From Macrostomum lignano (lineage: Eukaryota): 64,000 nt of DNA. The DNA is taken from assembly GCA_002269645.1 (NCBI GenBank), contig NIVC01001600.1:1-64000 (forward strand). The letters are read 5' to 3'. How positions within the stretch are numbered: the stretch's first letter is position 1; each line of letters begins with the position of its first letter. Below the pieces are notes generated by a model. The model was not told the origin of the DNA and ran no database searches. It saw only the letters and a program-made list of their open reading frames with translations. This document shows positions 1 through 64,000 of the stretch, piece by piece. The translations under genes were made by a program, and so were the position numbers.

Positions 1-749
1 GTACGATGTTAATTATATTATGAATGCAGTACATGCTTCATCAAACGAAGTGGTGGACAATCAGCGAAATACAAGGCTGAAGTCAGTCGTGATCAAAAGG
101 ATGCCCCGCCGTGCCGCCAACGACCCTGAGGCGCCGGCAAGCTCTGCTAAGGCGGCAGGCAGAGAAACCGTGGTGCCCAAAGCATCTTTAATTAAGCGAT
201 ATCCAGCTGGGTCGACTCCTACTCAATACGTTGCGGCGAAGAAACAGCGGCTCATCCAGCCAAAGCCGCCACAGCGGGAGCCGCCGACACCAGCGAGATC
301 GAGACCGCCGTCGCCGCGCCAGCGACTCCGCCGGCGGTGCACGTCAATCGGCGGCCGGCATCACAAGAACTAATGGCCTATGGCGCCAATTATTCAAGCA
401 TTCTGGCAGAAATCCCCGGCAGCAAGCACGATACCTACAAGCAACTGATCGGCCGACTCAAAACTTATTACATGAGAGTGGCGCTATTAAGGTTGGACGG
501 CCGAGATTTTCTGCCGCAAACCAACGAGGCCGAGACCCCGCTCCGCGAACTGCAGGCCGCATTTAGCCACGAACAGGCCGTAGCCGCCTGGAGGCGAGCG
601 GTCATGTATGCATTGCAGTCAATCATGCAATCAGGGTGGGCGCACCAGCAACTGCAGCTACGCCATGAAGTCTGCTGGACAGCAGAGCTCATCGGCTGGC
701 CAGTCCGGCACAGCCTACCGGTTGAGTTCGGAATGAACGTTAATAACTA

Positions 750-1145
750 AATAACTATTACTCATTTTGACAACATGCTCTATTACTACTTATTGCTTAT
801 TTGCTTATTTGATATATGCCTTTGCTCACTTTGCTTATATGAACTTACTGCTTATGTGCCCCTATCGCTTATTTTGCTTATAACCTACCTATTGCTAATA
901 TGTATACCTATTGCTTAATTTGCTTATCTCGCTTATTTTCGTTTATCTTATTGCTCATACTTATTGATTATGCTCACACTCATAATAATCCTGCTTCTTT
1001 GCGTTGCTCACTATACTTATTATTGTTTAATACTCTCGAACGTGCGTATATTCAATGTATATATCCTTACCGATTCTCATTTGTATACTACTTATAATAC
1101 TATGTTAAATTTTTTCACTCATATTTTTATTCGAAAATTTAAGTA
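750..1145. repeat. AT-rich degenerate TTGCTTA/TTGCTCA low-complexity tract
   Basis: Many imperfect ttgctta/tgctca/cttat units; the ORFs over it are compositional artefacts. Confidence 0.6.
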
Positions 1146-1320
1146 AGGGAAGCCAGTTGAGGCAGAAGTTAATTACCCGGTAATCTCTACTAACAGTAGT
1201 TAAACGCGAGCAAAATTTCTCCACCAATCAAATAATTTCTCTAGTTTTGTTTAACTCATCAATTTTGTTTTAATGTAATCTTTCCCCTAAAATTTAGTAT
1301 ATAAAGGATGCGGTCGGCGC

Positions 1321-1350
1321 TGAAAATAAAACAACCTTCTCTGCTTGTTT
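1321..1350 (+). repeat. 30-bp direct repeat, left copy (candidate TSD of LINE copy 1)
   Basis: tgaaaataaaacaaccttctctgcttgttt is identical at 12901-12930; identity stops on both sides. Confidence 0.75.
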
Positions 1351-1499
1351 TGTAGGGCCTCTTTTTGCTTGTTTTGTAGCCTCTCCGGTGACAAGCAAGC
1401 ACTTGACAACAAGCTATAATCGTTATCCACAGTGTGGGGCGACGTATACCTACTTGTCAATTTCAAACTTACTCACTTGGGTCGTTACAATCTCCTGGC

Positions 1500-1715
1500 G
1501 ACTGGCGGCTCTCCTGGCGACTGGCGGCTCTCTGACGGCACTCGGCTCTCGGCTCGGCTTCTGGCTCGGCTCGGCTCGGCTCGGCTCGACCAGCGGCTCG
1601 ACCAGGCTCGGCGACTCGGCTAGGCGGTCCGGCGCGGCGGCGGCGGCGCGACTAGGCGGCGCGGCTCGGTGACGCAGCCAGCGGCGGCTCGGCAACGGCT
1701 CGTCGACTCGGCCAC
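1500..1715. repeat. GC-rich (GGCTC)n/(GGC)n low-complexity tract
   Basis: Repeated cggctcggct units visible directly. Confidence 0.8.
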
Positions 1716-3201
1716 GGCTTTGTTGTTAAACGGGGGTGGGAAGCTTTGCTACCCGCGGATCAGCCCTGGGAGGGGCTCTGCCGCAGAGGGCACTGCCAAG
1801 GGCACAGATAAGACTGTGTACCCGAGATACCCGAAACACCAATTTAGTTGGGCCCCAGCTTAAAGCTAGGGAAAGGGCGAGGGACTTCAAGCCTATGGTA
1901 CAAGACACCGCCAAACCAACAGTGGAATCAGGGACGGTGCTAGGACCGAATCCACCCAGACCATCCCCCCAGCCAGCAAGTCTTTTGGGTGTGCGCAGAG
2001 AAATTTGAAAACGAAAAGTTTGGGATACTACTGAAAGCGGTCCAAGTGAGGAACTACTCCTAAACCTTGGAAATGGCTTAAACTATTGGAGCGAGTCTGG
2101 GCAGCTAATTTACCAAGAGCGATCCTATACAGCACCCGTCAACTGTAGGTCTCGAGCCTCAAGGCTTTTCACTACCCAGCTCTATTTTGGAGTGAGTCTG
2201 GAAGGCTTGTATCCGAGGGGGAGACTCCAGGCGGGAAGACCGTTCACCTCTATTGCTGCCAACCCAAGGGCATCGCCTATCCAGCTCATTATTGGGGGCC
2301 AGGCCAAGGGGTCGGGAGAAGAGGCACCCAGGGCAAGAGGACTCCGGACTCAGCCGGTTGTCCCCGGTACGGGACGAACATCCTTCCCAGGACACCAATC
2401 CACTGTCAGGATGAGAGCCAGAGACACGCAAGCAGGGACCTTACAGCAGGAGCCAGGAGATGGACCCGAGGACAGGGCAAGATGGACCGGGCGAGGGCAG
2501 AGCTCATAACTCCAGAGAAATTGGATTTGGCTCAAGGCCTAATTAAGCTAAAACTAGATAAAAGCAGGGGATAAAACCGCGCTGGGATGCCAGCCCAGAA
2601 AAAAAGAATGGCAGTGGGGAGGAGCACCATAGCCCTAAAGCAGGCAGCTTGCCGGCCTGCAGCCCGGGTGCTCAGCCTCAGGGCTGGCATGCTACTGGGT
2701 CTACCGTACACCTTTGTGAATAGGTCTTTCTTTCCTGCAGGGCGGGTTCGACCGGGGGCTCAGTCCCGTCCTAGCCACACTGCAGTCCAGAGAACCTACT
2801 CACTCCGGGCCCCCCCCCCTAAACCAAGGCCGAGGCCAAAAAAATGGTTAGAAATAAGAATAGGGTTTAGTATTTGTAATGGGCACAGCCCCTCCGGGGC
2901 GGACCCTTAAGAATTGGCTAGGCCAATCGGATTGCGCACAACCCTTAGACAAGCTGCCAGAGAGACAGCCAGGGTAAAAACAGTCAGAGGCTTCGCTCAG
3001 CGGCTTCCTCATCGGCCGGCCGGTCTCGCGCGAATCTGCTCCTAAAGCGACAGGCCAGGATAGCTTAAGGACTTATCTTGTATTTAGTCTACTTTGACCT
3101 ACTATCAGTAGTATTTTTTAAGTTTTATAAGTTTTATTATTAATAGTTTTATATTCTAAGGATTTTTTCTTGTAAAATAGGCCACTGTTTTATTAAGGTC
3201 A

Positions 3202-5392
3202 ATGAACGTTGAGTGTAACAGCAAACGCAGTGCCCGCGACACGGACTCACCTCCGATTGCGAACTCAAAAAAAGCCAATCACCGAGACTCAGCTGGTCCA
3301 AGCCGAAGATCCGAACCTAAGACCATGCTGTCTCCATCAAACGCGCCGCTGCCCGAGACGCCTCCGCAAACCGGCACGTCCAAAGGTGAGCGGGCTGAGC
3401 CTTTGCCTCCCCCTAAAAGGGACAGTTTAGAGGTTAGAAAAGAACATGGTAAAACAACTATAATACGAATTCCAATAGCTGACAAGACTGATGAGAAAAC
3501 TGTCACATTGCCAAACAACAGCAACATCTGCTACTACCCGGTTGCTCTTAAGAGCTCGGAAAATCAAATACTCAAAATACTAACCGACGAAATCCAGGCC
3601 AAAAGCCTTTCACCATCTCACAAAAGGCCGTCCTGAAGCCCGCAAAATTGTATGGTTCAGGCCAGAATATAGCTACGGGGAACTAAGATTCCGGCCAATG
3701 ACGACTGGCACCCGTTGGTTACTAGTCTTGCTACTTGGCTGAGCGCTGAGTTTGGTCTACCCGTCTTCAACTCATGCCTCGTAAATTATTACAAAGATGG
3801 GTCCGTGCACATTCCTTGGCACTCAGACGATGAAGACGAACTAGGGGCTAATCCGACCATAGCCTCTATCTCTATTGGTGCCGCACGTGACTTCCACTTA
3901 CGAACCAAAGGCTCCACCAACATCGCTTGGTCCCAAAAACTCGCCAGTGGTTCTCTGCTGGTAATGGGGGGTGCGACACAGGCACACTTCCAGCACGCCG
4001 TCCTTAAGGACCTAAAAGTCAAAGAGGCAAGAGTAAATCTAACATTCAGGCTAACGTATGATAGCAGAATCCCACCTGATCCTGCTCCTGCTTCTGCTCT
4101 TGCAAACCCTTGCGTGCAGCCTCTTGACAACGATATCACCTGCGATCTGGACGACGAAAATTCGGTTCGTCGCAGAGCAGAGCAAGAAGCCGAAAATCTG
4201 AAAAAGATCAGATCACGTTCGAACAGCTGCACTTCGGGGCACAAATCAAGCACTCAGCAATCTCAAACAGCTAACCAGCTCACTGGCTCTCAGCAGTCAG
4301 CCACTCAGTCTAGCACCAAACAACACACTCAATCAGGCACTCAGCAACATTCAACAAACACTCAGCAGGCACACTCTGTCAAATCAGCCATCAGGTACAC
4401 TACAGTCAGCCACTCAGTCTAGCACTCTGCCGAAGCACTCAGCAACTCTGCAACCACATGCAAACAATCAGCAGACACTTCAGACACTCAGCAATCAGGC
4501 GACCAAACTCAACCACCTAACAACTACAAGCTGCCAGCTACTCAGCAACCTAACATTCACCAATCTAACCAATCTAGCCAACTAAACTCTACAACTCTAA
4601 ACTACCATCCTAAAACTAATAATACTCAAAAATCTACTAACTCAGCACCTGTCATCTTTGAAATCGACCAAGAAGGCAAAGATCCCATCAAATTCGAATG
4701 GTTTCTGAAAACAAATTTCCCAGACGTTCGCATCAGGTCGGTTAAGGACCTATACCATAGCTCCGGCTACATCGTGATTCCAGATCACCCTAAGGACTTC
4801 AACACACTATTAACAGCTATTCTCAAAATAAATAAAATTAATAACCACGAAGTCACGCGACGCACAGCAGCCAAAAGGCCAATAAGACAAGGAGATGATC
4901 AGGCGCGTGCTCCACTAAAATCACCAACAACGTACTCGTTTATCGTAAAACATGTGCCAATCACCGTAGACGCACACATGCTAGCCAAACACTTGGCAGA
5001 CTCAGAGCAGCAACTACCAATTGACGGCGCTGTGCGCATTGTCTCTAGGGCAACTGGTGCACCTACTCCGCACATCCGCCTCTTCACTAAGAGCAAGGGC
5101 ACGATGGAAAGATGCATCCAGCATGGAGTCTACCTTGGTTACAGCAAATTTAAATGCGAAGAGTCTATTAATTTAGCTCCGGTAAAAGCAATCCAATGTA
5201 AAAAATGTCAGAGATTAGGGCATCATGAAAACAGATGCACAGCAACCTACAGGTGTAACAAATGTGCGGGAGATCACTATTCTGCAGACTGCCCGAAAGA
5301 AAGCAAATTTAAATGCGCAAACTGCGGCGAAAGAACACCCAGCTTACTCATATAGATGTAGTAAAGTAAAGAAGCGAACGAAATTGCCATTA
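3202..5392 (+). pseudogene. LINE ORF1 copy 1: AlkB dioxygenase + Q/S/T-rich linker + RRM-like + 3xCCHC (frameshifts near 3620, 4420, 5328)
   Basis: AlkB: PEARKIVWF..YSYGG, NSCLVNYYKDG, WHSDDE, HAV, RVNLTFR. C-terminal part: FIVKHVP, CKKCQRLGHHENRC, CNKCAGDHYSADC, CANCG-EH. Confidence 0.9.
3622..4050 (+). CDS. AlkB (ALKBH2/3-like 2OG-Fe(II) oxygenase) domain, copy 1
   Basis: HSD (3820-3828), distal H in HAV, RxNLTFR all present. Confidence 0.93.
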
Positions 5393-7975
5393 CCCGCCTG
5401 GATAGCCGATCGGTTGTCGTCGCGCCGTCGTCCGCATTGGTCCGCGTTTGGTGGTCGATTTCCGGACAAATGCAGCTTTTCGTCCGTATTCATCCGGTTT
5501 AAGCTGCCGGACAAAGTAGCGGGCCAGTTTCCGGATCAGAGCCGGACAAAGTGGTGATTTTTTTACTTAATTGGTCCATTTTAGTCCGGAATTATATCCG
5601 CTTGTTTACCCGGACAAAAACCGGATGAAGCGTCGGATGACTTTACGGATGACTAGCCGGATGAATTGTCACTGTCGTCCGAAAAGTCATCCGCATTTTA
5701 ATCCGGGCTGTCGCCCGCCTAACAACCGGACGAAGAGCGGATATGTTTCCGGGTGATAGTGGAGCACGTGGAATTGAATAGTGGAAAATGGCACCTTTCT
5801 CCTACTTGTATGCCCACAGTTTGTAACACATGTTCCAGAAACAGCAGCACAACGTGTTCTATTTCTTATGCTCCAAGTTCTACAGAAAAATATACTTCTC
5901 CGTATGACATTTCCCACGTTCTGATTTTGATGGAGACTTCGATGTTGTTCGATGCCTTCGCATCTTTTGCATGTGTGCAACACATTAGATAGTACACTAT
6001 GTTAGATAGGGATCATAGAGGTCTTGGAAACAGCGGGTATTGTTGGACAAAATTGGTCTCGTCCGAGTTGTTACTGAAATGCAGAAATTCAGAAACATGT
6101 CGTCCATTCTATACGTGGATAGATGAATAGGTCACACAGCAGATAGTGCTACAGTGAATATGCGCATCTAGACATCATAAACCAACCCAATCTCTTTCAG
6201 TACTGCACGACTCGCAAACTGCATGGACAATTCAGATTTACCGCGCGGTTACAGCGGAGGCAGTACATGCGAGAGTACATGCGGCAGCGTGCGTTGGCCA
6301 ATTCAAATAGTCGACAAGAAGGTTCGCGATCACCTCTGCGTCCAACCGCAGGAACTTCTGCAGATGTCGACTCCGGCGAAGTCCAGTCCGGCGGCGCAGG
6401 CACCAGTGGACTGCTGCAGTCGTCGCAGCTGCAAGCGGATCCGCCTCTACATCTACAGTATCTCGATCTCGAGATGAGCAGTCTGTATACCTGCCTATAG
6501 ACAATCCAGAGTCCGACGACGGTGGCGCACAGGCCGATGGCCGCAATGGGGACCCGGTGTCGAGCTCTGACAGCACTTCGGACGGGGATTCTTCCTCTAG
6601 TGGTGAGTCCCAGTCAGAGAGTTGGCTTATCGTGGATTGTGGATCCATCCCAATGGCTCATGTTTGATACTTTTGTGTTACCTGCACGTTGCACTCACAC
6701 TGTCCACCGAACACATGCGCACTACGCTCACCACACACAATATATTCCTCCCAGGTTCGCAGTCTGTTGACGGCCAGAGCACAGACTCCGACAACGACGA
6801 GGACGTCCCGGGGTTTCCAGGAGTCAATTGGCACGACGCTCTGCCCGTTTCGCTCGGAGAGGCGATTTGGGAGGTCAGCTCCTGCGCGAGGAACTGAACC
6901 TGACAGTTAGCGGGACGACAAGGCTGCTTTCACTACTGCACAGGCTAGTACCCGACAACCGCCTTCCTCAGCACGGACGAACATTGCGTGAAACTTTGAA
7001 GAAGAGGGGAACAATCTCGGGGTCGTCAACATGTTACACTGTCCGCAACGACTGTTATCTACATTCCGAGCAGCGCTGCGATCCAGGAAATTCTAATTGT
7101 GCGCACTGTACGTCGGAAAATGTGGCCAACTTCTGGTTATTCGACATACCTGCGCAGATCCGAACATTCGTTGAATCTCGCGGTCTTCTACAGAGCGTAA
7201 CATTTCCGATTGAACGGCTTGCACTGGACGAAGAGAAGCTGCACTTTGCCAACAGCGAACTGTACAAGTCGTTTCTCGAGAACATCGAACCCGAGACTCG
7301 GAGCGACCTTACATACACCATCTGTGCAGACGGATTTCCTCTTTTCTGCACTAGCAATGTCGAGGTGTGCCCCGTCTATCTGAGTATTAACGAAGTGCAC
7401 GAGCGGCTGAAGCTCCGATTCGTGATGAAGTGTGGCGTGTGGGCCGGCAAGAAAAAGGTCCATGCCGCCGCCTTTCTGCCAATCGTCGTAAATGCACTGA
7501 ATACTCTGCGCTTCGATGGTGTACAGTATATCGACAGCCTCGGGGTTCAGCGTCGATTGCATCTGCATCCGCTAATGGCGCTGTTCGACGCTCCAGCGAG
7601 AGCGGACGCTCTGTGCATGAAGCGTTTCTCGGCTATCTACGGATGCGAGAAGTGCTACATCCGGACATCATTGCATCCATCAGGCCATGGACGAGTCTAC
7701 GGCGTCGGGGTTACTGACGCGATGCTTAATCAGGCCAGACGTCTAGGATGCGTTCAGACTGTAGTGCGGTCGACCAGCGACACTCACACTCTCGCTGAGC
7801 AGCACGCACAGCAGGGTGGCGACATTCGGACTGACGTCCTCGGTGTCCGTGGCCTGTCACCGCTGTCTCGACTGCACGGGTTTGACTTTGTCCGCGGCTG
7901 TCCACCGTGTTTCCTGCACCAGTTGTGCTCCGGCCTGGTACGCAATATTTTGTACCAGCTGTTCCTCTGGTACGG
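5393..7975 (+). mobile_element. CACTA/EnSpm-like DNA transposon, left part (right end lost)
   Basis: Starts CCCGCC exactly where LINE ORF1 homology stops; dense CCGGAC/CCGGAT subterminal repeats 5460-5755; transposase downstream. Confidence 0.75.
6828..7975 (+). CDS. CACTA/EnSpm-type transposase (main exon, truncated by Gypsy remnant)
   Basis: ICADGFPLF..VCPVYLSINE, FDAPARA..KRFSAIYGCEKC, PPCFLHQLCSG motifs typical of animal EnSpm/Mirage-like transposases. Confidence 0.85.
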
Positions 7976-9812
7976 CCCTAGCGCTTGTGGGGACCAACGC
8001 CTGTTGATTCCAGGTCGTGCCGTCGCTCAGCCGGTACGCGGCGCCGGCCTTGGTCATGATCTGTAGCGGGCCGGACAGTCTCGTGGCCAGCTTGCCCTTC
8101 TTGATGGGCCGCCGCACTCGGACCCAATCGCCTGGTCGGAGGTCGCTGACTCGCGCCCGGCGGCGTAGGTCCGTGTAGCGCTTGGTCCGCTGTTGCCGGT
8201 CGTAGATGGTCTCGCGCAGTCGCCATCCTTCGTCCGTCTCATTGATGTCTTTGGGCGGCGCCAGGGCAGTCAGCATCGTCCGCATCGATCGCCCTAGCAT
8301 GAGCTCGGCGGGCTCCTGCCCGTCAGGCTGTGCGGCGTGCTCCGGTAGACCTCCAGGAACTGGGTGATGGCGTCGGACAGCGGCGTGCAGTCCTCCTTGG
8401 CCGCTCGAATGCTGCCAGCCACTTCCAGTTTGTCGAGCTCGGCCTCCACCAGCTGCTGCTCGATGACGGGCTTGTGCACGGCTCCGCTGCAGCAGCCGAT
8501 CTGCTCGCTAAGGGCCGCTGGAAACTGCCTCTCCAGCTGCTCCACGACGCTGTTCACCTCGCTGACGTCCTCGGAGAGGCTCACATGGAAACCGAGCTTA
8601 TCCATGAGGTCTCGGCCTGCGATGTTGTCGCCGTGCTTCGCGATGTAGAATAGGTGTTGCAGCGACCGGTTGTTGTGCTTAACGGGGACCACCGCTTGGC
8701 CCACGAGATCGATCAGCTTGCCGCCGTATGCGCGCAGCTTCATCGTTGTCGGCTGAGGTAGCACCTCGGTCAGGAGCGCGGCCGTGTCGGCGTTCAACAG
8801 TGACACCTTGGCGCCGCAGTCGATCAGAGTATTGACCGGCACCTCTGCTTGTCCGAACCGCAGCTGCGCACGGATCTCACCGTCTCCCTGCACGGCGTAT
8901 ATAGTGACCGCCTCGTCCGGGCCGTCCTGAGCCTGGCCGGTCACTTGGAGCGCCTTGCTCCGGCAGCAACGGCTGAAATGGTTCATTTTGCCGCAGCTGT
9001 TGCAGGACTGCCCCTTCGCTGGGCAGTTGCCGTCGCCGTGACTGCGTCCGCAGCGAGAGCAGGCCTTGGCGGCGGGTCGACTTTGCTGGCCTTTCTTAGC
9101 TGGCTCCGCCGCGCCGCTCCACTTCGCCTTTGGCTTCTGCGCCTGCCGGACCGCGTGCACGGGCTCCGTCTCCATCAGAGCCTGACAGCCCTTTGACGCC
9201 TTCTCGATGGTGACGGCGATGGCGAGGGCCCTCTCCAGCGTGAGAGTAGCCGCGTCTTCCGTCAGCAGTCGCTCTCGGATGCGAGCGCTGCCAGTCTTCT
9301 CTGCCAGTTGGTCTCTGATGAGCTGGTCTCGGAGATTTCCGTACTCGCAGGGCTCGGCCAGCTCCCTGAGCGCGGCCACGAAGGACTCTGCGTCTTCGCC
9401 GGGCAGCTGGTGTCGTTGGCGGAATCGGAAGCGAGCCACCATCACGTTGGGCTTCTCTCCGAAGATCCCGCCCGTCCAGCTTTGCCTTCGCCTCCTTGAA
9501 GGAATCTCCCTCCGTGAGTGCTTGTCTCGCCTTGGCAATGCGCTGGCCTTCGAATCCGAGCAGGTGGAGCAGCAGATTCCTCTTTGTGGGTTCCGCCTCG
9601 GATTGCCCCTCCGGCTCCCGAAACTGGGATGCCGTGTAGAAGAATTCGAACGCGTCCAGCCATCTTGGCCACGGGACTGCCGGTTGGCCGCTCACGGGAA
9701 GAAAAGGCGCTGGTGCTGGAAGGCTGGGTCCGCTCATCCTCGTCGCCAATGTGGTGTCTCAACAGACTAACACAGGAAAACACGAGTACGTGGCAGGTAA
9801 GACTTTTTTTGC
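7976..9812 (-). mobile_element. Gypsy (Mag-like) LTR retrotransposon remnant: partial 5' LTR, PBS, gag, protease, integrase C-terminus; RT/RNase H/IN core deleted
   Basis: Gag PxxPFL..WPRWLDAFE, RFRFRQRHQLPGE, CSRCGRSH/CNSCGKMNHFSRCC; protease LIDCGAKVSL; IN tail YRSTPHSLTG and LRPGDWVRV. Confidence 0.88.
9735..9748 (-). promoter_or_regulatory. Primer binding site complementary to tRNA-Ser(GCU) 3' end
   Basis: Minus strand reads ...CACCACA-T-TGGCGACGAGGATG: LTR end CA, 1-nt spacer, 14-nt match to the known tRNA-Ser(GCU) 3' end. Confidence 0.8.
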
Positions 9813-10039
9813 CGGGAAAAAGGTATGAGCTCCACTTAGGGCAACCCGCGCTTATATTTGATATTTAACAGTAAATTGTTACACGATCGATAAATTTAAC
9901 CGCCAAAATGTCACGTGATTAAAAATACGTTTCACAATACAATATACGAATAATTTATTAACTGCACTACTTAAAGTAGAGTAGTAAGAAAAAGTAAGAA
10001 AAGGTTAGTTAGACGAACGGCCCTTTTACGGGCTCCTAG

Positions 10040-12069
10040 TCACGACACAACACTTAGCAACCAACAGCTTCTCAGTTGTAGATTCTCCACACCTGAGGAC
10101 CTAGATAAAGCGGTTGATCTGCTAAATCAGTGCATTCATGACACCATTGAGGATGTTGTACCCAACCGGGACCCTAGGGAGCAGCTTCCCCCAGATATTA
10201 TTAACAAAATTAAGCATAGGAGGAAAATTAGAAAATTATTCAAAAAACTAGAATAGACGACTTCAGAGTTCAAGCCAATCAAGCAGCTAAAGAAATACGA
10301 AATGCCATACGTATGCATAGATATAGGAAATTCGAAGATCTATGCCACAAAATTGCTAAAACTAGTTACAAAAAAAACCCAAAAAATTTTGGATTGACAT
10401 CAAAAAGATGACAGGAGAAAGGTCCAAAATGATCAACTATCCCCTTCTAGTCTACAAGGATTCGCATGCCGAGACTGAGGCAGAAAAAGCTTCACTCTTC
10501 AGCGACTTTCTAAAAGATCAAATGCAATCTCACCCCAACCAAGACTCGCTTATCTACGAAAAAGTCAGCAAGTACAAAGATCATGAGATCTTCAAACCCC
10601 ATAAAAATATAATCGCGGCACTTTCATACCATAAAGAGCACGCGAACCCGATTGATCCAGATAAAGAAGATATCGAAAGCGATATCCTAAACATTACTGA
10701 CCAGGACGTGCTCTGGGAGAGCAGAAAACTTAGGTCAGGAGGAGCTCCCGGTCCGGATAGAATTCCTAACATGGTTTTGAAATATGGTCTCAGCCCGGAC
10801 TCCATCAGAGTGCTCGCAAAAATTTACAACTCTAGTTTTCTCATAGGATACTTCCCTAAACAATGGAAAAAGGCCATCATCAAGATGATCCCTAAACCAA
10901 ACAAATCCAAAAATCTCGTGGAAAGCTATAGACCCATCAGCCTAACCTCCTGTGTTGGTAAACTTTACGAGAAGATTCTAGCTAAAAACCTTAGAATTAT
11001 CTTAGAAAACCTAGGAATTATTAATGAGGAACAATGTGCCTACAGATTCGATCACTGCACATATGACAATATAGTAAGACTCACCGACGATGTGCTGAAA
11101 ATGCTTCAGTTGAGGCAGTACACGTTGGGGGTCTTCTTTGATGTCAAAGGAGCCTTCGATGGAGTCTGGCTGGACTACCTTAAATATAAAATCTGGAAAA
11201 GTAAAATCCCGCACAACATGACACGAATTATAGTTGGAGGAGCCCGGGGCGAGGTCTTTCAGCCAACGGCGGGTGTCCCGCAGGGTGGGGTGCTCTCGCC
11301 CCTGCTCTTTATCATCTTCGCTAGCTCTATACCCAAGCCCACTGACAGCAAGGTCCGCTTTAGTCAGTTCGCTGACGACTTAGCAGTATGGGCCTCTGCC
11401 AGAAAATCCACTATGTCCGCTAAAAGGCTTAACTCATACTTCATTGTCCTCAAAAAGTGGCTTGACAATTTGGGCATAGTCATCAATCCCTCCAAAAGTA
11501 AAGCCATTTCCTTTTTCAAAGCTAATGGGAACAAAACAGGTCCAGACGATCCTCCAATTAAACTTGGACAAGACAAAATCAAGTACTATGATTCCGTCAC
11601 CTTCCTAGGGATGGTTCTTGACAAACAGCTTAACTTTAGGGCCCATATCGACAAGGTAGCTTGGTCTTCGACTGCCAAAATGGCTGCGCTAGCTAGGATG
11701 GCTAAGAACTCCAGGATTTCGCAACTGGCTCTTCGCCTCATCTATAGATCTTACATTGAGAGCACAATGACTTACGGCGCTCCAGTGCTCATCAATCTAC
11801 TGGCATCCCTTGTCAACAAGTTACAAATTCTGCAAAATAAGGCTCTTCGCCTCTCTATAGATGCTCCGCCTTATACTAAAATCACATACTTACACCAGGT
11901 CACCAAGATGCCTATGGTTAAGGATCGACTCCTCAATCTTGCTAAAAAATGGTACAAAAAAGCCCTGGAGAGTGAAATCCATGGGTTCAAAAATGACACC
12001 AAAGAATAGGCCAGACCTGGGTTCAGGGTCCCCTTTACTACTAAACTCAGACAGATTACGCAAATGTGA
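10040..12069 (+). pseudogene. LINE ORF2: post-endonuclease linker + reverse transcriptase (Jockey-like, no RNase H); APE missing
   Basis: APGPDRI, YRPISLTSCVGKLYEK, FFDVKGAFDGVW, GVPQGGVLSPLL, QFADD, TFLGMVLD. Linker FSTPEDLDK..RDPREQLP matches 63190-63295. 36-bp deletion and premature TAG at 12007-12009 relative to the 54-56 kb copy. Confidence 0.92.
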
Positions 12070-12900
12070 TTCAATTTATAACTCGAGCGCCTCTGTCCGG
12101 GGTCGGGAATACTTACGATTCTATGTAATGCTGTGCTAATTACTTGACATTCAAAGTACAGTACCAATCACACTCTGTTTTAACGTTTACACCCTCTCAC
12201 AGTATTATCTTTTATACTTCTCTAACATGTTTTACATTATTCACCCAAAATGCTGTTTATTGTGGGGCCAGGTCCACTACTTATAATTATCACTAAGAAA
12301 GGATATCTGAATGCTGAACTTACCAGTTGGGCTTGCTTTGTTGGGATGCTGTTGCGTCCGGTTTGCCGATTAACAAAATTTGCAAAACCCTCACCTGTGG
12401 GTAGGGACCTCTCTACTTACGGTATTCTCCAAGTCCTCCCAGGGAATCCTTCGTTTTCGTAAGGTTAACTAACATAGGCAGGTTCCTATATCATAGCCGT
12501 GTCTAGCTACTCTCAATAGTAGTGAAGAAGCTGGCCTCCATTTTTAAACCAAAACACTCAAAACATTACTGCTTTGTGATTCATTGTACATATTTACACC
12601 CCAATATTTGTTTTAGTTTTATCAATCATATTTATTTATATTTATTTGTTTTACTCAATACTTCAACCATTTGCTTTAAATTGACTCTATATTGATTAAT
12701 TGTACTCTATTATTTGTTTTAAGTTTTTAAATGGCATTATTGTATTATTTATTAGAAAATATTTGTTTTATTTCTCCAACAAAATACTAAATGTATCGCT
12801 CAAACTGGAAACTAAAACAAATTAGTTGCGTAAGAGCCCTCCCCAGGGCTGATGCGCAGGGCCCTTGATAGCCCCAACTTACCAAATGAAAAAAATGAAA
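12070..12900 (+). other. LINE 3' UTR with terminal hairpin (12835-12850) and (AAATG)n tail
   Basis: Colinear with the reverse complement of 54411-55200; ends ccaaatgaaaaaaatgaaa. Confidence 0.85.
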
Positions 12901-12930
12901 TGAAAATAAAACAACCTTCTCTGCTTGTTT
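12901..12930 (+). repeat. 30-bp direct repeat, right copy (candidate TSD)
   Basis: Identical to 1321-1350 and immediately follows the LINE tail. Confidence 0.75.
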
Positions 12931-12996
12931 GGCAATCGCTTTTGTGAGAAACTTTTAGTAATTGAAGTTCAACCTTAAAATTTATTTACTGTATAA

Positions 12997-13230
12997 GGAA
13001 ACTTGAGGTCGTGGAGACCAAGAACTAGGGATCCTAATAGGGAAACTTGAGGTCGTGGAGACCAGAACTAGGGATCAGGTTAGGAAACTTGAGGTTGTGG
13101 AGACCAGAACTAGGGATCTGGTTAGGAAACTTGAGGTCGTGGAGACCCAAGATTAAGGATCTGAATAGGAAACTTGAGGTCGTGGAGACCCAAGAATAGA
13201 AACCGGAGTAGGGAGATCGAGATCGTACAG
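12997..13230 (+). repeat. 42-44-bp tandem repeat (5 copies + 1 degenerate) in an LTR-like segment
   Basis: ggaaacttgaggtcgtggagacc starts at 12997, 13041, 13083, 13125, 13168. Confidence 0.85.
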
Positions 13231-13667
13231 ATCCTAAGAAAACCGTACAGGCTTATAATAGACATTAGGTGTTGAGGGATTAGGCATTAGGGGAATAGAT
13301 TGGCTACTGCTGGACACCCTTGATCCTCGGAAAACGCTAGACTTTCGAACTGAATTAGGGAATTAGACAGTGTCTTACCGCTCGGGCACTACACGCTATT
13401 ACAAGGGTTCTAGGAAACCGTGTGAAATTAGAAATCTCTAGGAAAGAGTCATAGAGTAGGGCTGCCAACGCTACTCAAAGTAGATATATTAGTGACAATT
13501 TATAGGATAGAGAAGTTAGAACTAAAGAACTGCAGCAACTTGGTGAGATAATTTCAGTAGGAACCATAAGGGCTAGCACAATACTGTAGTAAGTTAGAGT
13601 GCATAGATCTGTACTACAGAAGAAAGATACTAAACATTAAATAAGTTACATATACAATGAACACGCG

Positions 13668-14887
13668 CACCTTTATTCCTTCTCCAAAGTCCAAGACAAT
13701 TTCGTATACATCCCGGAAGGATTCGTGCGAAACCGGTAGTTGCATAAAAACTCGCCTGTTGTTTCCCCTTTGGTCAGAAGAGCCGCCAACCGCGCCTGAT
13801 GGACACGGAGCACCCAGAGGTTGAAACTCAGTATCGCTCTGCTTAGCATTCGTGTACCAGTCAGTCAAAGTCGTAACCTCGGTGTCGTCCGAGTTGAGCC
13901 GAACTTCAGAGCAAGTACATCCAAGTACAACAGCGCCGGCGTACTCCTGTACTTTTGCTCGTCGTATCGACAAAATGTCGCCGACACTCCAATTGACAGC
14001 TTGATCGGAGGACGACCCCCAAAACGTGCAGGAGACAGAACGACAGGACTGGTCAACAAGAGTCACTTTAGCTACGTTTATTCGCTTCCCAGCCTTCGTC
14101 ATGACTTTCTCGGACTGCTGCAGTGTGTCGATTGCTCCAAGGACATCAACATTTCTAATAAAAGGCAATGAAGAGGGGACAATTTGAAAAGTATTTTAAA
14201 ACCTTAAAACGCTTTTTGAAGTTCATTTGAATCCTACCTACATCAATGGTCGAATGAATATAATGGACTGTTAGACTAGCCAACATAAAGGGATGAAGGC
14301 ATAGATTGGATTGCTAATCTAGTCAAAATAATTTATAAAAGCCGAACATACACTACAGTGCTACACGATTGCATGTACAATTCACATTGTCTATACTATT
14401 ATGTCTATTGTACATATAATAATATTGTATACTGTCTGTCTATACAATACATACAAGTAGACAGATACAATGCAACTCACCCTTGCAGGCGTACGTTTTG
14501 AAGGTCGCTTATTCCCGTATAGTTACACGCCCGTTCAATAACAGTCGAAACTTCATTGCTTCGATATATTGATCCCTTGGAGTCAACTGAAAGAGACACC
14601 TCCATAGGATTGTTCGTTCAGTTGTATCTCGGATCCGAAGTCTTTACCATACCGCCGGCTACGCGAACAGCATCGGAAGTATTACAAACTTTCTCTCATC
14701 TGACTGACTCTCATCTCAGCCGAGTCGTCCACCAAGACGAATGAAAAAACTTCGCCACGAACATCGTTCTTCATGTAGGACCTGATCTCCTTCAACTCGG
14801 TCACAAGGCCAGTAACCGCTGTATTCATGTAGCCCAGTTCAGGCCGGAGATTTTAATCTTAATCTTCTTGGTGATTGTAGACGCCAT
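13668..14887 (-). pseudogene. RPA70 (RPA1)-like two-OB-fold gene, spliced, frameshifted in exon 1
   Basis: Exon 1: VTGLVTELKEIRSY..RGEVFSFVLVDDSAEMR (DBD-A-like). Intron GTGAG (14480)..TAG (14155). Exon 2: NVDVLGAI..VTLVDQSCRSVSCTFWG..ILSIRRAKVQEY..WY (DBD-B-like). Confidence 0.75.
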
Positions 14888-15681
14888 TGTTGCTAAGTTG
14901 TTCAGTTTTAACAAAGTATAAACAAAACTTAGAAAATAGAAAGAGCTTCTAGAAATTTTGCAGTGCAAAATACTTCAGTAGAAATAGCAGGTTAAAAATC
15001 ACAATTTGCAATACATTTTGACTTAAAAAGTCAAGCCGACACCCCAATCACCAGCAGTCAACCCACGCCACTAAACAGCCAATCAGAATGCAGATACCCC
15101 TCCCTCCCCTGTCTGCAATCTCTTCGCTTCCAGACTAAATCGACTGGGTGAGTGGGCTCTGGACCTTGTGGCGTGATCTCGCGACGCTAATTGAACTCCC
15201 ACGGCCAACCCCTCTCAACGTTATCTGCGACTTATCGTTTTTCACACTCATGAAAAGCAGCACAAACTTTCTTAGTCATTTATCCAGTTCATCTGAACTT
15301 GTCTGTGTTTACTCCATTTTCATTTTGAAAGTTTTGTGTAGCCAATGTTTGGCTTGGAGCTTAACTGACAACACTCCAAGGGCTAGTACGCACTGTTGAT
15401 TTTGGCTGGCGTTTGTTCATCAGAAATCCCCACAAGTTATGATTGAGGATATTTACATAATTCGGATTTCTCGGAGAGTAGAAACAGAATAGGGAAAGTA
15501 GCCTTGGGTATAGATCTAGACCACATGTAACACTAAGTGTGAGCGAGCTGGCTACCTCGTGAGTTGAGCTGCGCAACTCATGGAAATTGTACTGAAAATA
15601 ATTAAGTGTTAAAGGCGGCTTTGTTTTATTTCAGCATGTTTAGTTGACTGCTATGAGAAACTAATTGAATCAGTTTGAACC

Positions 15682-16385
15682 GAGTCTCTCTTCTATATAA
15701 CTTCTTCTATGTAACTGAATCTCTATATAACTGAGTCTCTATATAACTGAGTCCCTATAGACTTAGGTATGGAGCCAATGACAACATTGAGGATTAAAGC
15801 TTGAGTGGGGTATAAATGATCAAAAAAGTAAAATAGGTTAAAGTAAAGACTAAAAGGCGAAAGTAAACACACAAATACAGACGCCGAGGTTAGGGTTTAT
15901 TTTTGCACCTTTGAGGCTTGTACAATAAATATGCTTTGATTTAGGATTATGAAAATGAACATCTCTAATTCCCACGTGCTGAGTACCACCCCCATTCTGC
16001 ATTCTACGTGGCCACCACATCCATAATTCCCACTTGTTGAGTTGAGTGCAATTGCTCATCTGCTCCCCACAGAGCCACCACAAATAACTACAAAATACAA
16101 CCACATTGCGCAATGCTTACAGCTCTTTTGTGCGGCTTAAGTAAACCCCACTTTTGCCGAAATGATGAGTAGATATTATTCAGCGTTTTTTTAATATAAC
16201 AACAAACCAGAAGCAGGGGACGGCAACTAATAGGAGAGCTTTCCAAAGAATTCTACAAAGTTTATTCCTAAGTCTATAGAGACTCAATTAAATAGAGACT
16301 CAGTTATATAGAGACTCAGTTATATAGAGACTCTGTTATATAGAGACTGTTATATAGAGACTGTCTTATATAGAGACTCTGTTGC
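15682..16385. repeat. Inverted arrays of a 16-bp unit (GAGACTCAGTTATATA) flanking a ~500-bp spacer
   Basis: Left arm 15682-15767 is the reverse complement of the right arm 16267-16385; a third array lies at 22070-22190. Confidence 0.8.
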
Positions 16386-17022
16386 TTTTTGAGCGGGTTG
16401 AGATCAAGCTAGTCATCATATGTACACAGGTGTTAAGAGTCGCCGGGGCCGAAACTCTTGCTTCAGCTCCGTTGCCAAGCGGCGCGGCCTGCTCACTGGT
16501 GGGCGCGGCTGCTGCAGACCGGTATATATATATATACTCGCAGAAAACTCAAGACCTCTGCACTCAGTCATAGTCACTCGGAACATTCTTTATTCCCAGA
16601 CATTCCCAGACTAAAAAACAAAGCATGCACGGCTATTTTCTGCTGTACATTTTCATCTCTAGCGTCTTCACCGAGTATAGGTAAGTATTTATTATATACT
16701 TCTTTAATTTTTGTTAAAAGGAGGCATTAGTACAAAATTGTATATTATCAGAAGAGACTGTATTGGATCTTATTCCTTCTTTTTATAATTAACCTAGCCT
16801 AGAAGAGGAAGCATTTCTATTTTTTAAAAATTATGTGACATGTTCTGCGTTCTTATTCGTGTTTAACTTTACGAATATGACAGGTCACGACCCTCTATTT
16901 CGTGTGAACTTAACGACTAAACGTAACGGCCAAATGCATTTCGAGCTTGATGCCAAAATTTATGTTCTGATTGCCAAAGTAGCTTTCTGGGCTATTATCA
17001 AGATATTTATGTTGGTAATAAG

Positions 17023-18714
17023 AAGAATTTTGAGCAAGGAAAGAAGAGGACGCATGCAGAGCCCAGCAGCCGCAGATTTTTTTACGTTGAATGTGGTGAA
17101 CTACATTTATAATTTCTTCAACTAGACTTTTTATTCACTTCGTTCCTTAATAAGTATGCCGAGGGAGTGTCAAGCCAACACTCCCTGGTCGAGCGTCAGC
17201 CGTTTTAAAGATTGGCTCTTGCGCCTGTATATTTTTAAATAGTAGGTTTGCAGATGTACATAGACTTAATGCTTAGGTTAGACTGTATTTCTAGTAGACT
17301 TTTTATTCACTACTTATGCGGACGGTTTTCTACATTCTTGTTTTATAATTCATGTTTTAAACTTGATTTTCATGTTGCATGCTTTATGCCTTCAGGCTCC
17401 ACAATTCTCCAGTTTTTTGTTTGTTTTTTTGAAATTTTGCTTCTTATGTAAATAATGTAATGTAAAATGTAATGTAATGTAAATAATGTAATGTAAATAA
17501 ATTGCTTCCTATCATGTAAAACAGATAGATAAGTTTCATGTGTGAGATAAAGGAAGGTAAAGGCAACAACACGTGGCAACAATAAAGAATTTTGAGCAAG
17601 GAAAGAAGAGGACGCATGCAGAGCCCAGCAGCCGCAGATTTTTTTACGTTGAATGTGGTGAACTACATTTATAATTTCTTCAACTAGACTTTTTATTCAC
17701 TTCGTTCCTTAATAAGTATGCCGAGGGAGTGTCAAGCCAACACTCCCTGGCCGCGCGTCAGCCGTTTTAAAGATTGGCTCTTGCGCCTGTATATTTCTAA
17801 ATAGTAGGTTTGCAGATGTACATAGACTTAATGCTTAGGTTAGACTGTATTTTTAGTAGACTTTTTATTCACTACTTATGCGGACGGTTTTCTACATTCC
17901 TGTTTTATAATTCATGTTTTAAACTTTATTTTCATGTTGCATGCTTTATGCCTTCAGGCTCCACAATTCTCCAGTTTTTGTATTTTTTTGTTTTGAAATT
18001 TTGCTTCTTATGTAAATAATGTAATGTAAAATGTAATGTAATGTAAAGAATGTAATGTAAATAAATTGCTTCCTATCATGTAAAACAGATAGATAAGTTT
18101 CATGTGTGAGATAAAGGAAGGTAAAGGCAACAACACGTGGCAACAATAAAGAATTTTGAGCAAGGAAAGAAGAGGACGCATGCAGAGCCCAGCAGCCGCA
18201 GATTTTTTTTACGTTGAATGTGGTGAACTACATTTATAATTTCTTCAACTAGACTTTTTATTCACTTCGTTCCTTAATAAGTATGCCGAGGGAGTGTCAA
18301 GCCAACACTCCCTGGCCGCGCGTCAGCCGTTTTAAAGATTGGCTCTTGCGCCTGTATATTTTTAAATAGTAGGTTTGCAGATGTACATAGACTTAATGCT
18401 TAGGTTAGACTGTATTTTTAGTAGACTTTTTATTCACTACTTATGCGGACGGTTTTCTACATTCCTGTTTTATAATTCATGTTTTAAACTTGATTTTCAT
18501 GTTGCATGCTTTATGCCTTCAGGCTCCACAATTCTCCAGTTTTTGTATTTTTTTGTTTTGAAATTTTGCTTCTTATGTAAATAATGTAATGTAAAATGTA
18601 ATGTAATGTAAAGAATGTAATGTAAATAAATTGCTTCCTATCATGTAAAACAGATAGATAAGTTTCATGTGTGAGATAAAGGAAGGTAAAGGCAACAACA
18701 CGTGGCAACAATAA
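17023..18714. repeat. Three near-identical ~563-bp tandem units
   Basis: Units start aagaattttgagcaagg at 17023, 17585, 18149; each contains an (AATGT)n tract and a GGGAGTGT/ACACTCCC hairpin. Confidence 0.95.
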
Positions 18715-18842
18715 ATCTTATTCAATTCAATAATTCGGAACAGGTTGGCCACGGAGACAATCAATATTCGACCAAATCCTGGTGATGACATTGATCAGTC
18801 TTTTACCTGACTTGTTGTTTCAAAGAGAATTGGAAATTTATT

Positions 18843-19215
18843 GTTATGGAGCTCAATTTTCTGTATTTAGTTTGAGCCGCTCTAACGGCCTCAAATACCG
18901 TTCTCAGGGCCTCAAATACCGTTCTCAGGGTTATGGAGCTCACTTTTCTGTTTTTAGTTTCAGCCGCTCTAACGGCCTCAAAAACCGTACTCAGGGCCTT
19001 AAATACCGTTCTCAAGGCTTCAAAAACCGTTCCCAGGGTTATGGAGCTCACTTTTCTGTTTTTAGTTTCAGCCGCTCTAACGGCCTCAAGTACCGTTCTC
19101 AGGGCCTCAAAATCTGTTCTCAGGGTTATAGAGCTCACTTTTCTGTTTTTAGTTTCAGCCGCTCTAACGGCCTCAAAAACAGTACTCAGGGCCTCAAATA
19201 CCGTTCTCGTGGCCT
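18843..19215. repeat. Compound minisatellite: 45-bp head + 2-3 x 21-bp subunits, 4 units
   Basis: Heads at 18843, 18930, 19038, 19125 (spacings 87, 108, 87); subunit ggcctcaaataccgttctcag. Confidence 0.9.
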
Positions 19216-19217
19216 CT

Positions 19218-19238
19218 AGATAGATATATGGATATATG

Positions 19239-19272
<34 letters not shown>
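19218..19272. repeat. (GATA)n microsatellite
   Basis: Direct inspection. Confidence 0.9.
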
Positions 19273-19273
<1 letters not shown>

Positions 19274-21914
19274 GGCAGAAACCACCAGAAAATTCTGATT
19301 GAGGATGAGGGCCGGTTTGAAGATGGGGCTTCTATGGGGCTTTGCACATCTTTAAGAGGTGCCTCGCACGCTTGTAAATGGGCTTCACACACTTATAGGA
19401 GGGGAATCGCACGCTTATAAGAGGAGAATCGCACGCTTTTAAGAGGGTTTTTGCACACTTTTGTGAGGGGCCTCGTTGTTGATCAGGAATCTCCACAAAT
19501 AATGATTGAGGATAAAACATAATTTCGCGACAAATGCCTCAAAATAAACTTTTGAATATTGCCTCCTCATGTGACCGAAGTGCCGCCTTGATTATCTGAA
19601 GATAATTTTTGGCTTTAAAATATGAATTTTTCTATATTAATTATAATTTAGGGGCAAACACGCAAACTCACCAACTGACCACAGTAGCATGCTAAGAGTA
19701 TGCCAAGGACCCGATTTTTTATGCAAGAACAAAAAAATCATAGATGCCCATAGATTTGAGCATTTTTTTGAGGCGGATTTGATTGGAAATCAATCTAGAA
19801 ACAATATCCTACACGACTGAGTTGGTTTCATGGTTGTAAATGACTTCTACTCGATTTTATTAACCAGGAAAGTTACCTGGAAAATTTGACGAAAACATAG
19901 GAGAGTTACACTACAAGTTAGCGACATTCTGGACGCCGCAGGCTTACATATTGACCTGGATTTTAATGGGGATCGCTTCTGCGACTATTTCAGAGTACGG
20001 GGAATCAAATCCCATCGAGATCCATCAAAATTAAGTGGCATCCCGAAATCAATTCTGTCAGTGGTACCCCCGTCAAAATGACAAGCCTTGACAGGCAATG
20101 TAATGCTGTCATGCTTTCTACAAACAGTAAAATTTTCACCCTTGTAAATACAATTAGAAAATAGATTAGGTTTAGATTTACTTTATAACAGACAAACAAA
20201 CGTACCGACCATTTTTGTTTCTATTTGCAAAGCAGAAACCCCTCCCCCCAGATAGATAGATAGCTGGAGAACGGAGACAGGTCGCGCAGCAACAGAAACC
20301 TGCCAAACTCCGGCATGCAACCCGAATCCCTCGAGTCGCTCCATCAGCCGGAGCCACCTGGGCTGGCCGAGAGGCGACCGCGAATTCCCGCTCGAAAACC
20401 GCTCGCTAGGAAACCACTTGGCAACGGACAGCAGCTGTCTCCGGCTGCAGCCATCGGCCTCTCCGTATAAGAGTTAGAAATCTGAAGTTTTGCTCTCAGA
20501 AAGAAGATAGATAGAAATTTATGAAAAGTCCAGACGCAGTGAAGGGCGAGGCAGAAAAGCACAATGGAACCTTTAGTTAGTAAGAGAACAACAAATAGGA
20601 ACAGCTCTAAGATAATTACTCAGCTGTCAATCAAATTGAATCTCGAATCCAATTAAGCCCCTTCCCATTCCAGTCAGCCACGACACCCCGCCGCAGGAAC
20701 CATGCCGATTAAACTGGCTGAGAGAAGTGGCCCAGCTTAGAGAACAACGCGGCACGCGGCATCTTCTGGCGCACCCTGAGGGAGAAAAGTGAGGCCCACC
20801 TACAGACTCCTATCCAACCTGAAGTGGCCCAAGAGGGCGAGATCAACCCCAAGCTGCCTGACAACCGAGAGAAACAAAGGACTGTTTAATCATCTATGGA
20901 CAGAGTCAAGAGACGGATAACTAAGTACTTTTCTATAATCTTTCTATCCCAAATTTTATACAACTCAACACATAGATTTGCGAAAGCCCGAATAATCTCT
21001 AACCCTCACACTTAGCAACCTGCAACCTACTAGAACTAACTAAATTCATGTAAAACTAGGGGACTGTGTCCCAGATTGTTATTGCTCAACCCCCCCCCGC
21101 CGTTGCTAACAACGCGAAGACACCCCACCGGCGGCTGGGGAGGCCAAAAATGCTAATTGGTATAAATAGACGCTCATCTCAAACTGGAGCGGCGCTTCGT
21201 TTTTTCTGCGCAGTTCTCGATCTCGAATTGCTCCATTGAATCAGTCTCTGGATTATCCAGTGGGCACAAATCCAAGTCTTCAATATAATTATTTGTCTTA
21301 ATTGTCGCGCAGAGCAAATCCGAGAGAGACTCAAACTCAGCTTAGATACTAGGAGATCCCGTCAGTTTATACGGTTTTCTCTTACGGCCTGATCGGAGAA
21401 ATTAGAGCTGTACGAACCTTAGACCGCTAGACATCTATCTTAAGAAAGTGAGAGCACAAACTCAAAGGCCTTAGTGAACAACGCGTATATTCCGGCCTCA
21501 CCGGTCTCAACCTTTGAAGTCGAGCTTTCGAATCGGATCGAAAATCCCGGAGCTGGCCTCAGCAACAGCCGCAGGCGCACCTGTGGAGTCTCAACTCGAC
21601 TGATTCTAAAAATAGCACAAACCGGCCAACAATGAGTGCCAAGCTGATCTGCACGCCCAGTGGGGGGGGGGGTTCGAATTCTTCCCCCTTTTTTGTTAGC
21701 TCTACTATTGATACATTTCAGCTGCATGAAGGTGTGAAGGCGTAAAACATTATGTTGGGGCTTGTTAACTTTCGGCTTGTTTTCGATATGTAAAAGAAAT
21801 GCACTGAAATCGTAATTAGATCCTCTCTAAATGTTAATTAACTCACTAGACATCATAAGAACATTATATATTTGTAAAATACAAGGCTGATGAAGACTCG
21901 ACTACCCGTGAGGC

Positions 21915-22430
21915 TTATAGGAACGGTTTTTTAGGCTCCAAGAACGGTTTTTGAGGCCGTGAAAACACTTATAATTGGCCAGTGATCCTTACAATTAAAC
22001 AAGCCAGGAGCGGGGGCGGCAATCAATAGGAGAGCTTCACTAAGGATTCTGCAATTTCATTCGTAAGTAGATACAGATTCAGTTGTATAGAGATTCAGTT
22101 ATATAGAGATTCAATTACGTAGAATAAGTTATATAGAGACTTAATTATATAGAGACTCAGTTATATAGACATTCAGTTATATAGACTCAGTTAATTAATT
22201 ATTCCAAATATTTAAATTTAATCCCTAATTATTTTAAAAAAATGTATTCTTATCTGAAGATACGTATTCTGTATTATAATTTATCAAATACCCCTTTTTC
22301 GATTTAAAATATTACTTTTCGTAAATTAATTATAATTTAGGGCAAAACACGCAATTTCACCTACTGACATCAGTAGCATGCCGTGGATATGCAACGGACT
22401 CGATTTTTTATTGCAAGAGCGAAAAATGCA
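21915..22430. mobile_element. Mosaic copy of a dispersed non-autonomous repeat family
   Basis: 21920-21960 is the inverted 21-bp subunit of the 18843 array; 22000-22190 resembles 16200-16385; 22250-22420 resembles 19590-19750. Confidence 0.6.
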
Positions 22431-23724
22431 GAAAATATTTCAAGACTTTTACTAATCCCTAATCAAATAAAATTAAGCCTTGCGGTCACTAAAGTTCTCA
22501 GCCAAGCCCATAATCCCAAGTGTTGAGGGAATAATTACGCTTTACCTGGCTCCGCTGCCCTGACGCTCCAGGTGAATCATTGGGCGCGATTAATGCCTTG
22601 AAATAAACTTTTTATAACGTGTAGCGCCAGTAGCAAAACTATAAATAAATAAACATTTTCTTGCTTCAAAAAGCAAGAAGTCCCCTCCCCTCCCGTCCGT
22701 CCCCTCCCCCAAGCCTTGCGCGCGCTGCCATCGTCCCGGCCGGTCTGTTTTCTGCTCTAAATTTGCTTCAAAACTACTCAGAGTAAGTTGATTGTAAATT
22801 CTATCTTCACTTTCTATTTTATTAAATTTATTTTTCTTCTCGATTTCCTCGGCCTATAGAATGTCTTAGGAACTTTTTTCTTTAGCTAGCTACCTGTCCC
22901 AGTCTCACCTGCCCTGAGACTCCCTCTCCCCTTCTTTGCTCTCTATTTATTTAATTTCGGGTTCTTAAGCTTTAGGGATCCTCTTCAAGGGTTGGGTCTA
23001 GGACGCGCTGTCCTCTGGTTTAGTTAAGTTATTACATTTCTTTCCTTTGTATTTTTTGCTCAATTCTTTGGCTTCGGCCTGGGGGAACCCCTGCTCTAAT
23101 TTTTTCTTAAATAGTCTCTTTTTGTGCATTTTTGCAAAATTAACTAGCAATTTGCATTTACACTATTTTTGATTCTAAGTAGTCTAAATTAGGTATTATT
23201 ATCTTTTCTTGAGTTAGCACATTAAAATTCTCTAAATTTTTTCTGATCTATTTCCTCTAATTTAGGAATTATTCTCTATTTGCCTACTTCTTAGCTCATT
23301 AGTCAGTAAGGGTTTTCTCGCTATTCTTTGCCTTCTTTATCTAAAATAATTATTTCGAACTATAATTACTTATATTTAAATTGCCGGTTTTCTTTTTCTT
23401 CTTCATTATTCTAAACGAGACAGTGTGTGCAAGGCTTGCGGACGTTATTAACCCGCTCTGACAATTGCTTGAACTGCTGACATTTACTTTGAACTGATTT
23501 ATTATATTAAATTGCTCTAAATTTATTTAGAACTGCCCCTGTTTTACTAGTTTTATAGCTGATTGGTCTCCCTGTTTTATATTGACCACTTATCTACCTC
23601 CATTAGAATATTGTTTTAATTAGTTAACTAGCATCGTCATGAGCACTATCAAAGAAACTGACATCACCGATAACGGGAAGAGGCCAGCGCGAGACACCTC
23701 GTCACCAGCTACCGCTGCTACTAC

Positions 23725-25978
23725 TTGTGGTGATCCAGCATAGCTAGCATAGGCTGCTCCTGGGATCCCCTCTTAGTCAGTTAGTGCTTGGGCTGCAGCA
23801 GTGGGAGCTGGGCATAGGGCTGTCCCTTCCTCCTCTTCCCTTGTGCAGGCTCAGGAGTGCAGCTGTCGCGGGACAGGGAGAGAAACTCTCTCCCCCTCTC
23901 CCCCTGGCGCAGTCTGCAATGGGCTAAAAATAGAAACATTAGTCAGTGGGATATTTCTCCCTTAGTACAGGCTTATTTAGTCAGCGGGAGTGAGAGCATA
24001 GCTCTCCGCCCGGGGTAGGCTCTCGTGGGGTCTTGGTTGCACTCCTTGCATGCGGCAACATGCAAGCAGTGTACCAGCAGGCCGTGCGGAGGCTGCATGA
24101 TGAGGCAGATGTCTTATGGGCATCTCCAAGATCGTTCCTGGCTCCGGGTAGTCCACGGAACTGCCATGGGATCTGCCACGGAACTGCCTCTGAGCTTCCC
24201 ATTGGCCCTGAGACCCCCGAATTTTAGTATAAATACAGAATAGGTGAAGGCCCAAAGAGACCATCCTCGTTCAGGAGACGATCTTCGTCCGCTTCGGAGA
24301 CCGCCTGCTTGGTTTCGAGCAAAGGCTAGATTCCTAGATGCTTTTCCTAGACGAACTAGCTTAGGCAGATCGCTAGACGTTTTTCCTAGGGATAACCTGC
24401 TAACAAACCTTTGTTGCAGCTGCCATTTGCTCAATAAGACTGCCGCAGGTCCTTGTGTCATCAGCCCGCCAGACCTTCAACACCGTCTGGACCTGGTCTC
24501 GTGGCCTACAACCTACACTGTTGGGCAACATCAATTGACGCACAGTACAGCTTAGGGCGTTTACTGCGACACCAGTGGAGTTATTAAACGATAATTTAGG
24601 ATCGGCCTGTGACCGTCATTCACATTAATAAACGTTTATCTGACTTGTGTTGTCTTATTTATTTTCTACTTATCAGTAGGCCTACCTAGGGATAACCTGT
24701 CGAGGATATCACTTGTAGACCTACAAGGTGGCAGCAACCCAACTACCAATACTCGGTTATTAACTAATTGTACTCTGTAGAGACTAAGAGGGGTTAATTC
24801 GGACCATAGTGCTAGACCACTCAGGCCAGCTACCGGCCGTGCTAGATAGCGAGGACAGACAGAGAAAGTAATAGGCAACAGCAGTAGTCACCAAGAGACG
24901 GGGATCCCCAAGGCCATTACATTGGTTACATTGGTGGGATCCACAAGGCAAAGAGCACAGCATTACACTGGTGGCAGCGGTGGGATATCAAGACCTACCC
25001 GACCACCCAGGGAAGTCCTTGTTCCATCTCGGCGAAAAAAGCAACGGCATTACATACTAAAAAGCCTAACTTGCGAGCCTCAGCTGGACCTGCCAACAAC
25101 AGAGCAACACCGGCCAAAAGGACATCTTTGCCTTGGTTTTGTCTCGCATAGAGACGACTAATCGCAGTCACTCCTGTGAAACTTGTCCCTGCCTGGCTGA
25201 AAGCTTGTAATGAGTGAGTAGGCTGGGTTGGAGGGTAATAGTGGATCGGGAAGGGCTGTGGGTAGCTGTATAGGAAGGCAGGCCTATACCTGTACCAAGG
25301 TGCTCTGACGGTATCCCTCAGGCGCCCTCTGAGCGTACAGCCAGCGACCCTATTAAAGCTGGAGTGTGCCAGAACCAGGACTGAGTCTGAGCAGGACGAG
25401 ACCGTTGGCACGGTCACTATAGAAATGGCGGGTTGGCGAAGCAAAGGGTGAAATAGTCCCGGCGAATAGCCCTCCTGCCGCTTCAAAGATAAGAGACTGT
25501 CTGGCAAGAGTACCCGGGGTTTAGTTGGGGGGAGGCTCCTTCGGGTTGCCACGGCCGTGGGGGCGGTCAATTGACCGGTTTTTGGCTTATCTAACCCTGG
25601 AGAAGGCACGGGCTTCCCTTATTGGTTCACTCAACCCCCTCTGGCCCCGGGGAGGTTTATGAATTGTACCCGGGGGTGGTGGGCGGTCGGCCCCAGCATG
25701 GTTGCCACGGCTCTAGGCCTTCGGGCCATCCCTAATAGGCTAAGGGGTCTATCTAACCTGGTTTTTGGGCACGGGCTCCTGACTGGTTCGTCGAACCGCT
25801 GTCACTGTCCCCCGGGGAGGTTTGGTTTTTATGATTCTGCCCTGTACAGTCCTCTATAGTCTAACTTGGCTTTTAGTGTACATAAGTACTCTCCCAATCT
25901 GGAACTCAAATATTTCTCTAGTGGCGTAAGAGCCTGCTCAATGGCTGAGGCGCCGTATTACTTATCTTAGTTAGTTAG
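23725..25978 (+). mobile_element. LTR-retrotransposon 5' fragment (LTR, PBS, untranslated leader; no gag/pol)
   Basis: TATAAAT near 24228, AATAAA near 24627, ...ATTACA-C-PBS at 24961-24986, then a GC-rich leader with internal repeats. Boundaries approximate. Confidence 0.6.
24969..24986 (+). promoter_or_regulatory. Primer binding site complementary to tRNA-Leu (AAG/UAG type) 3' end incl. CCA
   Basis: TGGTGGCAGCGGTGGGAT is the 18-nt reverse complement of AUCCCACCGCUGCCACCA, 1 nt after ...TACA. Confidence 0.85.
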
Positions 25979-26259
25979 TAAGGACATCTTTGCCTGATGT
26001 CTCTCCAGGATCAGCAGATGGCGGCTCTGCCTGCAGCCAGCCTCTGGCAGCGTGTTCTGACCTGAAATATGACATAAACAACTTGGCACTTTTAAGCATT
26101 CCCAAGCCAAACAGGACTAATGAAAAAACTGTAACTCTACTGCAAAACTGCAACATCACTTATGCGCCGAACGCGTTAAAAAGCTCAGAAACCACTCTCT
26201 TCAACATAATAATGAAAGACATCGCTCCAAGTGCCTACCACCACCACTCAAACGGAAAA

Positions 26260-26682
26260 CCGGAGGCCCGTCAGATCGCCTGGTTTGGGCCCAGTTACAC
26301 CTACGGTGGATCAAAAATCGAGGCCAATGACAACTGGCATGCTGCAATAGTCCGACTAGTCACGTGGCTCCACCTCGAATACAAACTGCCACTGTTCAAT
26401 TCCTGCCTAGTTAATTTTTATAAAGACGGCAACATCGGTATTCCATGGCACTCTGACGATGAAAAGGAACTTGGAGAGGATCCGATCATCGCCTCAGTGT
26501 CACTCGGAGCCGCCCGAGACTTTTAAGTTCGCTCAAAATCTTCTCCAACGAACATAGTATTTTCGCAAAAGCTAAGCAGCGGCAGCCTCTTAATAATGAG
26601 CGGTGGTACTCAGCGTTATCTACAACATACCGTACCAAAAGATCCTAGATGCAAGGAAATGCGAATTAACCTAACATTCCGA
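26260..26682 (+). CDS. AlkB (ALKBH2/3-like) domain, copy 2 (single nonsense codon)
   Basis: PEARQIAWFGPSYTYGG, NSCLVNFYKDG, WHSDDE, QHTVP, RINLTFR. Confidence 0.93.
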
Positions 26683-28270
26683 TTAACTAAAGACGACAGA
26701 ATCTCCGCCGTGGACACTCTGACGCCTAATCCGTGCGTCAGGTTCACTTCTGTTTCTGTTTCTGTTTCATGTGACCTGGACGACGAGGAATCCATCAGGC
26801 GCAAGGCAGAAGAGGAGGCCGCCAACTTAGAAAAAATTAAGCTAAATTCTACAAACAAGGACTTCAAAGCAAAATCAGGCAACAAAGTGGCAGACGCCTC
26901 CGAAGCACAGGCAGTCACAGCCCAAGCGAATCCTCAAGCATCAAGCAATCAAACCAAGGCATCAAGCAATCAAAACCTAGCAACACAGCAATCAAGCATT
27001 CAAGACACAGCTACTAAGCAAACTAATAACCAAGGCACTGAACAACAACCAAGCAACCAAAGCACCCAGCAACAAACAGGAAAAAGTAAACCGGCAGCCA
27101 GTATAGCTGACCAGGCAACCAACAACAACAAAGCTAACCAAGAAGAAAAAGAAAAAAAACGTAGACCGGCGGCCAGTACAGCCGACCAGGATCAGAACAG
27201 CAGTCAATCCAACTACAAGAAAATCACTCCTGTGATCTTTGAAACCGCACCCGAGGCTAAAGATCCAATTAAATTTGAATGGTTCTTGAAACAGAACTTC
27301 AAAAACACCAGGATCCAATCAGTTAAAGACCTGTACCATGGCGTTGGCTTCTGTGTATTCGCAATGGACGAAAAAGGCTTGAATGCTCTGCTCACAACAC
27401 CAATGGTTGAAACTGAGATCAACGGACAGACCGTCACCCGCAGACTGCCTAGAAAAAGGCCAATTAGACAAGGCGATGACGAAAACCGACCACCACTCAA
27501 ATCGCCACAAATATTATCCTTCATCGTAAAGAACGTGCCATTGGCAGTTGACGCATCTGAACTACCCAAGCATCTTCAAGATTCTATCAATCAGCTACCA
27601 ATCGACGGCGCCACTAGAATTATATCCAAACAAACCGGACGACCAACTCCACTAATTAGATTATTTACAAGAAGCAAGCCAACCCTAGAAAGATGCCTAG
27701 ACAAAGGGATATACCTGGGACATGTACTGTACAAGTGCGCGCCGTCACTCACAGCGCCATCAGTCCAAGAGGTGCGCTGCACGCGCTGCCAGGGCTTTGG
27801 TCATCAGCAATACCGGTGCACCAACAATCCAGTCTGCAACAAATGTGCTGATGAACACCACTCTGCAGAATGTCCTAAAATAAAAGAATTAAAATGTGCC
27901 AACTGCGGTGGAGAGCACACGTCGTATTCTCACAAATGCCCAGTAGCTATTAGGGCACATCGCCTGGCAACTGAAAGGGAGCGCGAGAGGGTGCACAGTC
28001 TACGACAACAGTATGACTATGACTGCTATCAGCAAAACTTACCAGAAGCCTTTCCGAGGCCGCAACAGTTCTCCTACTCTGCAGCAGCAAGTCGATCAGC
28101 TGTGACAAGCCAACTGCCTCCAAAGTACAACGCGTGCCCGGCTGGTCCCCCTGCAGCGGTCTCGGCGATGGCCTCTGCAGCGGTTGACCCGGCAACCGAG
28201 TCTGCATCCCACCCCGCGGCGGTCCAGGCGATGGCCTCCGCGGAGGTCGTCCCGGTACTGGCCCCTGCAG

Positions 28271-30565
28271 GGTAGTAAAAATTAGGTTTTAACTTATTTT
28301 TTGAGAAACAACTTTAAAATTTAATTAATTCATTTTCGATCTGATTTCTTTAATTTAAGATTAATTCTCATTCTGCCTACTTTTCGTTAAATAGTTAGTT
28401 ACAGGTTTTTCGCTATTCTTTACTCTTTATATTTAAAAATTTAACTCGATTACAATTTTGCCGGGTTTCTTTCACTTTCTTTTCTTTCAATCGAGACAGT
28501 GCGTGTGAGGCTTGTGGACGTATTTAACTGCTCTGACAACTGCTTTGAAGTGCCACTATCTACCACTTCATTTGAACTGCTCCATTTATTAACTGTTTTA
28601 CATTTTTTATTGAACTGCCCTAGTTTTACAAGTTCTGCATTCCGTTTTAAATTGCTGAACTGACTCCTAGTTTTACTTTGACTCTTTACCTCTAATAGCA
28701 TTATATTAATTAGTAAACTTACTCAGCATTGTCATGAGCACAATTAAAGAAGAAATGGAAGTCACTGACAACGGAAAGAGGCCAGCTCGAGACACTTCGT
28801 CGCCGGTTGTCGCTTCAAACAAAAAACCAATACTCGAGCCTCAGCAGGACCTGAAGACCATCCTGAAGAACATCCTTGCCTGAATCCTCTCCAAGGTCTG
28901 CAGATGGCCGCTCTGCTGGCAAGCAGCCTCAAACAGCGTATCCTGACCTGAAATATGATGCGACTGACATGGCACTCCTTAGCATTCCTAGGCCAAACAG
29001 AAGCAACGAGAAAACAGTTAACTTACTGCAAAATTGCAACATATTATTCAATTGCAACATACCTATGCACCCAATGCTCTAAACGGCTCCGAGACAGCTC
29101 TCTACAAGGCAATAATGAAAGGCATTGCACCTAGCGCATTCCACCACTGCACTAACGGAAAACCTGAGGCCCGTCAAATCGCATGGTTCGGGCCCAGTTA
29201 CTCCTACGGAGGTACTAGAATCGAAGCTAATGACAACTGGCACCCAATCATAGCTCGTCTTGTGACTTGGCTGCATTTAGAATTCAGGCTGCCACTTTTC
29301 AACTCATGTTTAATAAACTTTTACAAGGACGGCACTATTGGAATACCTTGGCATTCTGACGATGAAACAGAGCTCGGCGAAGACCCGGTAATTGCCTCTC
29401 TATCTCTAGGAGCCGCTCGTGACTTCCAGGTTCGCTCCAAATCATCACCGGCGAACATCATGTACTCACAAAAGCTTGGCAATGGCAACCTCCTGGTAAT
29501 AAGTGGTGCCACCCAGCGCCTTCTGCAGCACTCAGTGCCAAGGGATCCAAAGTGCAAAGAGATGAGGATAAATCTTACGTTCCGCCATACCAAGGACAAT
29601 AGAATTCCTGCCGCTGACGACGCTCTGCCGCCCAACCCGTGCGTCAGGTTCACTCAAAACGCGATATCCATCACTTGTGACCTAGACGATGAGGACTGTC
29701 AAACGCAGGGCAGAAGAGGAGGCAGTCAATCTGGAGAGAGTCAGGCAAAACTCTGCAAGCAAAAGCAACCAGGACCAAGTGGATAGGAAGTCACGCAGTC
29801 AAGATCAAACAGCAAAGCAACCAGGCAAACAGGACATCAAGCAACAGCCAAGCAATCAGGACACGAGGCACCAACTAGATCTGCAGCCAACAGGCAACAT
29901 GAGCAACCAGCAACAAAGTCAAAATCAGCAATGTGGGCCGGCGGCCAGTGCGGCCAGCCAGGCTAAAAAAGAAAATACCAGTAAACCGGCGGCCAGTACA
30001 GCCGACCAGGCAGAAGTAAAAACCAGTAAACCGGCGGTCAGTATAGCCGACCAGGATACTAACTCTGAAAACAATAGACCGGTGGCAAGTACAGCCGACC
30101 AGGACACCTCAAATCAGCCAAGCAATCAACACACTGAATCAACTCAACAGAAGAATCACAGGAAAAAAGCACCAGTGGTCTTTGAAGTGCCTCCTGAGGC
30201 AAAGGATCCAATAAAATTCGAATGGTTCCTCAAGAAGAATTTCCCAGAGGTGAGGATTCAATCTGTCAAAGACTTATACCACGGAGTCGGCTACTGCGTC
30301 TTTGCCACCAATGAGCAAGACATGAACACTCTACTAACGAGACCACTCAAAGAGCAAGAAATTAACTGTCAAACAGTCACGCGCAGACTTCCGAGAAAAA
30401 GGCCAGTCCATCAGGGTGACGACAACACCAACCGAAACCCATTGAAGACTCCAGCAATTCATACCTTCATAGTCAAAAATGTGCCTCTAGCTGTGGATGT
30501 GGCTGAAATTCCGAAATGTTTGCAAGACTCCGAAGATCAGCTTCCCATAGATGGCGCAACACTAG
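28271..30565 (+). mobile_element. AlkB-bearing LINE copy 3 (partial 5' UTR + 3'-truncated ORF1), fused head-to-tail to copy 2
   Basis: UTR homologous to 23180-23638; ORF1 start MSTIKEEMEVTDNGKRPARDTSSP at 28734; frameshifts near 29045 and 29695; truncated after LPIDGAT. Confidence 0.88.
29163..29585 (+). CDS. AlkB (ALKBH2/3-like) domain, copy 3, uninterrupted
   Basis: PEARQIAWFGPSYSYGG, NSCLINFYKDG, WHSDDE, QHSVP, RINLTFR. Confidence 0.93.
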
Positions 30566-31079
30566 GTCTTACAATCCTTCTTCCAAGGCTATAAGCTTTG
30601 GCTTTGAACCATAGAATTTTTAACTCCGAGCTTTATTTTATAAATAACTAGTGCTTAAATTATGAGTGGTATTTTATTTGGTTTCTTTCATTCTGTATCT
30701 TTTTACGCCTAAAATGAAAAATACTTGTGAGGACATACTTACCAGTGTTCTTCTCTTTAAGTTGGCAGCCCAGACAGTATCACGTGGGCCTTCGCCCCTT
30801 CTGGTACGAACCGGTAGCCCATTGACAGGCAAGCGCTCAGGATCTCATTCCATTTATTCTGTTTCATTTTGTCAGTCAGCGAGGGACTGAATTTTCCAAA
30901 AAGGATATTCTTGTTTTCCTCAATTTTTCTAGAAGAAATAGTTTGTACAGAGAGAAGCTGTATATTTCATGTCAAATCAGAATTTGACAAACAAACGAGC
31001 AACATATGTGAGTAATAACGTTTACTTTTGAAATTAACAAAATTCAACAAAAAATTCCCTTCAAGGTAAAGAGAGATAG

Positions 31080-31557
31080 AAAAACAAGACAGGCAGCGAA
31101 GGCGGGCGAGAGATGGTGTACACCCAAGTCGAACAGAAGGTGCTGGAGATTCTCGGTGAGAAATCAGCCCAAGTTGTCGGATTACCCTTTCCAGAGTCGA
31201 GCGGGCAGTTCGTTGAGTCTGTAGCCGATCTTTACTACGACGCCCCCGAAGAGATGGTTAGGCACAATACTCCCGACAAGCAAGGACCAGAATCCAGCAG
31301 TTGTGCAGCGCTGTCACCATCCGAAAGGCTCTGCCTGATAATCGAGAGTCGGAATCCAGTCGTAGTGCAGCAGCTACTATCGAAAGAAAGTCTCGACCGA
31401 AGCAACTAGCAAAGCGGGAACTACTAAGGACGCTGTACGAGTGTGTGTGACCTACGAAAGCATCGTTTCAACAGGATGTGGAGATTGGGGAGCTGAAGAA
31501 AAAGAAATTGGAACTTGAAATAAAACTGCTGGAACGGGAACCAAACAAATGTGCGTG
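31080..31557 (+). pseudogene. Harbinger Myb/SANT-like accessory gene, C-terminal part
   Basis: YTQVEQKVLEILGEKSAQVVGL (typical post-SANT segment) and terminal ELKKKKLELEIKLLE coiled coil. Confidence 0.55.
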
Positions 31558-31681
31558 AACGAGATATTTTGAAATTATGTGACACGTTCGTGAAAGAAGC
31601 ATCAAAAACCTAAATTGACATATTTTACTAACTTAAACGGTTTATCCGTTTGTTGTTGTTTGATTGTTCGTATTCAAATCC

Positions 31682-32703
31682 TTAGGCATTAGCTGCAGAA
31701 ATAAAGTTCAGGAGTCGACTGCGTGGATCGTTGCCTTGCAATGGATCGCCCTCATTGGCGATTGGTTCGTACATAAATTCTTCCGTGGGTTGCAATTCTT
31801 CATGCCGATTGTTAGAGGCCACAATGTAATTCTGCAGTAGTGTACAGCACTTAATGATCTCACATGCGTAGACAGGGTCAACTCGCAACTGTGTAGATAG
31901 GCAGGCAAAGCGCTGCTTTAGAACGCCTAAGTAGCACTCGACTAGTCGTCTCGTTTTTGCATGAACAATGTTAAACTGATTCTACGATTGGGGTGATAAG
32001 CCACTGCTTTAGACTGTATCCGCTATCTCCCAATATTAATGCATTGGGAAATGGTCTCCAGCCTCCTTCAAAGGCGTCGCTCATCGTGCTGTTGTTCAAT
32101 ACACGTTTGTCATTGAGTCTCCCAGGCCAACGCGTAGACACAAAATGCCTGAAGCTGAGGGCCAGCCACTACCATGCAATTTATAGAGTGGTTACCGTGT
32201 CTGTCAACGAACTGATCTTCATCAGTAACCGGAGCTCGGATCTTGATCAGCGTACCATCGACACAGTCAGCAACGCATGGCATGCCACCGACTCTGTAGA
32301 AATCTTGTGCTATCTGTGCTCGCTTCTGATTGCATTCCGGCCAACGGACCAGCTCGTCGAATAGTCTGTTATTCAATGCAGTAACGACGCGCCGGACAGT
32401 ACGACATAGGGTGGCCTTTGAGACGCCATGCGCGTCTCCAACAGCATGATAGAAACTTCCGCATGCGAGGAATCGGAGCGTACTCAGTAATTGCTCTCGT
32501 ACAGTCAACGATCCTTGTCGGACAGTTGCGTGGGTCAAGGCAGGTCCAATAATTTCCAACAAATCTTCAACTTGATCAGATGAAAGCCGGAATTTCTCCA
32601 CGAAATCTATGCAATGGGGCTGAAAGTTGATTCGTTCTTTGAAGATCCGCACTGCATAAGCTTCATTGAGAAGAGCATCTTCTTCTTCACTGTCGCTAAA
32701 CAT
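31682..32703 (-). pseudogene. Harbinger (HARBI1-like) DDE transposase, frameshifted
   Basis: EKFRLS, LRFLACGSFY..VGDAHGVSKAT, CVDGTLIKI, HSINCMVV, LGDSGY, RRLVECYLGVLKQRF. Confidence 0.9.
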
Positions 32704-33152
32704 GCTTTATCCAAGTATTCTATCCTATATAAGTTCTAGTTCATCCAAGTAGACTGTTGACAAGAGCTTAGGCCACTTGTAGACTTGTCATTGACAAGTG
32801 GGACCCTTCGATAGTGCTCAAGCTAAATCTGTGTTATCTATGGCCAAAATAATGGCAAAAACGGCTTGACAAATTGTCACTTATCACTTGTAACTTGTTA
32901 AATTGTCATCCCTCCTCATGAAACGCTATAATTGTGAAATTTTACACTTGTCCCTTGTAAATTGTCAACTTGTCACTTGTACTTGCTTCATGAAATCGGC
33001 CCCTGATAAAGAGAGTATAAAGAGAGCTGTTTTAAAGAGAGCTGATAGTATGTCCCTTGCATTGAAATGTCTATGGCCCTTCCTACGTTTTTGAGTGTCG
33101 TAGAATGACTGCGAAATATTTTGTGCGAAAGCTTTAACCCTCAACAAACAGC

Positions 33153-33575
33153 GTGATAATGCCATCAATCAATGTAAACTGCGTCATCTGCGATGCGGAA
33201 ATGCGTAAAGACAACCTGGCACGCCATGCTAGAAGTCAACAACCAGATCATCGCGTCGAAGATATCTTATGGTTTGCGACCTTCGAGCGATCAGTTAATT
33301 CTGGTCACCACATGTGCTGTGTGTGTAGAGAGGCGTGCGTGCAGCTCCGCTCGCACTACAGAAGCCACCACCCGGAGCTCAATGAGCATAAGGGAAAGCC
33401 CATAAAGGGCGAGGATCATCAAGTGCAGGCACGTGAGTACGCACGAGCCTATCTAGCTGTGGCCCGCACAAAGATTATTAATGGCCGACCACTGCCACCG
33501 CATCTTGATCGTGGCACCAAGCCAAGACCCAGCAGCAGCAGCAGCAGGCGCTACAACCGGCCGAAACAGCAACAG
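33153..33575 (+). CDS. Zinc-finger-like ORF of unknown origin
   Basis: CVIC..LARHARSQ and CCVCREAC..LRSHYRSHHP resemble two C2H2-type fingers. Confidence 0.4.
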
Positions 33576-33830
33576 GCCCAGTCTACCGTGTTGTGCTGCA
33601 GCCAAGAGACACATTGCTTAAGCCAGCAGGGTGGATCCATGCAGTCTACACCCCCGAGGACTCAGTGGCATTTGGCGGCAACTTCCTAAGCGTCTATGGC
33701 TCGATTACGCACATTGCCGTGACTCAATCAAAGAAGAGGATCAAAGTCGCAGAGCAGTTTCGATTTCCGAATTTAAAATTTATCCTATGGCACTTTTCTG
33801 ATTGGCTTATTAATACTGAAAATTTAGAAA
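33576..33830 (+). pseudogene. JmjC histone-demethylase C-terminal fragment (KDM2/KDM7-PHF8 type)
   Basis: VYRVVLQPRDTLLKPAGWIHAVYTPEDSVAFGGNFL..FRFPN..ILW matches the JHDM1-family JmjC C-terminus; the HxD half is absent. Confidence 0.8.
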
Positions 33831-33891
33831 AAATGAAACTTACTTTTATTCGATTTCGAATCATTAGCAGGAAACCTATCGAAATGGAGGA

Positions 33892-33927
33892 TTAGGGTTA
33901 GGGTTAGGGTTAGGGTTAGGGTTAGGG
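33892..33927 (+). repeat. Interstitial telomeric repeat (TTAGGG)6
   Basis: Six perfect units. Confidence 0.95.
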
Positions 33928-36090
33928 CAAGAAGTCCTGCCGGCCGAAGTCCGGTCCTCGCCGCTGCCCGACCTATGTGACCCGGAGACGGCCACATGGG
34001 AACGCGCGGCCAAGGTTCGGGTGACTGTCCTGGCCCTCGGCGCCTCTACCTGGTCAGACGAGAGCAGCCTGGACGACCACCTGTGCCGGGCCAATGCGAT
34101 GCTGCCCCCGACCGAGGACTCATCCTGCTGCTCGTCGGGACGACTGAGGACCAGCTGGCGGAGACCAAGTCTAAAGTCTCCCTACCTGTCTACCGGCGCT
34201 GGGTAAGTGCGGCCGTTCCCTCTGTCCGATATCCCCCCGCTCTTGTTCCTCTCATTAGGACTCACTGGACAAACCTCGCTGCCAGGAGGGCCCCATAGGG
34301 CTCACCCAGAATTTGCTCGTTCTCCATCCCACCTTTTCACCTGACCCCCCGACCCTCTCTCTCCTTCAGAAGGGGCTAAATTTTGTCCCCACAAACAACA
34401 AAATCTTTCTCCCTAGACTTCACCAAGACTTCAATGGGCTGAACAAATCTCATCGCCCGAGCTCGGGCGCCCTCCCACCCCTCTGTGGTCCCTCTGCCAG
34501 ATCCCCCCCGCCCAGCCATTTCCCAAGCTACCCTGGACTTCTGCGAGGAACTCCTTGAGGAGGCCGCGGAACGATCCGCCCTCAAGGATCTCAGGGATGA
34601 CCCCTCTATCATTATCAGGAACGCCGACAAAGGCGGCGCCATCGTAATCTCCCACACCAGGGATTACACCTTTGAAATCCTTTCTCAGCTTGGGGATAGG
34701 AATTTCTATTCCCCCATCGGGGGCCCCATCTTTCCTGAGACCAAGGACCGCATCCAGGCCATTCTGTACATCTCAAACTCCAGGGGTATCTGTCAGCTAG
34801 ACAGCATTCCTTCCTCTCCCCTCCGGATAACCCCCGCCCCAGACACTTCTACACCCTCCCGAAGATCCACAAGGATCCCGCTTCTTGGCTCCTCCCTTCT
34901 CGGCTACCCAAGGGGCGCCCCATCGTCAGTGGCTGCTCCTCCGAATCCATTGGGGCTGAGAAGCTTAATTTTAGCTCATCGATCACTTCCTCAAACCTTT
35001 GGCCCAGGCCCAACCTTCCTTCATTAGGGACTCCATTCACTTCAAGGCGCTCCTTGAAAATCTCCCAGTCTCCCCTTCCACTCTCCAGGCTACCATGGAC
35101 GTGGCCTCCCTGTACACCATGATTGACACCTCTGATGGCCTCCGCGCCATCAAACACTTCTTTCAAACCAAGCCTGACCCTCTCAGACCAGACTCTGACA
35201 TCCTCCGCCTCCTCCAAATTTGCCTCGACCGCAACGATTTCTGCTTTCGGGGTCTCTGGTTCCTCCAATCAAAGGGCACTGCCATGGGCAAAATCTTCTC
35301 CCCAACTATACCTGCCTTTTCATGAGCCACTGGGAACAAGCGGCGCTCAACACCGCCCTGTCCCACTCCATCTCCCCGGGCACCTTCCTCCGCTACATCG
35401 ACGACATCTTCGTCACCCTGGATGGGCCCCCCTCCACGGCTCGGAAATTCCTGGACATCCTAAATTCCCAGGACCCCAACATCCAACTTTCTCTCACCGT
35501 CTCTTGTTCCTCCGTTGACTTCCTGGATCTCTCAGTCAAGATCTCGGACTCCTCGCTCCACACTTCTATCTACTCCAAACCCACTAGCTCACTTCTCCTG
35601 CTTCACAGGGCTTCGGCTCACCCCAAACACACCTTCAAGGGGGTTCTCAAATCCCAGATCTACGGGCTGCATGCCTCTGCGATTCCTACTCTGATTTTTC
35701 CGCTTTCTGCCGCACCCTCTGCCGCTCCCTCCACTCTGTGGGATACTCCTCCTTCTTCAGCAACACCAAGGCCTCCGTCCTGGCCCAGCTTGGCTGGCCT
35801 CAAACCATCCCACGTCCCATCCTCATCCTAAAAGGATTCCAATCCTGCAACTCTGCCCGCTGCAGAACCTGCCCCCACGCCATCCTCAGGATCTCTTTTC
35901 AGGGCCCCTCCCCTGCCTCTGCTTTTCTCATCTCCCAATCTCTCTCCTGCGCCTCTTCCCACCTCATCTACGGCATTTCCTGCCTCCGCTGTCTTCCCTC
36001 CTCCAACCTCTACGTGGGCTGTACTACCAATACCCTGAGGGACCGTCTGAACGGCCACCGCTCGGACATTAGAGTCAACAAGGACAAACC
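33928..36090 (+). mobile_element. Penelope-like element (Neptune-type): RT + CxxxxCxxC linker + GIY-YIG endonuclease, frameshifted
   Basis: LQKGLNFVP, IRNADKGGAIV, MDVASLYT, GTAMG, RYIDD (35394-35405), DFLDL, YSKPT, CNSARCRTC, IYGISC..LYVGCT..RLNGH. Confidence 0.92.
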
Positions 36091-36238
36091 CAGAATTTTG
36101 TCCTATTGTTTTATTAGTACATAAGCCCAGAATTAAAATGAGAATTCGATTCCTAATCCCACTCCCTAAGAATTCTTTTCATTTTACAGGATTCGTCCCT
36201 TGCTTATTGGCCACCCCGAGGGGGGCGCTAGATTGCTA

Positions 36239-36640
36239 GTGACGCTTCTATGATTGTTTACATGACGCTTCTATGATTTTTACATGACGCTTCTATGATT
36301 TTTTACATGACACTTCTATGATATTTTGCATGACGCTTCTATGATTGTTTACATAACGCTTCTATGATTTTTTAAATGACGCTTTTATGATTGTTTACAT
36401 GGCGCTTCTATGATTGCTTACATGACGCTTCTATGATTGTTTACATGACGCTTCTATGATTGTTTACATGACGCTTCTATGATTGTTTACATGACGTTTC
36501 TATGATTTTTTACATGACGCTTTTATGATTTTTACATGACGCTTCTATGATTGTTTGCATGACGCTTCTATGATTGTTTACATGACGCTTCTATGATTGT
36601 TTTACATGACGTTTCTATGATCTTTTACATGACGCCTCTA
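36239..36640. repeat. 22-24-bp minisatellite (CATGACGCTTCTATGATTGTTTA), ~17 copies
   Basis: Direct inspection. Confidence 0.95.
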
Positions 36641-36653
36641 GTCCTTTATTATT

Positions 36654-37356
36654 CCTTTTTACGTTCTATTTGATAAAAACTGCAACCAATTTGGCCACGG
36701 CTCAGCCTGACGCAGCCGCAGCAATTTTCCTTAGACAGCCACCGCTAGCGGCAACCAATTTGGTAAAAACTGCGAGCTATTTTGCCAGCTTGAAGATAGC
36801 AGCTCAATAGCATAACAATAACGATAAAGAATGTTAACAATACATGCACGAAGTCAGAACATTATGTCCTCAGCATTCAAGCACCGATTGAAGTACGTCT
36901 GGGAATGGTTGATCCAGCGCAGGCACTTGAGAGGCGTGAGAGGCAGTAGGTTGACCTTCGACGAATTGAACAATGGTGTCCACCATAGCCTCCGTCAGCG
37001 CCATCCTCTTCACTCCTCCTTTTGGCAGAGTGCCAACTCTACCAGTTCGTTCATACGTGGTCACGATGTTCCTCACTGTCGGTTTCTTCATCCCCAGCAT
37101 TCTGCCAAGCTCTCCCCAGTCGTCGCCACTCCTGTACGCTCTCACGATTCGCTCTCGATCCAGCTGACTTATCTTTTGGTACGGCCCACAATTCGCCATC
37201 AGAGCAGCTGCTATCTTCAAGCTGGCAAAATAGCTCGCAGTTTTTACCAAATTGGTTGCCGCTAGCGGTGCCTGTCTATGGAAAATTCTATGTCTATGGT
37301 CAGGCTGAGCCGTGGCCAAATTGGTTGCAGTTTTTATCAAATAGAACGTAAAAAGG
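36654..37356 (-). mobile_element. Tc1/IS630-like internal-deletion derivative with long inverted ends, retaining the N-terminal HTH
   Basis: 36654-36715 inverts to 37299-37356 and 36741-36805 to ~37205-37270; TA follows the right end; minus ORF YQKISQLDRERIVRAY..LGMKKPTVRNIV..GRV has no DDE domain. Confidence 0.85.
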
Positions 37357-37392
37357 TATATTTATTTAATAAAGCTTTTAATAAAAAAATTT

Positions 37393-37460
37393 CACTACTA
37401 AGATTCGAACCCAGGTCACTGCATTAGCAGTCCAGTCTGTTCACATCTAGGCTAGATCTC
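37393..37460 (-). other. tRNA-derived sequence (SINE head or tRNA pseudogene)
   Basis: Minus strand: TAGCCTAGATG (A-box-like), CTGCTAA loop in a stem, T-arm with GGTTCGAATC (B box); acceptor stem not intact. Confidence 0.55.
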
Positions 37461-38302
37461 ATCGAATTTATAAATGAAATTGTAGCACTTATATAATTCA
37501 ACACTCACTCACGAAGCAGTTATGACATAATCAATTTCCCAGGCAAGTCAGTATTAGTCTCAAATAAAGTTGACAATATAGTTACGCAATCTAAATTATG
37601 TCTGATGCTACGCTTCCACACTGCATTTTCAATACTGTGAGGCAATTCAAGTTAGAGTCACAATTCAGTTATGATGCAATATTTTTCAGAATAAGAATTC
37701 AACAAGTCAACTTTTTTCTAGCATTCTTACAATGAATTTCAAGTCGAAAAGTTTGCTTGATCTTTGAAAAAGCATGTTTTTCGAATATTTAATCCCTTTA
37801 GCATTTAGCAATTTCTTAGCCAAGATACATGTACCGTCACGGAAAAATTTTGATCGAATGGTGCAAGTTCGAACAAAATCGGACAACGCATTCGTTTAAA
37901 CGACGAGAAGACGGCTATTTTACATGGAGCCAATTGACATATACAAAGGGTGCTAGCTGGGATAGTGATCGTTTGGGCACTATTTTCTATAATAACAGCA
38001 TCTAAATTGCCTAAAACAGCAGTTAGCTTAAAGAAAAACGATCAATGGTCTAGATGAGTGTTGATTTTTTTCTCTAGCACTTTTATTAGATGAGTTATGG
38101 CCCATCACGTGGTGATTTCTATGGCTATAAATTGCGATTTCACTAGCTGCGGGTGACAGATCGCAGTCTAAAGCCGCAAATTGCAGCATCAAATCTCAGT
38201 CTACCCTGCAATCCCTCTGCTTAATCATTCTTTAAGCAAATAAGTTCAACAATTGGCACAAGTTAACCGTTCAGTAGGCTAAATGTTGCTAAAAAACACA
38301 AG

Positions 38303-40031
38303 ATGGCATCAGCTTCAATGAAAGACATCAAACCAACAATGCGTGGCGTCATTCGCTTCTGGATCGACAGCGGACGCACAAATGCGGCTGAAATGCACGC
38401 AGAGCTTGTTGCGACATATGGAGAGGCCGTGCCAAGCGAACCGACTGTCCGACGGTGGGTTCGCGAGTTCAAAGAGGGCCGCACCACGCTTGACATCGCG
38501 CCTGGCCCATCTGGCTCCACACCGGCGCAGGTGCGCGCCCGTCTGCAAAGCGTTCTTGCTGTTGAAGCTGCTGTAAAAGCTGCGCCTAAGAGCTCACTTC
38601 GCAGGCTTTCTGCTACTGTTGGCCTTTCAAATCCATATGTGCACGAGATTCTCAAGACCGATCTTGGGCTGTCCCGCCTCTCCTGTGTGTGTGTATTAAC
38701 CTACGGCTCGGGTCCCAGCCCGCCGAGGAAGGTCGACTCCAGGAAGGTGGACGTCTCAATTGGGTTGTTCCAAAGGTCACTAGGGCAGAGCGGCGTCGGA
38801 TAGACAGGGCAGTCGAAAAGATGGACCACCGTTTGGGGCTCCAGACCGTTTGAGGCTTGCCGGCAAGTGGGAGCGACCATGTTGTGCCCTTGGGTGCACT
38901 TGGCAAATGGTTTGCAACTCCCTACACCAGGGTACCTCCTCGTCGGGAGACCCGTGTCCAGCAGACGTGGACGTCTCGTTCTCGCCTCTCCTGTCGATGG
39001 ATTCGTCGCATCCTCACGCCAGAGCAGAAGAGTCGACGTGTCGAGGTTGCAAACGCGCTGCAGGCTGCCTACACTCTCGAGGGTCAGCCTTTCCTTGACA
39101 AGATCATAACGTGCGACGAGACGTGGCTGCCCTTTTTTGAGTCGGCTGGCAAGCAGAAAGACGCTGAGTGGTGCGTGCGAAGCTAAAACTCGCCTACGAA
39201 GCCTTGGGCGACGTGGACAAAGAAGATCATTATCTCTCTCTTCTTCGATGGTCAAAGTCCCCTGCTGGTCGACTTTCTGCCGGATGGCAAGACTGTCAAC
39301 TCAGTGCACTACCAGGAACAGCTTGAGCGCCTCAAGGTGGCTGTTATTGCGAATCGACGTGACTACAGAGTATTTGGAGCATTCAAGCAGCTCATGCGGG
39401 GTCGAGTGCTTAGCAGCGACCGCGCGCAAGTGGAGGCCGAGGCGATGCGCGTGCTTCGCTCGCAGGAATTCCGCGCCGTCTTTTGGCAGGCTATCAACGA
39501 GCTCCCGAAGAAGTGGGCAAATGTGATCGCCGTCAAGGGCTCAAGGATGAAGAAGCTGCCGCATGGACGAATCGTTGCTTTTTGTGGGAGCCTGGAAGCA
39601 TTGACTCGCTAAGTTCTCCTGCATGCGATGCCGCGCTCAGATTTTGCTGATGCCATTGACGACATGCACAGCCGATGGCAGAAGTGTGTGCAGCGCAGTG
39701 GTGACTATGTGGAGAAGCCTCAGGACAATGTTGATTAACTTTTAACTGTTATTTCCTCAGCTTTCAAGTTGCGGATGTTTTGTTGATTCGTTGAATGTTT
39801 CGTTGTTTCGTGCATCAGGTACAAAGCTTTGATCTATGGCAATTTGTAGTAGCACAGGGGGTGGGGCAGAAAAGTTCTCATATCTCAAGAATGCCAGCAG
39901 ATACAGAAATAAACAAAAAGTCATTTTAACGGGCAGATAATTGTCTTGTTAACTGCTACAAAATAAATATTTCTGATCGGTCAGAAAAGGCTGTAGTGAA
40001 GAAATTGCACCGACTTATGGGACACCCCTTG
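38303..40031 (+). mobile_element. mariner (DD34D-type) transposase pseudogene and right TIR
   Basis: RGVIRFW..AEMH..TVRRWVREFKEGR, RWIRRILT, IITCDETW, RWQKCV..GDYVE; TIR-like GCACCGACTTATGGGACACCCCTTG|TA at 40007-40033. The YSPDLAP region is missing. Confidence 0.85.
38687..38982 (-). mobile_element. 5'-truncated LINE 3' end (Ingi/Vingi/RTE-like) inserted in mariner
   Basis: 12-bp TSD CGCCTCTCCTGT (38675-38686, 38983-38994); (CA)n tail; C-terminal PTC..QTVVHLFDCP motif. Confidence 0.85.
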
Positions 40032-40159
40032 TATTAAGTTTTTGAATTCTGATTTTATCAATCACAATTCCCATGACGAAAACTGTTGGCACTGACAGCT
40101 AAAAGTCGCACTGGTAAACAGAAACAACTATTGAAATTATCCATACTGTTCATTTTGCA

Positions 40160-40313
40160 GATCGACGAGCTTCGGCTTTCAGGTGAAGAAAATCTACGTG
40201 ACATGGTCAGCCGAATGACTAATCGCCTAATGAGCACTGACGTACAGTGCCAATACAACCAAACTGGAAAGCCTCGCCTCCTAAGCGAAGCTTCGTACAG
40301 GTGGAGCAACTGA
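40160..40313 (+). pseudogene. Isolated exon resembling a DUF4806-like transposon accessory gene
   Basis: ttttgcag acceptor followed by LRLSGEENLRDMVSRMTNRLMSTDVQCQYNQTGK. Confidence 0.4.
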
Positions 40314-43300
40314 TAAAATGTAAGCTTGTAACGCATTGAAAAGTGTGCCACTTTAACAGCATCCTAGCTTTATCTTCAAATAACCAGGGCGACTATAGAT
40401 AATTTGTCACTTTACTATTTCTTCAATAGGAGTTATAAGCCTATTCACAAAAAAATTCAAAAAATAGAAATGGAATCTTTACTAGTTCCTCATTTGAATT
40501 TGGATAATCCAGTCCAGTGAGTCAGTTAATTGATACATTTAAGCTTGAGCATCACTTATCTAAAAAAGAATTACAGTGACAAATTTAAAAGATAGGAATT
40601 CTAGCCGACAGCAATACGAGCTGAAAAAACGCTACACTTATCAGTCAAACTTCTCTTCATACCATTTTATAACAAGATTAAATAAGTTTTGATAGCAGCA
40701 AATAATACGCAGTAAAAAAATCCACTTAATCCGTAGAGGCCATAATTCAGCCTGGAGGAAAAATTACGGAAAAATAAATCATAGAGAAGTTGGCCCACTT
40801 TTTGGCCGACGCTCCTGCGCAGAAAGGCGGAATGAAGCAGAGCTGGAGCCAGCGTCAGACCTATGAAGCAGCTGCTAGCCAATCAGGTCCATTTCGGCTT
40901 TGATTCTGAACGTGATTCTACACTCGTCATTTGTGCCCTGACTTGAAAGTACTTTTTACTCGTAGTTCCTTTTTTGTAAATTTATTATTACTGGGCGGGT
41001 ACTGCAACATATACATATAATATAATATAATATAATATAATATATAATATAATATAAGCATGTAAAAAATCGGTACGCTTTGAATCGAGATGCGAAGGAA
41101 ACAGTCAAAACTACAGCCTCTTACAGTACATTCGCTTCTACGATAAAGTTGTAAATGAACAGCATACGAGGTAGAAATGGGATGGTATATGGTTTTAAAC
41201 CTGAATGCGTTAAGACTCAGCCAGTCGATTGGTTGGGATTTTACAATTTAGCGACTCACCTGCATCACATGGGTTTCCTTACTGTTTCCTAAGAAGGACT
41301 AATTAACAAAATTAGTGCTGTGCATTAGTATTAAATATTATTTTTAGGATATGAGTTTGCTTGTAAAACATTTTAGACAATTGCAGGTGTACATGTAGTT
41401 TCCGTCAAGCATGAATAATTCTCGCATGGATTTACTTGCTACTCATAGCTTTACATGCACACCTTCCCACTATACTACTGTAAGTGGGTTCAAGTAGCTC
41501 TTGTAGAAATTTATGTAATGCAGTCTGTATTTATTGTATGCTATGGCTAACACTTACTCGCTACTTAATTTTAATGGGTTTTCAACTGCAATTTTATTCT
41601 TATGTAACCAAAACATTTTTAAACACTGTAATGCCAGTTGCACAAAACTTTTCAATGTTCATTAGCAGAATACGCTGTACACTAATTTGCATTATTTGCT
41701 ATCCGGGAGTCTGACATTTAATCACTTTACAGCAGATTACTTTTTTATTTTTCTCAAAAATAAAATTTAGCGCTTGTGCTTTGCCGAAATACTAGCAAAG
41801 TGTATATTCAAAGTTTATATGTGTGCTGTGGTCAAATTCGACTCTATAATAATTAAAATGAAAAATGGGCTACTTTCAATTAAATGTACAAGGGCCGGAC
41901 TGATATGCATGCATGTCTCATTTTATTATTCTTTTTGCTTAAAAATACGCGTACTATTTTTGTAAGGTTTGTGACTTGCAGTCTTGCTTATGGTGCATGT
42001 AAATGTGACTTCATTAAATAAAAGAAAAAATCCACAGCTCCACTGAAGAACTGATCTTCATGCAACAAAATAAAATTCAAAGCCTCGTTGATTTAAATTT
42101 CCGTACTGGTACTTCAAGTGGACTATGACTAAATATCGTATCGAAACTTCTGTCAACTATCTATCATTGGATTCGTACAGATCCTGTGTGCCATTTTCGC
42201 TCACGATTCGATGACGAAATTTTGTTATAGAATTGTCATCGATTTTTTCAGTGGTGACTTCTAAAGGGCACGATGGTAAAGGTGAGGGACGGCACATCTG
42301 ATTCCGGCAAGTTGCACAACGGTTTCCTCCTCAAAGAAGCGTTTATGGCAGGGGAAAATGCGAGAGAGTCAGTGAGGCTTTGCGCTCCAGTGGACTAAAG
42401 CTCACAGGGCCTAAAGACTGCATTTGCACCCTGCAACGACCTCATAACGACCCATGAGATGTCCCCACATGCCAGGTCGCTAAGCTGTAGGGAAACTGTA
42501 AATATAGACCCAGCTTTAGCTTCTACTGTCAGCTCAGGCAATTCCGCGTTTGCCGAAACCCGTAGCTCGAGCAGTGGTGTTCCGTCATGCTGTTCGTCAC
42601 AAGACACTGTCACAAACCGACACAATACTTCGATCTTAAGTAGCAGTAGGCTAGACAATAGACAGGGACAGGAGCCTAAAACCAGAAATCCGCCTGCACG
42701 CAATGCCCTGCTCAGTGACTATCTCTGTAGCCCAGTTTGCCATGACCAATTGATCGCAGCACAGCCAGCCGATCCGGCGGTAGGCTCTGTTAGAAATCCA
42801 ATTGAGAATGACTCGCCTAAACAGACATTTCAAGAACGGCTAGAATTAACCCACGACTGTAAGAACCTTCTAGGTTATTATGAGTTGCTCAGAATTGAGG
42901 AGGGTCTACTCAAAGTAGACTTATCTATGGGGCAGACTGATCCAAAGGTAGTGTTGCTAAAGTCTCTGGATAGTGAAGTCTTTCACCAATTGCGTGATTC
43001 CCCGTTAGCGGGACACCTAGGTCGAGATAAAACTTATCAGAGAATTAAAACTCGATTTTGGAGGCTAGGATTAGCAACAACAGTCGAATGCTACGTAGCC
43101 AAATGCCCTAGTAGGGAATCATGCAAAAATAATGCATTTTTAATGCTAAATGGCAAATAATGCATTATAAAGGCATTATTTCGAACTTAAATTATAATGC
43201 AAATTTAGTCTCACAAAATGTGGGAGAAAACTTTGAATACACAGTGCTAATTTATTAAGAAATATTCTGTGATATAATACAAGTATGTATCCTTGTTTTA

Positions 43301-45799
43301 TTAATCTAAATTTGGACATTATAACCGCTAGTTGACTAGCTGGAAGTCAATTAAAAATAATGCATTTTAAATACGAGTTAAAAAAATCAATTCCTAATTT
43401 TTTAAATTATTATATATAATGCCTTTTAGTAAATGTACTTAATTTATCATCGCAAAACCTTTTGTAACGAAAATATACTTTTTACTTCATTTTAGTTTTA
43501 AAGCAGTTCCGCTGTCTTTTGTTTTACATCTTATCTAATTTGTTTTAACTAATGTTTTTATTTTTATCAGGACAAAAACTTTTGAAATTGCCAGTTATCA
43601 AATTATTATATATCAGCGCTAGAGCAGCAATTCATAAAGCCATGCATGCAGCTAGACTAGTTACAAAATTTAATTGATTTTACCTTTTTAGCTTTTAACT
43701 AAATTGAACTAATTTAACATTAACTTTAACTTTAAACTTATGCAATAGGATGGCATCATATAATGCTTCGACAAGACAATCTCGAAGGTCTCGACGCTCC
43801 CCACAACGAATTCAAAATTTAAATTCACAATATGATGGAAAGTTTCTACTATTCTTTATCAGAAGAACTAAATCATACCATAACTTTTCGCGCGGTAGCC
43901 TTGCCCTGCAAGGCATTCGGAATTCTACAACTTTTGTCTTTGTAAGTAAAAAAATGTCTATATTTCTTATTCTAGCATAGTTTGGACATAGGTTCAGTTT
44001 TTTAATAAAATTTGGAATAAACTTAGTCAGTGTCAATGTCTATTAAAAGACTTTGTCTGGGGCTAGGCCTATTTTAATTCTTGTATTCCTATTTGGCATG
44101 CCCCTAGGCCTAGTTACATATATGGACATGGCTGCCACTGCCATGTATATATTGTTAGACCTTATAGCCGCTATACGGCTATAGGCAGGTCTGCTTATAT
44201 AATATACGCTTATAGGCAGGAAATGTTTGAACTTTGGGTAGATAAAATAGTTGCAGTTTTGATAGGATCATAGTTTTGTCTCTAAGTAGGTTTTTTATAG
44301 TGTTATTTTCAAATTTAAGCTTCATTCTTTCGTAGGCCTAGCTCAAGTTAAAGACAACTACCAGAGCATAGGGAATGGGGGTTTCAGGGTAGGGAGAATC
44401 TTTATGAGGATTGATTTTACCTACTTGAACTTCAATAGAGGCATGGGGTCTATTTTAGATTAGGTAAATAAATTTGGAAACTAAAGGGATTCAGGGAGGA
44501 AATTGTAATTGTAATTGTAATAAAGCTTAAATTAAAAATTTAACTAGTTATTTAACACCTCCATAGAAAAAAAATCATAATCTTATCAAACTAATTGATA
44601 TGAGTAACTGCTGTATTTATCTTTTAGAATAGAAAAACAATGCAAATTAATAGAAATAAATATAAATAAACAAGTAGTCACAACAATGAGAGAACAATAG
44701 TAAATCAAAAGCTAATAAGGGCAGTGGCAAACTGTAAGTCAACATTTAAAAAAAAACACTATAAATTTTGAGAATTTAATTTGTACTCTATAGGAAAATT
44801 TCTAGAAATAAATAATTCATAATTAATGCATCAAACTTTCGCGAAGGTCACTACAAATTTGGCATGGCACTCTTGCTTGGCACTTTTAACAAACTAAGTG
44901 AAGAAAAACTAGAATAGACACTCTTTTTATTAGAGTTAAATTTATCTTTGTAAGTTATGATTCTAAAAAAGTTTAAATTTCAAACATACAATTCTTTGAA
45001 ACTGCTTGCATCAAATTATCACTAATTAAATATAAGGGGTAAACAAATCAAGCTCCTTTTAACTCCAAAAGTAAGTTTTTGCAGTTTTCTTTGTTTTATT
45101 ATAATTGTTGACAGCTTCTAAGACTCTGGGGGAAGTATCAGAATAATAGGAAAATCGGAAGTATTTTATATACCTAAAGTTCAAGAAGTCCATAGTCTAA
45201 TAAATATTTTTACAAAGTTTTTATTGTTTTTATAAAATAAATTCTGAATATCTATGTCAAAATTTCCTATCAGCTAAGTCAGAATTTTTATATGAGCTAT
45301 TATTTAGCATGTAAATGTATCTAGCCATTCTTACTTTAAAGAATTACTTAAAATGTAATTTTTCAAAATTTATTTATGAATTATTTATTTATGAAATATG
45401 GTAAAATATAGGTTGGTCTATAAGTCTTAAATGTATTATTGTAGTCTATTATTCTTGGATTTTTTAAAATATATATTGTCTAAAAATTAGCATATAATAA
45501 TAAACAAATTTTGTACAGTATATTTTTTTTACTTTTATCAGTGTAAAATTTTTGTATGCCTGCCATAATCTAGACTATGGTCCAGCAATCTTGTCTAAAC
45601 TATTATCTTAGGATTAGGATTGTGATTACCTATGGTAGCATTTCTAAATCCTCCCAAAGCTAAGCTTGGCCTACTTTAACTTCTTATAAGTTGCTTTCTT
45701 TTATAGAAGCCTATATTACCTTATGAAATTTTTATCTATTAGAAAGACTGCTATCATTAATATTTTCTCTGCTAAAATGATTATATTCCATCTAAAATT

Positions 45800-47546
45800 C
45801 CAGGGCCAGGATTATCCATTGGCACTCCAAGGTGGTATTTACAGTGGAATGTTTATAGCTGCTGCATCCAGCTCTCGCATCATTCAGATCGAGAATAGGT
45901 TGGATCAATACATAAGTGAACACAAGGAGAATGCGAATCTATCTGAAGGCGTTCAAGCTCACATGAGAAGTTTTGTTGATCAGCCCTGTGGAGCAGCTAG
46001 TAGTTCAAGTGAGGATTCAGTTGCAGATAGAGAAGATAATTCTGATGAAGATGCGTCATGGCTGCCATCGCATAATGTATCTATGGAGTTAGAAGCTCCA
46101 AGTCCAATGCCCAGTCAGGGTTTGCCAAGTGGCCCTAGCCTCTCAAGCAATAGCAAGTCATCTAGGTCTGCTACTAAGCGAGTTAGTGGCTCAACACTTG
46201 GAACTGGTAATGCAGCGAAGAAGCCAAGAAGCCAAGGAGCCACTGAGTTACAATTATCCAATGTACGCACTGGCACTCGTGAGGCAACGATAAATTTAGA
46301 GCAGGCACTAGAAGCTATTCAGGCTGAACAGAGGCGTGGACTACCCAGGGAATTGCTCAACGAGTCAATCGAGACATCAGGTTCAGGAGTGTGTAAAAGC
46401 AGTGAAAGAAGCGAATTTCTTACACGTGAAGAGTTCCACACTGAGATTGGTAAGATATCTTATTGCTATGTCTTGTATCCTACATCCTATGTAATAAATT
46501 TCTATTCATTATTGTTATTTGAAATTAAAAATGAAAAAAAATGATATTAATTAAATAAAGCTACAGCTATGATTGCTCCACATGTGCTTAATACAATAGT
46601 ACTTAGGACTTTCAATATCAGGTTAATTAGTTTGTATTTGTGAAACCAGACCTCAATGAAAACAAATGTATATACAATCTATTTCAGACAAACATAAAAG
46701 GTTCATCGCGCACAAGCTGAAGAAGTCCATGGCAAAATCAGCTTCACAAGTGCATCAACCAACATCTAGTGACTTCCTAAATGAGGCAAGTGTTATTTTA
46801 TGGAATAGCTCAAATCAAATGCCTAATCTATGTATGTTAAGAAAAAGCGCCCTAAAGAGAATGCATACACGAATTGATTCTAAATACCAATAGATAGCTT
46901 AAACTATTGATACATGAATATAACATTTATAGCTTCAAATATACTAAAAATGAAATTATTTTTTCATAAGGAATTCACGGGTTACGACGGACGACAGTAC
47001 ACCCTCATGGACTTTAATCGTTCAACTACATCCAAGTTTATAAGAGCCTATGCTTGTGCCGAATTCGGTACTATGTGCTGTCGCACATTTTTGGCCTCAG
47101 CCCAGGGGCATCTTCGAGGAAAATGGCTTCATCTGAGAATATTGAGGAGTTGAAGCGTAAGTCCTGCAGTTTTATTTGGTTGATTATTTTGTATAACATA
47201 CATTTGTACTTTTCTGTTGCATCTTGAAACTTATAATTTGTTATCATTTACATTTCGCTTGCTCAGCGCTGTTTATATAGTCTAATTAATTTTTTTTCAT
47301 ATTGCTTGACTGCTTCTGTTACTTGTTATTCGATGCTTCTGCTGTACAAATACTCATAAACATTTCCAAATTTTAGGCGTCCTCAACAAAGTATTCCAAG
47401 TGCCGAAAGAGCAGGCTGCCAGTGCCTGGACGGCCGTAAAGGACTCGCTGAATAGGATGGGCCCCGAGGCTTCGTTTCGTAATCGTCACAAGAAGAAGAC
47501 TGGCGATGGCCACCAAGGGAACGATGATGAGGACGAGTTCGCTTAG
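45800..47546 (+). CDS. Spliced accessory gene of the CACTA element (low-complexity N-part, BEN/DUF4806-like C-terminus)
   Basis: Exons ~45800-46449, ~46971-47070 and 47377-47546 (after a ttttag acceptor: VLNKVFQVPKEQAASAWTAVKDSLNRMG..EDEFA*). Domain call is weak. Confidence 0.5.
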
Positions 47547-47853
47547 CTTTGTTTGTTTTGTGCTGCTTATAGACGCCTTGAACAATTAGCTAAGTTTGTG
47601 TGCGTTGTTTTTTCATGCCATTTTTTGTTGATTGTCTTTTTTCTGACATGCATCAGTTTCGTATTTTTATGAACCAGAATTGCTGCTTCTAATTTTCTGT
47701 GCCGGCAGTCGCGAAATATTGTTCGTAGTTTAATTCTTACTTTTTGCAGTGACAGTGTCCAACGGGTCTAGTATTATGTAAAATTATAAAACGGGGATTA
47801 GCTTAGATTCAACCTTAAGCGTTAACCCCTTAAAGTATTGGAATGTAAAAATA

Positions 47854-50311
47854 ATGCAGATATTGTCCCTTCTTGCCGGTGGTTTTGATCGAAATAATTT
47901 TAGCCCTTCCATCACTGGAATTCCAGCTATGAACTTCTCAAATGACGGCCCTTCCTCTGAGTCAGAGGCATCTCGATTGTCTAAGATGTCTGTCTCATCT
48001 GATAACAGTTATGTTTCCGACTATGACACTTCCATAGGCGAGTACAGCTCCTTGAGTTCTGCCAATTCTTCCCATTCTTGTTCAACACCGGTGTCTGATA
48101 AATCCGATGTGCAACAAGTATCTGCTGTGTATGATGATGCAAATGGCCAGGATAAAGAATTTGAAGACCAGCGGACTACAAATGATGCTCCAATAGCCTT
48201 TGATTTCGAGCTGGAGTCAGATGAAAGCAACTTCCTTGTGTCAGTATTTAAAGGCGAGGGCCTTTGTTTAGAGACAATTTGTGCGCTACTAAAGCTGTGG
48301 ACGATCCTGTCCTCTATTTCTGTACATGCTCTTGACAGGCTGCTACGCCTAGTCCGACTTGTTGTTCCGGGCGGTACATTTCCTGCTTCTTATGATGTTA
48401 TGGTGTCTCATTTGCGTCGCTCATTTGTTTTGAGAGAAGACTTCGTTATCAAATTATGCTCTGTATGTCTGCTTTTGAACTGTTGTGACCATCGTTCCGA
48501 TCTATTTGAAGGAATCTGGCTTTTGAATGTTGGTTACCAGATTGAAGTAATGGTTGATAAGCATTTCGATGTGCTCTTTGCATACCAAAATAGGCTTAGC
48601 CAGTGTTTCAGAACTGACGTACTGAACTCCGCAGTTGCATCCGAATTAGCCGGACAGGCACCTTCCTCAACATTGCATTTGTATTTTCTCCTGTCTGCAG
48701 ATGGAGCCAACTTCTTTAAAGCAGCGGATATGTCTATTTGGCCATTTTGTGCTATTTGTTTTAACTTACCTATCAAGTTGCGTCAGAAGTTCGCGAATAT
48801 AATTACTATTGCACTTTTTGCCAGTCGTGGGAAGCGGGATTTTGAAACTTACCTACCCATAATTATTGATCGTTTACCATCTGTTGTTAAGGTAAAAAAT
48901 ATTTCCTTTTATCTGCACTTCTCTTTTTTTACTTGCGATCTACCAGCTTTGTCTCATTTGTTTGGCATTAAGCAATTTAATGGGCGTTTTGCTTGCCCAA
49001 AGTGTATACTGCCAGGAAAAAGTATCAAGGTCTCCGAAAGAGGATCGATCACAATATTTCCATCTGTTGAAGGCATCGAATTACGGACTCCCCTTATGCA
49101 CAATAATCACTTGCATGTGCTGAAAACTCAAGGATTGCAATCTTTTTTTGGTGTGAAGCGGGCCGCTACTTTGCTTCGGATTGTAAAATTTCCCGATAAT
49201 TTTATCATCAACCCGATGCACTGTTTATGGGAAGGCCAAGTAAAGCACGTTTTAAGTTACTTAACTGATTCTAAAAACCGTAACTGCCGGTTTGTGCTTC
49301 GAACTCCTTCAATTAAGGCCATCGACAGCCAGCTTAAGTGCCTGAAGATGCCTCAAGGCATCGCGAATTTTCCACCATTAAGCAAGCTATCACTTTGGAA
49401 GGCCAAAAATTACAAACTTTTTGCGTTGTATTTGTTTCCTGTCATTCTTTTACCTCGAGTTGAAGACCAAGAATTTAGAAGCTTGTTGCTTCTTTTGCAT
49501 TCTATTTATGTCTTACTATATTCACCCAACTCGTGTGTTCTTACGTTAAAGCAGCTATGCAAAGTGTTTTTGCGACTTAGCCCTAAGTTTTTTCCGAGCG
49601 AATTCAGCTTTTAAACTTCCACTTGCTCAGCCATCTGCCAGCACAGTATGAGCGTTTTGGACCCGTTTATTCAGCGTCAATGTTCCCTTTTGAATCTGCA
49701 ATGCATTCTTTTAACAGAATGCACTTCGGCAGTCGCTTTCAAGCAAGGCAAATATGTGAGAATTTTGTCTGGTTAAACCTGCTATTGTACTCATTGCAAG
49801 GAAAGGAAGGCAAGGAATTGCCGAGGAAAATATTCAAATTTCCGATGCCCTATCTATTATTGCTCCAGATTACGTCGGTTCATCTAAGTCTAATAAGACC
49901 AGTGATGGGAAAGTTTTGAGTACAACTTCTAAAGACAATTTGCTGTCAACATGTAGCTCATTTTGCCTCACAAGCTCAGGCTCATTTTTTTGCATCACTG
50001 ACTGTCTTGGTGACTGTTTTACTGGTCAAGTTCTTATAAAATATTGCAATTTAATCGAGCCTCTATTTAGCCCAACGGCTCCTTTTTCAGTTTTTAATTT
50101 TGCATCGTCTGAACTTCATGAATTTGTTTGTTCTGATGTTCCACTTCATAATGTTTGTATTTTTCCATCTCTGCGCCTTGGCCAGCAGGCCTCTACTATT
50201 AGCTCGGCCGAAATTGTTGCTAGGTGTATAAAAATTAATGTTGATTTGCCGAATTTGCCCGCTGGTTGTTTTTGTTTGGTGCCCCTCTTGGAAGAGTGTG
50301 AGCATGATTGA
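47854..50311 (+). pseudogene. CACTA/EnSpm-type transposase, frameshifted near 49612 and ~49850
   Basis: LSADGANFF..SIWPF, CDLPAL..FNGRFACPKC, INPMH (D to N at a catalytic position), WKAKNYK, HLLSHL, FPFES. Confidence 0.9.
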
Positions 50312-52634
50312 GCCTTGAGTACTTAAGTCAATAGATTCAGTCAATAGTGTTTCATTTTGCTCTTTTTTGAATTTGTTGTATTCAAAATTTTTTGTTGTAT
50401 TTTGAATATGAAGTCATTTGTTGAATTTAGTGTAAATTTCCCATCAGGCAAAAAGCGCATGCCACGAGATGAAAATTTTTATAAATTTGAATTTCAATCT
50501 TTAATTACTCAAAAATTAACTGCTATTAACTAAAATAATTGCGAATATATAGTTGGCTAAACTTTTGTAGCTGCATTATTTTTAGTTACTTAATAAAGCA
50601 TCAACTAGTAGAGAGAGTCGTTGGCTACAGAAATTATAGATTTTGAAACTAGAAAACCTTATGAAAGTATTATTGTAGCCATAGCGCTAGAATATTACCT
50701 ACTGAAATCCCTAGTAAAATAAATGACTTTTTTCAATTAGCCAATTATTTTTCTGACAGTTAATTGTTAAATTTTTTAAACGGAATGATTGCGCCTTTAC
50801 TAATATTATTTGCAGTGCCAAATATATATTTCTTATGTGCCTAATTATGTACTCATGTTTTCTGCAGCGTTTCAACTAGCAAACAGCGAAGCGTATTTGT
50901 TTTCCAGGCTGACTTTTAAGTTTTTTTACCATTAGCTGTACGGCTAATTATTATTACTAGTCCCTTATTATTACAACTAACATAAATACAGTAATTAAAA
51001 ATGCATTATTCACACATTTTCAATGCATTATTTATGCATTAATTATGCATTATAATATATTATAATCGCATTACATCAGATTTAATGGCATTATAATGCG
51101 CATTTGAAATGCATTATTTTTGCATGATTCCCTACTAGGGTGTAAACCATGCTTAGAAAGTAAGACTAGACGAATAATTAAGGCACCAATTCAGAACTAT
51201 CCTGTAGTCAAACCGTTTTGTAGATTACACATAAATCTGATAGGACCTATTGGCCAAACTAGAAATTCAGAGAACAAATATGTACTTTCAGTCATAGACA
51301 GCACTAGCCAGTTTCCATTCGCATACGCAATTAAGAATCAGAAGGCTAAAACAGTTATCAAGATTTTGCAAGAACACGTTTTCGCTGATTTTGGGATTCC
51401 ACAATGCATTCACACAGACAAGGGAACACAGTTCACTGGTAGGGCCTTTAAGAAATTTTTAGACCTCCATGGCATTAGACGCACCTGAACAACTAGTTAC
51501 CATCCGCAGAGCAAATGGCTTAGTAGAAAACCTTAATAAGCAGATTAAATCAATTCTCGACTGTTTACTGGAGAAGAAGCATTCCAACTGGGACGTTCTG
51601 TTACCAGGTTGCATAACAGCTCTGAGAACCAGCACGCACACTGCCACAGGATTTAGTCTGCACTATTTAGTCTTAGGAGAGGCCAAAATGCCCTGCGAAA
51701 ATGAGCTGAACGAGCCAAAGCAGTTCCAAGTTTTGCCATCTTATGTCCAGGAACATTAGATGAATCTGCAGGAAGGCCAAGAACTAGCGAGAAAGAGATT
51801 AAAGTTAGTGAAACAAAACCGTGGGCAGGAATACTCTAATAAGCCTAAGCCGAAAACATTGCCTGTAGGAAGTTTAGCATTTATCAATAATCCAGTAATT
51901 GCCAACACAGAGGCTAAAAATTTTACAGAAAACAAAAGACCAGTTTACGAAATTGTAGAACAACTATCCGAAGTAGTCTTTAAGATGAGGCCAGTTAAAA
52001 AAATAAAAAAGCTAGAAAACAGGAACTTATTATGCATAGGGATAATCAAATGAGAGCACCACAAGTAGAGTATCAGGAAGAAGTTGGTGCTAAGCCAAAA
52101 AAACAGAGAAAGCAGTGCAGTAGGGAACAATTAACTAATCAGCCGAATGTGTACAACGAATCAGAAAGCGAGGATGAGTATGGAGATGCAGTGCAGTTCA
52201 CGCCAGTGCAAAGTCAAAATAATGCGCAGTTAATGCCAGAGCAAAATCAAAATAATGTGCATGTGCAGTTAGTGCCAGTACCAAATCAGCAAGTGCAGCA
52301 TCTAAATAACAATCAAAATAATCTATTAGGTGTACAAGGAGTTATGCCAGGACAATTGAATGATAACAATAATAATAATAATAATAATAATATAGGGAAT
52401 AATTTAAAAGCCAGACCAGCGAGAGAGCGTCATGCTCCAGATAGATGAACTGTTAGGCCAAGTCAGAAAAAGTTATGTACAGAGGATTCTTCAACCCATT
52501 CAACCTCTTACGGCTCAAGAGTTGAATAAACGATGGCCGACGCCCCACTCCGTAGCTACCCTAAGAAGATCTATGGCCAAAAGAGAAGGCACGAGGAGGA
52601 ACAAGAAGAGAACGAACCCCTGTGAATTAGGGCC

Positions 52635-53114
52635 GTGCATGTAGCAAGCAGCGAAGAAGACTGCAAGAAGCGGAAACAGGAGCTAAAAGAAGAAGGTAGC
52701 GAGCCAGAAGGGAATTTAGTCATTGATAGAGATTTGGAAGAGTTGGAGAGGGAGACCAAAATAGAGGAAGTAGAGTTTATAGATGAGATGGCGAGATTAA
52801 TGGAAGAGATCAGACAACATAAAGAGGGCCTCAACACGATCGAGGAATCGGATGAAGTAACGACAAGCCAACAGCCCGAAGGAATCGACTTTGCGGCTCT
52901 ACTCAGAGTGGACCTAGGCGAGGAGCAAGCCCCTGAGCAAAAAGATGACGAACCGCAGAACAGTCCTGGCACGCAGGAGATGAAGTTTCGCAATTGTCGC
53001 CGCGCCCTCAAGCGGTTCATCCTAGCGACAGGTCGAATAGGGCATTTCAAGGCCGATCTGCCGGGTCATTCTAAAAAAATGGTTAGTACGTTAAAACAAA
53101 CAAAAGCTTTATAA
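52635..53114 (+). CDS. Acidic unknown ORF downstream of Gypsy integrase
   Basis: 159-aa Glu-rich ORF with no recognised motif. Confidence 0.3.
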   Translation: MHVASSEEDCKKRKQELKEEGSEPEGNLVIDRDLEELERETKIEEVEFIDEMARLMEEIRQHKEGLNTIEESDEVTTSQQPEGIDFAALLRVDLGEEQAPEQKDDEPQNSPGTQEMKFRNCRRALKRFILATGRIGHFKADLPGHSKKMVSTLKQTKAL

Positions 53115-54410
53115 AACTTCTGAGATATTGAGAATGTCAAGAAAAATCAGAAGGCAAATTAATCTAATGTGTACGTTAGGAAGAAATACTTGATTTATAC
53201 ATAAAGCTTTACAAAAAGTTGCGAAAATAAGCCTATAACGGCAGTTTATCTTTATCGAGAAATTACTTTCCACGGATTGACTGACTATATTTTTACACAT
53301 TATTTAGTCTTTTGAGAGTATGTTTATTTGTTGTCTTAACTTGGTCGTATGTTTTTTGCAGATAACTATCTAATTTATGCGTTTCAGAGTACAGAAAGTA
53401 AAGATATTGTTTGCTGCTGTATTTTTGACATAGAAATATTGGCACTGAAATTTACAACTCTGAATTAAAAGCTTTTACGGACCACTTATACATGTCCTAC
53501 TTTTTTTCGTTGAAAAAAGTAATGGAAAATTTTGTTTTTTAGAGAACATTAGATGCTCACGTTAATGATTGTATCTGGACAGAATCGGCAGAGGTTTTTA
53601 TGAAAATCAATAAGTTCTTTACACAGGTCAATTTTCCCTACCACAAAATTGGTGCAATTCGAAATTCATTCTGACGAAACTAGAGGATTAAAATGCACGA
53701 AATTAATAATAACTACTCCTAACAATGGCACAATTAGGCATTTTTTATTTTTGGATTGCTTACTTGTATGAAATACAAATTGCAAAAAAATACAGAAAAT
53801 GTACACAAATGCTCATATTTTTGTAACCCGAAATTCAGCACGGTGACCTGGAGCAAACTGCAGATCTGAAACTTACCACAATAATAAAGTACATATGGGG
53901 TTAGAAGCATTTTTAGTCATTTCTGTTAAAAGTCGATACTTTTGGTATAAATGTACATAATGTGTGATTCATCACTTGTGTAGCTATACATGTAAGGTAA
54001 TACTATAAATTTACAACATATTTTAATGTTGTTATCATCTAGTTTTTTCTGTTTCTTTTGCTTCAATTAAAAAAATTAATTTTGATAGCTGAAGTTCGCA
54101 GAATTACTTATCACTGTCATTAAACTAACTATTTGTTCAAAGTATGCTAGTACAGTTACACTTATAAAAATTAAAACAGGACAACCAGCTCTATCAATAT
54201 TAAAATTTCTATACTGCATTTTAAGTCCTGTCTGTTTTGAGTATCAGAAAAAGTAGTGTATATAGTTTACAAATAATTTTCGAATTTTGAAGCTATAATA
54301 ATTTAGATGCATCTGCATGCCATTTTTCAGTCTAGCATACCATTTGAATATGCATGTACGCTCGTCCTCTAAGAATCGTTTATATGAAGACTTAAATAGC
54401 AAAATATCTA

Positions 54411-56233
54411 TTTTTTTTCATTTCATTTGGTAAGTAGGGGCTATCAAGGGGCCCTGCGCGTCAGCCCTGGGAAGGGCTATTACGCAATTAATTTATTTTT
54501 GGTTTCTAGTCTGAAAGATACATTGAGTATTTTATTCGAGTTTGAGGAAGTAAAACAAATATTTTCTAATACAATAATGACATTCTAAAAAATTAAAACA
54601 AATAAAAGGGTTCAACTAATCAATAGAGAGACAATTTAAAACAAATGATTGAATTTGAGTAAAACAGATAAATATGATTAGTAAACCTAAAACAAATATT
54701 GACGTGTAAATATATACAGTGAACCACAAAGCAAAAAAATTATTTTAGGTGAATTGGTTAATAAAAAATGGAGGCCAGATTCTTTACTACTAAAGAGAGT
54801 AGGTAGTCGCCACTGTGAAATAGGATCCTGCCGAAGTTTGTCAACCTTACGAAAACTAAGGATTCCCTGGGAGGACTAAGAGAATGTCGTAAGTATAGAG
54901 GTCCCTGCCCGCAGGGGAGAGTTTTGCAAACATGTTCGAATCGGCTAACCAGACAGCTGCACCCCAACAGAGCAAGCCCAACCGGTAAGTCTAACGTTCA
55001 GATATTTAGTCTTAATAATACTAATAGCTAGTGGACCTGGCTCCACAATAAACAGTATTTTGGGTGTATAGTGTAAAAACATGCTTGAGAAAGAGACTAA
55101 AAAAGTAATACTGTGAGAGGGTATAAACGTAAAAACAGGGTGAGATTAGTATTGTACTTTGAATGACAAGTGGTAAGCATAGCATTAGTATACCCGACCC
55201 CGGACTGAGGTGCTCGAGTTTTAGATAGAGTCATTTTAGCGTTATTCATCTCGTAATTTGTCTGAGTTTAGTAGTAAAGGGGACCCTGAATCCTGGCCTG
55301 GCCCATTCTTTGGTGTCATTCTTGAACCCATGGATTTCACTCTCCAGGGCTTTTTTGTACCATTTTTTAGCATGATAGAGGAGTCGATCCTGAACCATGG
55401 GCATCTTTGTGACCTGGTGTAAGTATGTGATTTTAGTATAAGGCGGAGCATCTAAAGAGAGGCGAAGAGCCTTATTCTGCAGAATTTGTAACTTGTTGAC
55501 AAGGGATGCCAGTAGATTGATGAGTACTGGAGCGCCGTAAGTCATTGTGCTCTCAATGTAAGATCTATATATGAGGCGAAGAGCCAGTTGTGAAATCCTG
55601 GAGTTTTTCGCTATCCTAGTTAGCGCAGCCATTTTGGCAGTGGAGGACCCAGCTACCTTGTCGATATGGGCCCTAAAGTTAAGCTGTTTGTCAAGAACCA
55701 TCCCTAGGAAGGTGACGGAATCATAGTACTTGATTTTGTCCTGTCCAAGTTTAATTGGAGGATCGTCTGGACCTGTTTTGTTCCCATTAGCTTTGAAAAA
55801 GGAAATGGCTTTACTTTTGGAGGGATTGATGACAATGCCCAAATTGTCAAGCCACTTTTTGAGGACAATGAAGTAGGAGTTAAGCCTTTTAGCGGACATA
55901 GTGGATTTTCTGGCGGAGGCCCATACTGCTAAGTCGTCAGCGAATTGACTAAAGCGGACCTTGCTGTCAGTAGGCTTGGGTATAGAGCTGGCGAAGATGA
56001 TAAAGAGCAGAGGCGAGAGCACCCCACCCTGCGGGACACCCGCCGCAGGCTGAAAGACCCCGCCCCGGGCTCCACCAACCACTAGCTCCACGGATCTGTC
56101 ATCCAGATAATTTGCTATAATGCGTGTCATGTTGTGCGGGATTTTACTTTTCCAGATTTTATATTTAAGGTAGTCCAGCCAGACTCCATCAAAGGCTCCT
56201 TTGACATCAAAGAAGACTCCCAACGTGTACTGC
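54411..56233 (-). mobile_element. 5'-truncated copy of the same LINE family (RT C-half + 3' UTR + tail)
   Basis: TSD GCAAAATATCTATT at 54399-54412 and 56232-56245 (12-14 bp allowing for microhomology); ORF nearly identical to the 10408-12009 protein. Confidence 0.95.
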
Positions 56234-56792
56234 AAAATATCTATTATATTATTAGGATAATCTTACATTCAATAGATTCCGGCTAAAATTAGATTAATTC
56301 AGTTACTTTCTGTCTGTCTACTTCTCAAAGTAGTGCATTTTGCGTCTGATTTATCAAAAAGAAGTGACGAATTATATACATATAAAGGAAATAAGGAACG
56401 ATGGAAAAGGGAAACATCGGTAGGATACTTGCTGTTCATATTAGCAGCGTTTGAAATAATGCTTTAATAACGACGAAACATTCAAGATTTCAGATCTCAA
56501 GTTCATTTCTTTAGTCTAAAATTCTAAATGTGGGATGAGTTTCATTTACATGTAGCTAGGCTAAACAGAATAACATTTGACTGATTCAGGAGCAAAAATC
56601 GGCGTACCAGCTGTAATCTGTCTCGTTATTGGAAGCAAAACTCCTAGTGAAAGCTGGACATGCAGCAGTATAAATACAAATATATAAGTACAAAAAGTAC
56701 AAAATATATATACAAAATATAAGTACAAATATAAAATACAAATAACAGTCTAGAATTCCAAGTAACCATGTCATTTTAAATTCCTTGCAGCC

Positions 56793-59012
56793 ATGCCTTT
56801 CAAATCAACCAGGCGAGAAAAGAAGCGAGAGTTTGATCGAAGGTACATCGAAAAGAAGTTTGGCGACTATAGCGGTTTTAGGGCTCATCGGAAGCAGCAA
56901 CGAATAGAGAAGTCTTTCATGCCAAAAGACACTAACACAGGAAAATAATGACCAAAATAACTCAGCTGTTTCTCGGTCTGAGGCTGCAAGAAAAAGAGAG
57001 CGAAGCAAGCTGAAGTTAAAGATAGAAGAAATTGCTACGAAGTTTGCCGCTTCTGAGAATCGTCGCAAGGTCTTGCGTCACAAGTTAAAAAAGGCCAACC
57101 AAGCAATAGCTGCTGCAAAAAATGCACAGAGATGAAGCGCTGAGCTCAAATGCCAAAATCATGCAGACGCTAGCAGCCGTTAGGCGCCAAAAATACTGTC
57201 GACGGTTGTTTCGTATGGTTTGTCGAGAAGTTGAGGAATCCAGTCAAAGAGACGTTGTAAAACTATTCGGGTTCACTCAAAAAGTTTAAAAGGAAAAATC
57301 TGCGAAGCGTGTAAGTATCCTACGAATGGCCGTGACAAACTTTCCTTGATGAGGAAAACTCTCGATCTAGTGCCTCCAAGCATGAGACCATCACCCGGAG
57401 AGATCCATGCACTAATGTGAGAGAAGAAGCGACAGAAGCGTTATCTGACGACAACAGTCCGGGCGCTGTACAACAAATTCATGATTGAAAATCCAAACGC
57501 CAAGATCAGTTTGGCAACCTTTTACCGATGGAAGCCATGGCATCTGGTACAGCCCCGCTTGTGCGATCGCAACCTCTGCATGTGTATGCAGTGCACAAAC
57601 TTGGAGCTGCTGGCAAAAGGCATGCACTCGGCAGGGCTGACCATCACCACCAACTTGCGTGATCTTCTAATTTTGATTGTCTGCTCTGACAAGTCAAATG
57701 CCTGCCTTTTGCGACAGTGCAACAAGTGTGTAAGAAAGTCGCCCATCACTTCTACGGCAGCAAGTAAGTCGGAGGTGACATTCCACGCGTGGCGACCATT
57801 GACTGGCGGCCGTAGTGGCGTTGAAGTCATCCGGGAGACTATGAAGAGTGAGGACGCTGTCAAAATGTTCCAACAACACCTGGAAAGATTTGCTGGTCAC
57901 CTGATGCGTCTCAGGAACCAGTGTTTTGCGATTCGTCGTCTAAAGTCGGCGCTGGAGCCCGGACATCTGGTGCTTCACGTCGATTTTTCGGAAAATTACG
58001 GCACCAAGTATAACAAGGAGGTGCAGGCGACCCACTTTAGGGACCAGGAGCAGATTGTAATTCACCAGGACGTTGCGTACATAGCGGGCCAGTCACCGCG
58101 CTCCTTTGTGTCCGTATCTGGTGAACGCCAGACTGCTGATGCTATTGCCGCTCACCTGCAACCAGTTATCCGCTTTTTCAAGCAGAAGTTCAGTGACATG
58201 GGAACGCCACTTACACGCATCTCTGTAATCTCGGATTCACCATCGAGCCAGTACAGAACATGCTTTATATATTCCATCGGCTGCTACTCCGCTTAGAAAT
58301 TTTTAACTGGTAGTGGATCTACACAGAAGCAGGGCACGGCAAAGGTGCGGCTGACGGAGTCGGTGCTGCTGTGAAGCGCCGCTGTGACCTTGTGGTGGCA
58401 ACAAGCAGCAACGTTGTGACACCAGAAGATGTCTTGGATGCTTTTAAGACTGACAATGCACTGGGAGTGCTGACGTGGCACGTAGAAGCTCGCGACATCG
58501 AGTTCACGAATGTGTTGCTCATGCTGAACCTGAATAAAATGCCCGGGGCTTCAAAGATAAACCACGTCTGGAAGTCTGAGCGAGGTATTGAATACAGGGA
58601 CCTTTCGTGCGTCTGTCCAGCATTAGTATCATGCACGTGTGACGAGCCAAAGGTTTGGGAGCCGCTCAAAACAGCAAAATCGACCCGGCGACTGAGGCTT
58701 GTTAGTCCAGCAGTTGCTAGTGCTGATGCTGATGCTGCTGCTGGCAGTGATGCGCGTCGAGGTCGAAGCAGTGGACGTGGTCGTGTCCGTGGACAGGGCC
58801 GTAGACATGAAGGGGTGAATAGCCATGCAGCTCTAGAAGTTGAGGTATGTCAGGCGGATGTCTGCCTAAAACCAAATGATGCAGTGCTACAGTGGATCCA
58901 GTGCGATGGCTGCGGGCGCAAGTCACACTGTGAAAGAGCTGGCTTTCCCCCAAAAACTAAAATTTTGTCCGGAGCATACTTTTGCTCAGTTTCATGCGCC
59001 GTAGAGCCATAG
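56793..59012 (+). pseudogene. Sola2-like DDE transposase with C-terminal PHD-like finger (frameshifted)
   Basis: ISLATFYRWKP, CMCMQC, VLHVDFSENY..EVQATHF, ISDSPSSQYR, EAGHGKGAADGVG..KR; terminal C-x4-C..WIQCDGC..HC..C-x3-C. The Sola2 label is from recalled motifs. Confidence 0.7.
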
Positions 59013-59257
59013 TTGTTTTTACTTGCATGTGGACAATTTGTCAGCTAATGTCAAAGCTGCCCTTCCTTGGAACAGATCTCACAGGGAACACGACTTACAT
59101 GTGAGTAAAATTTGCTTTTGGTGTAATTAAGAATTCAGCAAGGCGGTAGGCGCATTTAAAATGGCGTGTACAATACTAGCAAAGAGTGAGAACCATGTGT
59201 GAACTCTCAGAGTATATTTTATATTATTCTGAAAACATTATAATATAGGGCTGTAAG

Positions 59258-59855
59258 TGTTACCCCCACATGGCCCTTATGTTATTTCACAAAAACATAC
59301 AAATATCACATCACAAACCATCACAAAAGAAGGGGGTTCTTCTGTTTAGAGGATTAATCCCACTTATTGTTACCAAATTCCTTAGGCGACTGGGGTTTTC
59401 CAAAAATTGTGGGGAGAATTTCTATTTCTAATAAGAGTGTACTTTAAGGACACTGGTAGCGTTTCAATGCCCGAGCAGTAAGACACTATTTATATCTAAA
59501 TAGTAAGACATCCTATTTAGATTGGAATTAGCTATTAGGATAGGAACAAGGCGGCGGACTAAAGTTGCCTTGAAAAAACGGGACGCACTACTTTAGGAGA
59601 CTCTATTGCCTAATAGGGAATACCGGTGGGGAATGACAGGGTGCTATTGCTGGATCGAACGTCCTTTAGAGAGGAGGGCAGTACGCCTAATAGACAGGAG
59701 ATCTTGGAGATAGACAAGACGCCTGGTAGACAGTACATCTGGGGAATAGGCGGAACGCCTGTCAGAAGTCTGGGGGATTAGGCAGGACGCCTGTGGGTCT
59801 GTACTGTACACCATGGGGGGAGAAAAAGGTGGCAACACGCCCACTATATTGAACA
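59258..59855 (-). mobile_element. Solo-LTR-like segment
   Basis: TGTTAC at 59258 with GGCAACA (59837) or GAACA (59855) as candidate other ends; carries the shared hairpin motif; no TSD found. Confidence 0.45.
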
Positions 59856-60192
59856 AAATGTTTTTCTGGGGAAGAGGGACAAAACGACCATGAAATAAAG
59901 AGCAATGACTAAACTGCTATTTTCAGAACAAAAAGTCGACACTCAAATGAGGCACGAGCCTAAGGCAAGCAAAGTTAGTTTCCATTATATTTTTTTATTA
60001 TATTTATAGCAAGAAAAGCGGGGTCGATGGTGCTGGATACATTAAAACAAAATAGTGTGTATTAGTGCTTTTAAAAATAGTTCGATTACTAAAAGTTATA
60101 AAAAATGTGAAAAAAGTAAACTTTATACGTACATAATTTGTATGGTTTTAAATAGAGATATACTAAAAAGAAAGTTACTGATGCAAAACTAT

Positions 60193-60584
60193 TGTGACGT
60201 AGCGAGTTCGAGATGTAGTCAGTGATTAATTAATTATTTGTTAATTATCTATTAGTTATTTATTTATTGGTTAGCTAGTTTAATTATTAGTAGTGTTGAC
60301 ACGCATGGTACGAGACAAAATGCCGAGTAGCGGAGAGAACAAAAACGAGCGCGAGCAACAATTTAAATTGGCGGGGAAAACCGGTTCATTTAAACCTAAG
60401 ATGTCTATCAAAAAAAGTAGTAATAACTTGGACTTAAATAAATAAAACTTCAAGTACATTTTTTCTAAATAAGTTACATTAAATTAATAGCTGGGAAACC
60501 TGCAAATTAATCAACTACAATAATTTTAAGTAATAAAAACTCACATAGAAACTAAAAATTTAAGATGCTAACGACGTCGTCACA
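60193..60584. mobile_element. Solo LTR, 392 bp
   Basis: TGTGACG...CGTCACA termini and 4-bp TSD CTAT (60189-60192, 60585-60588). Confidence 0.8.
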
Positions 60585-61249
60585 CTATACTATTTGAAAA
60601 TATACATAATGAGAGAGGCCAAGTTTTAAATTCCCGCCTTTACTATGGAAACGTATATTTTTAGAATTTTTTTTAAACGCGTCTTGTTCCCCACCCCAAT
60701 TTTCCTATAAATACAAGCAAATTTTGCGCCCAGAGAGGCAACCGAAGTTTAGATCTTTTGGTTCATAGGTGAATTGCCTATAAAAATCGAAGAAGTGTTC
60801 CAAACCTTCCTTCATTTGATAAAAACTAAGAGCGAATGCTCATTGGACTAGAGGTAGAAATTACCAAGAGTAAGAGACGAATTGTCGAAGAGCCAATAGC
60901 GTACTAGCAAAAAGCAGAGGCGTAACCAGCCAATAGAAAGAGGAGAAATATCCAAATAAACTGTTCGAACTGAACAACCAATGGAAAGTCGTATATGACA
61001 AAAGAAAATCCGTAAGAGGAAATTGAAATTCACCGGGCAAACTCGATCCATTGGAGGACGCTGCTAGAGGACTTAGTCACCCCCTTTCTCCTAGCTAAAC
61101 AGTGTCTTGCCGCTCGGGCACTGCGCGCTACCAGGGCAATCCGTGCTTACGTGAAAGCCCATAGTCTTACCTCAGTAACACCGTATTTTAGTAGCTCATA
61201 ACGAATTTAATAAGCTAATATAATAAAATTATAGAATTATAGCCAAACC

Positions 61250-61467
61250 CCCTACAACAACTTGGTGGCACAGTGAGATAAAATTCAATAACAGTAAAGA
61301 GACCTGTAACAACTTGGTGATTGCGGTGGAATTTAGAGAATAATAAGGGCACCCCTGTAACAACTTGGTGATTGCGGTGGAATTTAGAGAATAATAAGGG
61401 CACCCCTGTAACAACTTGGTGACATCGGTGGAATAGTTTATAATAGTTAATTACCCCTGTAACAATA
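61250..61467 (+). repeat. ~51-bp tandem array of LTR-end + PBS-like modules (4 units)
   Basis: (C)TGTAACA-ACT-TGGTG..CGGTGGAAT; TGGTG starts at 61263, 61315, 61366, 61417. Confidence 0.8.
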
Positions 61468-61823
61468 ATTTTCGATTAGAATATTAATTATATGTGTAAA
61501 AGAGTTTTTGAGATCTACATAGCATTTATGGAATGGAATAACTATTCCATTTAGTTTCATAAGCAATTTTGCTCTTTTTCCTTTTTTTTTATGTTATCAT
61601 TTTCATGAAATTATTGTGTAAAAATATGCTGTACTTCTGTTTGTACTACTTTTCATTTTTAAAAAACAAATTCATGTTACTGTTATTGTTTGCTGTTTTT
61701 TCCAGATACCATTCGTCACTTTAAGATGTAGGTTTTTAATGCATTTTTGAATTATAAAAACAGTGAAAGTTTATATTTTTTGCTGAGCAACTGGGTACTA
61801 GTGATAGGATAGATAGTCAGTTC

Positions 61824-62321
61824 TTGGCCGAGACTTTTGGTGTGCCGGGGCCACTGTCCTACGTCGACATGACAAGACCAAGACCAAGGCCTACTCTCGG
61901 CCCCATTGTCTACTCCAATCGTGCCGCTGCCGCTGCCGCTGCTGCTGCCCAACCGAACATGGTGACCAATCAGACCGCGCTTCCTGCTGACAACGCCGTG
62001 CCGGTAATGAGCAAGCAGTCTGCACCACCGACCAGCAGCGCTGAGCCAGCCCAAGCTGAACCAATAACGGACAATGCTGCCCCCAACGTTGTAACCGGTG
62101 AGAGGGGCTTCACGCAGAATGATGTGCTCGGGGTGGTACTTGAGGCACTCAACCGGATTATGGAGATCGAACCGGGGCGTCTGCTCACTGCCTGGGAAGC
62201 AAGCCAGCTTGCTATTCAGGTAGTGACAGAGGTCCTGGCGACCTTCTTGAATCCCGGAAGGGTGCCTGCTGCCAGGGCGGGTGAAGCCAAAGCCACTTTG
62301 GTGAGCGGAGGCGGATCCTAA
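61824..62321 (+). pseudogene. Probable LINE ORF1 C-terminus (5'-truncated)
   Basis: Lies directly upstream of ORF2; has an LSYVDMTR motif and Ala/Pro-rich tract like the post-knuckle FSYSAAASR region of copy 2. Confidence 0.55.
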
Positions 62322-62365
62322 GCACTGAGAAATCTGAAAATTAATTACGAATTAAAGCCCTTCGT

Positions 62366-63295
62366 ATGGCTTTCAATAGTAAAAATTCCAATAGCGCACT
62401 GAAAATTGGTCACCAAACTGCAATAAACTTAGCAACAAAATGCACGAGATTATTATGTGGTTGCACAATTACAATATAGACATTGGTCTTTTCTCCGAAA
62501 CTGATCTCAGAGATAAGGACAAGTTTTATGTACAAGGCTACGCTGTTATCAGATACGACACTCCTGACTTCAGGAGAGGTCTGGCAATTGCTTATAAAAA
62601 TACCTTAAATGTTTCGAACGTTAAAAAATTTTATGACAACTCTAACCATGAGTTTATTAGCCTCAATGTCACTCCGAACAATAACCCCAGCAACACTCTC
62701 AGGATTTCCCTTATTTACAGAGCTCCCAATCCTGACCAAATCAGCACTGCACTGCTTGAGCAGCTGCTCTCCCAACCTAGATCCTTACTTAAAGGAGATC
62801 TCAACTGTCGCCACTCTATGCTGGGCGGTGACAGTGTAGAAAACTTCCCAGGGAAACAACTGTATGAATGGTTTGATAACCATCCGGATCCCCCCTTCAT
62901 CCTAAACTCCTTTGGTGACTGCACCAGGATTAATAATAGAGGGGGCAACATTATTGGTAATGTCCTTGATCTAGGCATCTGCTCCCCTGACCTGATTAAC
63001 TCTGTCAGTGATGTCATTGTTGGCGATGATCTCGACAGTGACCACCTACCCATTATTGTTAAAGTTTTTATTGATCCCAACTCCAAGGCTAAACCAAAAC
63101 CACCCAAAAGCTACTGGCACACGGATTGGGAGGCTTTCAGATACGTTCTCCAAGACAAACTAGAAAACTGCAGTATGACTCGATCCCGTATCTCCACTCC
63201 CGATGAACTTGACAAAGTGGTTGATAAACTCACGGAAAAAATACAAGAAACAATAGAGGAGGTAGTCCGTAACAGGGACCCGAGAGAACAGCTAC
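62366..63295 (+). pseudogene. LINE ORF2 N-terminus: APE endonuclease + linker (1-nt frameshift near 62415)
   Basis: LKIGH-NCN, FSETDL, IYRAP, GDLNCRH, VLDLGI, DSDHLP; linker homologous to 10080-10200. Confidence 0.92.
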
Positions 63296-64000
63296 CCCGA
63301 CATAGTAGCTAAGATCAAAAACAGAAGTAACTCTACTCTTTCTAGTATGTTTTTTTTGCTAAGCACATACTTTTTCCGCTCGTTTTTATTCAGAGGCACT
63401 GACTCGAACCTATAAGAGGAATCCTATCAGCCATCAGCAGATGGAGGGAGCTGCCAGGAGGGCTCTAAAAGACGCTACCGATCGTCCCAGCAGCCCAGCC
63501 CAGCAGCACAAAAGTAAAGCATCTGAGAGGCAGATGCGCCGATGGTCGAAACGACAAAATTCAGCCATCAGATCGAAGCAGCTGCAACAGAAGAGACAAC
63601 GATTTGATGTCGATGATTCAGTGTTCTTCACTGACACTGAGGAATCCCCAGCCTGAGGCTTGTGCGGTAATTATTTGCAACAATTTATATTCATGAGATT
63701 TTAGTCCCACTTATTCACGTGTAGATTCATATGATATTTACATGTATTAGGTTGCGATCCCCATCATGCACATATGCATAAACTTCAGTCACTTTACTAG
63801 CATTTACTAAAGATGAAGCTTGCGATAGCTGCTGGTCGTAACGCATTATTAGTACTGAATGGTTTATATACTTGCATTGAAAGGCAGAATTTTTCAGGAA
63901 GTTACGCAAAGAGTACGCTCGCTTCCTCACTGATTTGCCTTCTGGGCGAGTTTTGACTTTGATAAGTTTCAGCGTTAATCCATTTTAATTTCTGAATTCC
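63296..64000. mobile_element. Probable third CCC-ended CACTA-like element, running off the window
   Basis: CCCGACATAGTAGC begins where LINE homology stops; plus-strand EGAARRALKDATDR exon and a convergent minus-strand transposase-like C-terminus (63727-63930). Confidence 0.45.

What the first reader, a model, noticed from the sequence alone, without database searches (positions are those of the whole stretch)
3202..12900. AlkB-ORF1 upstream of a Jockey-like RT: the LINE context of the demethylase
Seen: ORF1 with AlkB-linker-RRM-3xCCHC, then (after nested insertions) the post-APE linker, RT and tailed 3' UTR on the same strand. This is the only copy in the window showing AlkB-ORF1 and RT colinear. 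Established: RRM + CCHC ORF1 proteins coat LINE RNA in cis. Inference: the dioxygenase would be loaded onto the element's own RNP.
Basis: partly seen in the sequence, partly recalled or inferred. Interest (0 to 1): 0.85.

Follow-up and report, generated by a model that had tools for sequence, protein, structure and literature searches.

The report
LINE retrotransposon carrying an AlkB demethylase
A flatworm LINE retrotransposon has an ALKBH3-like methyl-removing enzyme fused to its RNA-coating protein, conserved across diverged families; no paper found here reports this for LINEs, and it suggests the element cleans methyl marks off its own RNA.

Summary
A perfect 30-bp target-site duplication (1321-1350 and 12901-12930) brackets the whole block. 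The AlkB-ORF1 and the RT with its tailed 3' UTR therefore come from one full-length LINE insertion (1351-12900). That copy later decayed: frameshifts, one stop, an insert in the 5' UTR, and about 4.65 kb of foreign DNA replacing about 1.5 kb (ORF1 C-terminus plus the APE endonuclease).

An intact relative in Macrostomum lignano (L001) has a 21-bp duplication, a 938-aa ORF1 (AlkB, linker, two RRMs, three CCHC) and a 950-aa APE+RT ORF2. A second complete element (L004, organism unknown) has the same layout. RTs of AlkB-bearing elements group together (93% bootstrap); their nearest relatives have the same ORF1 without AlkB.

The AlkB domain is closest to ALKBH3. It keeps every catalytic residue in all copies and is the most constrained part of ORF1.

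Most likely function (inferred): demethylation of the element's own RNA, removing m1A/m3C that block reverse transcription.

"Jockey-like" holds only at superfamily level; the 3' end is a covarying stem-loop plus an (ATGAA)n-like tail, not poly(A).

No report of AlkB in a LINE was found in the searchable library.

The parts
1321..1350 (.). Left copy of the 30-bp target-site duplication, TGAAAATAAAACAACCTTCTCTGCTTGTTT.
   Evidence: It matches 12901-12930 exactly, 30 of 30 bases. It is the only long-range exact repeat of 24 bp or more in the window apart from two pairs that lie in other repeated sequence.
1351..1721 (+). Distal 5' UTR of the LINE: a unique leader followed by GC-rich (CGGCT)n-like repeats.
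   Evidence: It starts directly after the duplication. The repeat region 1560-1720 resembles L001 9670-9750. Similarity of the first 150 nt to L001 is not significant.
1722..2987 (-). About 1.27 kb inserted into the 5' UTR. It is unidentified and carries the same 3' stem-loop motif on the minus strand (about 1755-1794).
   Evidence: It is absent from the L001 5' UTR; homology resumes at 2988. The motif hit is and is included in the covariation count.
2988..3201 (+). Proximal 5' UTR: an AT-rich leader running up to the ORF1 ATG.
   Evidence: Local alignment to L001 9762-9997 gives 157 of 194 identical, score 125 against a shuffle maximum of 35.
3202..5395 (+). ORF1 remnant, corresponding to residues 1 to about 730 of the intact 938-aa ORF1. 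Layout: N-terminal tail, AlkB domain, Q/S/T-rich linker, RRM1, RRM2, three CCHC knuckles. It is decayed by frameshifts near 3605, 3700, 5335 and 5360, and by a stop at 4420-4422.
   Evidence: tblastn with L001 ORF1 residues 1-717 gives 57% identity.
3481..4062 (+). AlkB-type Fe(II)/2-oxoglutarate dioxygenase domain. It keeps HxD...H and RxNxTxR.
   Evidence: Pfam PF13532, E 6e-29. The best solved relative of the intact ORF1 is ALKBH3, E 4e-24. Catalytic columns are conserved.
4063..4650 (+). Low-complexity Q/S/T/N-rich linker, containing the in-frame stop at 4420-4422.
   Evidence: Direct reading. It is internally repetitive: 4294-4395 resembles 4403-4499.
4651..4863 (+). RRM1 (beta-alpha-beta-beta-alpha-beta fold).
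   Evidence: Coordinates were mapped from the AlphaFold2 model of the copy at 27223-27954 (pLDDT 86; mapping). The top Foldseek matches are tandem-RRM proteins, E about 1e-6.
4933..5163 (+). RRM2.
   Evidence: Same model and search as RRM1.
5197..5360 (+). Three Cys-Cys-His-Cys zinc knuckles. The third is split by a frameshift.
   Evidence: Motifs read directly. A profile of this region matches retroviral nucleocapsid and AIR2 knuckles, E 1e-6.
5396..10045 (.). Foreign DNA that replaces about 1.5 kb of the LINE (ORF1 C-terminus plus the APE domain). It includes an unassigned 412-aa ORF (6828-8066, + strand) and, on the minus strand, LTR-retroelement-like gag/protease ORFs (8294-9749) and an integrase-tail-like ORF (7857-8300).
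   Evidence: It has no similarity to L001 ORF1 or ORF2. Only weak Pfam hints were found: Asp_protease_2 at 0.18 and SH3_Tf2-1 at 0.014. No other copy exists in the window.
10053..12009 (+). ORF2 remnant: the post-APE linker, the RT domain (about 10888-11616) and the C-terminal region, corresponding to residues 266-946 of the intact ORF2. There is a frameshift near 10245, then an open frame from 10408 to 12009.
   Evidence: tblastn gives 64-74% identity. Pfam RVT_1 scores E 3e-35.
12010..12900 (+). 3' UTR, with a conserved stem-loop at 12827-12858 and an AAATG/ATGAA-type tail at about 12884-12900.
   Evidence: The same 3' end is found in the second copy (54421, minus strand) and in L001. The fold has a z-score of -3.9. 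Of 11 pairs, 100% are paired and 5 show compensatory changes; 0 of 500 shuffles reach this.
12901..12930 (.). Right copy of the 30-bp target-site duplication. It directly abuts the tail.

Best explanation
WHAT IT IS (shown).
- Window 1351-12900 is one insertion of a roughly 7-kb APE-type non-LTR retrotransposon (LINE) of a Macrostomum-type flatworm genome.
- It was full-length when it inserted and is flanked by a 30-bp target-site duplication. It is now dead.
- Its ORF1 protein is a fusion, in this order: an ALKBH3-like AlkB Fe(II)/2-oxoglutarate dioxygenase, a disordered linker of about 200 aa, two RRMs, three CCHC knuckles, and a C-terminal tail.
- ORF2 is APE+RT without RNase H.
- The 3' UTR ends in a conserved, covarying stem-loop plus an (ATGAA)n-like repeat.

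HOW IT WORKS (inferred).
1. The element's transcript is translated.
2. ORF1p binds the RNA that encoded it through its RRMs and knuckles. This follows the cis preference established for LINE proteins.
3. That binding tethers many copies of the dioxygenase to the template.
4. The enzyme oxidatively removes N1-methyladenine and N3-methylcytosine from the single-stranded RNA. These Watson-Crick-face methyl groups stall reverse transcriptases.
5. ORF2p recognises the 3' stem-loop and repeat tail and can then copy the 7-kb template to full length during target-primed reverse transcription.
6. The tail repeat can anneal to the nicked target. Here the duplicated target begins with TGAAA, the same sequence as the tail unit.

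My confidence in the identity and architecture is about 0.95. My confidence in the specific substrate and purpose is about 0.45.
For: One insertion:
- A perfect 30-bp direct repeat abuts the tail at one end. Its other copy lies 1.85 kb upstream of the ORF1 ATG.
- It is the only long-range exact repeat of 24 bp or more apart from two pairs that lie in other repeated sequence.
- The intact relative L001 has a 21-bp duplication.

Architecture in intact copies:
- L001: ORF1 at 10001-12817, then ORF2 at 12843-15695, with Exo_endo_phos and RVT_1 domains.
- L004: ORF1 of 843 aa with AlkB, then a 948-aa APE+RT ORF2 that is 41% identical to the L001 ORF2.
- L006: AlkB-ORF1 followed by an APE ORF, where the contig ends.

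AlkB domain:
- Pfam PF13532, E 6e-29 to 1e-31.
- The closest solved structure is ALKBH3 (E 4e-24), then ALKBH2 (E 4e-18).
- HxD...H and RxNxTxR are present in every complete AlkB domain compared (15 transposon-borne proteins; one, P0132, is a fragment cut before the second His).
- Between families, non-synonymous difference in AlkB is 0.10-0.11 while synonymous sites are saturated (about 0.8). This is tighter than the RRM/CCHC region (0.18-0.31) or the RT (0.23).

RNA-binding part:
- AlphaFold2 model at pLDDT 86 with two beta-alpha-beta-beta-alpha-beta modules.
- Foldseek top hits are all tandem-RRM proteins, E about 1e-6.
- The knuckles match nucleocapsid CCHC motifs, E 1e-6.

One lineage:
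- RTs of AlkB-bearing elements group together in 93% of bootstraps.
- Their nearest relatives (L008, L009) have a homologous ORF1 without AlkB.

3' element:
- 11 pairs, 100% paired, 5 with compensatory changes, 0 of 500 shuffles as good.

Mechanistic background from papers:
- Viral AlkB domains repair m1A and m3C in RNA (PMC2553587).
- m1A, m3C and m1G interfere with reverse transcriptases. AlkB treatment removes m1A and m3C and improves cDNA capture by a non-LTR (R2) RT (PMC12140624).
Against: - No biochemical or expression data exist. The substrate (m1A/m3C versus m6A, RNA versus single-stranded DNA) is inferred from the nearest solved relative and from the fusion partners.
- The window copy itself is non-functional and lacks the APE domain.
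- The AlkB tree is unresolved. Type-I-ORF1 AlkBs alone group in 4% of bootstraps; all transposon-borne AlkBs against the sampled cellular ones group in 63%. The donor of the domain and the number of captures are therefore open.
- Similarity of the first 150 nt of the 5' UTR to L001 is not above chance.
- The RT clade could not be assigned against reference elements.
- The organisms behind L004, L006 and L007 are unknown.
- m6A promotes L1 retrotransposition in human cells (PMC7873242). Removal of methyl marks is therefore not self-evidently beneficial to a LINE.
Confidence: 0.6

Rival explanations
1. The adjacency is an artefact. On this view the AlkB-ORF1 piece and the RT piece are two independent LINE fragments that happen to lie on the same strand; a 5'-truncated RT fragment is the commonest kind of LINE insertion.
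For: About 1.5 kb of LINE is missing between the two pieces, so this is not a clean nest. No duplication of 7 bp or more was found when the 5' end was assumed to lie near 3066 or 10050.
Against: - A perfect 30-bp duplication brackets 1351-12900. One copy lies exactly at the tail.
- Both halves diverge from L001 to a similar degree: 69% and 66% nucleotide identity.
- Intact elements with this layout exist.
Confidence: 0.03
2. The domain is an m6A eraser. ORF1p would strip N6-methyladenosine from the element's RNA to escape reader-mediated decay or heterochromatin targeting, as proposed for the orchid Ty3/Gypsy AlkB.
For: - A retrotransposon-encoded AlkB with m6A demethylase activity in vitro is documented in orchids (PMC9289625).
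- m6A is known to regulate retroelement RNAs (PMC7873242, PMC9289625).
Against: - Among solved structures only ALKBH3 and ALKBH2 reach E 0.01; ALKBH5 and FTO do not appear.
- The nearest AlkB-only proteins are bacterial repair-type AlkB and animal ALKBH3-like proteins.
- In human cells the m6A writer helps L1 and the eraser ALKBH5 suppresses it (PMC7873242).
Confidence: 0.2
3. The enzyme acts on DNA. It would repair 1-methyladenine or 3-methylcytosine in the single-stranded cDNA or target DNA during integration, or reverse 3mC made as a by-product of DNA methyltransferases acting on transposon DNA.
For: - By my own knowledge, ALKBH3 and ALKBH2 are DNA repair enzymes, and ALKBH3 also acts on RNA.
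- M. lignano is reported to retain DNMT1, DNMT3 and ALKB2 (PMC9246332).
Against: - The domain is fused to the RNA-coating protein, not to ORF2p, which handles the DNA.
- RRMs and CCHC knuckles bind single strands. This fits RNA, but it does not exclude single-stranded DNA.
Confidence: 0.12
4. The AlkB fold is no longer an enzyme. It would be a degenerate RNA-binding or scaffolding module, or the fusion would be a gene-model artefact that joins a host gene to a transposon.
For: No activity data exist. Some public M. lignano models of these proteins are clearly chimeric or truncated (P0004, P0127).
Against: - All metal-binding and 2OG-binding residues are kept in every family.
- AlkB is the most constrained segment of ORF1.
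- The fusion is one uninterrupted ORF in raw DNA of L001, L004 and L006. It also recurs in three separate copies in this window.
Confidence: 0.05

Closest known systems
Type I ORF1p LINEs of the Jockey superfamily (the Jockey lineage and some L2 and CR1 subgroups; Khazina & Weichenrieder classification; Metcalfe & Casane 2014, PMC4120745)
   Same: - Two RRMs directly upstream of three CCHC knuckles.
- A separate APE+RT ORF2 of about 950 aa without RNase H.
- A modular ORF1 that gains N-terminal domains (PHD in subtype IC).
   Different: - An entire AlkB dioxygenase plus a long disordered linker sits at the N-terminus. None of the 448 elements in that survey has it (the word AlkB does not occur in the paper).
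- The host is a flatworm.
- The 3' end is a stem-loop plus a short repeat.
'Stringent-type' L2-clade LINEs such as eel UnaL2 and zebrafish ZfL2 (own knowledge)
   Same: A conserved 3' stem-loop followed by a short tandem-repeat tail, which in those elements is what the RT recognises. Here the stem covaries.
   Different: - There is no sequence or Rfam match to the UnaL2 3' element or to any other family.
- The ORF1 type differs.
- Recognition of the 3' end by ORF2p is not tested here.
Esterase-bearing (Type IV) ORF1p of CR1/L2 LINEs, e.g. ZfL2-1 (PMC3905857)
   Same: It is the precedent for a genuine enzyme fold inside a LINE ORF1 protein.
   Different: - That enzyme is an SGNH-type esterase thought to act on lipids. 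This one is a nucleic-acid demethylase fold.
- One contig found here (L002) combines PHD, AlkB and an SGNH-like region in one ORF1.
Orchid Ty3/Gypsy elements with an AlkB/2-ODD ORF (Gypsy_Pa_2799; PMC9289625)
   Same: A retrotransposon that has captured an AlkB-family dioxygenase. RNA binding and demethylase activity were shown in vitro for that one.
   Different: - That element is a 25-kb plant LTR element, and the domain sits at the C-terminus of a separate extra ORF.
- Its domain is described there as close to m6A demethylases.
- It is a recent acquisition restricted to one lineage. Here the host element is a LINE, the fusion is to the RNA chaperone itself, the type is ALKBH3-like, and the domain is conserved across families whose synonymous sites are saturated.
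AlkB domains in replicases of plant Flexiviridae RNA viruses (PMC2553587)
   Same: A selfish RNA-based replicon carrying a repair-type AlkB. Those domains remove m1A and m3C from RNA, which protects the template of an RNA-templated polymerase.
   Different: Those are plus-strand RNA viruses of plants with the domain embedded in the replicase polyprotein. This is an animal retrotransposon with the domain on the RNA-coating protein.
ALKBH3 (human; PDB 2iuw, 8jnr)
   Same: It is the best solved match: E 4e-24 across about 140 residues. The WHSDDE, QH and RVNLTFR motifs are identical or nearly so.
   Different: - Identity is only about 40%, and the domain is equally distant from bacterial AlkB (mean 38% to each).
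- Orthology is not established.
- ALKBH3 is a free-standing cellular enzyme.

Membership tests
APE-type non-LTR retrotransposon (LINE) | Reverse transcriptase of the non-LTR class | tested here: met
   Pfam RVT_1 scores E 3e-35 on window 10408-12009. The intact relative's ORF2 matches the solved L1 ORF2p and R2 RTs at about E 1e-14.
APE-type non-LTR retrotransposon (LINE) | Apurinic-type endonuclease N-terminal to the RT in the same ORF | tested here: met
   It is deleted from the window copy. It is present in the intact relatives L001, L004 and L006 (Exo_endo_phos and Exo_endo_phos_2) and in the window fragment 62416-63297.
APE-type non-LTR retrotransposon (LINE) | Insertion flanked by a target-site duplication, with the 3' tail at the junction | tested here: met
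   A 30-bp perfect duplication in the window and a 21-bp one in L001.
Jockey superfamily/group (as defined in PMC4120745) | APE+RT ORF2 without RNase H, plus a separate ORF1 | tested here: met
   Pfam finds no RNase H in the L001 or L004 ORF2. More distant RT hits do carry PF00075.
Jockey superfamily/group (as defined in PMC4120745) | RT groups with the reference Jockey, CR1 or L2 clades in a phylogeny (RTclass1 or Repbase references) | not testable with these tools
   No reference LINE sequences are available. The best database RTs are only 33-35% identical and carry no clade name.
Jockey clade in the strict sense | Confined to arthropods (PMC4120745); poly(A) 3' end (own knowledge) | tested here: not met
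   The closest proteins come from the flatworm Macrostomum lignano. The 3' end is a stem-loop plus an (ATGAA)n-like repeat.
Type I ORF1p (Khazina & Weichenrieder) | [quoted passage not shown] | tested here: met
   - Two RRM folds in a model at pLDDT 86.
- Foldseek matches to tandem-RRM proteins at about E 1e-6.
- Knuckles match nucleocapsid CCHC motifs at E 1e-6.
- The RRMs are not detectable by Pfam sequence models.
AlkB family of Fe(II)/2-oxoglutarate dioxygenases | Sequence membership above the curated threshold | tested here: met
   PF13532 scores 100-109 bits against a gathering score of 31.2.
AlkB family of Fe(II)/2-oxoglutarate dioxygenases | HxD...H iron triad and the RxNxTxR 2-oxoglutarate-binding motif | tested here: met
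   All columns are conserved in the three window copies and in every complete AlkB domain compared from elsewhere (one fragment, P0132, is cut short).
AlkB family of Fe(II)/2-oxoglutarate dioxygenases | Oxidative demethylase activity | not testable with these tools
   This needs an enzyme assay.
ALKBH3 subfamily (orthology) | Groups with animal ALKBH3 to the exclusion of bacterial AlkB and ALKBH2 | tested here: inconclusive
   - ALKBH3 is the best solved match.
- The nearest AlkB-only proteins are bacterial (43-48% identity), with animal ALKBH3-like proteins at 40-42%.
- The neighbour-joining tree is unresolved.

The most novel reading that the evidence does not exclude
Removal of RNA methylation is a recurrent, selectable need of retroelements. 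On this reading, a whole lineage of animal LINEs carries a cis-acting demethylase on its RNA chaperone to erase marks or lesions (m1A, m3C, possibly m6A) that would otherwise stop target-primed reverse transcription or flag the transcript for silencing.

The same enzyme fold has been captured in several other settings:
- LINEs with a different ORF1 type (L002).
- Probably a Penelope-like element (L007).
- An orchid LTR element (PMC9289625).
- Plant RNA viruses (PMC2553587).

This would make base methylation of transposon RNA a previously unrecognised layer of host-transposon conflict in animals.
Probability: 0.4. Interest if true: 0.85.

Novelty: new variant of a known kind. Interest (0 to 1): 0.78.

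Why it matters
LINE ORF1 proteins are regarded as RNA chaperones. The only enzyme fold described in them so far is an esterase.

A catalytically intact ALKBH3-like dioxygenase fused to the chaperone, held under strong purifying selection across deeply diverged families, has two implications:
- Methylated bases in the template RNA may limit LINE fitness enough to pay for about 200 extra codons.
- A concrete hypothesis becomes testable: m1A and m3C, or m6A, act as barriers to retrotransposition in animals.

It also links three separate observations, in plant RNA viruses, an orchid LTR element and now LINEs, into one convergent theme.

A practical consequence follows for genome surveys. In flatworm genomes, surveys that score the presence of 'ALKB2/3' may be counting transposon copies rather than host genes.

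Macrostomum lignano is a laboratory model, by my own knowledge with transgenesis and RNAi available, so the idea can be tested in vivo.

Tried and rejected
1. A target-site duplication assuming the 5' end lies at the start of the L001 similarity (about 3066), or at the start of the RT fragment (about 10050). No shared word of 7 bp or more was found. The real duplication lies 1.7 kb further upstream.
2. The large word-indexed protein search with the window RT, looking for near-identical ORF2s. The best hit was only 33-35% identical, because the M. lignano ORF2s were never annotated as genes.
3. RT clade assignment. No reference sequences are obtainable; the supplements of PMC4120745 hold only lists and logos. 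The question is left at superfamily level.
4. Pfam on the RRM region, the ORF1 C-terminus and the nested ORFs (6828-8066, 8294-9538, 9096-9749). Nothing was significant.
5. The first structure prediction, with a 5-sequence alignment, was unusable (pLDDT 47). It was repeated with 16 sequences and reached pLDDT 86.
6. RNAalifold on a raw MAFFT alignment of the 3' ends misaligned L001 and showed no covariation. A tighter alignment of 5 sequences did show it.
7. Rfam on the 3' UTR gave no hit.
8. An AlkB-domain tree to decide between single and multiple capture and to name the donor was unresolved.
9. dN/dS could not be computed between families because synonymous sites are saturated. Raw proportions are reported instead.
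10. Literature searches for AlkB together with LINE, ORF1, non-LTR, Penelope, Repbase or Macrostomum, across seven queries. No report of a LINE-borne AlkB turned up. Subscription journals and Repbase Reports are not covered, so prior description cannot be excluded.

Full report
**1. What is at the coordinates**

ORF1:
- On the + strand an ORF starts at ATG 3202.
- Read in three frames, one protein can be followed to about 5395 through four frameshifts (near 3605, 3700, 5335 and 5360) and one in-frame stop at 4420-4422.
- Pfam places a 2OG-Fe(II) oxygenase (AlkB) domain in it (PF13532, E 6e-29).
- Downstream come a Q/S/T-rich low-complexity linker, a region that Pfam does not recognise, and three Cys-Cys-His-Cys knuckles.

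ORF2 remnant and 3' end:
- Still on the + strand, 10408-12009 is an open 533-codon frame with a reverse transcriptase domain (RVT_1, E 3e-35).
- With one frameshift it extends back to 10053.
- It is followed by an 890-nt 3' UTR that ends in ...CCAAATGAAAAAAATGAAA at 12900.

The window is a graveyard of transposable elements. It holds:
- two more AlkB-ORF1 copies (25990-28275 and about 28737-30558), each about 50% identical in protein to the first;
- a second, 5'-truncated RT copy (54421-56247, minus strand, 86% nucleotide identity);
- a fragment with the ORF1 C-terminus and the APE domain (61815-63297).

**2. The two halves are one insertion**

- The 30 bases directly after the tail (12901-12930, TGAAAATAAAACAACCTTCTCTGCTTGTTT) recur exactly at 1321-1350. 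The sequences on the outer and inner sides of the two copies are unrelated.
- A scan of all exact repeats of 24 bp or more shows this as the only long-range pair apart from two pairs that lie in other repeated sequence.
- This is the signature of a target-site duplication. The LINE inserted as one unit spanning 1351-12900.
- The duplicated target begins with TGAAA, the unit of the tail repeat. That fits priming by annealing of the tail to the nicked target (inference).
- The 5' UTR is therefore 1351-3201, interrupted by about 1.27 kb (1722-2987).
  - The proximal part (2988-3198) aligns with the 5' UTR of the intact relative: 157 of 194 identical, score 125 against a shuffle maximum of 35.
  - The GC-rich repeat part also resembles the relative.
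  - The first 150 nt do not align significantly.
- Between 5396 and 10045 lies foreign DNA: an unassigned 412-codon ORF and LTR-retroelement-like gag/protease and integrase-tail ORFs on the minus strand, with weak Pfam hints only.
- This foreign DNA replaces ORF1 residues from about 730 to 938 and ORF2 residues 1-265. The copy has therefore lost its APE domain, and the interior is an insertion plus a deletion rather than a clean nest.

**3. Intact relatives**

- The most intact window copy retrieves Macrostomum lignano proteins at 47-54% identity.
- The genomic locus of one of them (L001, NIVC01001213.1) contains a complete element:
  - a 21-bp perfect duplication (9441-9461 and 16586-16606);
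  - a 5' UTR of 539 nt;
  - ORF1 at 10001-12817 (938 aa);
  - a 25-nt spacer;
  - ORF2 at 12843-15695 (950 aa: Exo_endo_phos at 11-227, RVT_1 at 547-800, no RNase H);
  - a 3' UTR of about 890 nt ending in (AAATG)n.
- The window's ORF1 and ORF2 remnants are 57% and 64-74% identical to these proteins.
- An exhaustive HMMER search of 1.8 billion representative proteins found further AlkB+RRM+CCHC proteins at about 36% identity, from run-level assemblies of unknown organisms.
  - One contig (L004) carries the whole coding region: an 843-aa AlkB-ORF1, a small ORF, and a 948-aa APE+RT ORF2 that is 41% identical to the L001 ORF2. It has the same 3' stem-loop motif.
  - Another (L006) shows AlkB-ORF1 followed by the APE domain up to the contig end.
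- The same search found homologous ORF1 proteins without AlkB. Their contigs (L008, L009) also carry APE+RT ORF2s.
- In a neighbour-joining tree of the RT region:
  - the AlkB-bearing elements (window, L001, L004) group together in 93% of 200 bootstraps;
  - the AlkB-less elements are their nearest neighbours, though that grouping has only 55-62% support;
  - elements with RNase H are distant.

**4. Anatomy of ORF1p**

AlkB domain (about 200 aa):
- Its best solved relatives are ALKBH3 (E 4e-24) and ALKBH2 (E 4e-18). No other AlkB subfamily reaches E 0.01.
- The nearest AlkB-only proteins in the 5.8-billion-protein set are bacterial AlkB (43-48% identity) and animal ALKBH3-like proteins (40-42%).
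- The iron ligands (HxD...H), the 2-oxoglutarate-binding RxNxTxR motif and the NxxxxxY motif are present in all three window copies and in every complete AlkB domain compared from elsewhere (one fragment, P0132, is cut short).

RRM and knuckle region:
- For the region between the linker and the knuckles, a 16-sequence alignment gave an AlphaFold2 model with mean pLDDT 86. It contains two beta-alpha-beta-beta-alpha-beta modules.
- The top 50 Foldseek matches in the PDB are all tandem-RRM proteins or complexes of them (Pub1, HuR, NONO, hnRNP A1, Sxl), at E about 1e-6. TM-scores are low because the two domains are oriented differently.
- A profile of the region matches retroviral nucleocapsid and AIR2 knuckles at E 1e-6.
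- The protein is thus a Type I ORF1p (two RRMs plus three CCHC, the layout of subtype IB/IC in PMC4120745) with an AlkB domain and linker added at the N-terminus.

**5. Selection**

- Between families, synonymous sites are saturated (proportion about 0.8). Non-synonymous differences are:
  - 0.10-0.11 in AlkB (copy 2 against copy 3; copy 1 against L001);
  - 0.18-0.31 in the RRM/CCHC region;
  - 0.23 in the RT.
- AlkB is the most constrained part of ORF1. That is expected only if its function mattered to the active lineages.
- The two RT copies in the window differ with dN/dS 0.18.

**6. 3' end**

- All copies end in a stem-loop followed by an (AAATG/ATGAA)n-type tail.
- Each stem-loop folds well below its shuffles (z-scores -3.1 to -4.0).
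- In an alignment of five examples, all 11 pairs are formed in every sequence. The five outer pairs all show compensatory double changes, and the inner AGCCC/GGGCT helix is invariant. None of 500 shuffles reaches these values. The structure was derived from these same sequences, so this count leans in its favour.
- No Rfam family matches.
- By my own knowledge, this resembles the 3' ends of 'stringent' L2-type LINEs, not the poly(A) of Jockey.

**7. How it most likely works**

Shown:
- the fusion;
- its conservation;
- the intact catalytic motifs;
- the single-strand-binding partner domains;
- the APE+RT partner ORF;
- target-site duplications of 21-30 bp.

Inferred:
- ORF1p coats its own RNA in cis and so concentrates the dioxygenase on the template.
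- Given the ALKBH3/AlkB-type sequence, the likeliest substrates are m1A and m3C.
- These bases stall reverse transcriptases. AlkB treatment removes them and improves cDNA yield even for a non-LTR (R2) RT (PMC12140624).
- Plant-virus AlkB domains are documented to repair exactly these lesions in RNA (PMC2553587).
- A 7-kb template copied in one pass would benefit.

Rivals:
- An m6A eraser that evades host marking, as proposed for the orchid Gypsy AlkB (PMC9289625). Against it: the subfamily affinity, and the finding that m6A helps human L1 (PMC7873242).
- Repair of single-stranded DNA intermediates.
- A non-catalytic role, which the conserved active site argues against.

**8. Comparison and membership**

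- It is an APE-type LINE: RT, APE in intact copies, target-site duplication and tail were all tested and met.
- It fits the Jockey superfamily in domain content.
- It fails the features of the Jockey clade proper (host, tail). The clade could not be tested phylogenetically.
- Its ORF1p is Type I with a new N-terminal enzyme module.
- The nearest precedents for the idea are the esterase ORF1p of CR1/L2 elements (PMC3905857), the orchid Gypsy AlkB ORF (PMC9289625) and Flexiviridae AlkB domains (PMC2553587).

**9. Novelty and caveats**

- Seven full-text searches found no description of AlkB in a LINE.
- A survey of 448 Jockey-superfamily ORF1s does not mention it (PMC4120745).
- I rate it a new variant of a known kind: a LINE with a new enzymatic ORF1 domain.
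- Weak points:
  - no functional data;
  - an unresolved AlkB tree;
  - unknown organisms for the non-Macrostomum contigs;
  - the identity of the window's organism rests on protein matches only.

**10. Broader hint**

- Two other contigs suggest further, possibly independent, captures:
  - L002 has an ORF1 with PHD, AlkB and an SGNH-like region, followed by a PHD-APE ORF2.
  - L007 has a 1012-aa AlkB protein followed by an ORF with weak RT and GIY-YIG matches, the Penelope-like combination.
- If confirmed, capture of AlkB by retroelements is recurrent.

Noticed in passing
window 25990-28275 and 28737-30558 (+): Two further AlkB-ORF1 copies belong to a different family: about 50% protein identity to the studied copy and 78% to each other in the AlkB domain. 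Copy 2 is 5'-truncated and has a single stop near 26524. The 5' UTR of copy 3 begins a few bases after the ORF1 stop of copy 2, so copy 3 appears to have inserted into copy 2. Copy 3 is itself cut off at 30558.
   Followed up: partly
window 61815-63297 (+): An isolated fragment carries the ORF1 C-terminal tail and the APE domain of a related LINE. It is 80% identical in protein to the L001 ORF2 (Exo_endo_phos_2, E 4e-11). This is the very segment that the studied copy lacks, but it comes from another family.
   Followed up: partly
window 54421-56247 (-): A 5'-truncated second copy of the same RT family shares 86% nucleotide identity and has the same 3' stem-loop and tail. dN/dS against the studied copy is 0.18, so the two derive from distinct active masters.
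   Followed up: partly
window 1722-2987 (motif at about 1755-1794, minus strand): The 1.27-kb insert in the LINE's 5' UTR carries, on the minus strand near its end, the same covarying stem-loop (inner helix AGCCC/GGGCT) as the LINE 3' ends. It has no other similarity to them. It is possibly a 5'-truncated relative or a SINE-like partner that uses the same 3' recognition element.
   Followed up: partly
L002 135-4162 (ERZ12295446 contig, organism unknown): A different LINE architecture also carries AlkB. ORF1 is 730 aa with a PHD finger, AlkB (E 1e-18) and a C-terminal region with a GDSN (SGNH-esterase-like) motif. It is followed by an ORF2 that begins with PHD + APE, and the contig ends before the RT.
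   Followed up: partly
L007 2120-7398 (SRR19430222 contig, organism unknown): A 1012-aa protein with an AlkB domain (E 5e-31) lies directly upstream of an ORF with weak RT (E 0.002) and GIY-YIG (E 0.002) matches. That pairing is characteristic of Penelope-like elements.
   Followed up: partly
L003 8001-10322 (ERZ25073835 contig, 113 kb): A 773-aa protein (P0005) has an AlkB domain at its C-terminus and an unrecognised 600-aa N-terminal part. Its context is unknown.
   Followed up: no
L004 4346-4717; L008 1988-2791: Small extra ORFs (123 and 267 aa, no Pfam hit on record) lie between ORF1 and ORF2 in two related LINEs. They are absent from the M. lignano element.
   Followed up: no
window 6828-8066 (+): A 412-codon ORF inside the foreign segment has no Pfam match, even at E 5, and no other copy in the window.
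   Followed up: partly
window 12996-13195 and 17061-18636: A tandem repeat of 43-44 bp units lies just 3' of the target-site duplication. A satellite-like array with a period of about 565 bp lies further on.
   Followed up: no
window 32110-32703 (-), 35738-36124 (+), 36870-37340 (-): Remnants of other transposons: Harbinger-like (HTH_Tnp_4 and DDE_Tnp_4, E 0.002), a GIY-YIG motif ORF (E 0.002, Penelope-like?), and a Tc1/Sleeping-Beauty-type HTH (E 2e-7).
   Followed up: partly
window 34001-36000: A local composition anomaly: GC 0.57 with a GC skew of -0.35, the strongest in the window. It overlaps the GIY-YIG-bearing ORFs.
   Followed up: no
literature (PMC9246332) versus the M. lignano proteins P0002-P0004 and P0133: Reviews list M. 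lignano as retaining ALKB2 together with DNMT1 and DNMT3. The genome holds many transposon-borne ALKBH2/3-like domains annotated simply as 'Fe2OG dioxygenase domain-containing protein'. Homology-based presence calls could be confounded by them. This is an inference only.
   Followed up: no

What the first reader, a model, noticed from the sequence alone, without database searches (positions are those of the whole stretch)
23639..28270. LINE retrotransposon ORF1 fused to an AlkB nucleic-acid demethylase (best-preserved copy)
Seen: one reading frame (apart from one TAA and an N-terminal insertion) runs ALKBH2/3-type AlkB with the complete HSD..H iron triad and RINLTFR 2OG motif, a Q/S/N linker, an RRM-like domain and three CCHC knuckles. 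The same architecture occurs three times in the window. Established: ALKBH2/3 and bacterial AlkB remove m1A/m3C from DNA/RNA; these lesions block base pairing and stall reverse transcriptase; some plant RNA virus replicases carry AlkB. Described LINE ORF1 add-ons I know are esterase, PHD and similar; I know of no characterised AlkB-ORF1 fusion, but cannot exclude database entries. Inference: the element carries its own RNA/cDNA demethylase to repair or erase methyl marks on its template, a possible counter-defence against epitranscriptomic silencing.
Basis: partly seen in the sequence, partly recalled or inferred. Interest (0 to 1): 0.95.

Follow-up and report, generated by a model that had tools for sequence, protein, structure and literature searches.

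The report
LINE retrotransposon ORF1 carrying AlkB demethylase
A family of flatworm LINE retrotransposons has an ALKBH3-type nucleic-acid demethylase fused in frame to its RNA-binding ORF1 protein, which suggests that methylated bases such as m1A and m3C limit reverse transcription enough for the element to carry its own eraser.

Summary
Window 23639-28272 (+) reads, in one frame, an N-terminal leader, an AlkB dioxygenase domain (Pfam PF13532, E 1e-27; HxD..H and RxNLTFR intact), a Q/A/S/N-rich linker, two tandem RRM folds and three Cys/His knuckles. It is broken by one TAA and by two insertions, not one. Its tail is cut off by the 5' end of the next copy, so this copy has no ORF2. Two more copies (3202-5400, 28734-30561) and a fourth 5'-truncated fragment (61815-63312) lie in the window.

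It is a LINE ORF1. The fourth fragment joins the ORF1 tail to an endonuclease ORF2. A Macrostomum lignano contig (L007) and SRA-assembly contigs (L003, L005, L009) carry the same fusion directly upstream of APE+RT ORF2s, with fully intact 757-962 aa ORF1s. The RRM-knuckle module matches Jockey-type "X-element" ORF1 proteins.

The catalytic residues are invariant in all eight family members aligned. AlkB is the most constrained part of ORF1.

Function is inferred: an ORF1p-tethered m1A/m3C demethylase that cleans the element's RNA or cDNA. AlkB is already known in plant RNA viruses and in orchid Gypsy elements. I found no report of it in LINEs. I rate it a new variant of a known kind, interest about 0.72.

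The parts
23179..23638 (+). Copy 2: 5' UTR. The 5' terminus reads GTAGTCTAAATTAGGT.
   Evidence: About 69-78% identical to copy 3's 28272-28733. The similarity starts at the same motif in both copies.
23639..23722 (+). Copy 2: start of ORF1 (MSTIKETDITDNGKRPARDTSSPATAAT).
   Evidence: Homologous starts are at copy 3 (28734) and copy 1 (3202).
23723..25061 (.). Insertion A (about 1.34 kb) that interrupts ORF1. Its identity is unknown and its boundaries are approximate.
   Evidence: Alignment of the junctions with copy 3.
25062..25133 (+). Copy 2: 72-bp ORF1 segment stranded between the two insertions.
   Evidence: Aligns to copy 3 at about 28825-28880.
25134..25979 (.). Insertion B (846 bp), flanked by a 16-bp target duplication AAGGACATCTTTGCCT (25118-25133 and 25980-25995).
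25980..26241 (+). Copy 2: ORF1 N-terminal leader and the first strands of the AlkB fold.
   Evidence: The AF2 model covers this stretch.
26242..26682 (+). Copy 2: AlkB (2OG-FeII_Oxy_2) core. H154/D156 at 26449-26457, H213 at 26626-26628, R225/R231 at 26662-26682. In-frame TAA at 26524-26526; copy 3 has CAA/Gln at this codon.
   Evidence: Pfam E 1.1e-27. PDB ALKBH3 E 7e-27. AF2 pLDDT 91; Foldseek best match ALKBH3-ssDNA, target-normalised TM 0.88. Residue coordinates.
26683..27213 (+). Copy 2: conserved CDLDDE/RRKAEEEAxNL segment, then the Q/A/S/N-rich low-complexity linker.
   Evidence: Highest nonsynonymous divergence in the ORF, pN 0.41-0.54.
27232..27444 (+). Copy 2: RRM fold 1 (beta-alpha-beta-beta-alpha-beta).
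   Evidence: AF2 pLDDT 82. Foldseek top hits are tandem RRMs from HuR, Pub1 and NONO, E about 1e-6.
27514..27744 (+). Copy 2: RRM fold 2.
27778..27939 (+). Copy 2: three Cys/His zinc knuckles.
   Evidence: Pattern match. Near-invariant Cys/His columns in 13 relatives. The module hits X-element ORF1 proteins at E 3e-6 in a database of 5.8e9 proteins.
27940..28272 (+). Copy 2: the beginning of the ORF1 C-terminal tail, cut at 28272 by copy 3.
   Evidence: 31% identical to P0002 aa 453-602. Junction shown.
28272..30561 (+). Copy 3: 5' UTR, ATG at 28734, AlkB, linker, RRM1 and part of RRM2. Frameshifts near 28875, 29050 and 29698. Truncated before the knuckles.
   Evidence: Pfam PF13532 E 3.9e-27.
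3202..5400 (+). Copy 1 (a different subfamily, 44% aa identity to copy 2): full AlkB-linker-RRM-RRM-knuckle ORF1. It has two frameshifts (3604, 3680), one in-frame stop (4420-4422) and further frameshifts after 5328. It is truncated near 5400.
61815..62321 (+). Copy 4 (5'-truncated): ORF1 C-terminal tail.
   Evidence: 45% identical to M. lignano P0002 aa 516-693, E 5e-22.
62440..63312 (+). Copy 4: the ORF2 N-terminus with the AP-endonuclease domain, 118 nt downstream of the ORF1 stop.
   Evidence: Pfam Exo_endo_phos_2 E 4.7e-11. 43% identical to the ORF2 of L003.
10083..12891 (+). 5'-truncated ORF2 (RT) fragment of the same LINE clade. It is not physically linked to copy 1.
   Evidence: RVT_1 E 3e-35. 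36% identical over 541 aa to L003 ORF2 and 43% to the L007 RT.
54421..56233 (-). Second RT fragment, 86% nucleotide identity to 11115-12891.

Best explanation
The region is a dead copy of a non-LTR (LINE) retrotransposon of the Jockey-type ORF1 group. Its ORF1 protein has an ALKBH3-like Fe(II)/2-oxoglutarate dioxygenase fused in frame at the N-terminus. A flexible Q/S/N-rich linker joins it to the usual nucleic-acid-binding module of two RRMs and three zinc knuckles.

Shown here: the architecture; its linkage to an APE+RT ORF2; intact copies elsewhere; invariant catalytic residues; and purifying selection that is strongest on AlkB.

Inferred: in active copies ORF1p coats the element's own RNA, as in other LINEs. 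This tethers the demethylase to that RNA. The demethylase oxidatively removes N1-methyladenine, N3-methylcytosine and similar lesions from the single-stranded RNA template, and possibly from the first-strand cDNA. Those bases cannot form Watson-Crick pairs and they stall reverse transcriptases. Removing them should raise the yield and fidelity of target-primed reverse transcription. The AlkB module was added to a pre-existing RRM-RRM-knuckle ORF1, because AlkB-less sister LINEs exist.

The confidence of 0.5 is for this specific mechanism. I give about 0.9 to the broader statement that AlkB is a selected, functional part of a LINE ORF1p.
For: AlkB identity: Pfam E 1e-27; ALKBH3 E 7e-27. The AF2 model has pLDDT 91, and its best PDB match is ALKBH3 bound to ssDNA (target-normalised TM 0.88, rmsd 1.8 A). 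ALKBH2 scores 0.83 and E. coli AlkB 0.65. ALKBH5 and FTO are not in the top 50.

Catalytic H, D, H, R and R are invariant in 8 family members that share only 30-65% identity.

Constraint: pN for AlkB is 0.107 (copy 2 vs 3) and 0.25 (copy 1 vs 2). The RRM-knuckle module gives 0.18 and 0.30, and the linker 0.41 and 0.54. Synonymous sites are saturated, pS 0.73-0.88.

LINE membership: L003 has an intact 843-aa fused ORF1 plus a 948-aa ORF2 with Exo_endo_phos_2 and RVT_1. L005 and L009 have a fused ORF1 followed at once by an APE ORF2. M. lignano L007 has AlkB, RRM/knuckles, APE and RT in order. Window copy 4 joins the ORF1 tail to an APE ORF2.

ORF1 module: two RRM folds. It hits 'nucleic-acid-binding protein from transposon X-element', and one such relative sits upstream of APE and RT. 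An AlkB-less sister LINE is L008.

Established knowledge, not tested here: ALKBH3 demethylates m1A and m3C in ssDNA and RNA; these lesions block RT, which is why AlkB treatment is used in tRNA sequencing; LINE ORF1p binds its own RNA in cis.
Against: No biochemical activity, substrate or expression data exist for this protein. All four window copies are defective, and none of the three ORF1-bearing copies is followed by an ORF2. Activity therefore rests on intact copies in assemblies of unknown organism and unknown library type (DNA or RNA). Substrate preference (m1A/m3C versus m6A or other marks; RNA versus DNA) is read from fold similarity only. The TE AlkBs form their own clade outside ALKBH3 with weak support (bootstrap 43%), so their specificity may have shifted. 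Whether m1A or m3C occurs on LINE RNA in flatworms is unknown.
Confidence: 0.5

Rival explanations
1. Epitranscriptomic counter-defence. The domain erases a regulatory mark (m6A, or reader-recognised m1A) that the host places on retroelement RNA to trigger decay, sequestration or chromatin silencing. On this view it does not repair RT-blocking lesions.
For: The AlkB ORF of orchid Ty3/Gypsy elements demethylates m6A RNA in vitro (PMC9289625). That paper also summarises reports that m6A modulates ERV and L1 RNA. The fusion to RNA-binding domains and the invariant catalytic residues fit this reading as well as they fit repair.
Against: By sequence and fold the domain is ALKBH2/3-type. It is not the ALKBH5, FTO or ALKBH9/10 type that erases m6A. 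No m6A-specific features were seen. The nearest non-TE relatives are annotated as alkylation-repair AlkBs.
Confidence: 0.2
2. DNA-level repair. The domain removes 3-methylcytosine from element DNA or from integration intermediates. DNA methyltransferases generate this lesion as an off-target product when they methylate transposons.
For: M. lignano is reported to retain DNMT1 and DNMT3 together with ALKB2, and DNMTs introduce 3mC (review PMC9246332). ALKBH2 and ALKBH3 repair 3mC in DNA. The best structural matches are DNA-bound ALKBH3 and ALKBH2.
Against: The domain is fused to an RNA-chaperone-type ORF1p, not to ORF2 or a chromatin-binding module. A benefit to the element from repairing already integrated copies is hard to see. 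The ALKBH3 match is slightly better than the dsDNA-specialised ALKBH2 match.
Confidence: 0.1
3. Passenger or decaying capture. A LINE recently transduced part of a host ALKBH3-like gene. The domain has no role in the element's life cycle.
For: All copies in this window are pseudogenised.
Against: The fusion is kept in at least three divergent Macrostomum subfamilies (44-57% aa identity) and in intact 757-962 aa ORFs at 30-38% identity from other samples. Catalytic residues are invariant, and AlkB is the most constrained ORF1 segment while synonymous sites are saturated. The TE AlkBs do not nest inside animal ALKBH3.
Confidence: 0.03
4. Not a transposon. It is a multi-copy host gene family that encodes an AlkB-RRM-knuckle RNA repair protein.
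For: UniProt lists the M. lignano relatives only as 'Fe2OG dioxygenase domain-containing protein'. No ORF2 follows copies 1-3 in the window.
Against: ORF2 (APE+RT) lies directly downstream in L003, L005, L009, L007 and window copy 4. The copies share a defined 5' end. They are degenerate, nested and 5'-truncated, as LINE insertions are. The module is homologous to LINE ORF1 proteins.
Confidence: 0.02

Closest known systems
Human ALKBH3 (PDB 8jnk, 8jnr, 2iuw), ALKBH2, and short bacterial AlkB proteins annotated as alkylation-repair dioxygenases
   Same: Same double-stranded beta-helix fold (target-normalised TM 0.88, rmsd 1.8 A, about 31% identity). Same HxD..H iron triad and Rx5R 2OG-binding motif. 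Same WxGxxxYxYSG and NSxLxNxY motifs.
   Different: Here the domain is not a free-standing repair enzyme. It is the N-terminal module of a retrotransposon ORF1p. The TE sequences form their own clade with weak support, with signatures WFGPxYxY and FNSCLxNFY. Substrate is untested.
Jockey-type LINE ORF1 proteins with RRM plus CCHC knuckles (for example Drosophila X-element 'nucleic-acid-binding protein'; the RRM+CCHC class of ORF1p in published ORF1 classifications, cited from my own knowledge)
   Same: Tandem RRM folds followed by three Cys/His knuckles, encoded upstream of an APE+RT ORF2.
   Different: An extra roughly 230-aa AlkB domain plus a linker of 100-200 aa at the N-terminus. The accessory ORF1 modules I know of are esterase, PHD and coiled coil (own knowledge), not a dioxygenase. 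The AlkB-less sister LINE L008 shows the ancestral state.
AlkB ORF of orchid (Phalaenopsis) Ty3/Gypsy LTR retrotransposons (PMC9289625)
   Same: A retrotransposon that encodes its own AlkB-family dioxygenase. An epitranscriptomic host-TE conflict is proposed there as well.
   Different: That case is an LTR element in a plant. The domain is ALKBH5-like and sits in a separate additional ORF. m6A demethylation was shown in vitro. Here it is a LINE in an animal, the domain is ALKBH3-like, it is fused in frame to ORF1p, and activity is untested.
AlkB domains inside replicase polyproteins of plant (+)RNA viruses (flexiviruses, closteroviruses)
   Same: An AlkB domain embedded in a protein of a genetic parasite whose RNA must be copied by a polymerase. 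The model matches these structurally at E 1e-11 to 1e-9 (vitivirus, ampelovirus and closterovirus replicases).
   Different: Those are fused to methyltransferase, helicase and RdRp modules, and the template is copied into RNA. Here the domain is fused to an RNA chaperone, and the template is reverse-transcribed.

Membership tests
AlkB family of Fe(II)/2OG dioxygenases (ALKBH2/3-like subgroup) | Significant match to the family profile above the curated threshold | tested here: met
   PF13532: 97.9 bits against a cutoff of 31.2, E 1.1e-27. Copy 3 gives E 3.9e-27.
AlkB family of Fe(II)/2OG dioxygenases (ALKBH2/3-like subgroup) | HxD...H iron-binding triad and the Rx5R 2-oxoglutarate/substrate motif | tested here: met
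   H154, D156, H213, R225 and R231 are present and invariant in 8 family members. They are also invariant across the 83-sequence alignment.
AlkB family of Fe(II)/2OG dioxygenases (ALKBH2/3-like subgroup) | Double-stranded beta-helix fold closest to ALKBH3 and ALKBH2 rather than to other AlkB homologues | tested here: met
   AF2 pLDDT 91, pTM 0.88. Foldseek target-normalised TM: ALKBH3 0.88, ALKBH2 0.83, E. coli AlkB 0.65, ALKBH6 0.67.
AlkB family of Fe(II)/2OG dioxygenases (ALKBH2/3-like subgroup) | Oxidative demethylation of m1A or m3C in nucleic acid | not testable with these tools
   Needs an enzyme assay.
AlkB family of Fe(II)/2OG dioxygenases (ALKBH2/3-like subgroup) | Orthology to animal ALKBH3 | tested here: inconclusive
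   In the NJ tree the TE AlkBs form a separate clade outside the ALKBH3 plus bacterial group, but with only 43% bootstrap. Bit scores to bacterial AlkBs (up to 116) and to animal ALKBH3 (about 100) are similar.
Non-LTR (LINE) retrotransposon with Jockey-type ORF1 | ORF1 with RRM fold(s) and CCHC-type knuckles, homologous to known LINE ORF1p | tested here: met
   Two RRM folds. Three knuckles. Hits to X-element ORF1 proteins at E 3e-6. Pfam zf-CCHC itself is not significant on this copy.
Non-LTR (LINE) retrotransposon with Jockey-type ORF1 | ORF2 with AP-endonuclease and reverse transcriptase directly downstream of ORF1 | tested here: met
   Met for the family in L003, L005, L009, L007 and window copy 4. 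Not met for the flagged copy itself, which is cut at 28272.
Non-LTR (LINE) retrotransposon with Jockey-type ORF1 | Multiple dispersed copies, including 5'-truncated ones, with a shared 5' terminus in full-length copies | tested here: met
   Four ORF1-bearing copies and two RT fragments are in the window. Copy 4 is 5'-truncated. Copies 2 and 3 start at the same motif.
Non-LTR (LINE) retrotransposon with Jockey-type ORF1 | 3' tail (poly(A) or simple repeat) and target-site duplications flanking a complete insertion | tested here: inconclusive
   No complete insertion is present in the window. The 3' regions of L003 and L007 show no clear tail.
Non-LTR (LINE) retrotransposon with Jockey-type ORF1 | Placement of the RT in a named LINE clade by phylogeny | not tested
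   No reference RT set (Repbase or RTclass1) was available. The only indication is that ORF1 relatives are named after the Jockey-clade X-element.

The most novel reading that the evidence does not exclude
The AlkB module is a portable accessory cassette that unrelated retroelement classes in flatworms have acquired or exchanged. It occurs in LINE ORF1 and also in the upstream ORF of a Penelope-like element (L006), whose AlkB nests inside the LINE AlkB clade. This would mean that base methylation of single-stranded nucleic acid is a general barrier to reverse transcription, and a previously unrecognised one, that retroelements counter with their own eraser. The methylation could be m1A or m3C damage, host-installed marks, or DNMT-generated 3mC.
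Probability: 0.3. Interest if true: 0.85.

Novelty: new variant of a known kind. Interest (0 to 1): 0.72.

Why it matters
LINE ORF1 proteins are regarded as RNA chaperones with few enzymatic add-ons. A conserved, selected nucleic-acid demethylase in ORF1p would be natural-history evidence that methylated bases on a retroelement's template limit retrotransposition.

It makes that idea directly testable. Intact ORFs are available (P0138-P0141). Macrostomum lignano is a transgenic-capable model that also retains DNMT1 and DNMT3.

It extends the theme of parasites carrying AlkB from plant RNA viruses and one plant LTR lineage to animal non-LTR elements, and probably to Penelope-like elements.

It also warns that AlkB or 'ALKB2' presence calls in flatworm genomes can come from transposons. 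A practical spin-off would be an RNA-tethered demethylase that helps reverse transcriptases read modified templates.

Tried and rejected
1. I looked for an ORF2 directly downstream of copies 1-3 and found none. Copy 1 ends near 5400 in unrelated sequence, followed by a transposase-like ORF and LTR-retrotransposon gag/PR/IN fragments. The RT at 10083-12891 is a separate 5'-truncated copy.
2. Exact-sequence contig look-ups for the window ORF, P0001 and P0002 found nothing on record.
3. My first idea that the nucleotide-recognition hairpin is strongly shortened in the TE AlkBs was wrong. The alignment shows only about a 2-residue difference.
The tree was rooted on methyltransferase-AlkB fusions instead, so deep branching is unreliable.
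5. Ka/Ks ratios could not be computed properly because synonymous sites are saturated. I report only pN and pS.
6. Pfam does not detect RRM or zf-CCHC in this copy. Structure prediction and pattern conservation were needed.
7. The organism behind the Logan runs (SRR316283xx, SRR316284xx, SRR19430222) could not be determined. Only the PLE shares nucleotide similarity with the window.
8. No clear 3' tail or TSD of the element was found.
9. The first homology search with the full protein was swamped by the low-complexity linker and returned only 12 hits from 8000 candidates.

Full report
**1. What is at 23639-28270**

The + strand frame that begins with ATG at 23639 (MSTIKETDITDNGKRPARDTSSP...) is interrupted and resumes at 25990. 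It then stays open to 28272, apart from one TAA at 26524-26526.

The translated product has these parts:
- An AlkB domain: Pfam PF13532, 97.9 bits against a cutoff of 31.2, E 1.1e-27.
- A conserved CDLDDE/RRKAEEEAxNL segment.
- A low-complexity linker that is 18% Q, 16% A, 14% S and 12% N.
- A 250-aa module ending in three Cys/His knuckles: CTRCQGFGHQQYRC, CNKCADEHHSAEC and CANCGGEHTSYSHKC at nt 27778-27939.

The iron triad is H154 and D156 (WHSDDE) with H213 (LQH). The 2OG motif is R225 and R231 (RINLTFR). All are present.

A PDB sequence search gives human ALKBH3 at E 7e-27 and ALKBH2 at E 4e-15. An AlphaFold2 model built on an 83-sequence alignment has pLDDT 91 and pTM 0.88. It superposes best on ALKBH3 bound to ssDNA (target-normalised TM 0.88, rmsd 1.8 A). 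ALKBH2 follows at 0.83, with E. coli AlkB (0.65) and ALKBH6 (0.67) well behind.

An AlphaFold2 model of the C-terminal module has pLDDT 82. It shows two consecutive beta-alpha-beta-beta-alpha-beta units. Its best PDB matches are tandem RRMs from HuR, Pub1, NONO and hnRNP A1, at E about 1e-6.

Pfam does not call RRM or zf-CCHC on this copy. The knuckles rest on the Cys/His pattern, on near-invariant Cys/His columns in 13 relatives, and on homology to P0149, whose knuckles hit zf-CCHC at 1.9e-8.

**2. Anatomy and state of the copies**

tblastn with the fused protein finds three copies.

Copy 2 is the flagged one.
- It has a 460-nt 5' UTR (23179-23638) that aligns with 28272-28733 of copy 3. Both begin with GTAGT(C/A)(T/A)AAATTAGGT.
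- Its 'N-terminal insertion' is really two insertions. Insertion A is about 23723-25061. Insertion B is 25134-25979 and has a 16-bp target duplication. A 72-bp ORF segment lies between them.
- Its ORF does not end naturally. The TAG TAA at 28273 belongs to the 5' terminus of copy 3, which cuts off the ORF1 C-terminal tail. Copy 2 therefore has no ORF2.

Copy 3 (28272-30561) has three frameshifts and stops before the knuckles.

Copy 1 (3202 to about 5400) belongs to another subfamily with 44% aa identity. It has two frameshifts and a stop, and is truncated just after the third knuckle.

Region 61815-62321 encodes the ORF1 C-terminal tail, 45% identical to M. lignano protein P0002 aa 516-693 (E 5e-22). 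An ORF with the AP-endonuclease domain starts 118 nt downstream, at 62440-63312 (Exo_endo_phos_2, E 4.7e-11; 43% identical to the ORF2 of L003).

Two RT fragments of the same clade lie at 10083-12891 (+) and 54421-56233 (-).

The window as a whole is a mosaic of transposon fragments.

**3. Is it a LINE ORF1?**

Yes, on five lines of evidence.

(a) The RRM-knuckle module hits 'nucleic-acid-binding protein from transposon X-element' proteins of a spider, at E 3e-6 against 5.8e9 sequences. One of these, P0016, sits upstream of APE and RT sequences.

(b) An exhaustive phmmer search of 1.84e9 representative proteins found intact fused proteins of 757-962 aa: P0138, P0139, P0140 and P0141. They are 35-38% identical to the query and have the same order of AlkB, linker, RRM-RRM, knuckles and tail.

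(c) Their contigs carry the ORF2.
- L003 has ORF1 at 1752-4283 and a 948-aa ORF2 at 4710-7556 with Exo_endo_phos_2 and RVT_1.
- L005 and L009 have an APE-containing ORF2 that starts 1-2 nt after the ORF1 stop.

(d) In the Macrostomum lignano assembly (L007, NIVC01002030.1) a third subfamily shows the full order: AlkB 10430-11098, RRM/knuckles 11533-12218, APE 12761-13910 and RT 14221-15496.

(e) Window copy 4 links the ORF1 tail to ORF2 inside the window.

An AlkB-less sister LINE exists. L008 has a P0149 ORF1 with RRM-RRM-CCHC and an ORF2 33% identical to that of L003. The AlkB is therefore an N-terminal addition to a conventional ORF1.

The only named database relatives of the AlkB-bearing proteins are M. 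lignano 'Fe2OG dioxygenase domain-containing' proteins. I infer from this that the window comes from Macrostomum or a close relative.

**4. Is the domain functional in the family?**

The five catalytic residues are invariant across eight members that share 30-65% identity. The AlkB segment holds most of the invariant columns of the whole ORF1 alignment.

Between window copies, synonymous sites are saturated (pS 0.73-0.88). Nonsynonymous differences are lowest in AlkB and highest in the linker:

| Segment | pN, copy 2 vs 3 | pN, copy 1 vs 2 |
|---|---|---|
| AlkB | 0.107 | 0.25 |
| RRM-knuckle | 0.18 | 0.30 |
| Linker | 0.41 | 0.54 |

The divergence between subfamilies thus accumulated under purifying selection that was strongest on AlkB. 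This argues against a passenger domain.

The same 757-aa ORF1 (P0138) was assembled identically from four sequencing runs.

**5. Origin of the domain**

Outside the family, the best matches are roughly 200-aa bacterial AlkB proteins (E 1e-28 to 1e-23) and animal ALKBH3 (E about 1e-23).

A neighbour-joining tree of a 140-column alignment puts all TE-borne AlkBs in one clade outside the ALKBH3 plus bacterial group. Bootstrap support is only 43%. The origin is unresolved.

The clade also contains the AlkB of P0285. This is a 1012-aa ORF directly upstream of an RT plus GIY-YIG ORF, a probable Penelope-like element (L006).

**6. Mechanism**

Shown: an ALKBH3-like, apparently catalytically competent dioxygenase is covalently joined to the nucleic-acid-binding ORF1p of a LINE.

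Established elsewhere and not tested here:
- ALKBH3 removes m1A and m3C from ssDNA and RNA.
- These bases block base pairing and stall reverse transcriptases.
- LINE ORF1p coats the RNA that encoded it.

Inference: ORF1p delivers the demethylase in cis to the element's RNP. There it clears RT-blocking methyl lesions from the RNA template, or from single-stranded cDNA, and so improves target-primed reverse transcription. I give this specific mechanism about 0.5. I give about 0.9 to the broader statement that AlkB is a selected, functional part of this ORF1p.

Rivals:
- Erasure of regulatory m6A or m1A as a counter-defence (0.2). The orchid Gypsy AlkB demethylates m6A (PMC9289625), but the fold here is ALKBH2/3-type.
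- Repair of DNMT-generated 3mC in DNA (0.1). M. lignano keeps DNMT1/3 and ALKB2 according to PMC9246332.
- Passenger domain (0.03).
- Host gene family (0.02, refuted by the ORF2 linkage).

**7. Comparison with the known, and novelty**

AlkB domains are known in plant RNA-virus replicases. The model matches vitivirus, ampelovirus and closterovirus replicases structurally. An AlkB ORF is known in orchid Ty3/Gypsy elements.

Six full-text searches found no report of AlkB in a LINE or a Penelope-like element. Repbase and Dfam could not be queried.

I therefore rate this a new variant of a known kind. It is a conventional Jockey-type LINE with an ORF1 accessory enzyme not previously described. Equivalently, it is the first animal, non-LTR instance of TE-encoded AlkB.

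I score 0.72.

Noticed in passing
L006:2120-7398 (Logan SRR19430222); compare window 34445-36091: A 1012-aa ORF with an AlkB domain (aa 530-665, Pfam E 5e-31) lies directly upstream of an ORF with RT and GIY-YIG motifs, a probable Penelope-like element. The Pfam hits to RT and GIY-YIG are weak. Its AlkB nests within the LINE AlkB clade. The window has a related PLE RT (70% nt, 50-69% aa identity) with no AlkB ORF upstream.
   Followed up: partly
window 28272 junction; L007:15590-16451 versus L007:9127-10000: Head-to-tail junctions. The exact 5' end of copy 3 abuts the ORF1 tail of copy 2. In M. lignano L007 the 870-nt 5' UTR of a second copy starts about 60 nt after the first copy's ORF2. These could be nested insertions or template-switch chimeras made during reverse transcription.
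   Followed up: partly
L008 (JGI metagenome 3300009537): 673-5561: A sister LINE with an RRM-RRM-CCHC ORF1 (P0149) that lacks AlkB, plus a 926-aa APE+RT ORF2 33% identical to the ORF2 of the AlkB-bearing L003. It shows the likely ancestral ORF1.
   Followed up: partly
window 33593-33895 (+): This ORF reads ...GWIHAVYTPEDSVAFGGNFL... and gives a weak Jumonji helical-domain hit (PF17811, E 0.0045). It looks like an exon or fragment of a JmjC histone-demethylase gene, another 2OG oxygenase, among the transposons.
   Followed up: no
window 25134-25979 and 23723-25061: Two unidentified insertions sit inside the copy 2 ORF1. The 846-bp one has a perfect 16-bp target duplication (AAGGACATCTTTGCCT). 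Neither has another copy in the window.
   Followed up: partly
window 6828-9770: A GC-rich block (54-61% GC) with a transposase-like ORF (6828-8066, +; no Pfam hit). On the minus strand it reads as LTR-retrotransposon gag, CCHC, protease and integrase fragments (8294-9770). It separates copy 1 from the unrelated RT fragment.
   Followed up: no
window 17023-18715; 18843-19216; 36240-36640: Tandem repeats: a unit of about 563 bp in three copies at 98-99% identity, and shorter arrays with periods of about 90 bp and about 69 bp.
   Followed up: no
window 32110-32703 (-), 38303-38803 (+), 42459-43160 (+), 47854-49614 (+): Other transposon remnants: a Harbinger-type DDE_Tnp_4/HTH_Tnp_4 (weak hits), a mariner-type HTH_48, an LTR-retroelement Integrase_H2C2, and a DUF1258/Transposase_21 ORF of 586 aa.
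   Followed up: no
Literature (PMC9246332), no window coordinates: M. lignano is cited as retaining ALKB2 together with DNMT1 and DNMT3. Because multi-copy LINE-borne ALKBH2/3-like domains exist in this genome, presence or absence calls for host ALKB2/3 in flatworms could be confounded by transposon copies.
   Followed up: no

Follow-up and report, generated by a model that had tools for sequence, protein, structure and literature searches.

Copies of a retroelement in the Macrostomum lignano genome carry an AlkB domain as an in-frame part of the ORF1 protein (ORF1p) of what is likely a LINE. Strong purifying selection has maintained this domain, which is likely a demethylase that removes 1-methyladenine (m1A) and 3-methylcytosine (m3C) from element RNA or single-stranded DNA, a reading to which we give a probability of roughly 0.5. 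Three ORF1 copies are present in the window (i.e., the whole 64,000-nucleotide stretch of DNA analysed here), with related pieces nearby:

3202..5400, plus strand: ORF1 copy A, of a more distant subfamily, with ATG, AlkB (about 3500-4050), linker, two RRMs and knuckles
23179..23740, plus strand: 5' leader and first ~33 codons (ATG 23640) of the same subfamily group, 77% identical over 105 nt to the copy C start and 70% in the leader
25134..25979, no strand assigned: high-copy insertion of ~850 bp within the N-terminal part of copy B ORF1, flanked by a 16-bp target duplication (25118, 25980)
25975..28272, plus strand: main part of ORF1 copy B, with AlkB, linker, two RRMs, three CCHC knuckles and the start of an Ala/Pro-rich tail
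26398..26484, plus strand: 29-codon block of copy B used in the codon comparison
26524..26526, plus strand: TAA stop interrupting the copy B AlkB domain after H-x-D and ahead of the distal His
27217..27774, plus strand: two RRM-fold domains of copy B, seen in an AlphaFold model as two beta-alpha-beta-beta-alpha-beta units
27775..27954, plus strand: three CCHC zinc knuckles of copy B, from sequence and a profile match to retroviral nucleocapsid knuckles (E 6e-6)
28272..28734, plus strand: AT-rich 5' leader preceding copy C ORF1, matching 23179-23552 at 70% over 386 columns
28735..30561, plus strand: ORF1 copy C, with ATG, short N-terminal arm, AlkB, short helix, Q/S/T/N-rich linker, first RRM and the start of the second
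29154..29585, plus strand: AlkB (2OG-FeII_Oxy_2) domain of copy C, PF13532 at 96.1 bits (cut-off 31.2)
29301..29387, plus strand: 29-codon block of copy C used in the codon comparison
29172 (lid Arg), 29205 (lid Tyr), 29316 (N), 29322 (Y), 29352 (H), 29358 (D), 29529 (H), 29565 (R) and 29583 (R), plus strand: codons of the AlkB residues of copy C

The three copies are intronless, independently broken, and set amid other repeats within 64 kb. Copy C is frameshifted near 28860, at 29043-29060, and at 29694 (that is, before and after AlkB) and is cut at 30561; its leader starts exactly where the ORF1 of copy B is cut, at about 28270. Apart from this cut, copy B has one in-frame stop, and the piece at 23179..23740 is probably its displaced 5' end. 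Copy A is broken by frameshifts at 3598-3675 (the lid), a stop at 4420, and a cut near 5400; over residues 1-717 it is 55% identical to P0010, an unbroken AlkB-ORF1 fusion of 938 aa from M. lignano. Sibling contigs without the copy B stop and without a 17-nt duplication of copy C occur in three of four sequencing runs, the fourth having no depth at the copy B stop. Among the 40 listed of 101 differences, those in the AlkB part of copy B are 11 synonymous and 8 non-synonymous, with 8 and 3 in the catalytic core; the close siblings of copy B differ mostly silently, with some decay. Since none of the three is intact today, selection must have acted on the elements from which they descend.

The preliminary description of this DNA rested its case for purifying selection on the 29-codon block, hand-counted between copies B and C as 9 identical, 17 synonymous, and 3 non-synonymous codons. 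That count is exact. The three replacements are V/I, N/T, and K/T, and third codon positions hold 19 of the 23 base differences. Random scattering of 23 differences with the same transition share (200,000 tried, 105,283 stop-free) gave three or fewer non-synonymous codons in 0 of the 105,283 stop-free cases (minimum 7, mean 14.1), which rules out an artefact of frame or composition. The block is nonetheless a favourable pick: three or fewer replacements are found in 9 of 151 sliding 29-codon segments, for which the median is 6, although synonymous codons outnumber replacement codons in 138 of the 151. The unbiased figure comes from the 178 ungapped codons of copies B and C (60 identical, 80 synonymous, and 38 non-synonymous), over which neutral scatter yields a mean of 89 replacements and a minimum of 71 in 5,000 trials.

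Over the 147 codons of the AlkB Pfam span, copies B and C have 54 identical, 65 synonymous, and 28 non-synonymous codons, with a dN of 0.11 and a maximum-likelihood omega of 0.028 (2dL = 169 against omega = 1; pairwise GY94 in our own code, not codeml). Synonymous sites are saturated (four-fold sites are identical at 20 of 64), so omega is only bounded as far below 1 and carries no precise value. The NG86 dS is infinite in most parts, and the maximum-likelihood t lies at its bound in several copy A comparisons, the omegas of which are not quoted; on the Pfam span the identical, synonymous, and non-synonymous codons of copy A number 32, 56, and 48 against copy B and 44, 43, and 50 against copy C. 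The RRM part (133 codons; 38, 59, and 36 between B and C) has a dN of 0.19, and amino-acid identity is not significantly different between AlkB (119/147) and the RRMs (97/133; Fisher p = 0.12). The low-complexity linker, an internal control, has an omega of 0.64, not different from 1, and no part of the compared copies shows any sign of omega above 1. The whole-domain omega of about 0.03, comparable with the RRM part, thus upholds the earlier claim, and the value near 1 that was to speak against it is absent. Judged from these codons, selection on the AlkB domain is almost certainly real. Purifying selection is expected on a domain of an active element; the unusual point is which domain is concerned.

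The domain is readily recognized as an AlkB. Profile PF13532 matches copy A at 103 bits and copy B, read through its stop, at 97.9 bits, and all three copies retain the catalytic residues (N-x-Y, H-x-D, distal H, and R-x5-R), as the preliminary description had it. Among 16 sequence matches in the PDB, human ALKBH3 scores 100 bits and ALKBH2 59 bits, and ALKBH5 is absent. The AlphaFold model of the copy C domain (pLDDT 92) has the double-stranded beta-helix with a nucleotide-recognition lid. Its best Foldseek match is ALKBH3 (8jnk; TM 0.82, rmsd 1.9); TM-scores are about 0.8 for ALKBH3 and ALKBH2 and about 0.6 for ALKBH5 and E. coli AlkB. An ALKBH5-type m6A demethylase is rejected on both the sequence matches and the TM-scores.

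Within the lid, the tip of the F1 hairpin is short and polar (T/S-N-G-K/R in the window family; strands 23-29 and 32-42 in the model). ABH2 needs a hydrophobic V101/F102 wedge for duplex DNA, and in ABH3 an acidic E123/D124 pair on the F1 hairpin enforces single-strand use (PMC2965238). Neither the wedge nor the acidic pair is found at the element hairpin tip, in sequence or in model. ALKBH2 is rejected for want of the wedge and for its 59 bits against 100 for ALKBH3, and because the acidic pair is missing the domain is not filed as an ALKBH3 orthologue. Sequence and model together point to an ALKBH3-like 2OG-Fe(II) dioxygenase, the strand preference of which is not fixed by the hairpin tip. 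Human ALKBH3 (2iuw, 8jnk, 8jnr, 9ncz) and the host protein P0162 share with it the fold (TM about 0.8), the cofactor ligands, and the lid Arg/Trp/Tyr, and ALKBH3 and element AlkBs have in common the W-[FY]-G-x-Y-x-Y and N-x-x-W-H-P segment. The element AlkB differs from ALKBH3 (33-40% identity) in its shorter lid hairpin without the acidic pair, in its fusion to ORF1p, in lacking the ALKBH3 loop insertion before the last strands, and in having Pro/Gly where mammalian ALKBH3 has Asp before W-H-S-D. In live elements the enzyme was very probably catalytically active.

The AlkB domain, two RRMs, and three knuckles form one reading frame. Behind AlkB follow a short helix, which we infer from its sequence to be a coiled coil, a Q/S/T/N-rich linker, two RRM-fold domains, and three CCHC knuckles. 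Neither Pfam nor the PDB profile search nor an hhalign comparison with P0008 picked up the RRMs, which were visible only by fold; the top Foldseek matches of the copy B region are tandem-RRM proteins (E about 1e-6) at a TM of only 0.25-0.29, a low value probably due to domain orientation. The copy B knuckles match those of P0008 (hhalign 98%). In the type I ORF1 of LINEs, one or more RRMs lie directly upstream of CCHC knuckles (PMC4120745), and this is the order found in copy B; three knuckles are also present in P0010. The closest named relatives are the M. lignano gene models P0003, P0010, P0004, and P0011, and a stretch of P0011 is 88% identical to the copy B tail. The link of this ORF1 to a LINE ORF2 is made by further pieces in the window:

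10053..12009, plus strand: ORF2 linker and reverse transcriptase (RT), Pfam RVT_1 at 122 bits
12010..12905, plus strand: 3' UTR (~900 bp) ending in an AAATG/A-rich tail, from sequence
54421..56262, minus strand: second 5'-truncated copy of RT and 3' UTR with the same tail, 86% identical over 1,848 nt to 11115-12891
61767..62321, plus strand: C-terminal tail of the same ORF1 family in a 5'-truncated copy, 55% identical over 185 columns to P0010 residues 756-936 (E 1e-46)
62395..63312, plus strand: APE endonuclease, the start of ORF2, PF14529 at 43.7 bits (cut-off 27.4)

The APE domain lies 73 bp behind the ORF1 tail and is cut near 63300; the RT piece begins with a stretch that matches the last part of the APE piece (59% over 46 aa, E 1.5e-10). 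The two RT copies have 228 identical, 21 synonymous, and 9 non-synonymous codons; both end in the AAATG/A-rich tail and begin at different points, as 5'-truncated dispersed copies. Pfam gives no RNase H match in the piece at 10053..12009, and a search for RT homologues among longer proteins returned one match (27%), which has no named clade. AlkB-ORF1, APE, and RT are joined only as a chain of overlapping homologues, with no full-length copy within the 64-kb window, so that the order AlkB-ORF1 followed by APE-RT is inferred by homology. We consider it very probable that the AlkB domain is part of a LINE ORF1.

A quite different identity for these sequences, as a family of host genes, either ALKBH paralogues or domesticated ORF1-AlkB, or as a non-autonomous element with ORF1 only, is highly improbable. 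No copy in the window is followed by ORF2, copy B runs straight into copy C, gene models exist for these proteins in M. lignano, and contig depth, a poor measure, points to no more than a few near-identical B and C copies. Against this stand the lack of introns and the independent breakage of the three copies, their setting amid other repeats within 64 kb, the position of the ORF1 tail 73 bp ahead of the APE domain, the type I ORF1 architecture, and the true host ALKBH3, which is a separate gene.

A profile search of 1.84 billion representatives, of which the best 150 matches were examined, extends the family beyond the window. Among these 150 are further AlkB-RRM-knuckle fusions (P0134, P0135, P0136, and P0137; unbroken, 757-962 aa, from Logan contigs) and a distant M. 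lignano family of the same make-up (P0138, P0143, P0282, and P0284). P0139 and P0283 have AlkB in a different long protein, and P0140 is a fragment. Four of the 150 (P0142, P0146, P0163, and P0170) are ORF1s with the same core and no AlkB, which shows that AlkB is dispensable for such an ORF1. Between fusion groups, AlkB is 32-44% identical and the RRM-knuckle part 27-41%, and the two identities correlate (r 0.90 over 45 pairs of 10 proteins, the pairs not being independent). All 7 cofactor positions are invariant in 12 element AlkBs (the fragment P0140 left out), compared with 26 of 166 other columns (Fisher p 5e-6); the lid Arg and Trp are invariant in element AlkBs, and the lid Tyr is present in 11 of 11 readable rows.

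Elsewhere, the yield was smaller. The search for AlkB relatives in viral contigs produced 3 pattern matches and 0 relatives. Of 530 confirmed metagenome AlkB loci, 80 were kept; RT, APE, or RRM-knuckle neighbours occur at 0 of these 80, all of which are stand-alone AlkBs of 147-305 codons. The Atlas feature lookup held no usable match for P0010. The Atlas also groups long eukaryotic AlkB proteins into clusters; in two of these clusters most members have a GDSL esterase, and ctenophores are the commonest among the few Atlas members with a recorded phylum. As esterase is a known ORF1 domain, the AlkB-GDSL clusters may be a second ORF1 type with AlkB. UniRef labels related proteins 'Fe2OG dioxygenase domain-containing', with no transposon context.

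The element AlkBs probably have a common and old origin. In a careful 40-row tree, 11 of them form one side of a branch with 100/99 support. Elements and 10 ALKBH3-like animal rows are set apart from 19 others at 92/91, below the star threshold, and the elements are not nested in ALKBH3. An 84-row quick tree agrees, giving the elements 96 and the wider group, enlarged in that tree by two unassigned rows, 83. Left out of the 40-row tree were two element rows that were near duplicates, an animal row with a long branch, and 41 others, and both trees were built without animal ALKBH2 and without viral AlkBs. Among the ALKBH3 labels, those of P0157 (named ALKBH3-like) and P0162 are tool-derived and the other eight were read from sequence, as were the 'element' labels of P0139 and P0140. 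P0162 is the ALKBH3 of the host M. lignano (175 bits to ALKBH3 vs 94 to ALKBH2).

Host ALKBH3 is 32-40% identical to the element domains and bacterial AlkB 32-42%. Since the host protein is no closer than the bacterial one and the elements form a clade of their own, the element domains are neither recent captures nor host paralogues. Separate host paralogues, named in the preliminary description as a way in which its claim could fail, are ruled out by the single 100/99 clade and the distinct P0162 outside it (36-40% identity); recent passive capture, which it had argued against, is ruled out by the selection result, the identity levels, and the tree. The 92/91 support leaves the ALKBH3 link short of the star threshold, pairwise identity does not favour the host ALKBH3 over a bacterial AlkB, and the 120 near-length matches listed are mostly unnamed or bacterial; an animal ALKBH3 is a likely donor.

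The ORF1 proteins have not shared this simple history. On the RRM-knuckle tree, where long branches meet, the AlkB-bearing ORF1s are not one clade (3 changes), and their single origin appears in 0% of 200 bootstrap trees. P0010 and P0004 are 95% identical in AlkB, 93% in the helix, and 59% in the RRMs, with the proviso that P0004 and P0011 are gene models and could be chimeric. Together, the tree and this mismatch point to module exchange and loss, and hence to a reticulate history. Shuffling of ORF1 modules between LINE lineages has been described (PMC4120745), and ORF1 lineages have probably exchanged the AlkB module or lost it. The claim that AlkB was maintained through long divergence thus stands for the AlkB lineage, though probably not for the ORF1 lineages that carried it. 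Its description as functional holds in the sense of a conserved catalytic site, and the domain is an in-frame part of ORF1p and not free cargo. The proposed history is a single old capture, with an animal ALKBH3 as the probable source, after which the domain was inherited but its module was also swapped and lost.

LINE ORF1 proteins bind the RNA that encodes them, and m1A and m3C prevent base pairing and so stall RT. As ORF1p coats the element RNA, the AlkB domain, on a flexible linker of 120-200 residues, would ride along the template to the insertion site. There the iron- and 2-oxoglutarate-dependent enzyme would remove 1-methyladenine and 3-methylcytosine from element RNA or single-stranded DNA. 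Demethylation during target-primed reverse transcription would yield more complete insertions, and it is this advantage that selection would have seen. Viral AlkBs are known to repair RNA genomes by removing m1A and m3C (PMC2553587). The host has an ALKBH3 of its own (P0162), and the need of the element for one is presumed.

Other explanations of the conserved domain differ in what the enzyme would act upon, or in whether it acts at all. It is unlikely that an active enzyme instead erases a host regulatory mark (m6A, m1A, or m3C) on element RNA, or on other RNAs such as tRNA, and so counters silencing. Such a role was proposed for an orchid Gypsy AlkB that demethylates m6A in vitro (PMC9289625), an arms race would fit the long branches and the module swaps, and the ORF1p fusion brings the enzyme to element RNA in either model; however, the domain is ALKBH2/3-like and not ALKBH5-like, and omega above 1 is not seen. 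With m1A or m3C as the mark, counter-silencing would differ from template repair in the methyl source alone, a distinction to which sequence is blind.

Action on the DNA side, in which the enzyme would remove DNMT-made 3mC from methylated element copies or from the new insertion and thereby keep copies transcribable and tolerated, seems quite unlikely. The ORF1p is mainly an RNA-bound protein, the ABH2-type hydrophobic wedge is missing, and CpG observed/expected in the copies (0.65-0.80, vs 0.82 for the window) bears no mark of heavy methylation. On the other hand, the TM-scores of the model are about the same for ALKBH2 and ALKBH3 structures, the acidic pair by which ABH3 keeps out duplex DNA is missing, and M. 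lignano retains DNMT1, DNMT3, and ALKB2, DNMTs being makers of 3mC (PMC9246332). Lastly, AlkB could have been retained as a folded part of ORF1p that binds nucleic acid or serves a structural role, with catalysis irrelevant. A low omega is expected of any folded domain in an essential ORF, the RRMs are low too, and inactivated AlkBs occur in viruses (PMC2553587), but invariance of the seven metal and 2OG ligands in 12 sequences makes this very unlikely. Template demethylation by an enzyme carried on ORF1p remains the preferred reading.

Among mobile elements, the nearest parallel is the AlkB ORF of a Phalaenopsis Ty3/Gypsy element, Gypsy_Pa_2799, likewise a retrotransposon AlkB with intact cofactor ligands kept over subfamily divergence (PMC9289625). 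That element has LTRs, and its AlkB is a separate ORF2, an ALKBH5-type m6A demethylase of recent date in one orchid genus (PMC9289625). In contrast, the window elements are very probably non-LTR elements of an animal host, and their ALKBH3-like AlkB is in frame at the N-terminus of ORF1p and found in lineages diverged to 32-44% identity. Plant RNA viruses (Flexiviridae and others) also have AlkB fused to a protein that handles the parasite's RNA, with ABH2/ABH3-like lid residues, m1A/m3C repair, RNA preference, and spread by recombination; there the domain sits in the replicase polyprotein, and no DNA stage exists (PMC2553587). One subtype of the type I ORF1s of Jockey/CR1/L2-group LINEs has, as here, the RRM-RRM-3xCCHC order, and some of its members have an N-terminal PHD in the place taken here by AlkB; the accompanying ORF2 has APE and RT (PMC4120745), domains that in the window connect to the AlkB-ORF1 through the chain of homologues. 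The accessory ORF1 domains named in that paper are PHD, esterase, zf/lz, and transposase-22; its main text contains none of the words AlkB, 2OG, and oxygenase (PMC4120745), and a word search of PMC6338049, on retrotransposon accessory domains, finds none of them either. AlkB in mobile elements is known from the orchid Gypsy, and AlkB is known in plant RNA viruses; the AlkB-ORF1 LINE arrangement is apparently undescribed. Full-text searches of the open literature listed no report of AlkB in a LINE ORF1, and a description is quite possible in subscription journals, Repbase Reports, or Dfam, which lie outside that coverage.

More tentatively, and at somewhat less than even odds, animal LINEs may have an old AlkB lineage of their own, captured once, carried on ORF1p, passed between ORF1 types, and repairing or unmarking the RNA template within the particle, much like the AlkBs of plant RNA viruses. 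If so, it would be found on the RRM-knuckle type in flatworm-like hosts and possibly on the esterase type in ctenophores and others. ORF1p is an RNA chaperone, in some cases with PHD or esterase extras, and an ALKBH3-like demethylase would give it a nucleic-acid-modifying activity. It would then amount to an undescribed class of ORF1 and would make it possible to test directly if retrotransposition is limited by RNA methylation damage. The in vivo importance of RNA repair is an old open question for ALKBH3 (PMC2553587). In the element, whose host is a laboratory flatworm, AlkB has been kept through saturating divergence, and relatives without it serve as natural controls, which makes this question testable with a point mutant.

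Likeness between copies B and C, two of the three broken ORF1 copies of a likely LINE, is greater in the 5' leader and the first 30 codons than at the synonymous sites of the AlkB domain, which are saturated (20 of 64 four-fold sites identical). Across the regions compared (23179-23740, probably the displaced 5' end of copy B, and 25981-26070 of copy B versus 28272-28960 of copy C), the 5' leaders share 70% identity and 10 of 13 four-fold sites in the first 30 codons are identical. The likeness of these 5' ends reflects either constraint at the nucleotide level or a mosaic. At all three ORF1 starts (3195-3204, 23630-23642, and 28720-28737), an AG follows a T-rich tract and lies 4-8 bases upstream of the ATG; this AG is possibly an intron acceptor within the 5' leader.

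Where the two copies meet (28230-28320), the ORF1 of copy B is cut off and the 5' leader of copy C adjoins it without a gap. The remainder of copy B beyond the cut was found nowhere else within the 64-kb window. Either insertion of the element into its own family or recombination/deletion would produce this junction. Two insertions also lie in copy B:

23740-24980, LTR-like or solo-LTR-like insertion of ~1.2 kb that interrupts the ORF1 start
25118-25995, element of ~850 bp that ends in (TTAG)n and is flanked by a 16-bp target duplication

Contig depth at the 3' end of the ~850-bp element is tens of times as high as in the LINE copies. A copy B variant with a 721-bp deletion spanning both RRMs (27165-27887) is present in contigs of three of the sequencing runs.

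The window also contains three tandem arrays and an OB domain, together with other mobile-element remains that were identified partly through Pfam and partly by eye:

6771-8066, transposase resembling the CACTA/tnp2-like one at 47782-49614
8294-9770, minus strand, gag/protease-like piece of an LTR element
12997-13215, tandem array of 42-44-bp units
13614-14195, minus strand, RPA70-type OB domain (REPA_OB_2, 51.5 bits) that may be a host exon or cargo of a Helitron
17023-18715, tandem array of three 563-bp units (98-99%)
32110-32706, minus strand, Harbinger-like DDE_Tnp_4
34443-36124, Penelope-like RT/GIY-YIG stretch
36234-36647, minisatellite with a 23-bp repeat, flanked by inverted arms at 36650-36804 and 37206-37360
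42399-43160, integrase piece of an LTR element
47782-49614, CACTA/tnp2-like transposase (DUF1258, Transposase_21)
57421-59012, another transposase-like frame

AlkB domains occur in other protein contexts as well. P0005 and P0006 are unrelated fusions of NADAR and AlkB (PF08719 and PF13532). A third protein, P0283 (1,012 aa), lacks RRMs and knuckles, and its AlkB falls in the same clade as the AlkBs of the likely LINE. Pfam detected no esterase in P0283 itself; its features resemble those of AlkB and GDSL esterase clusters in the Atlas protein cluster resource (61 and 103 members; score 0.93).
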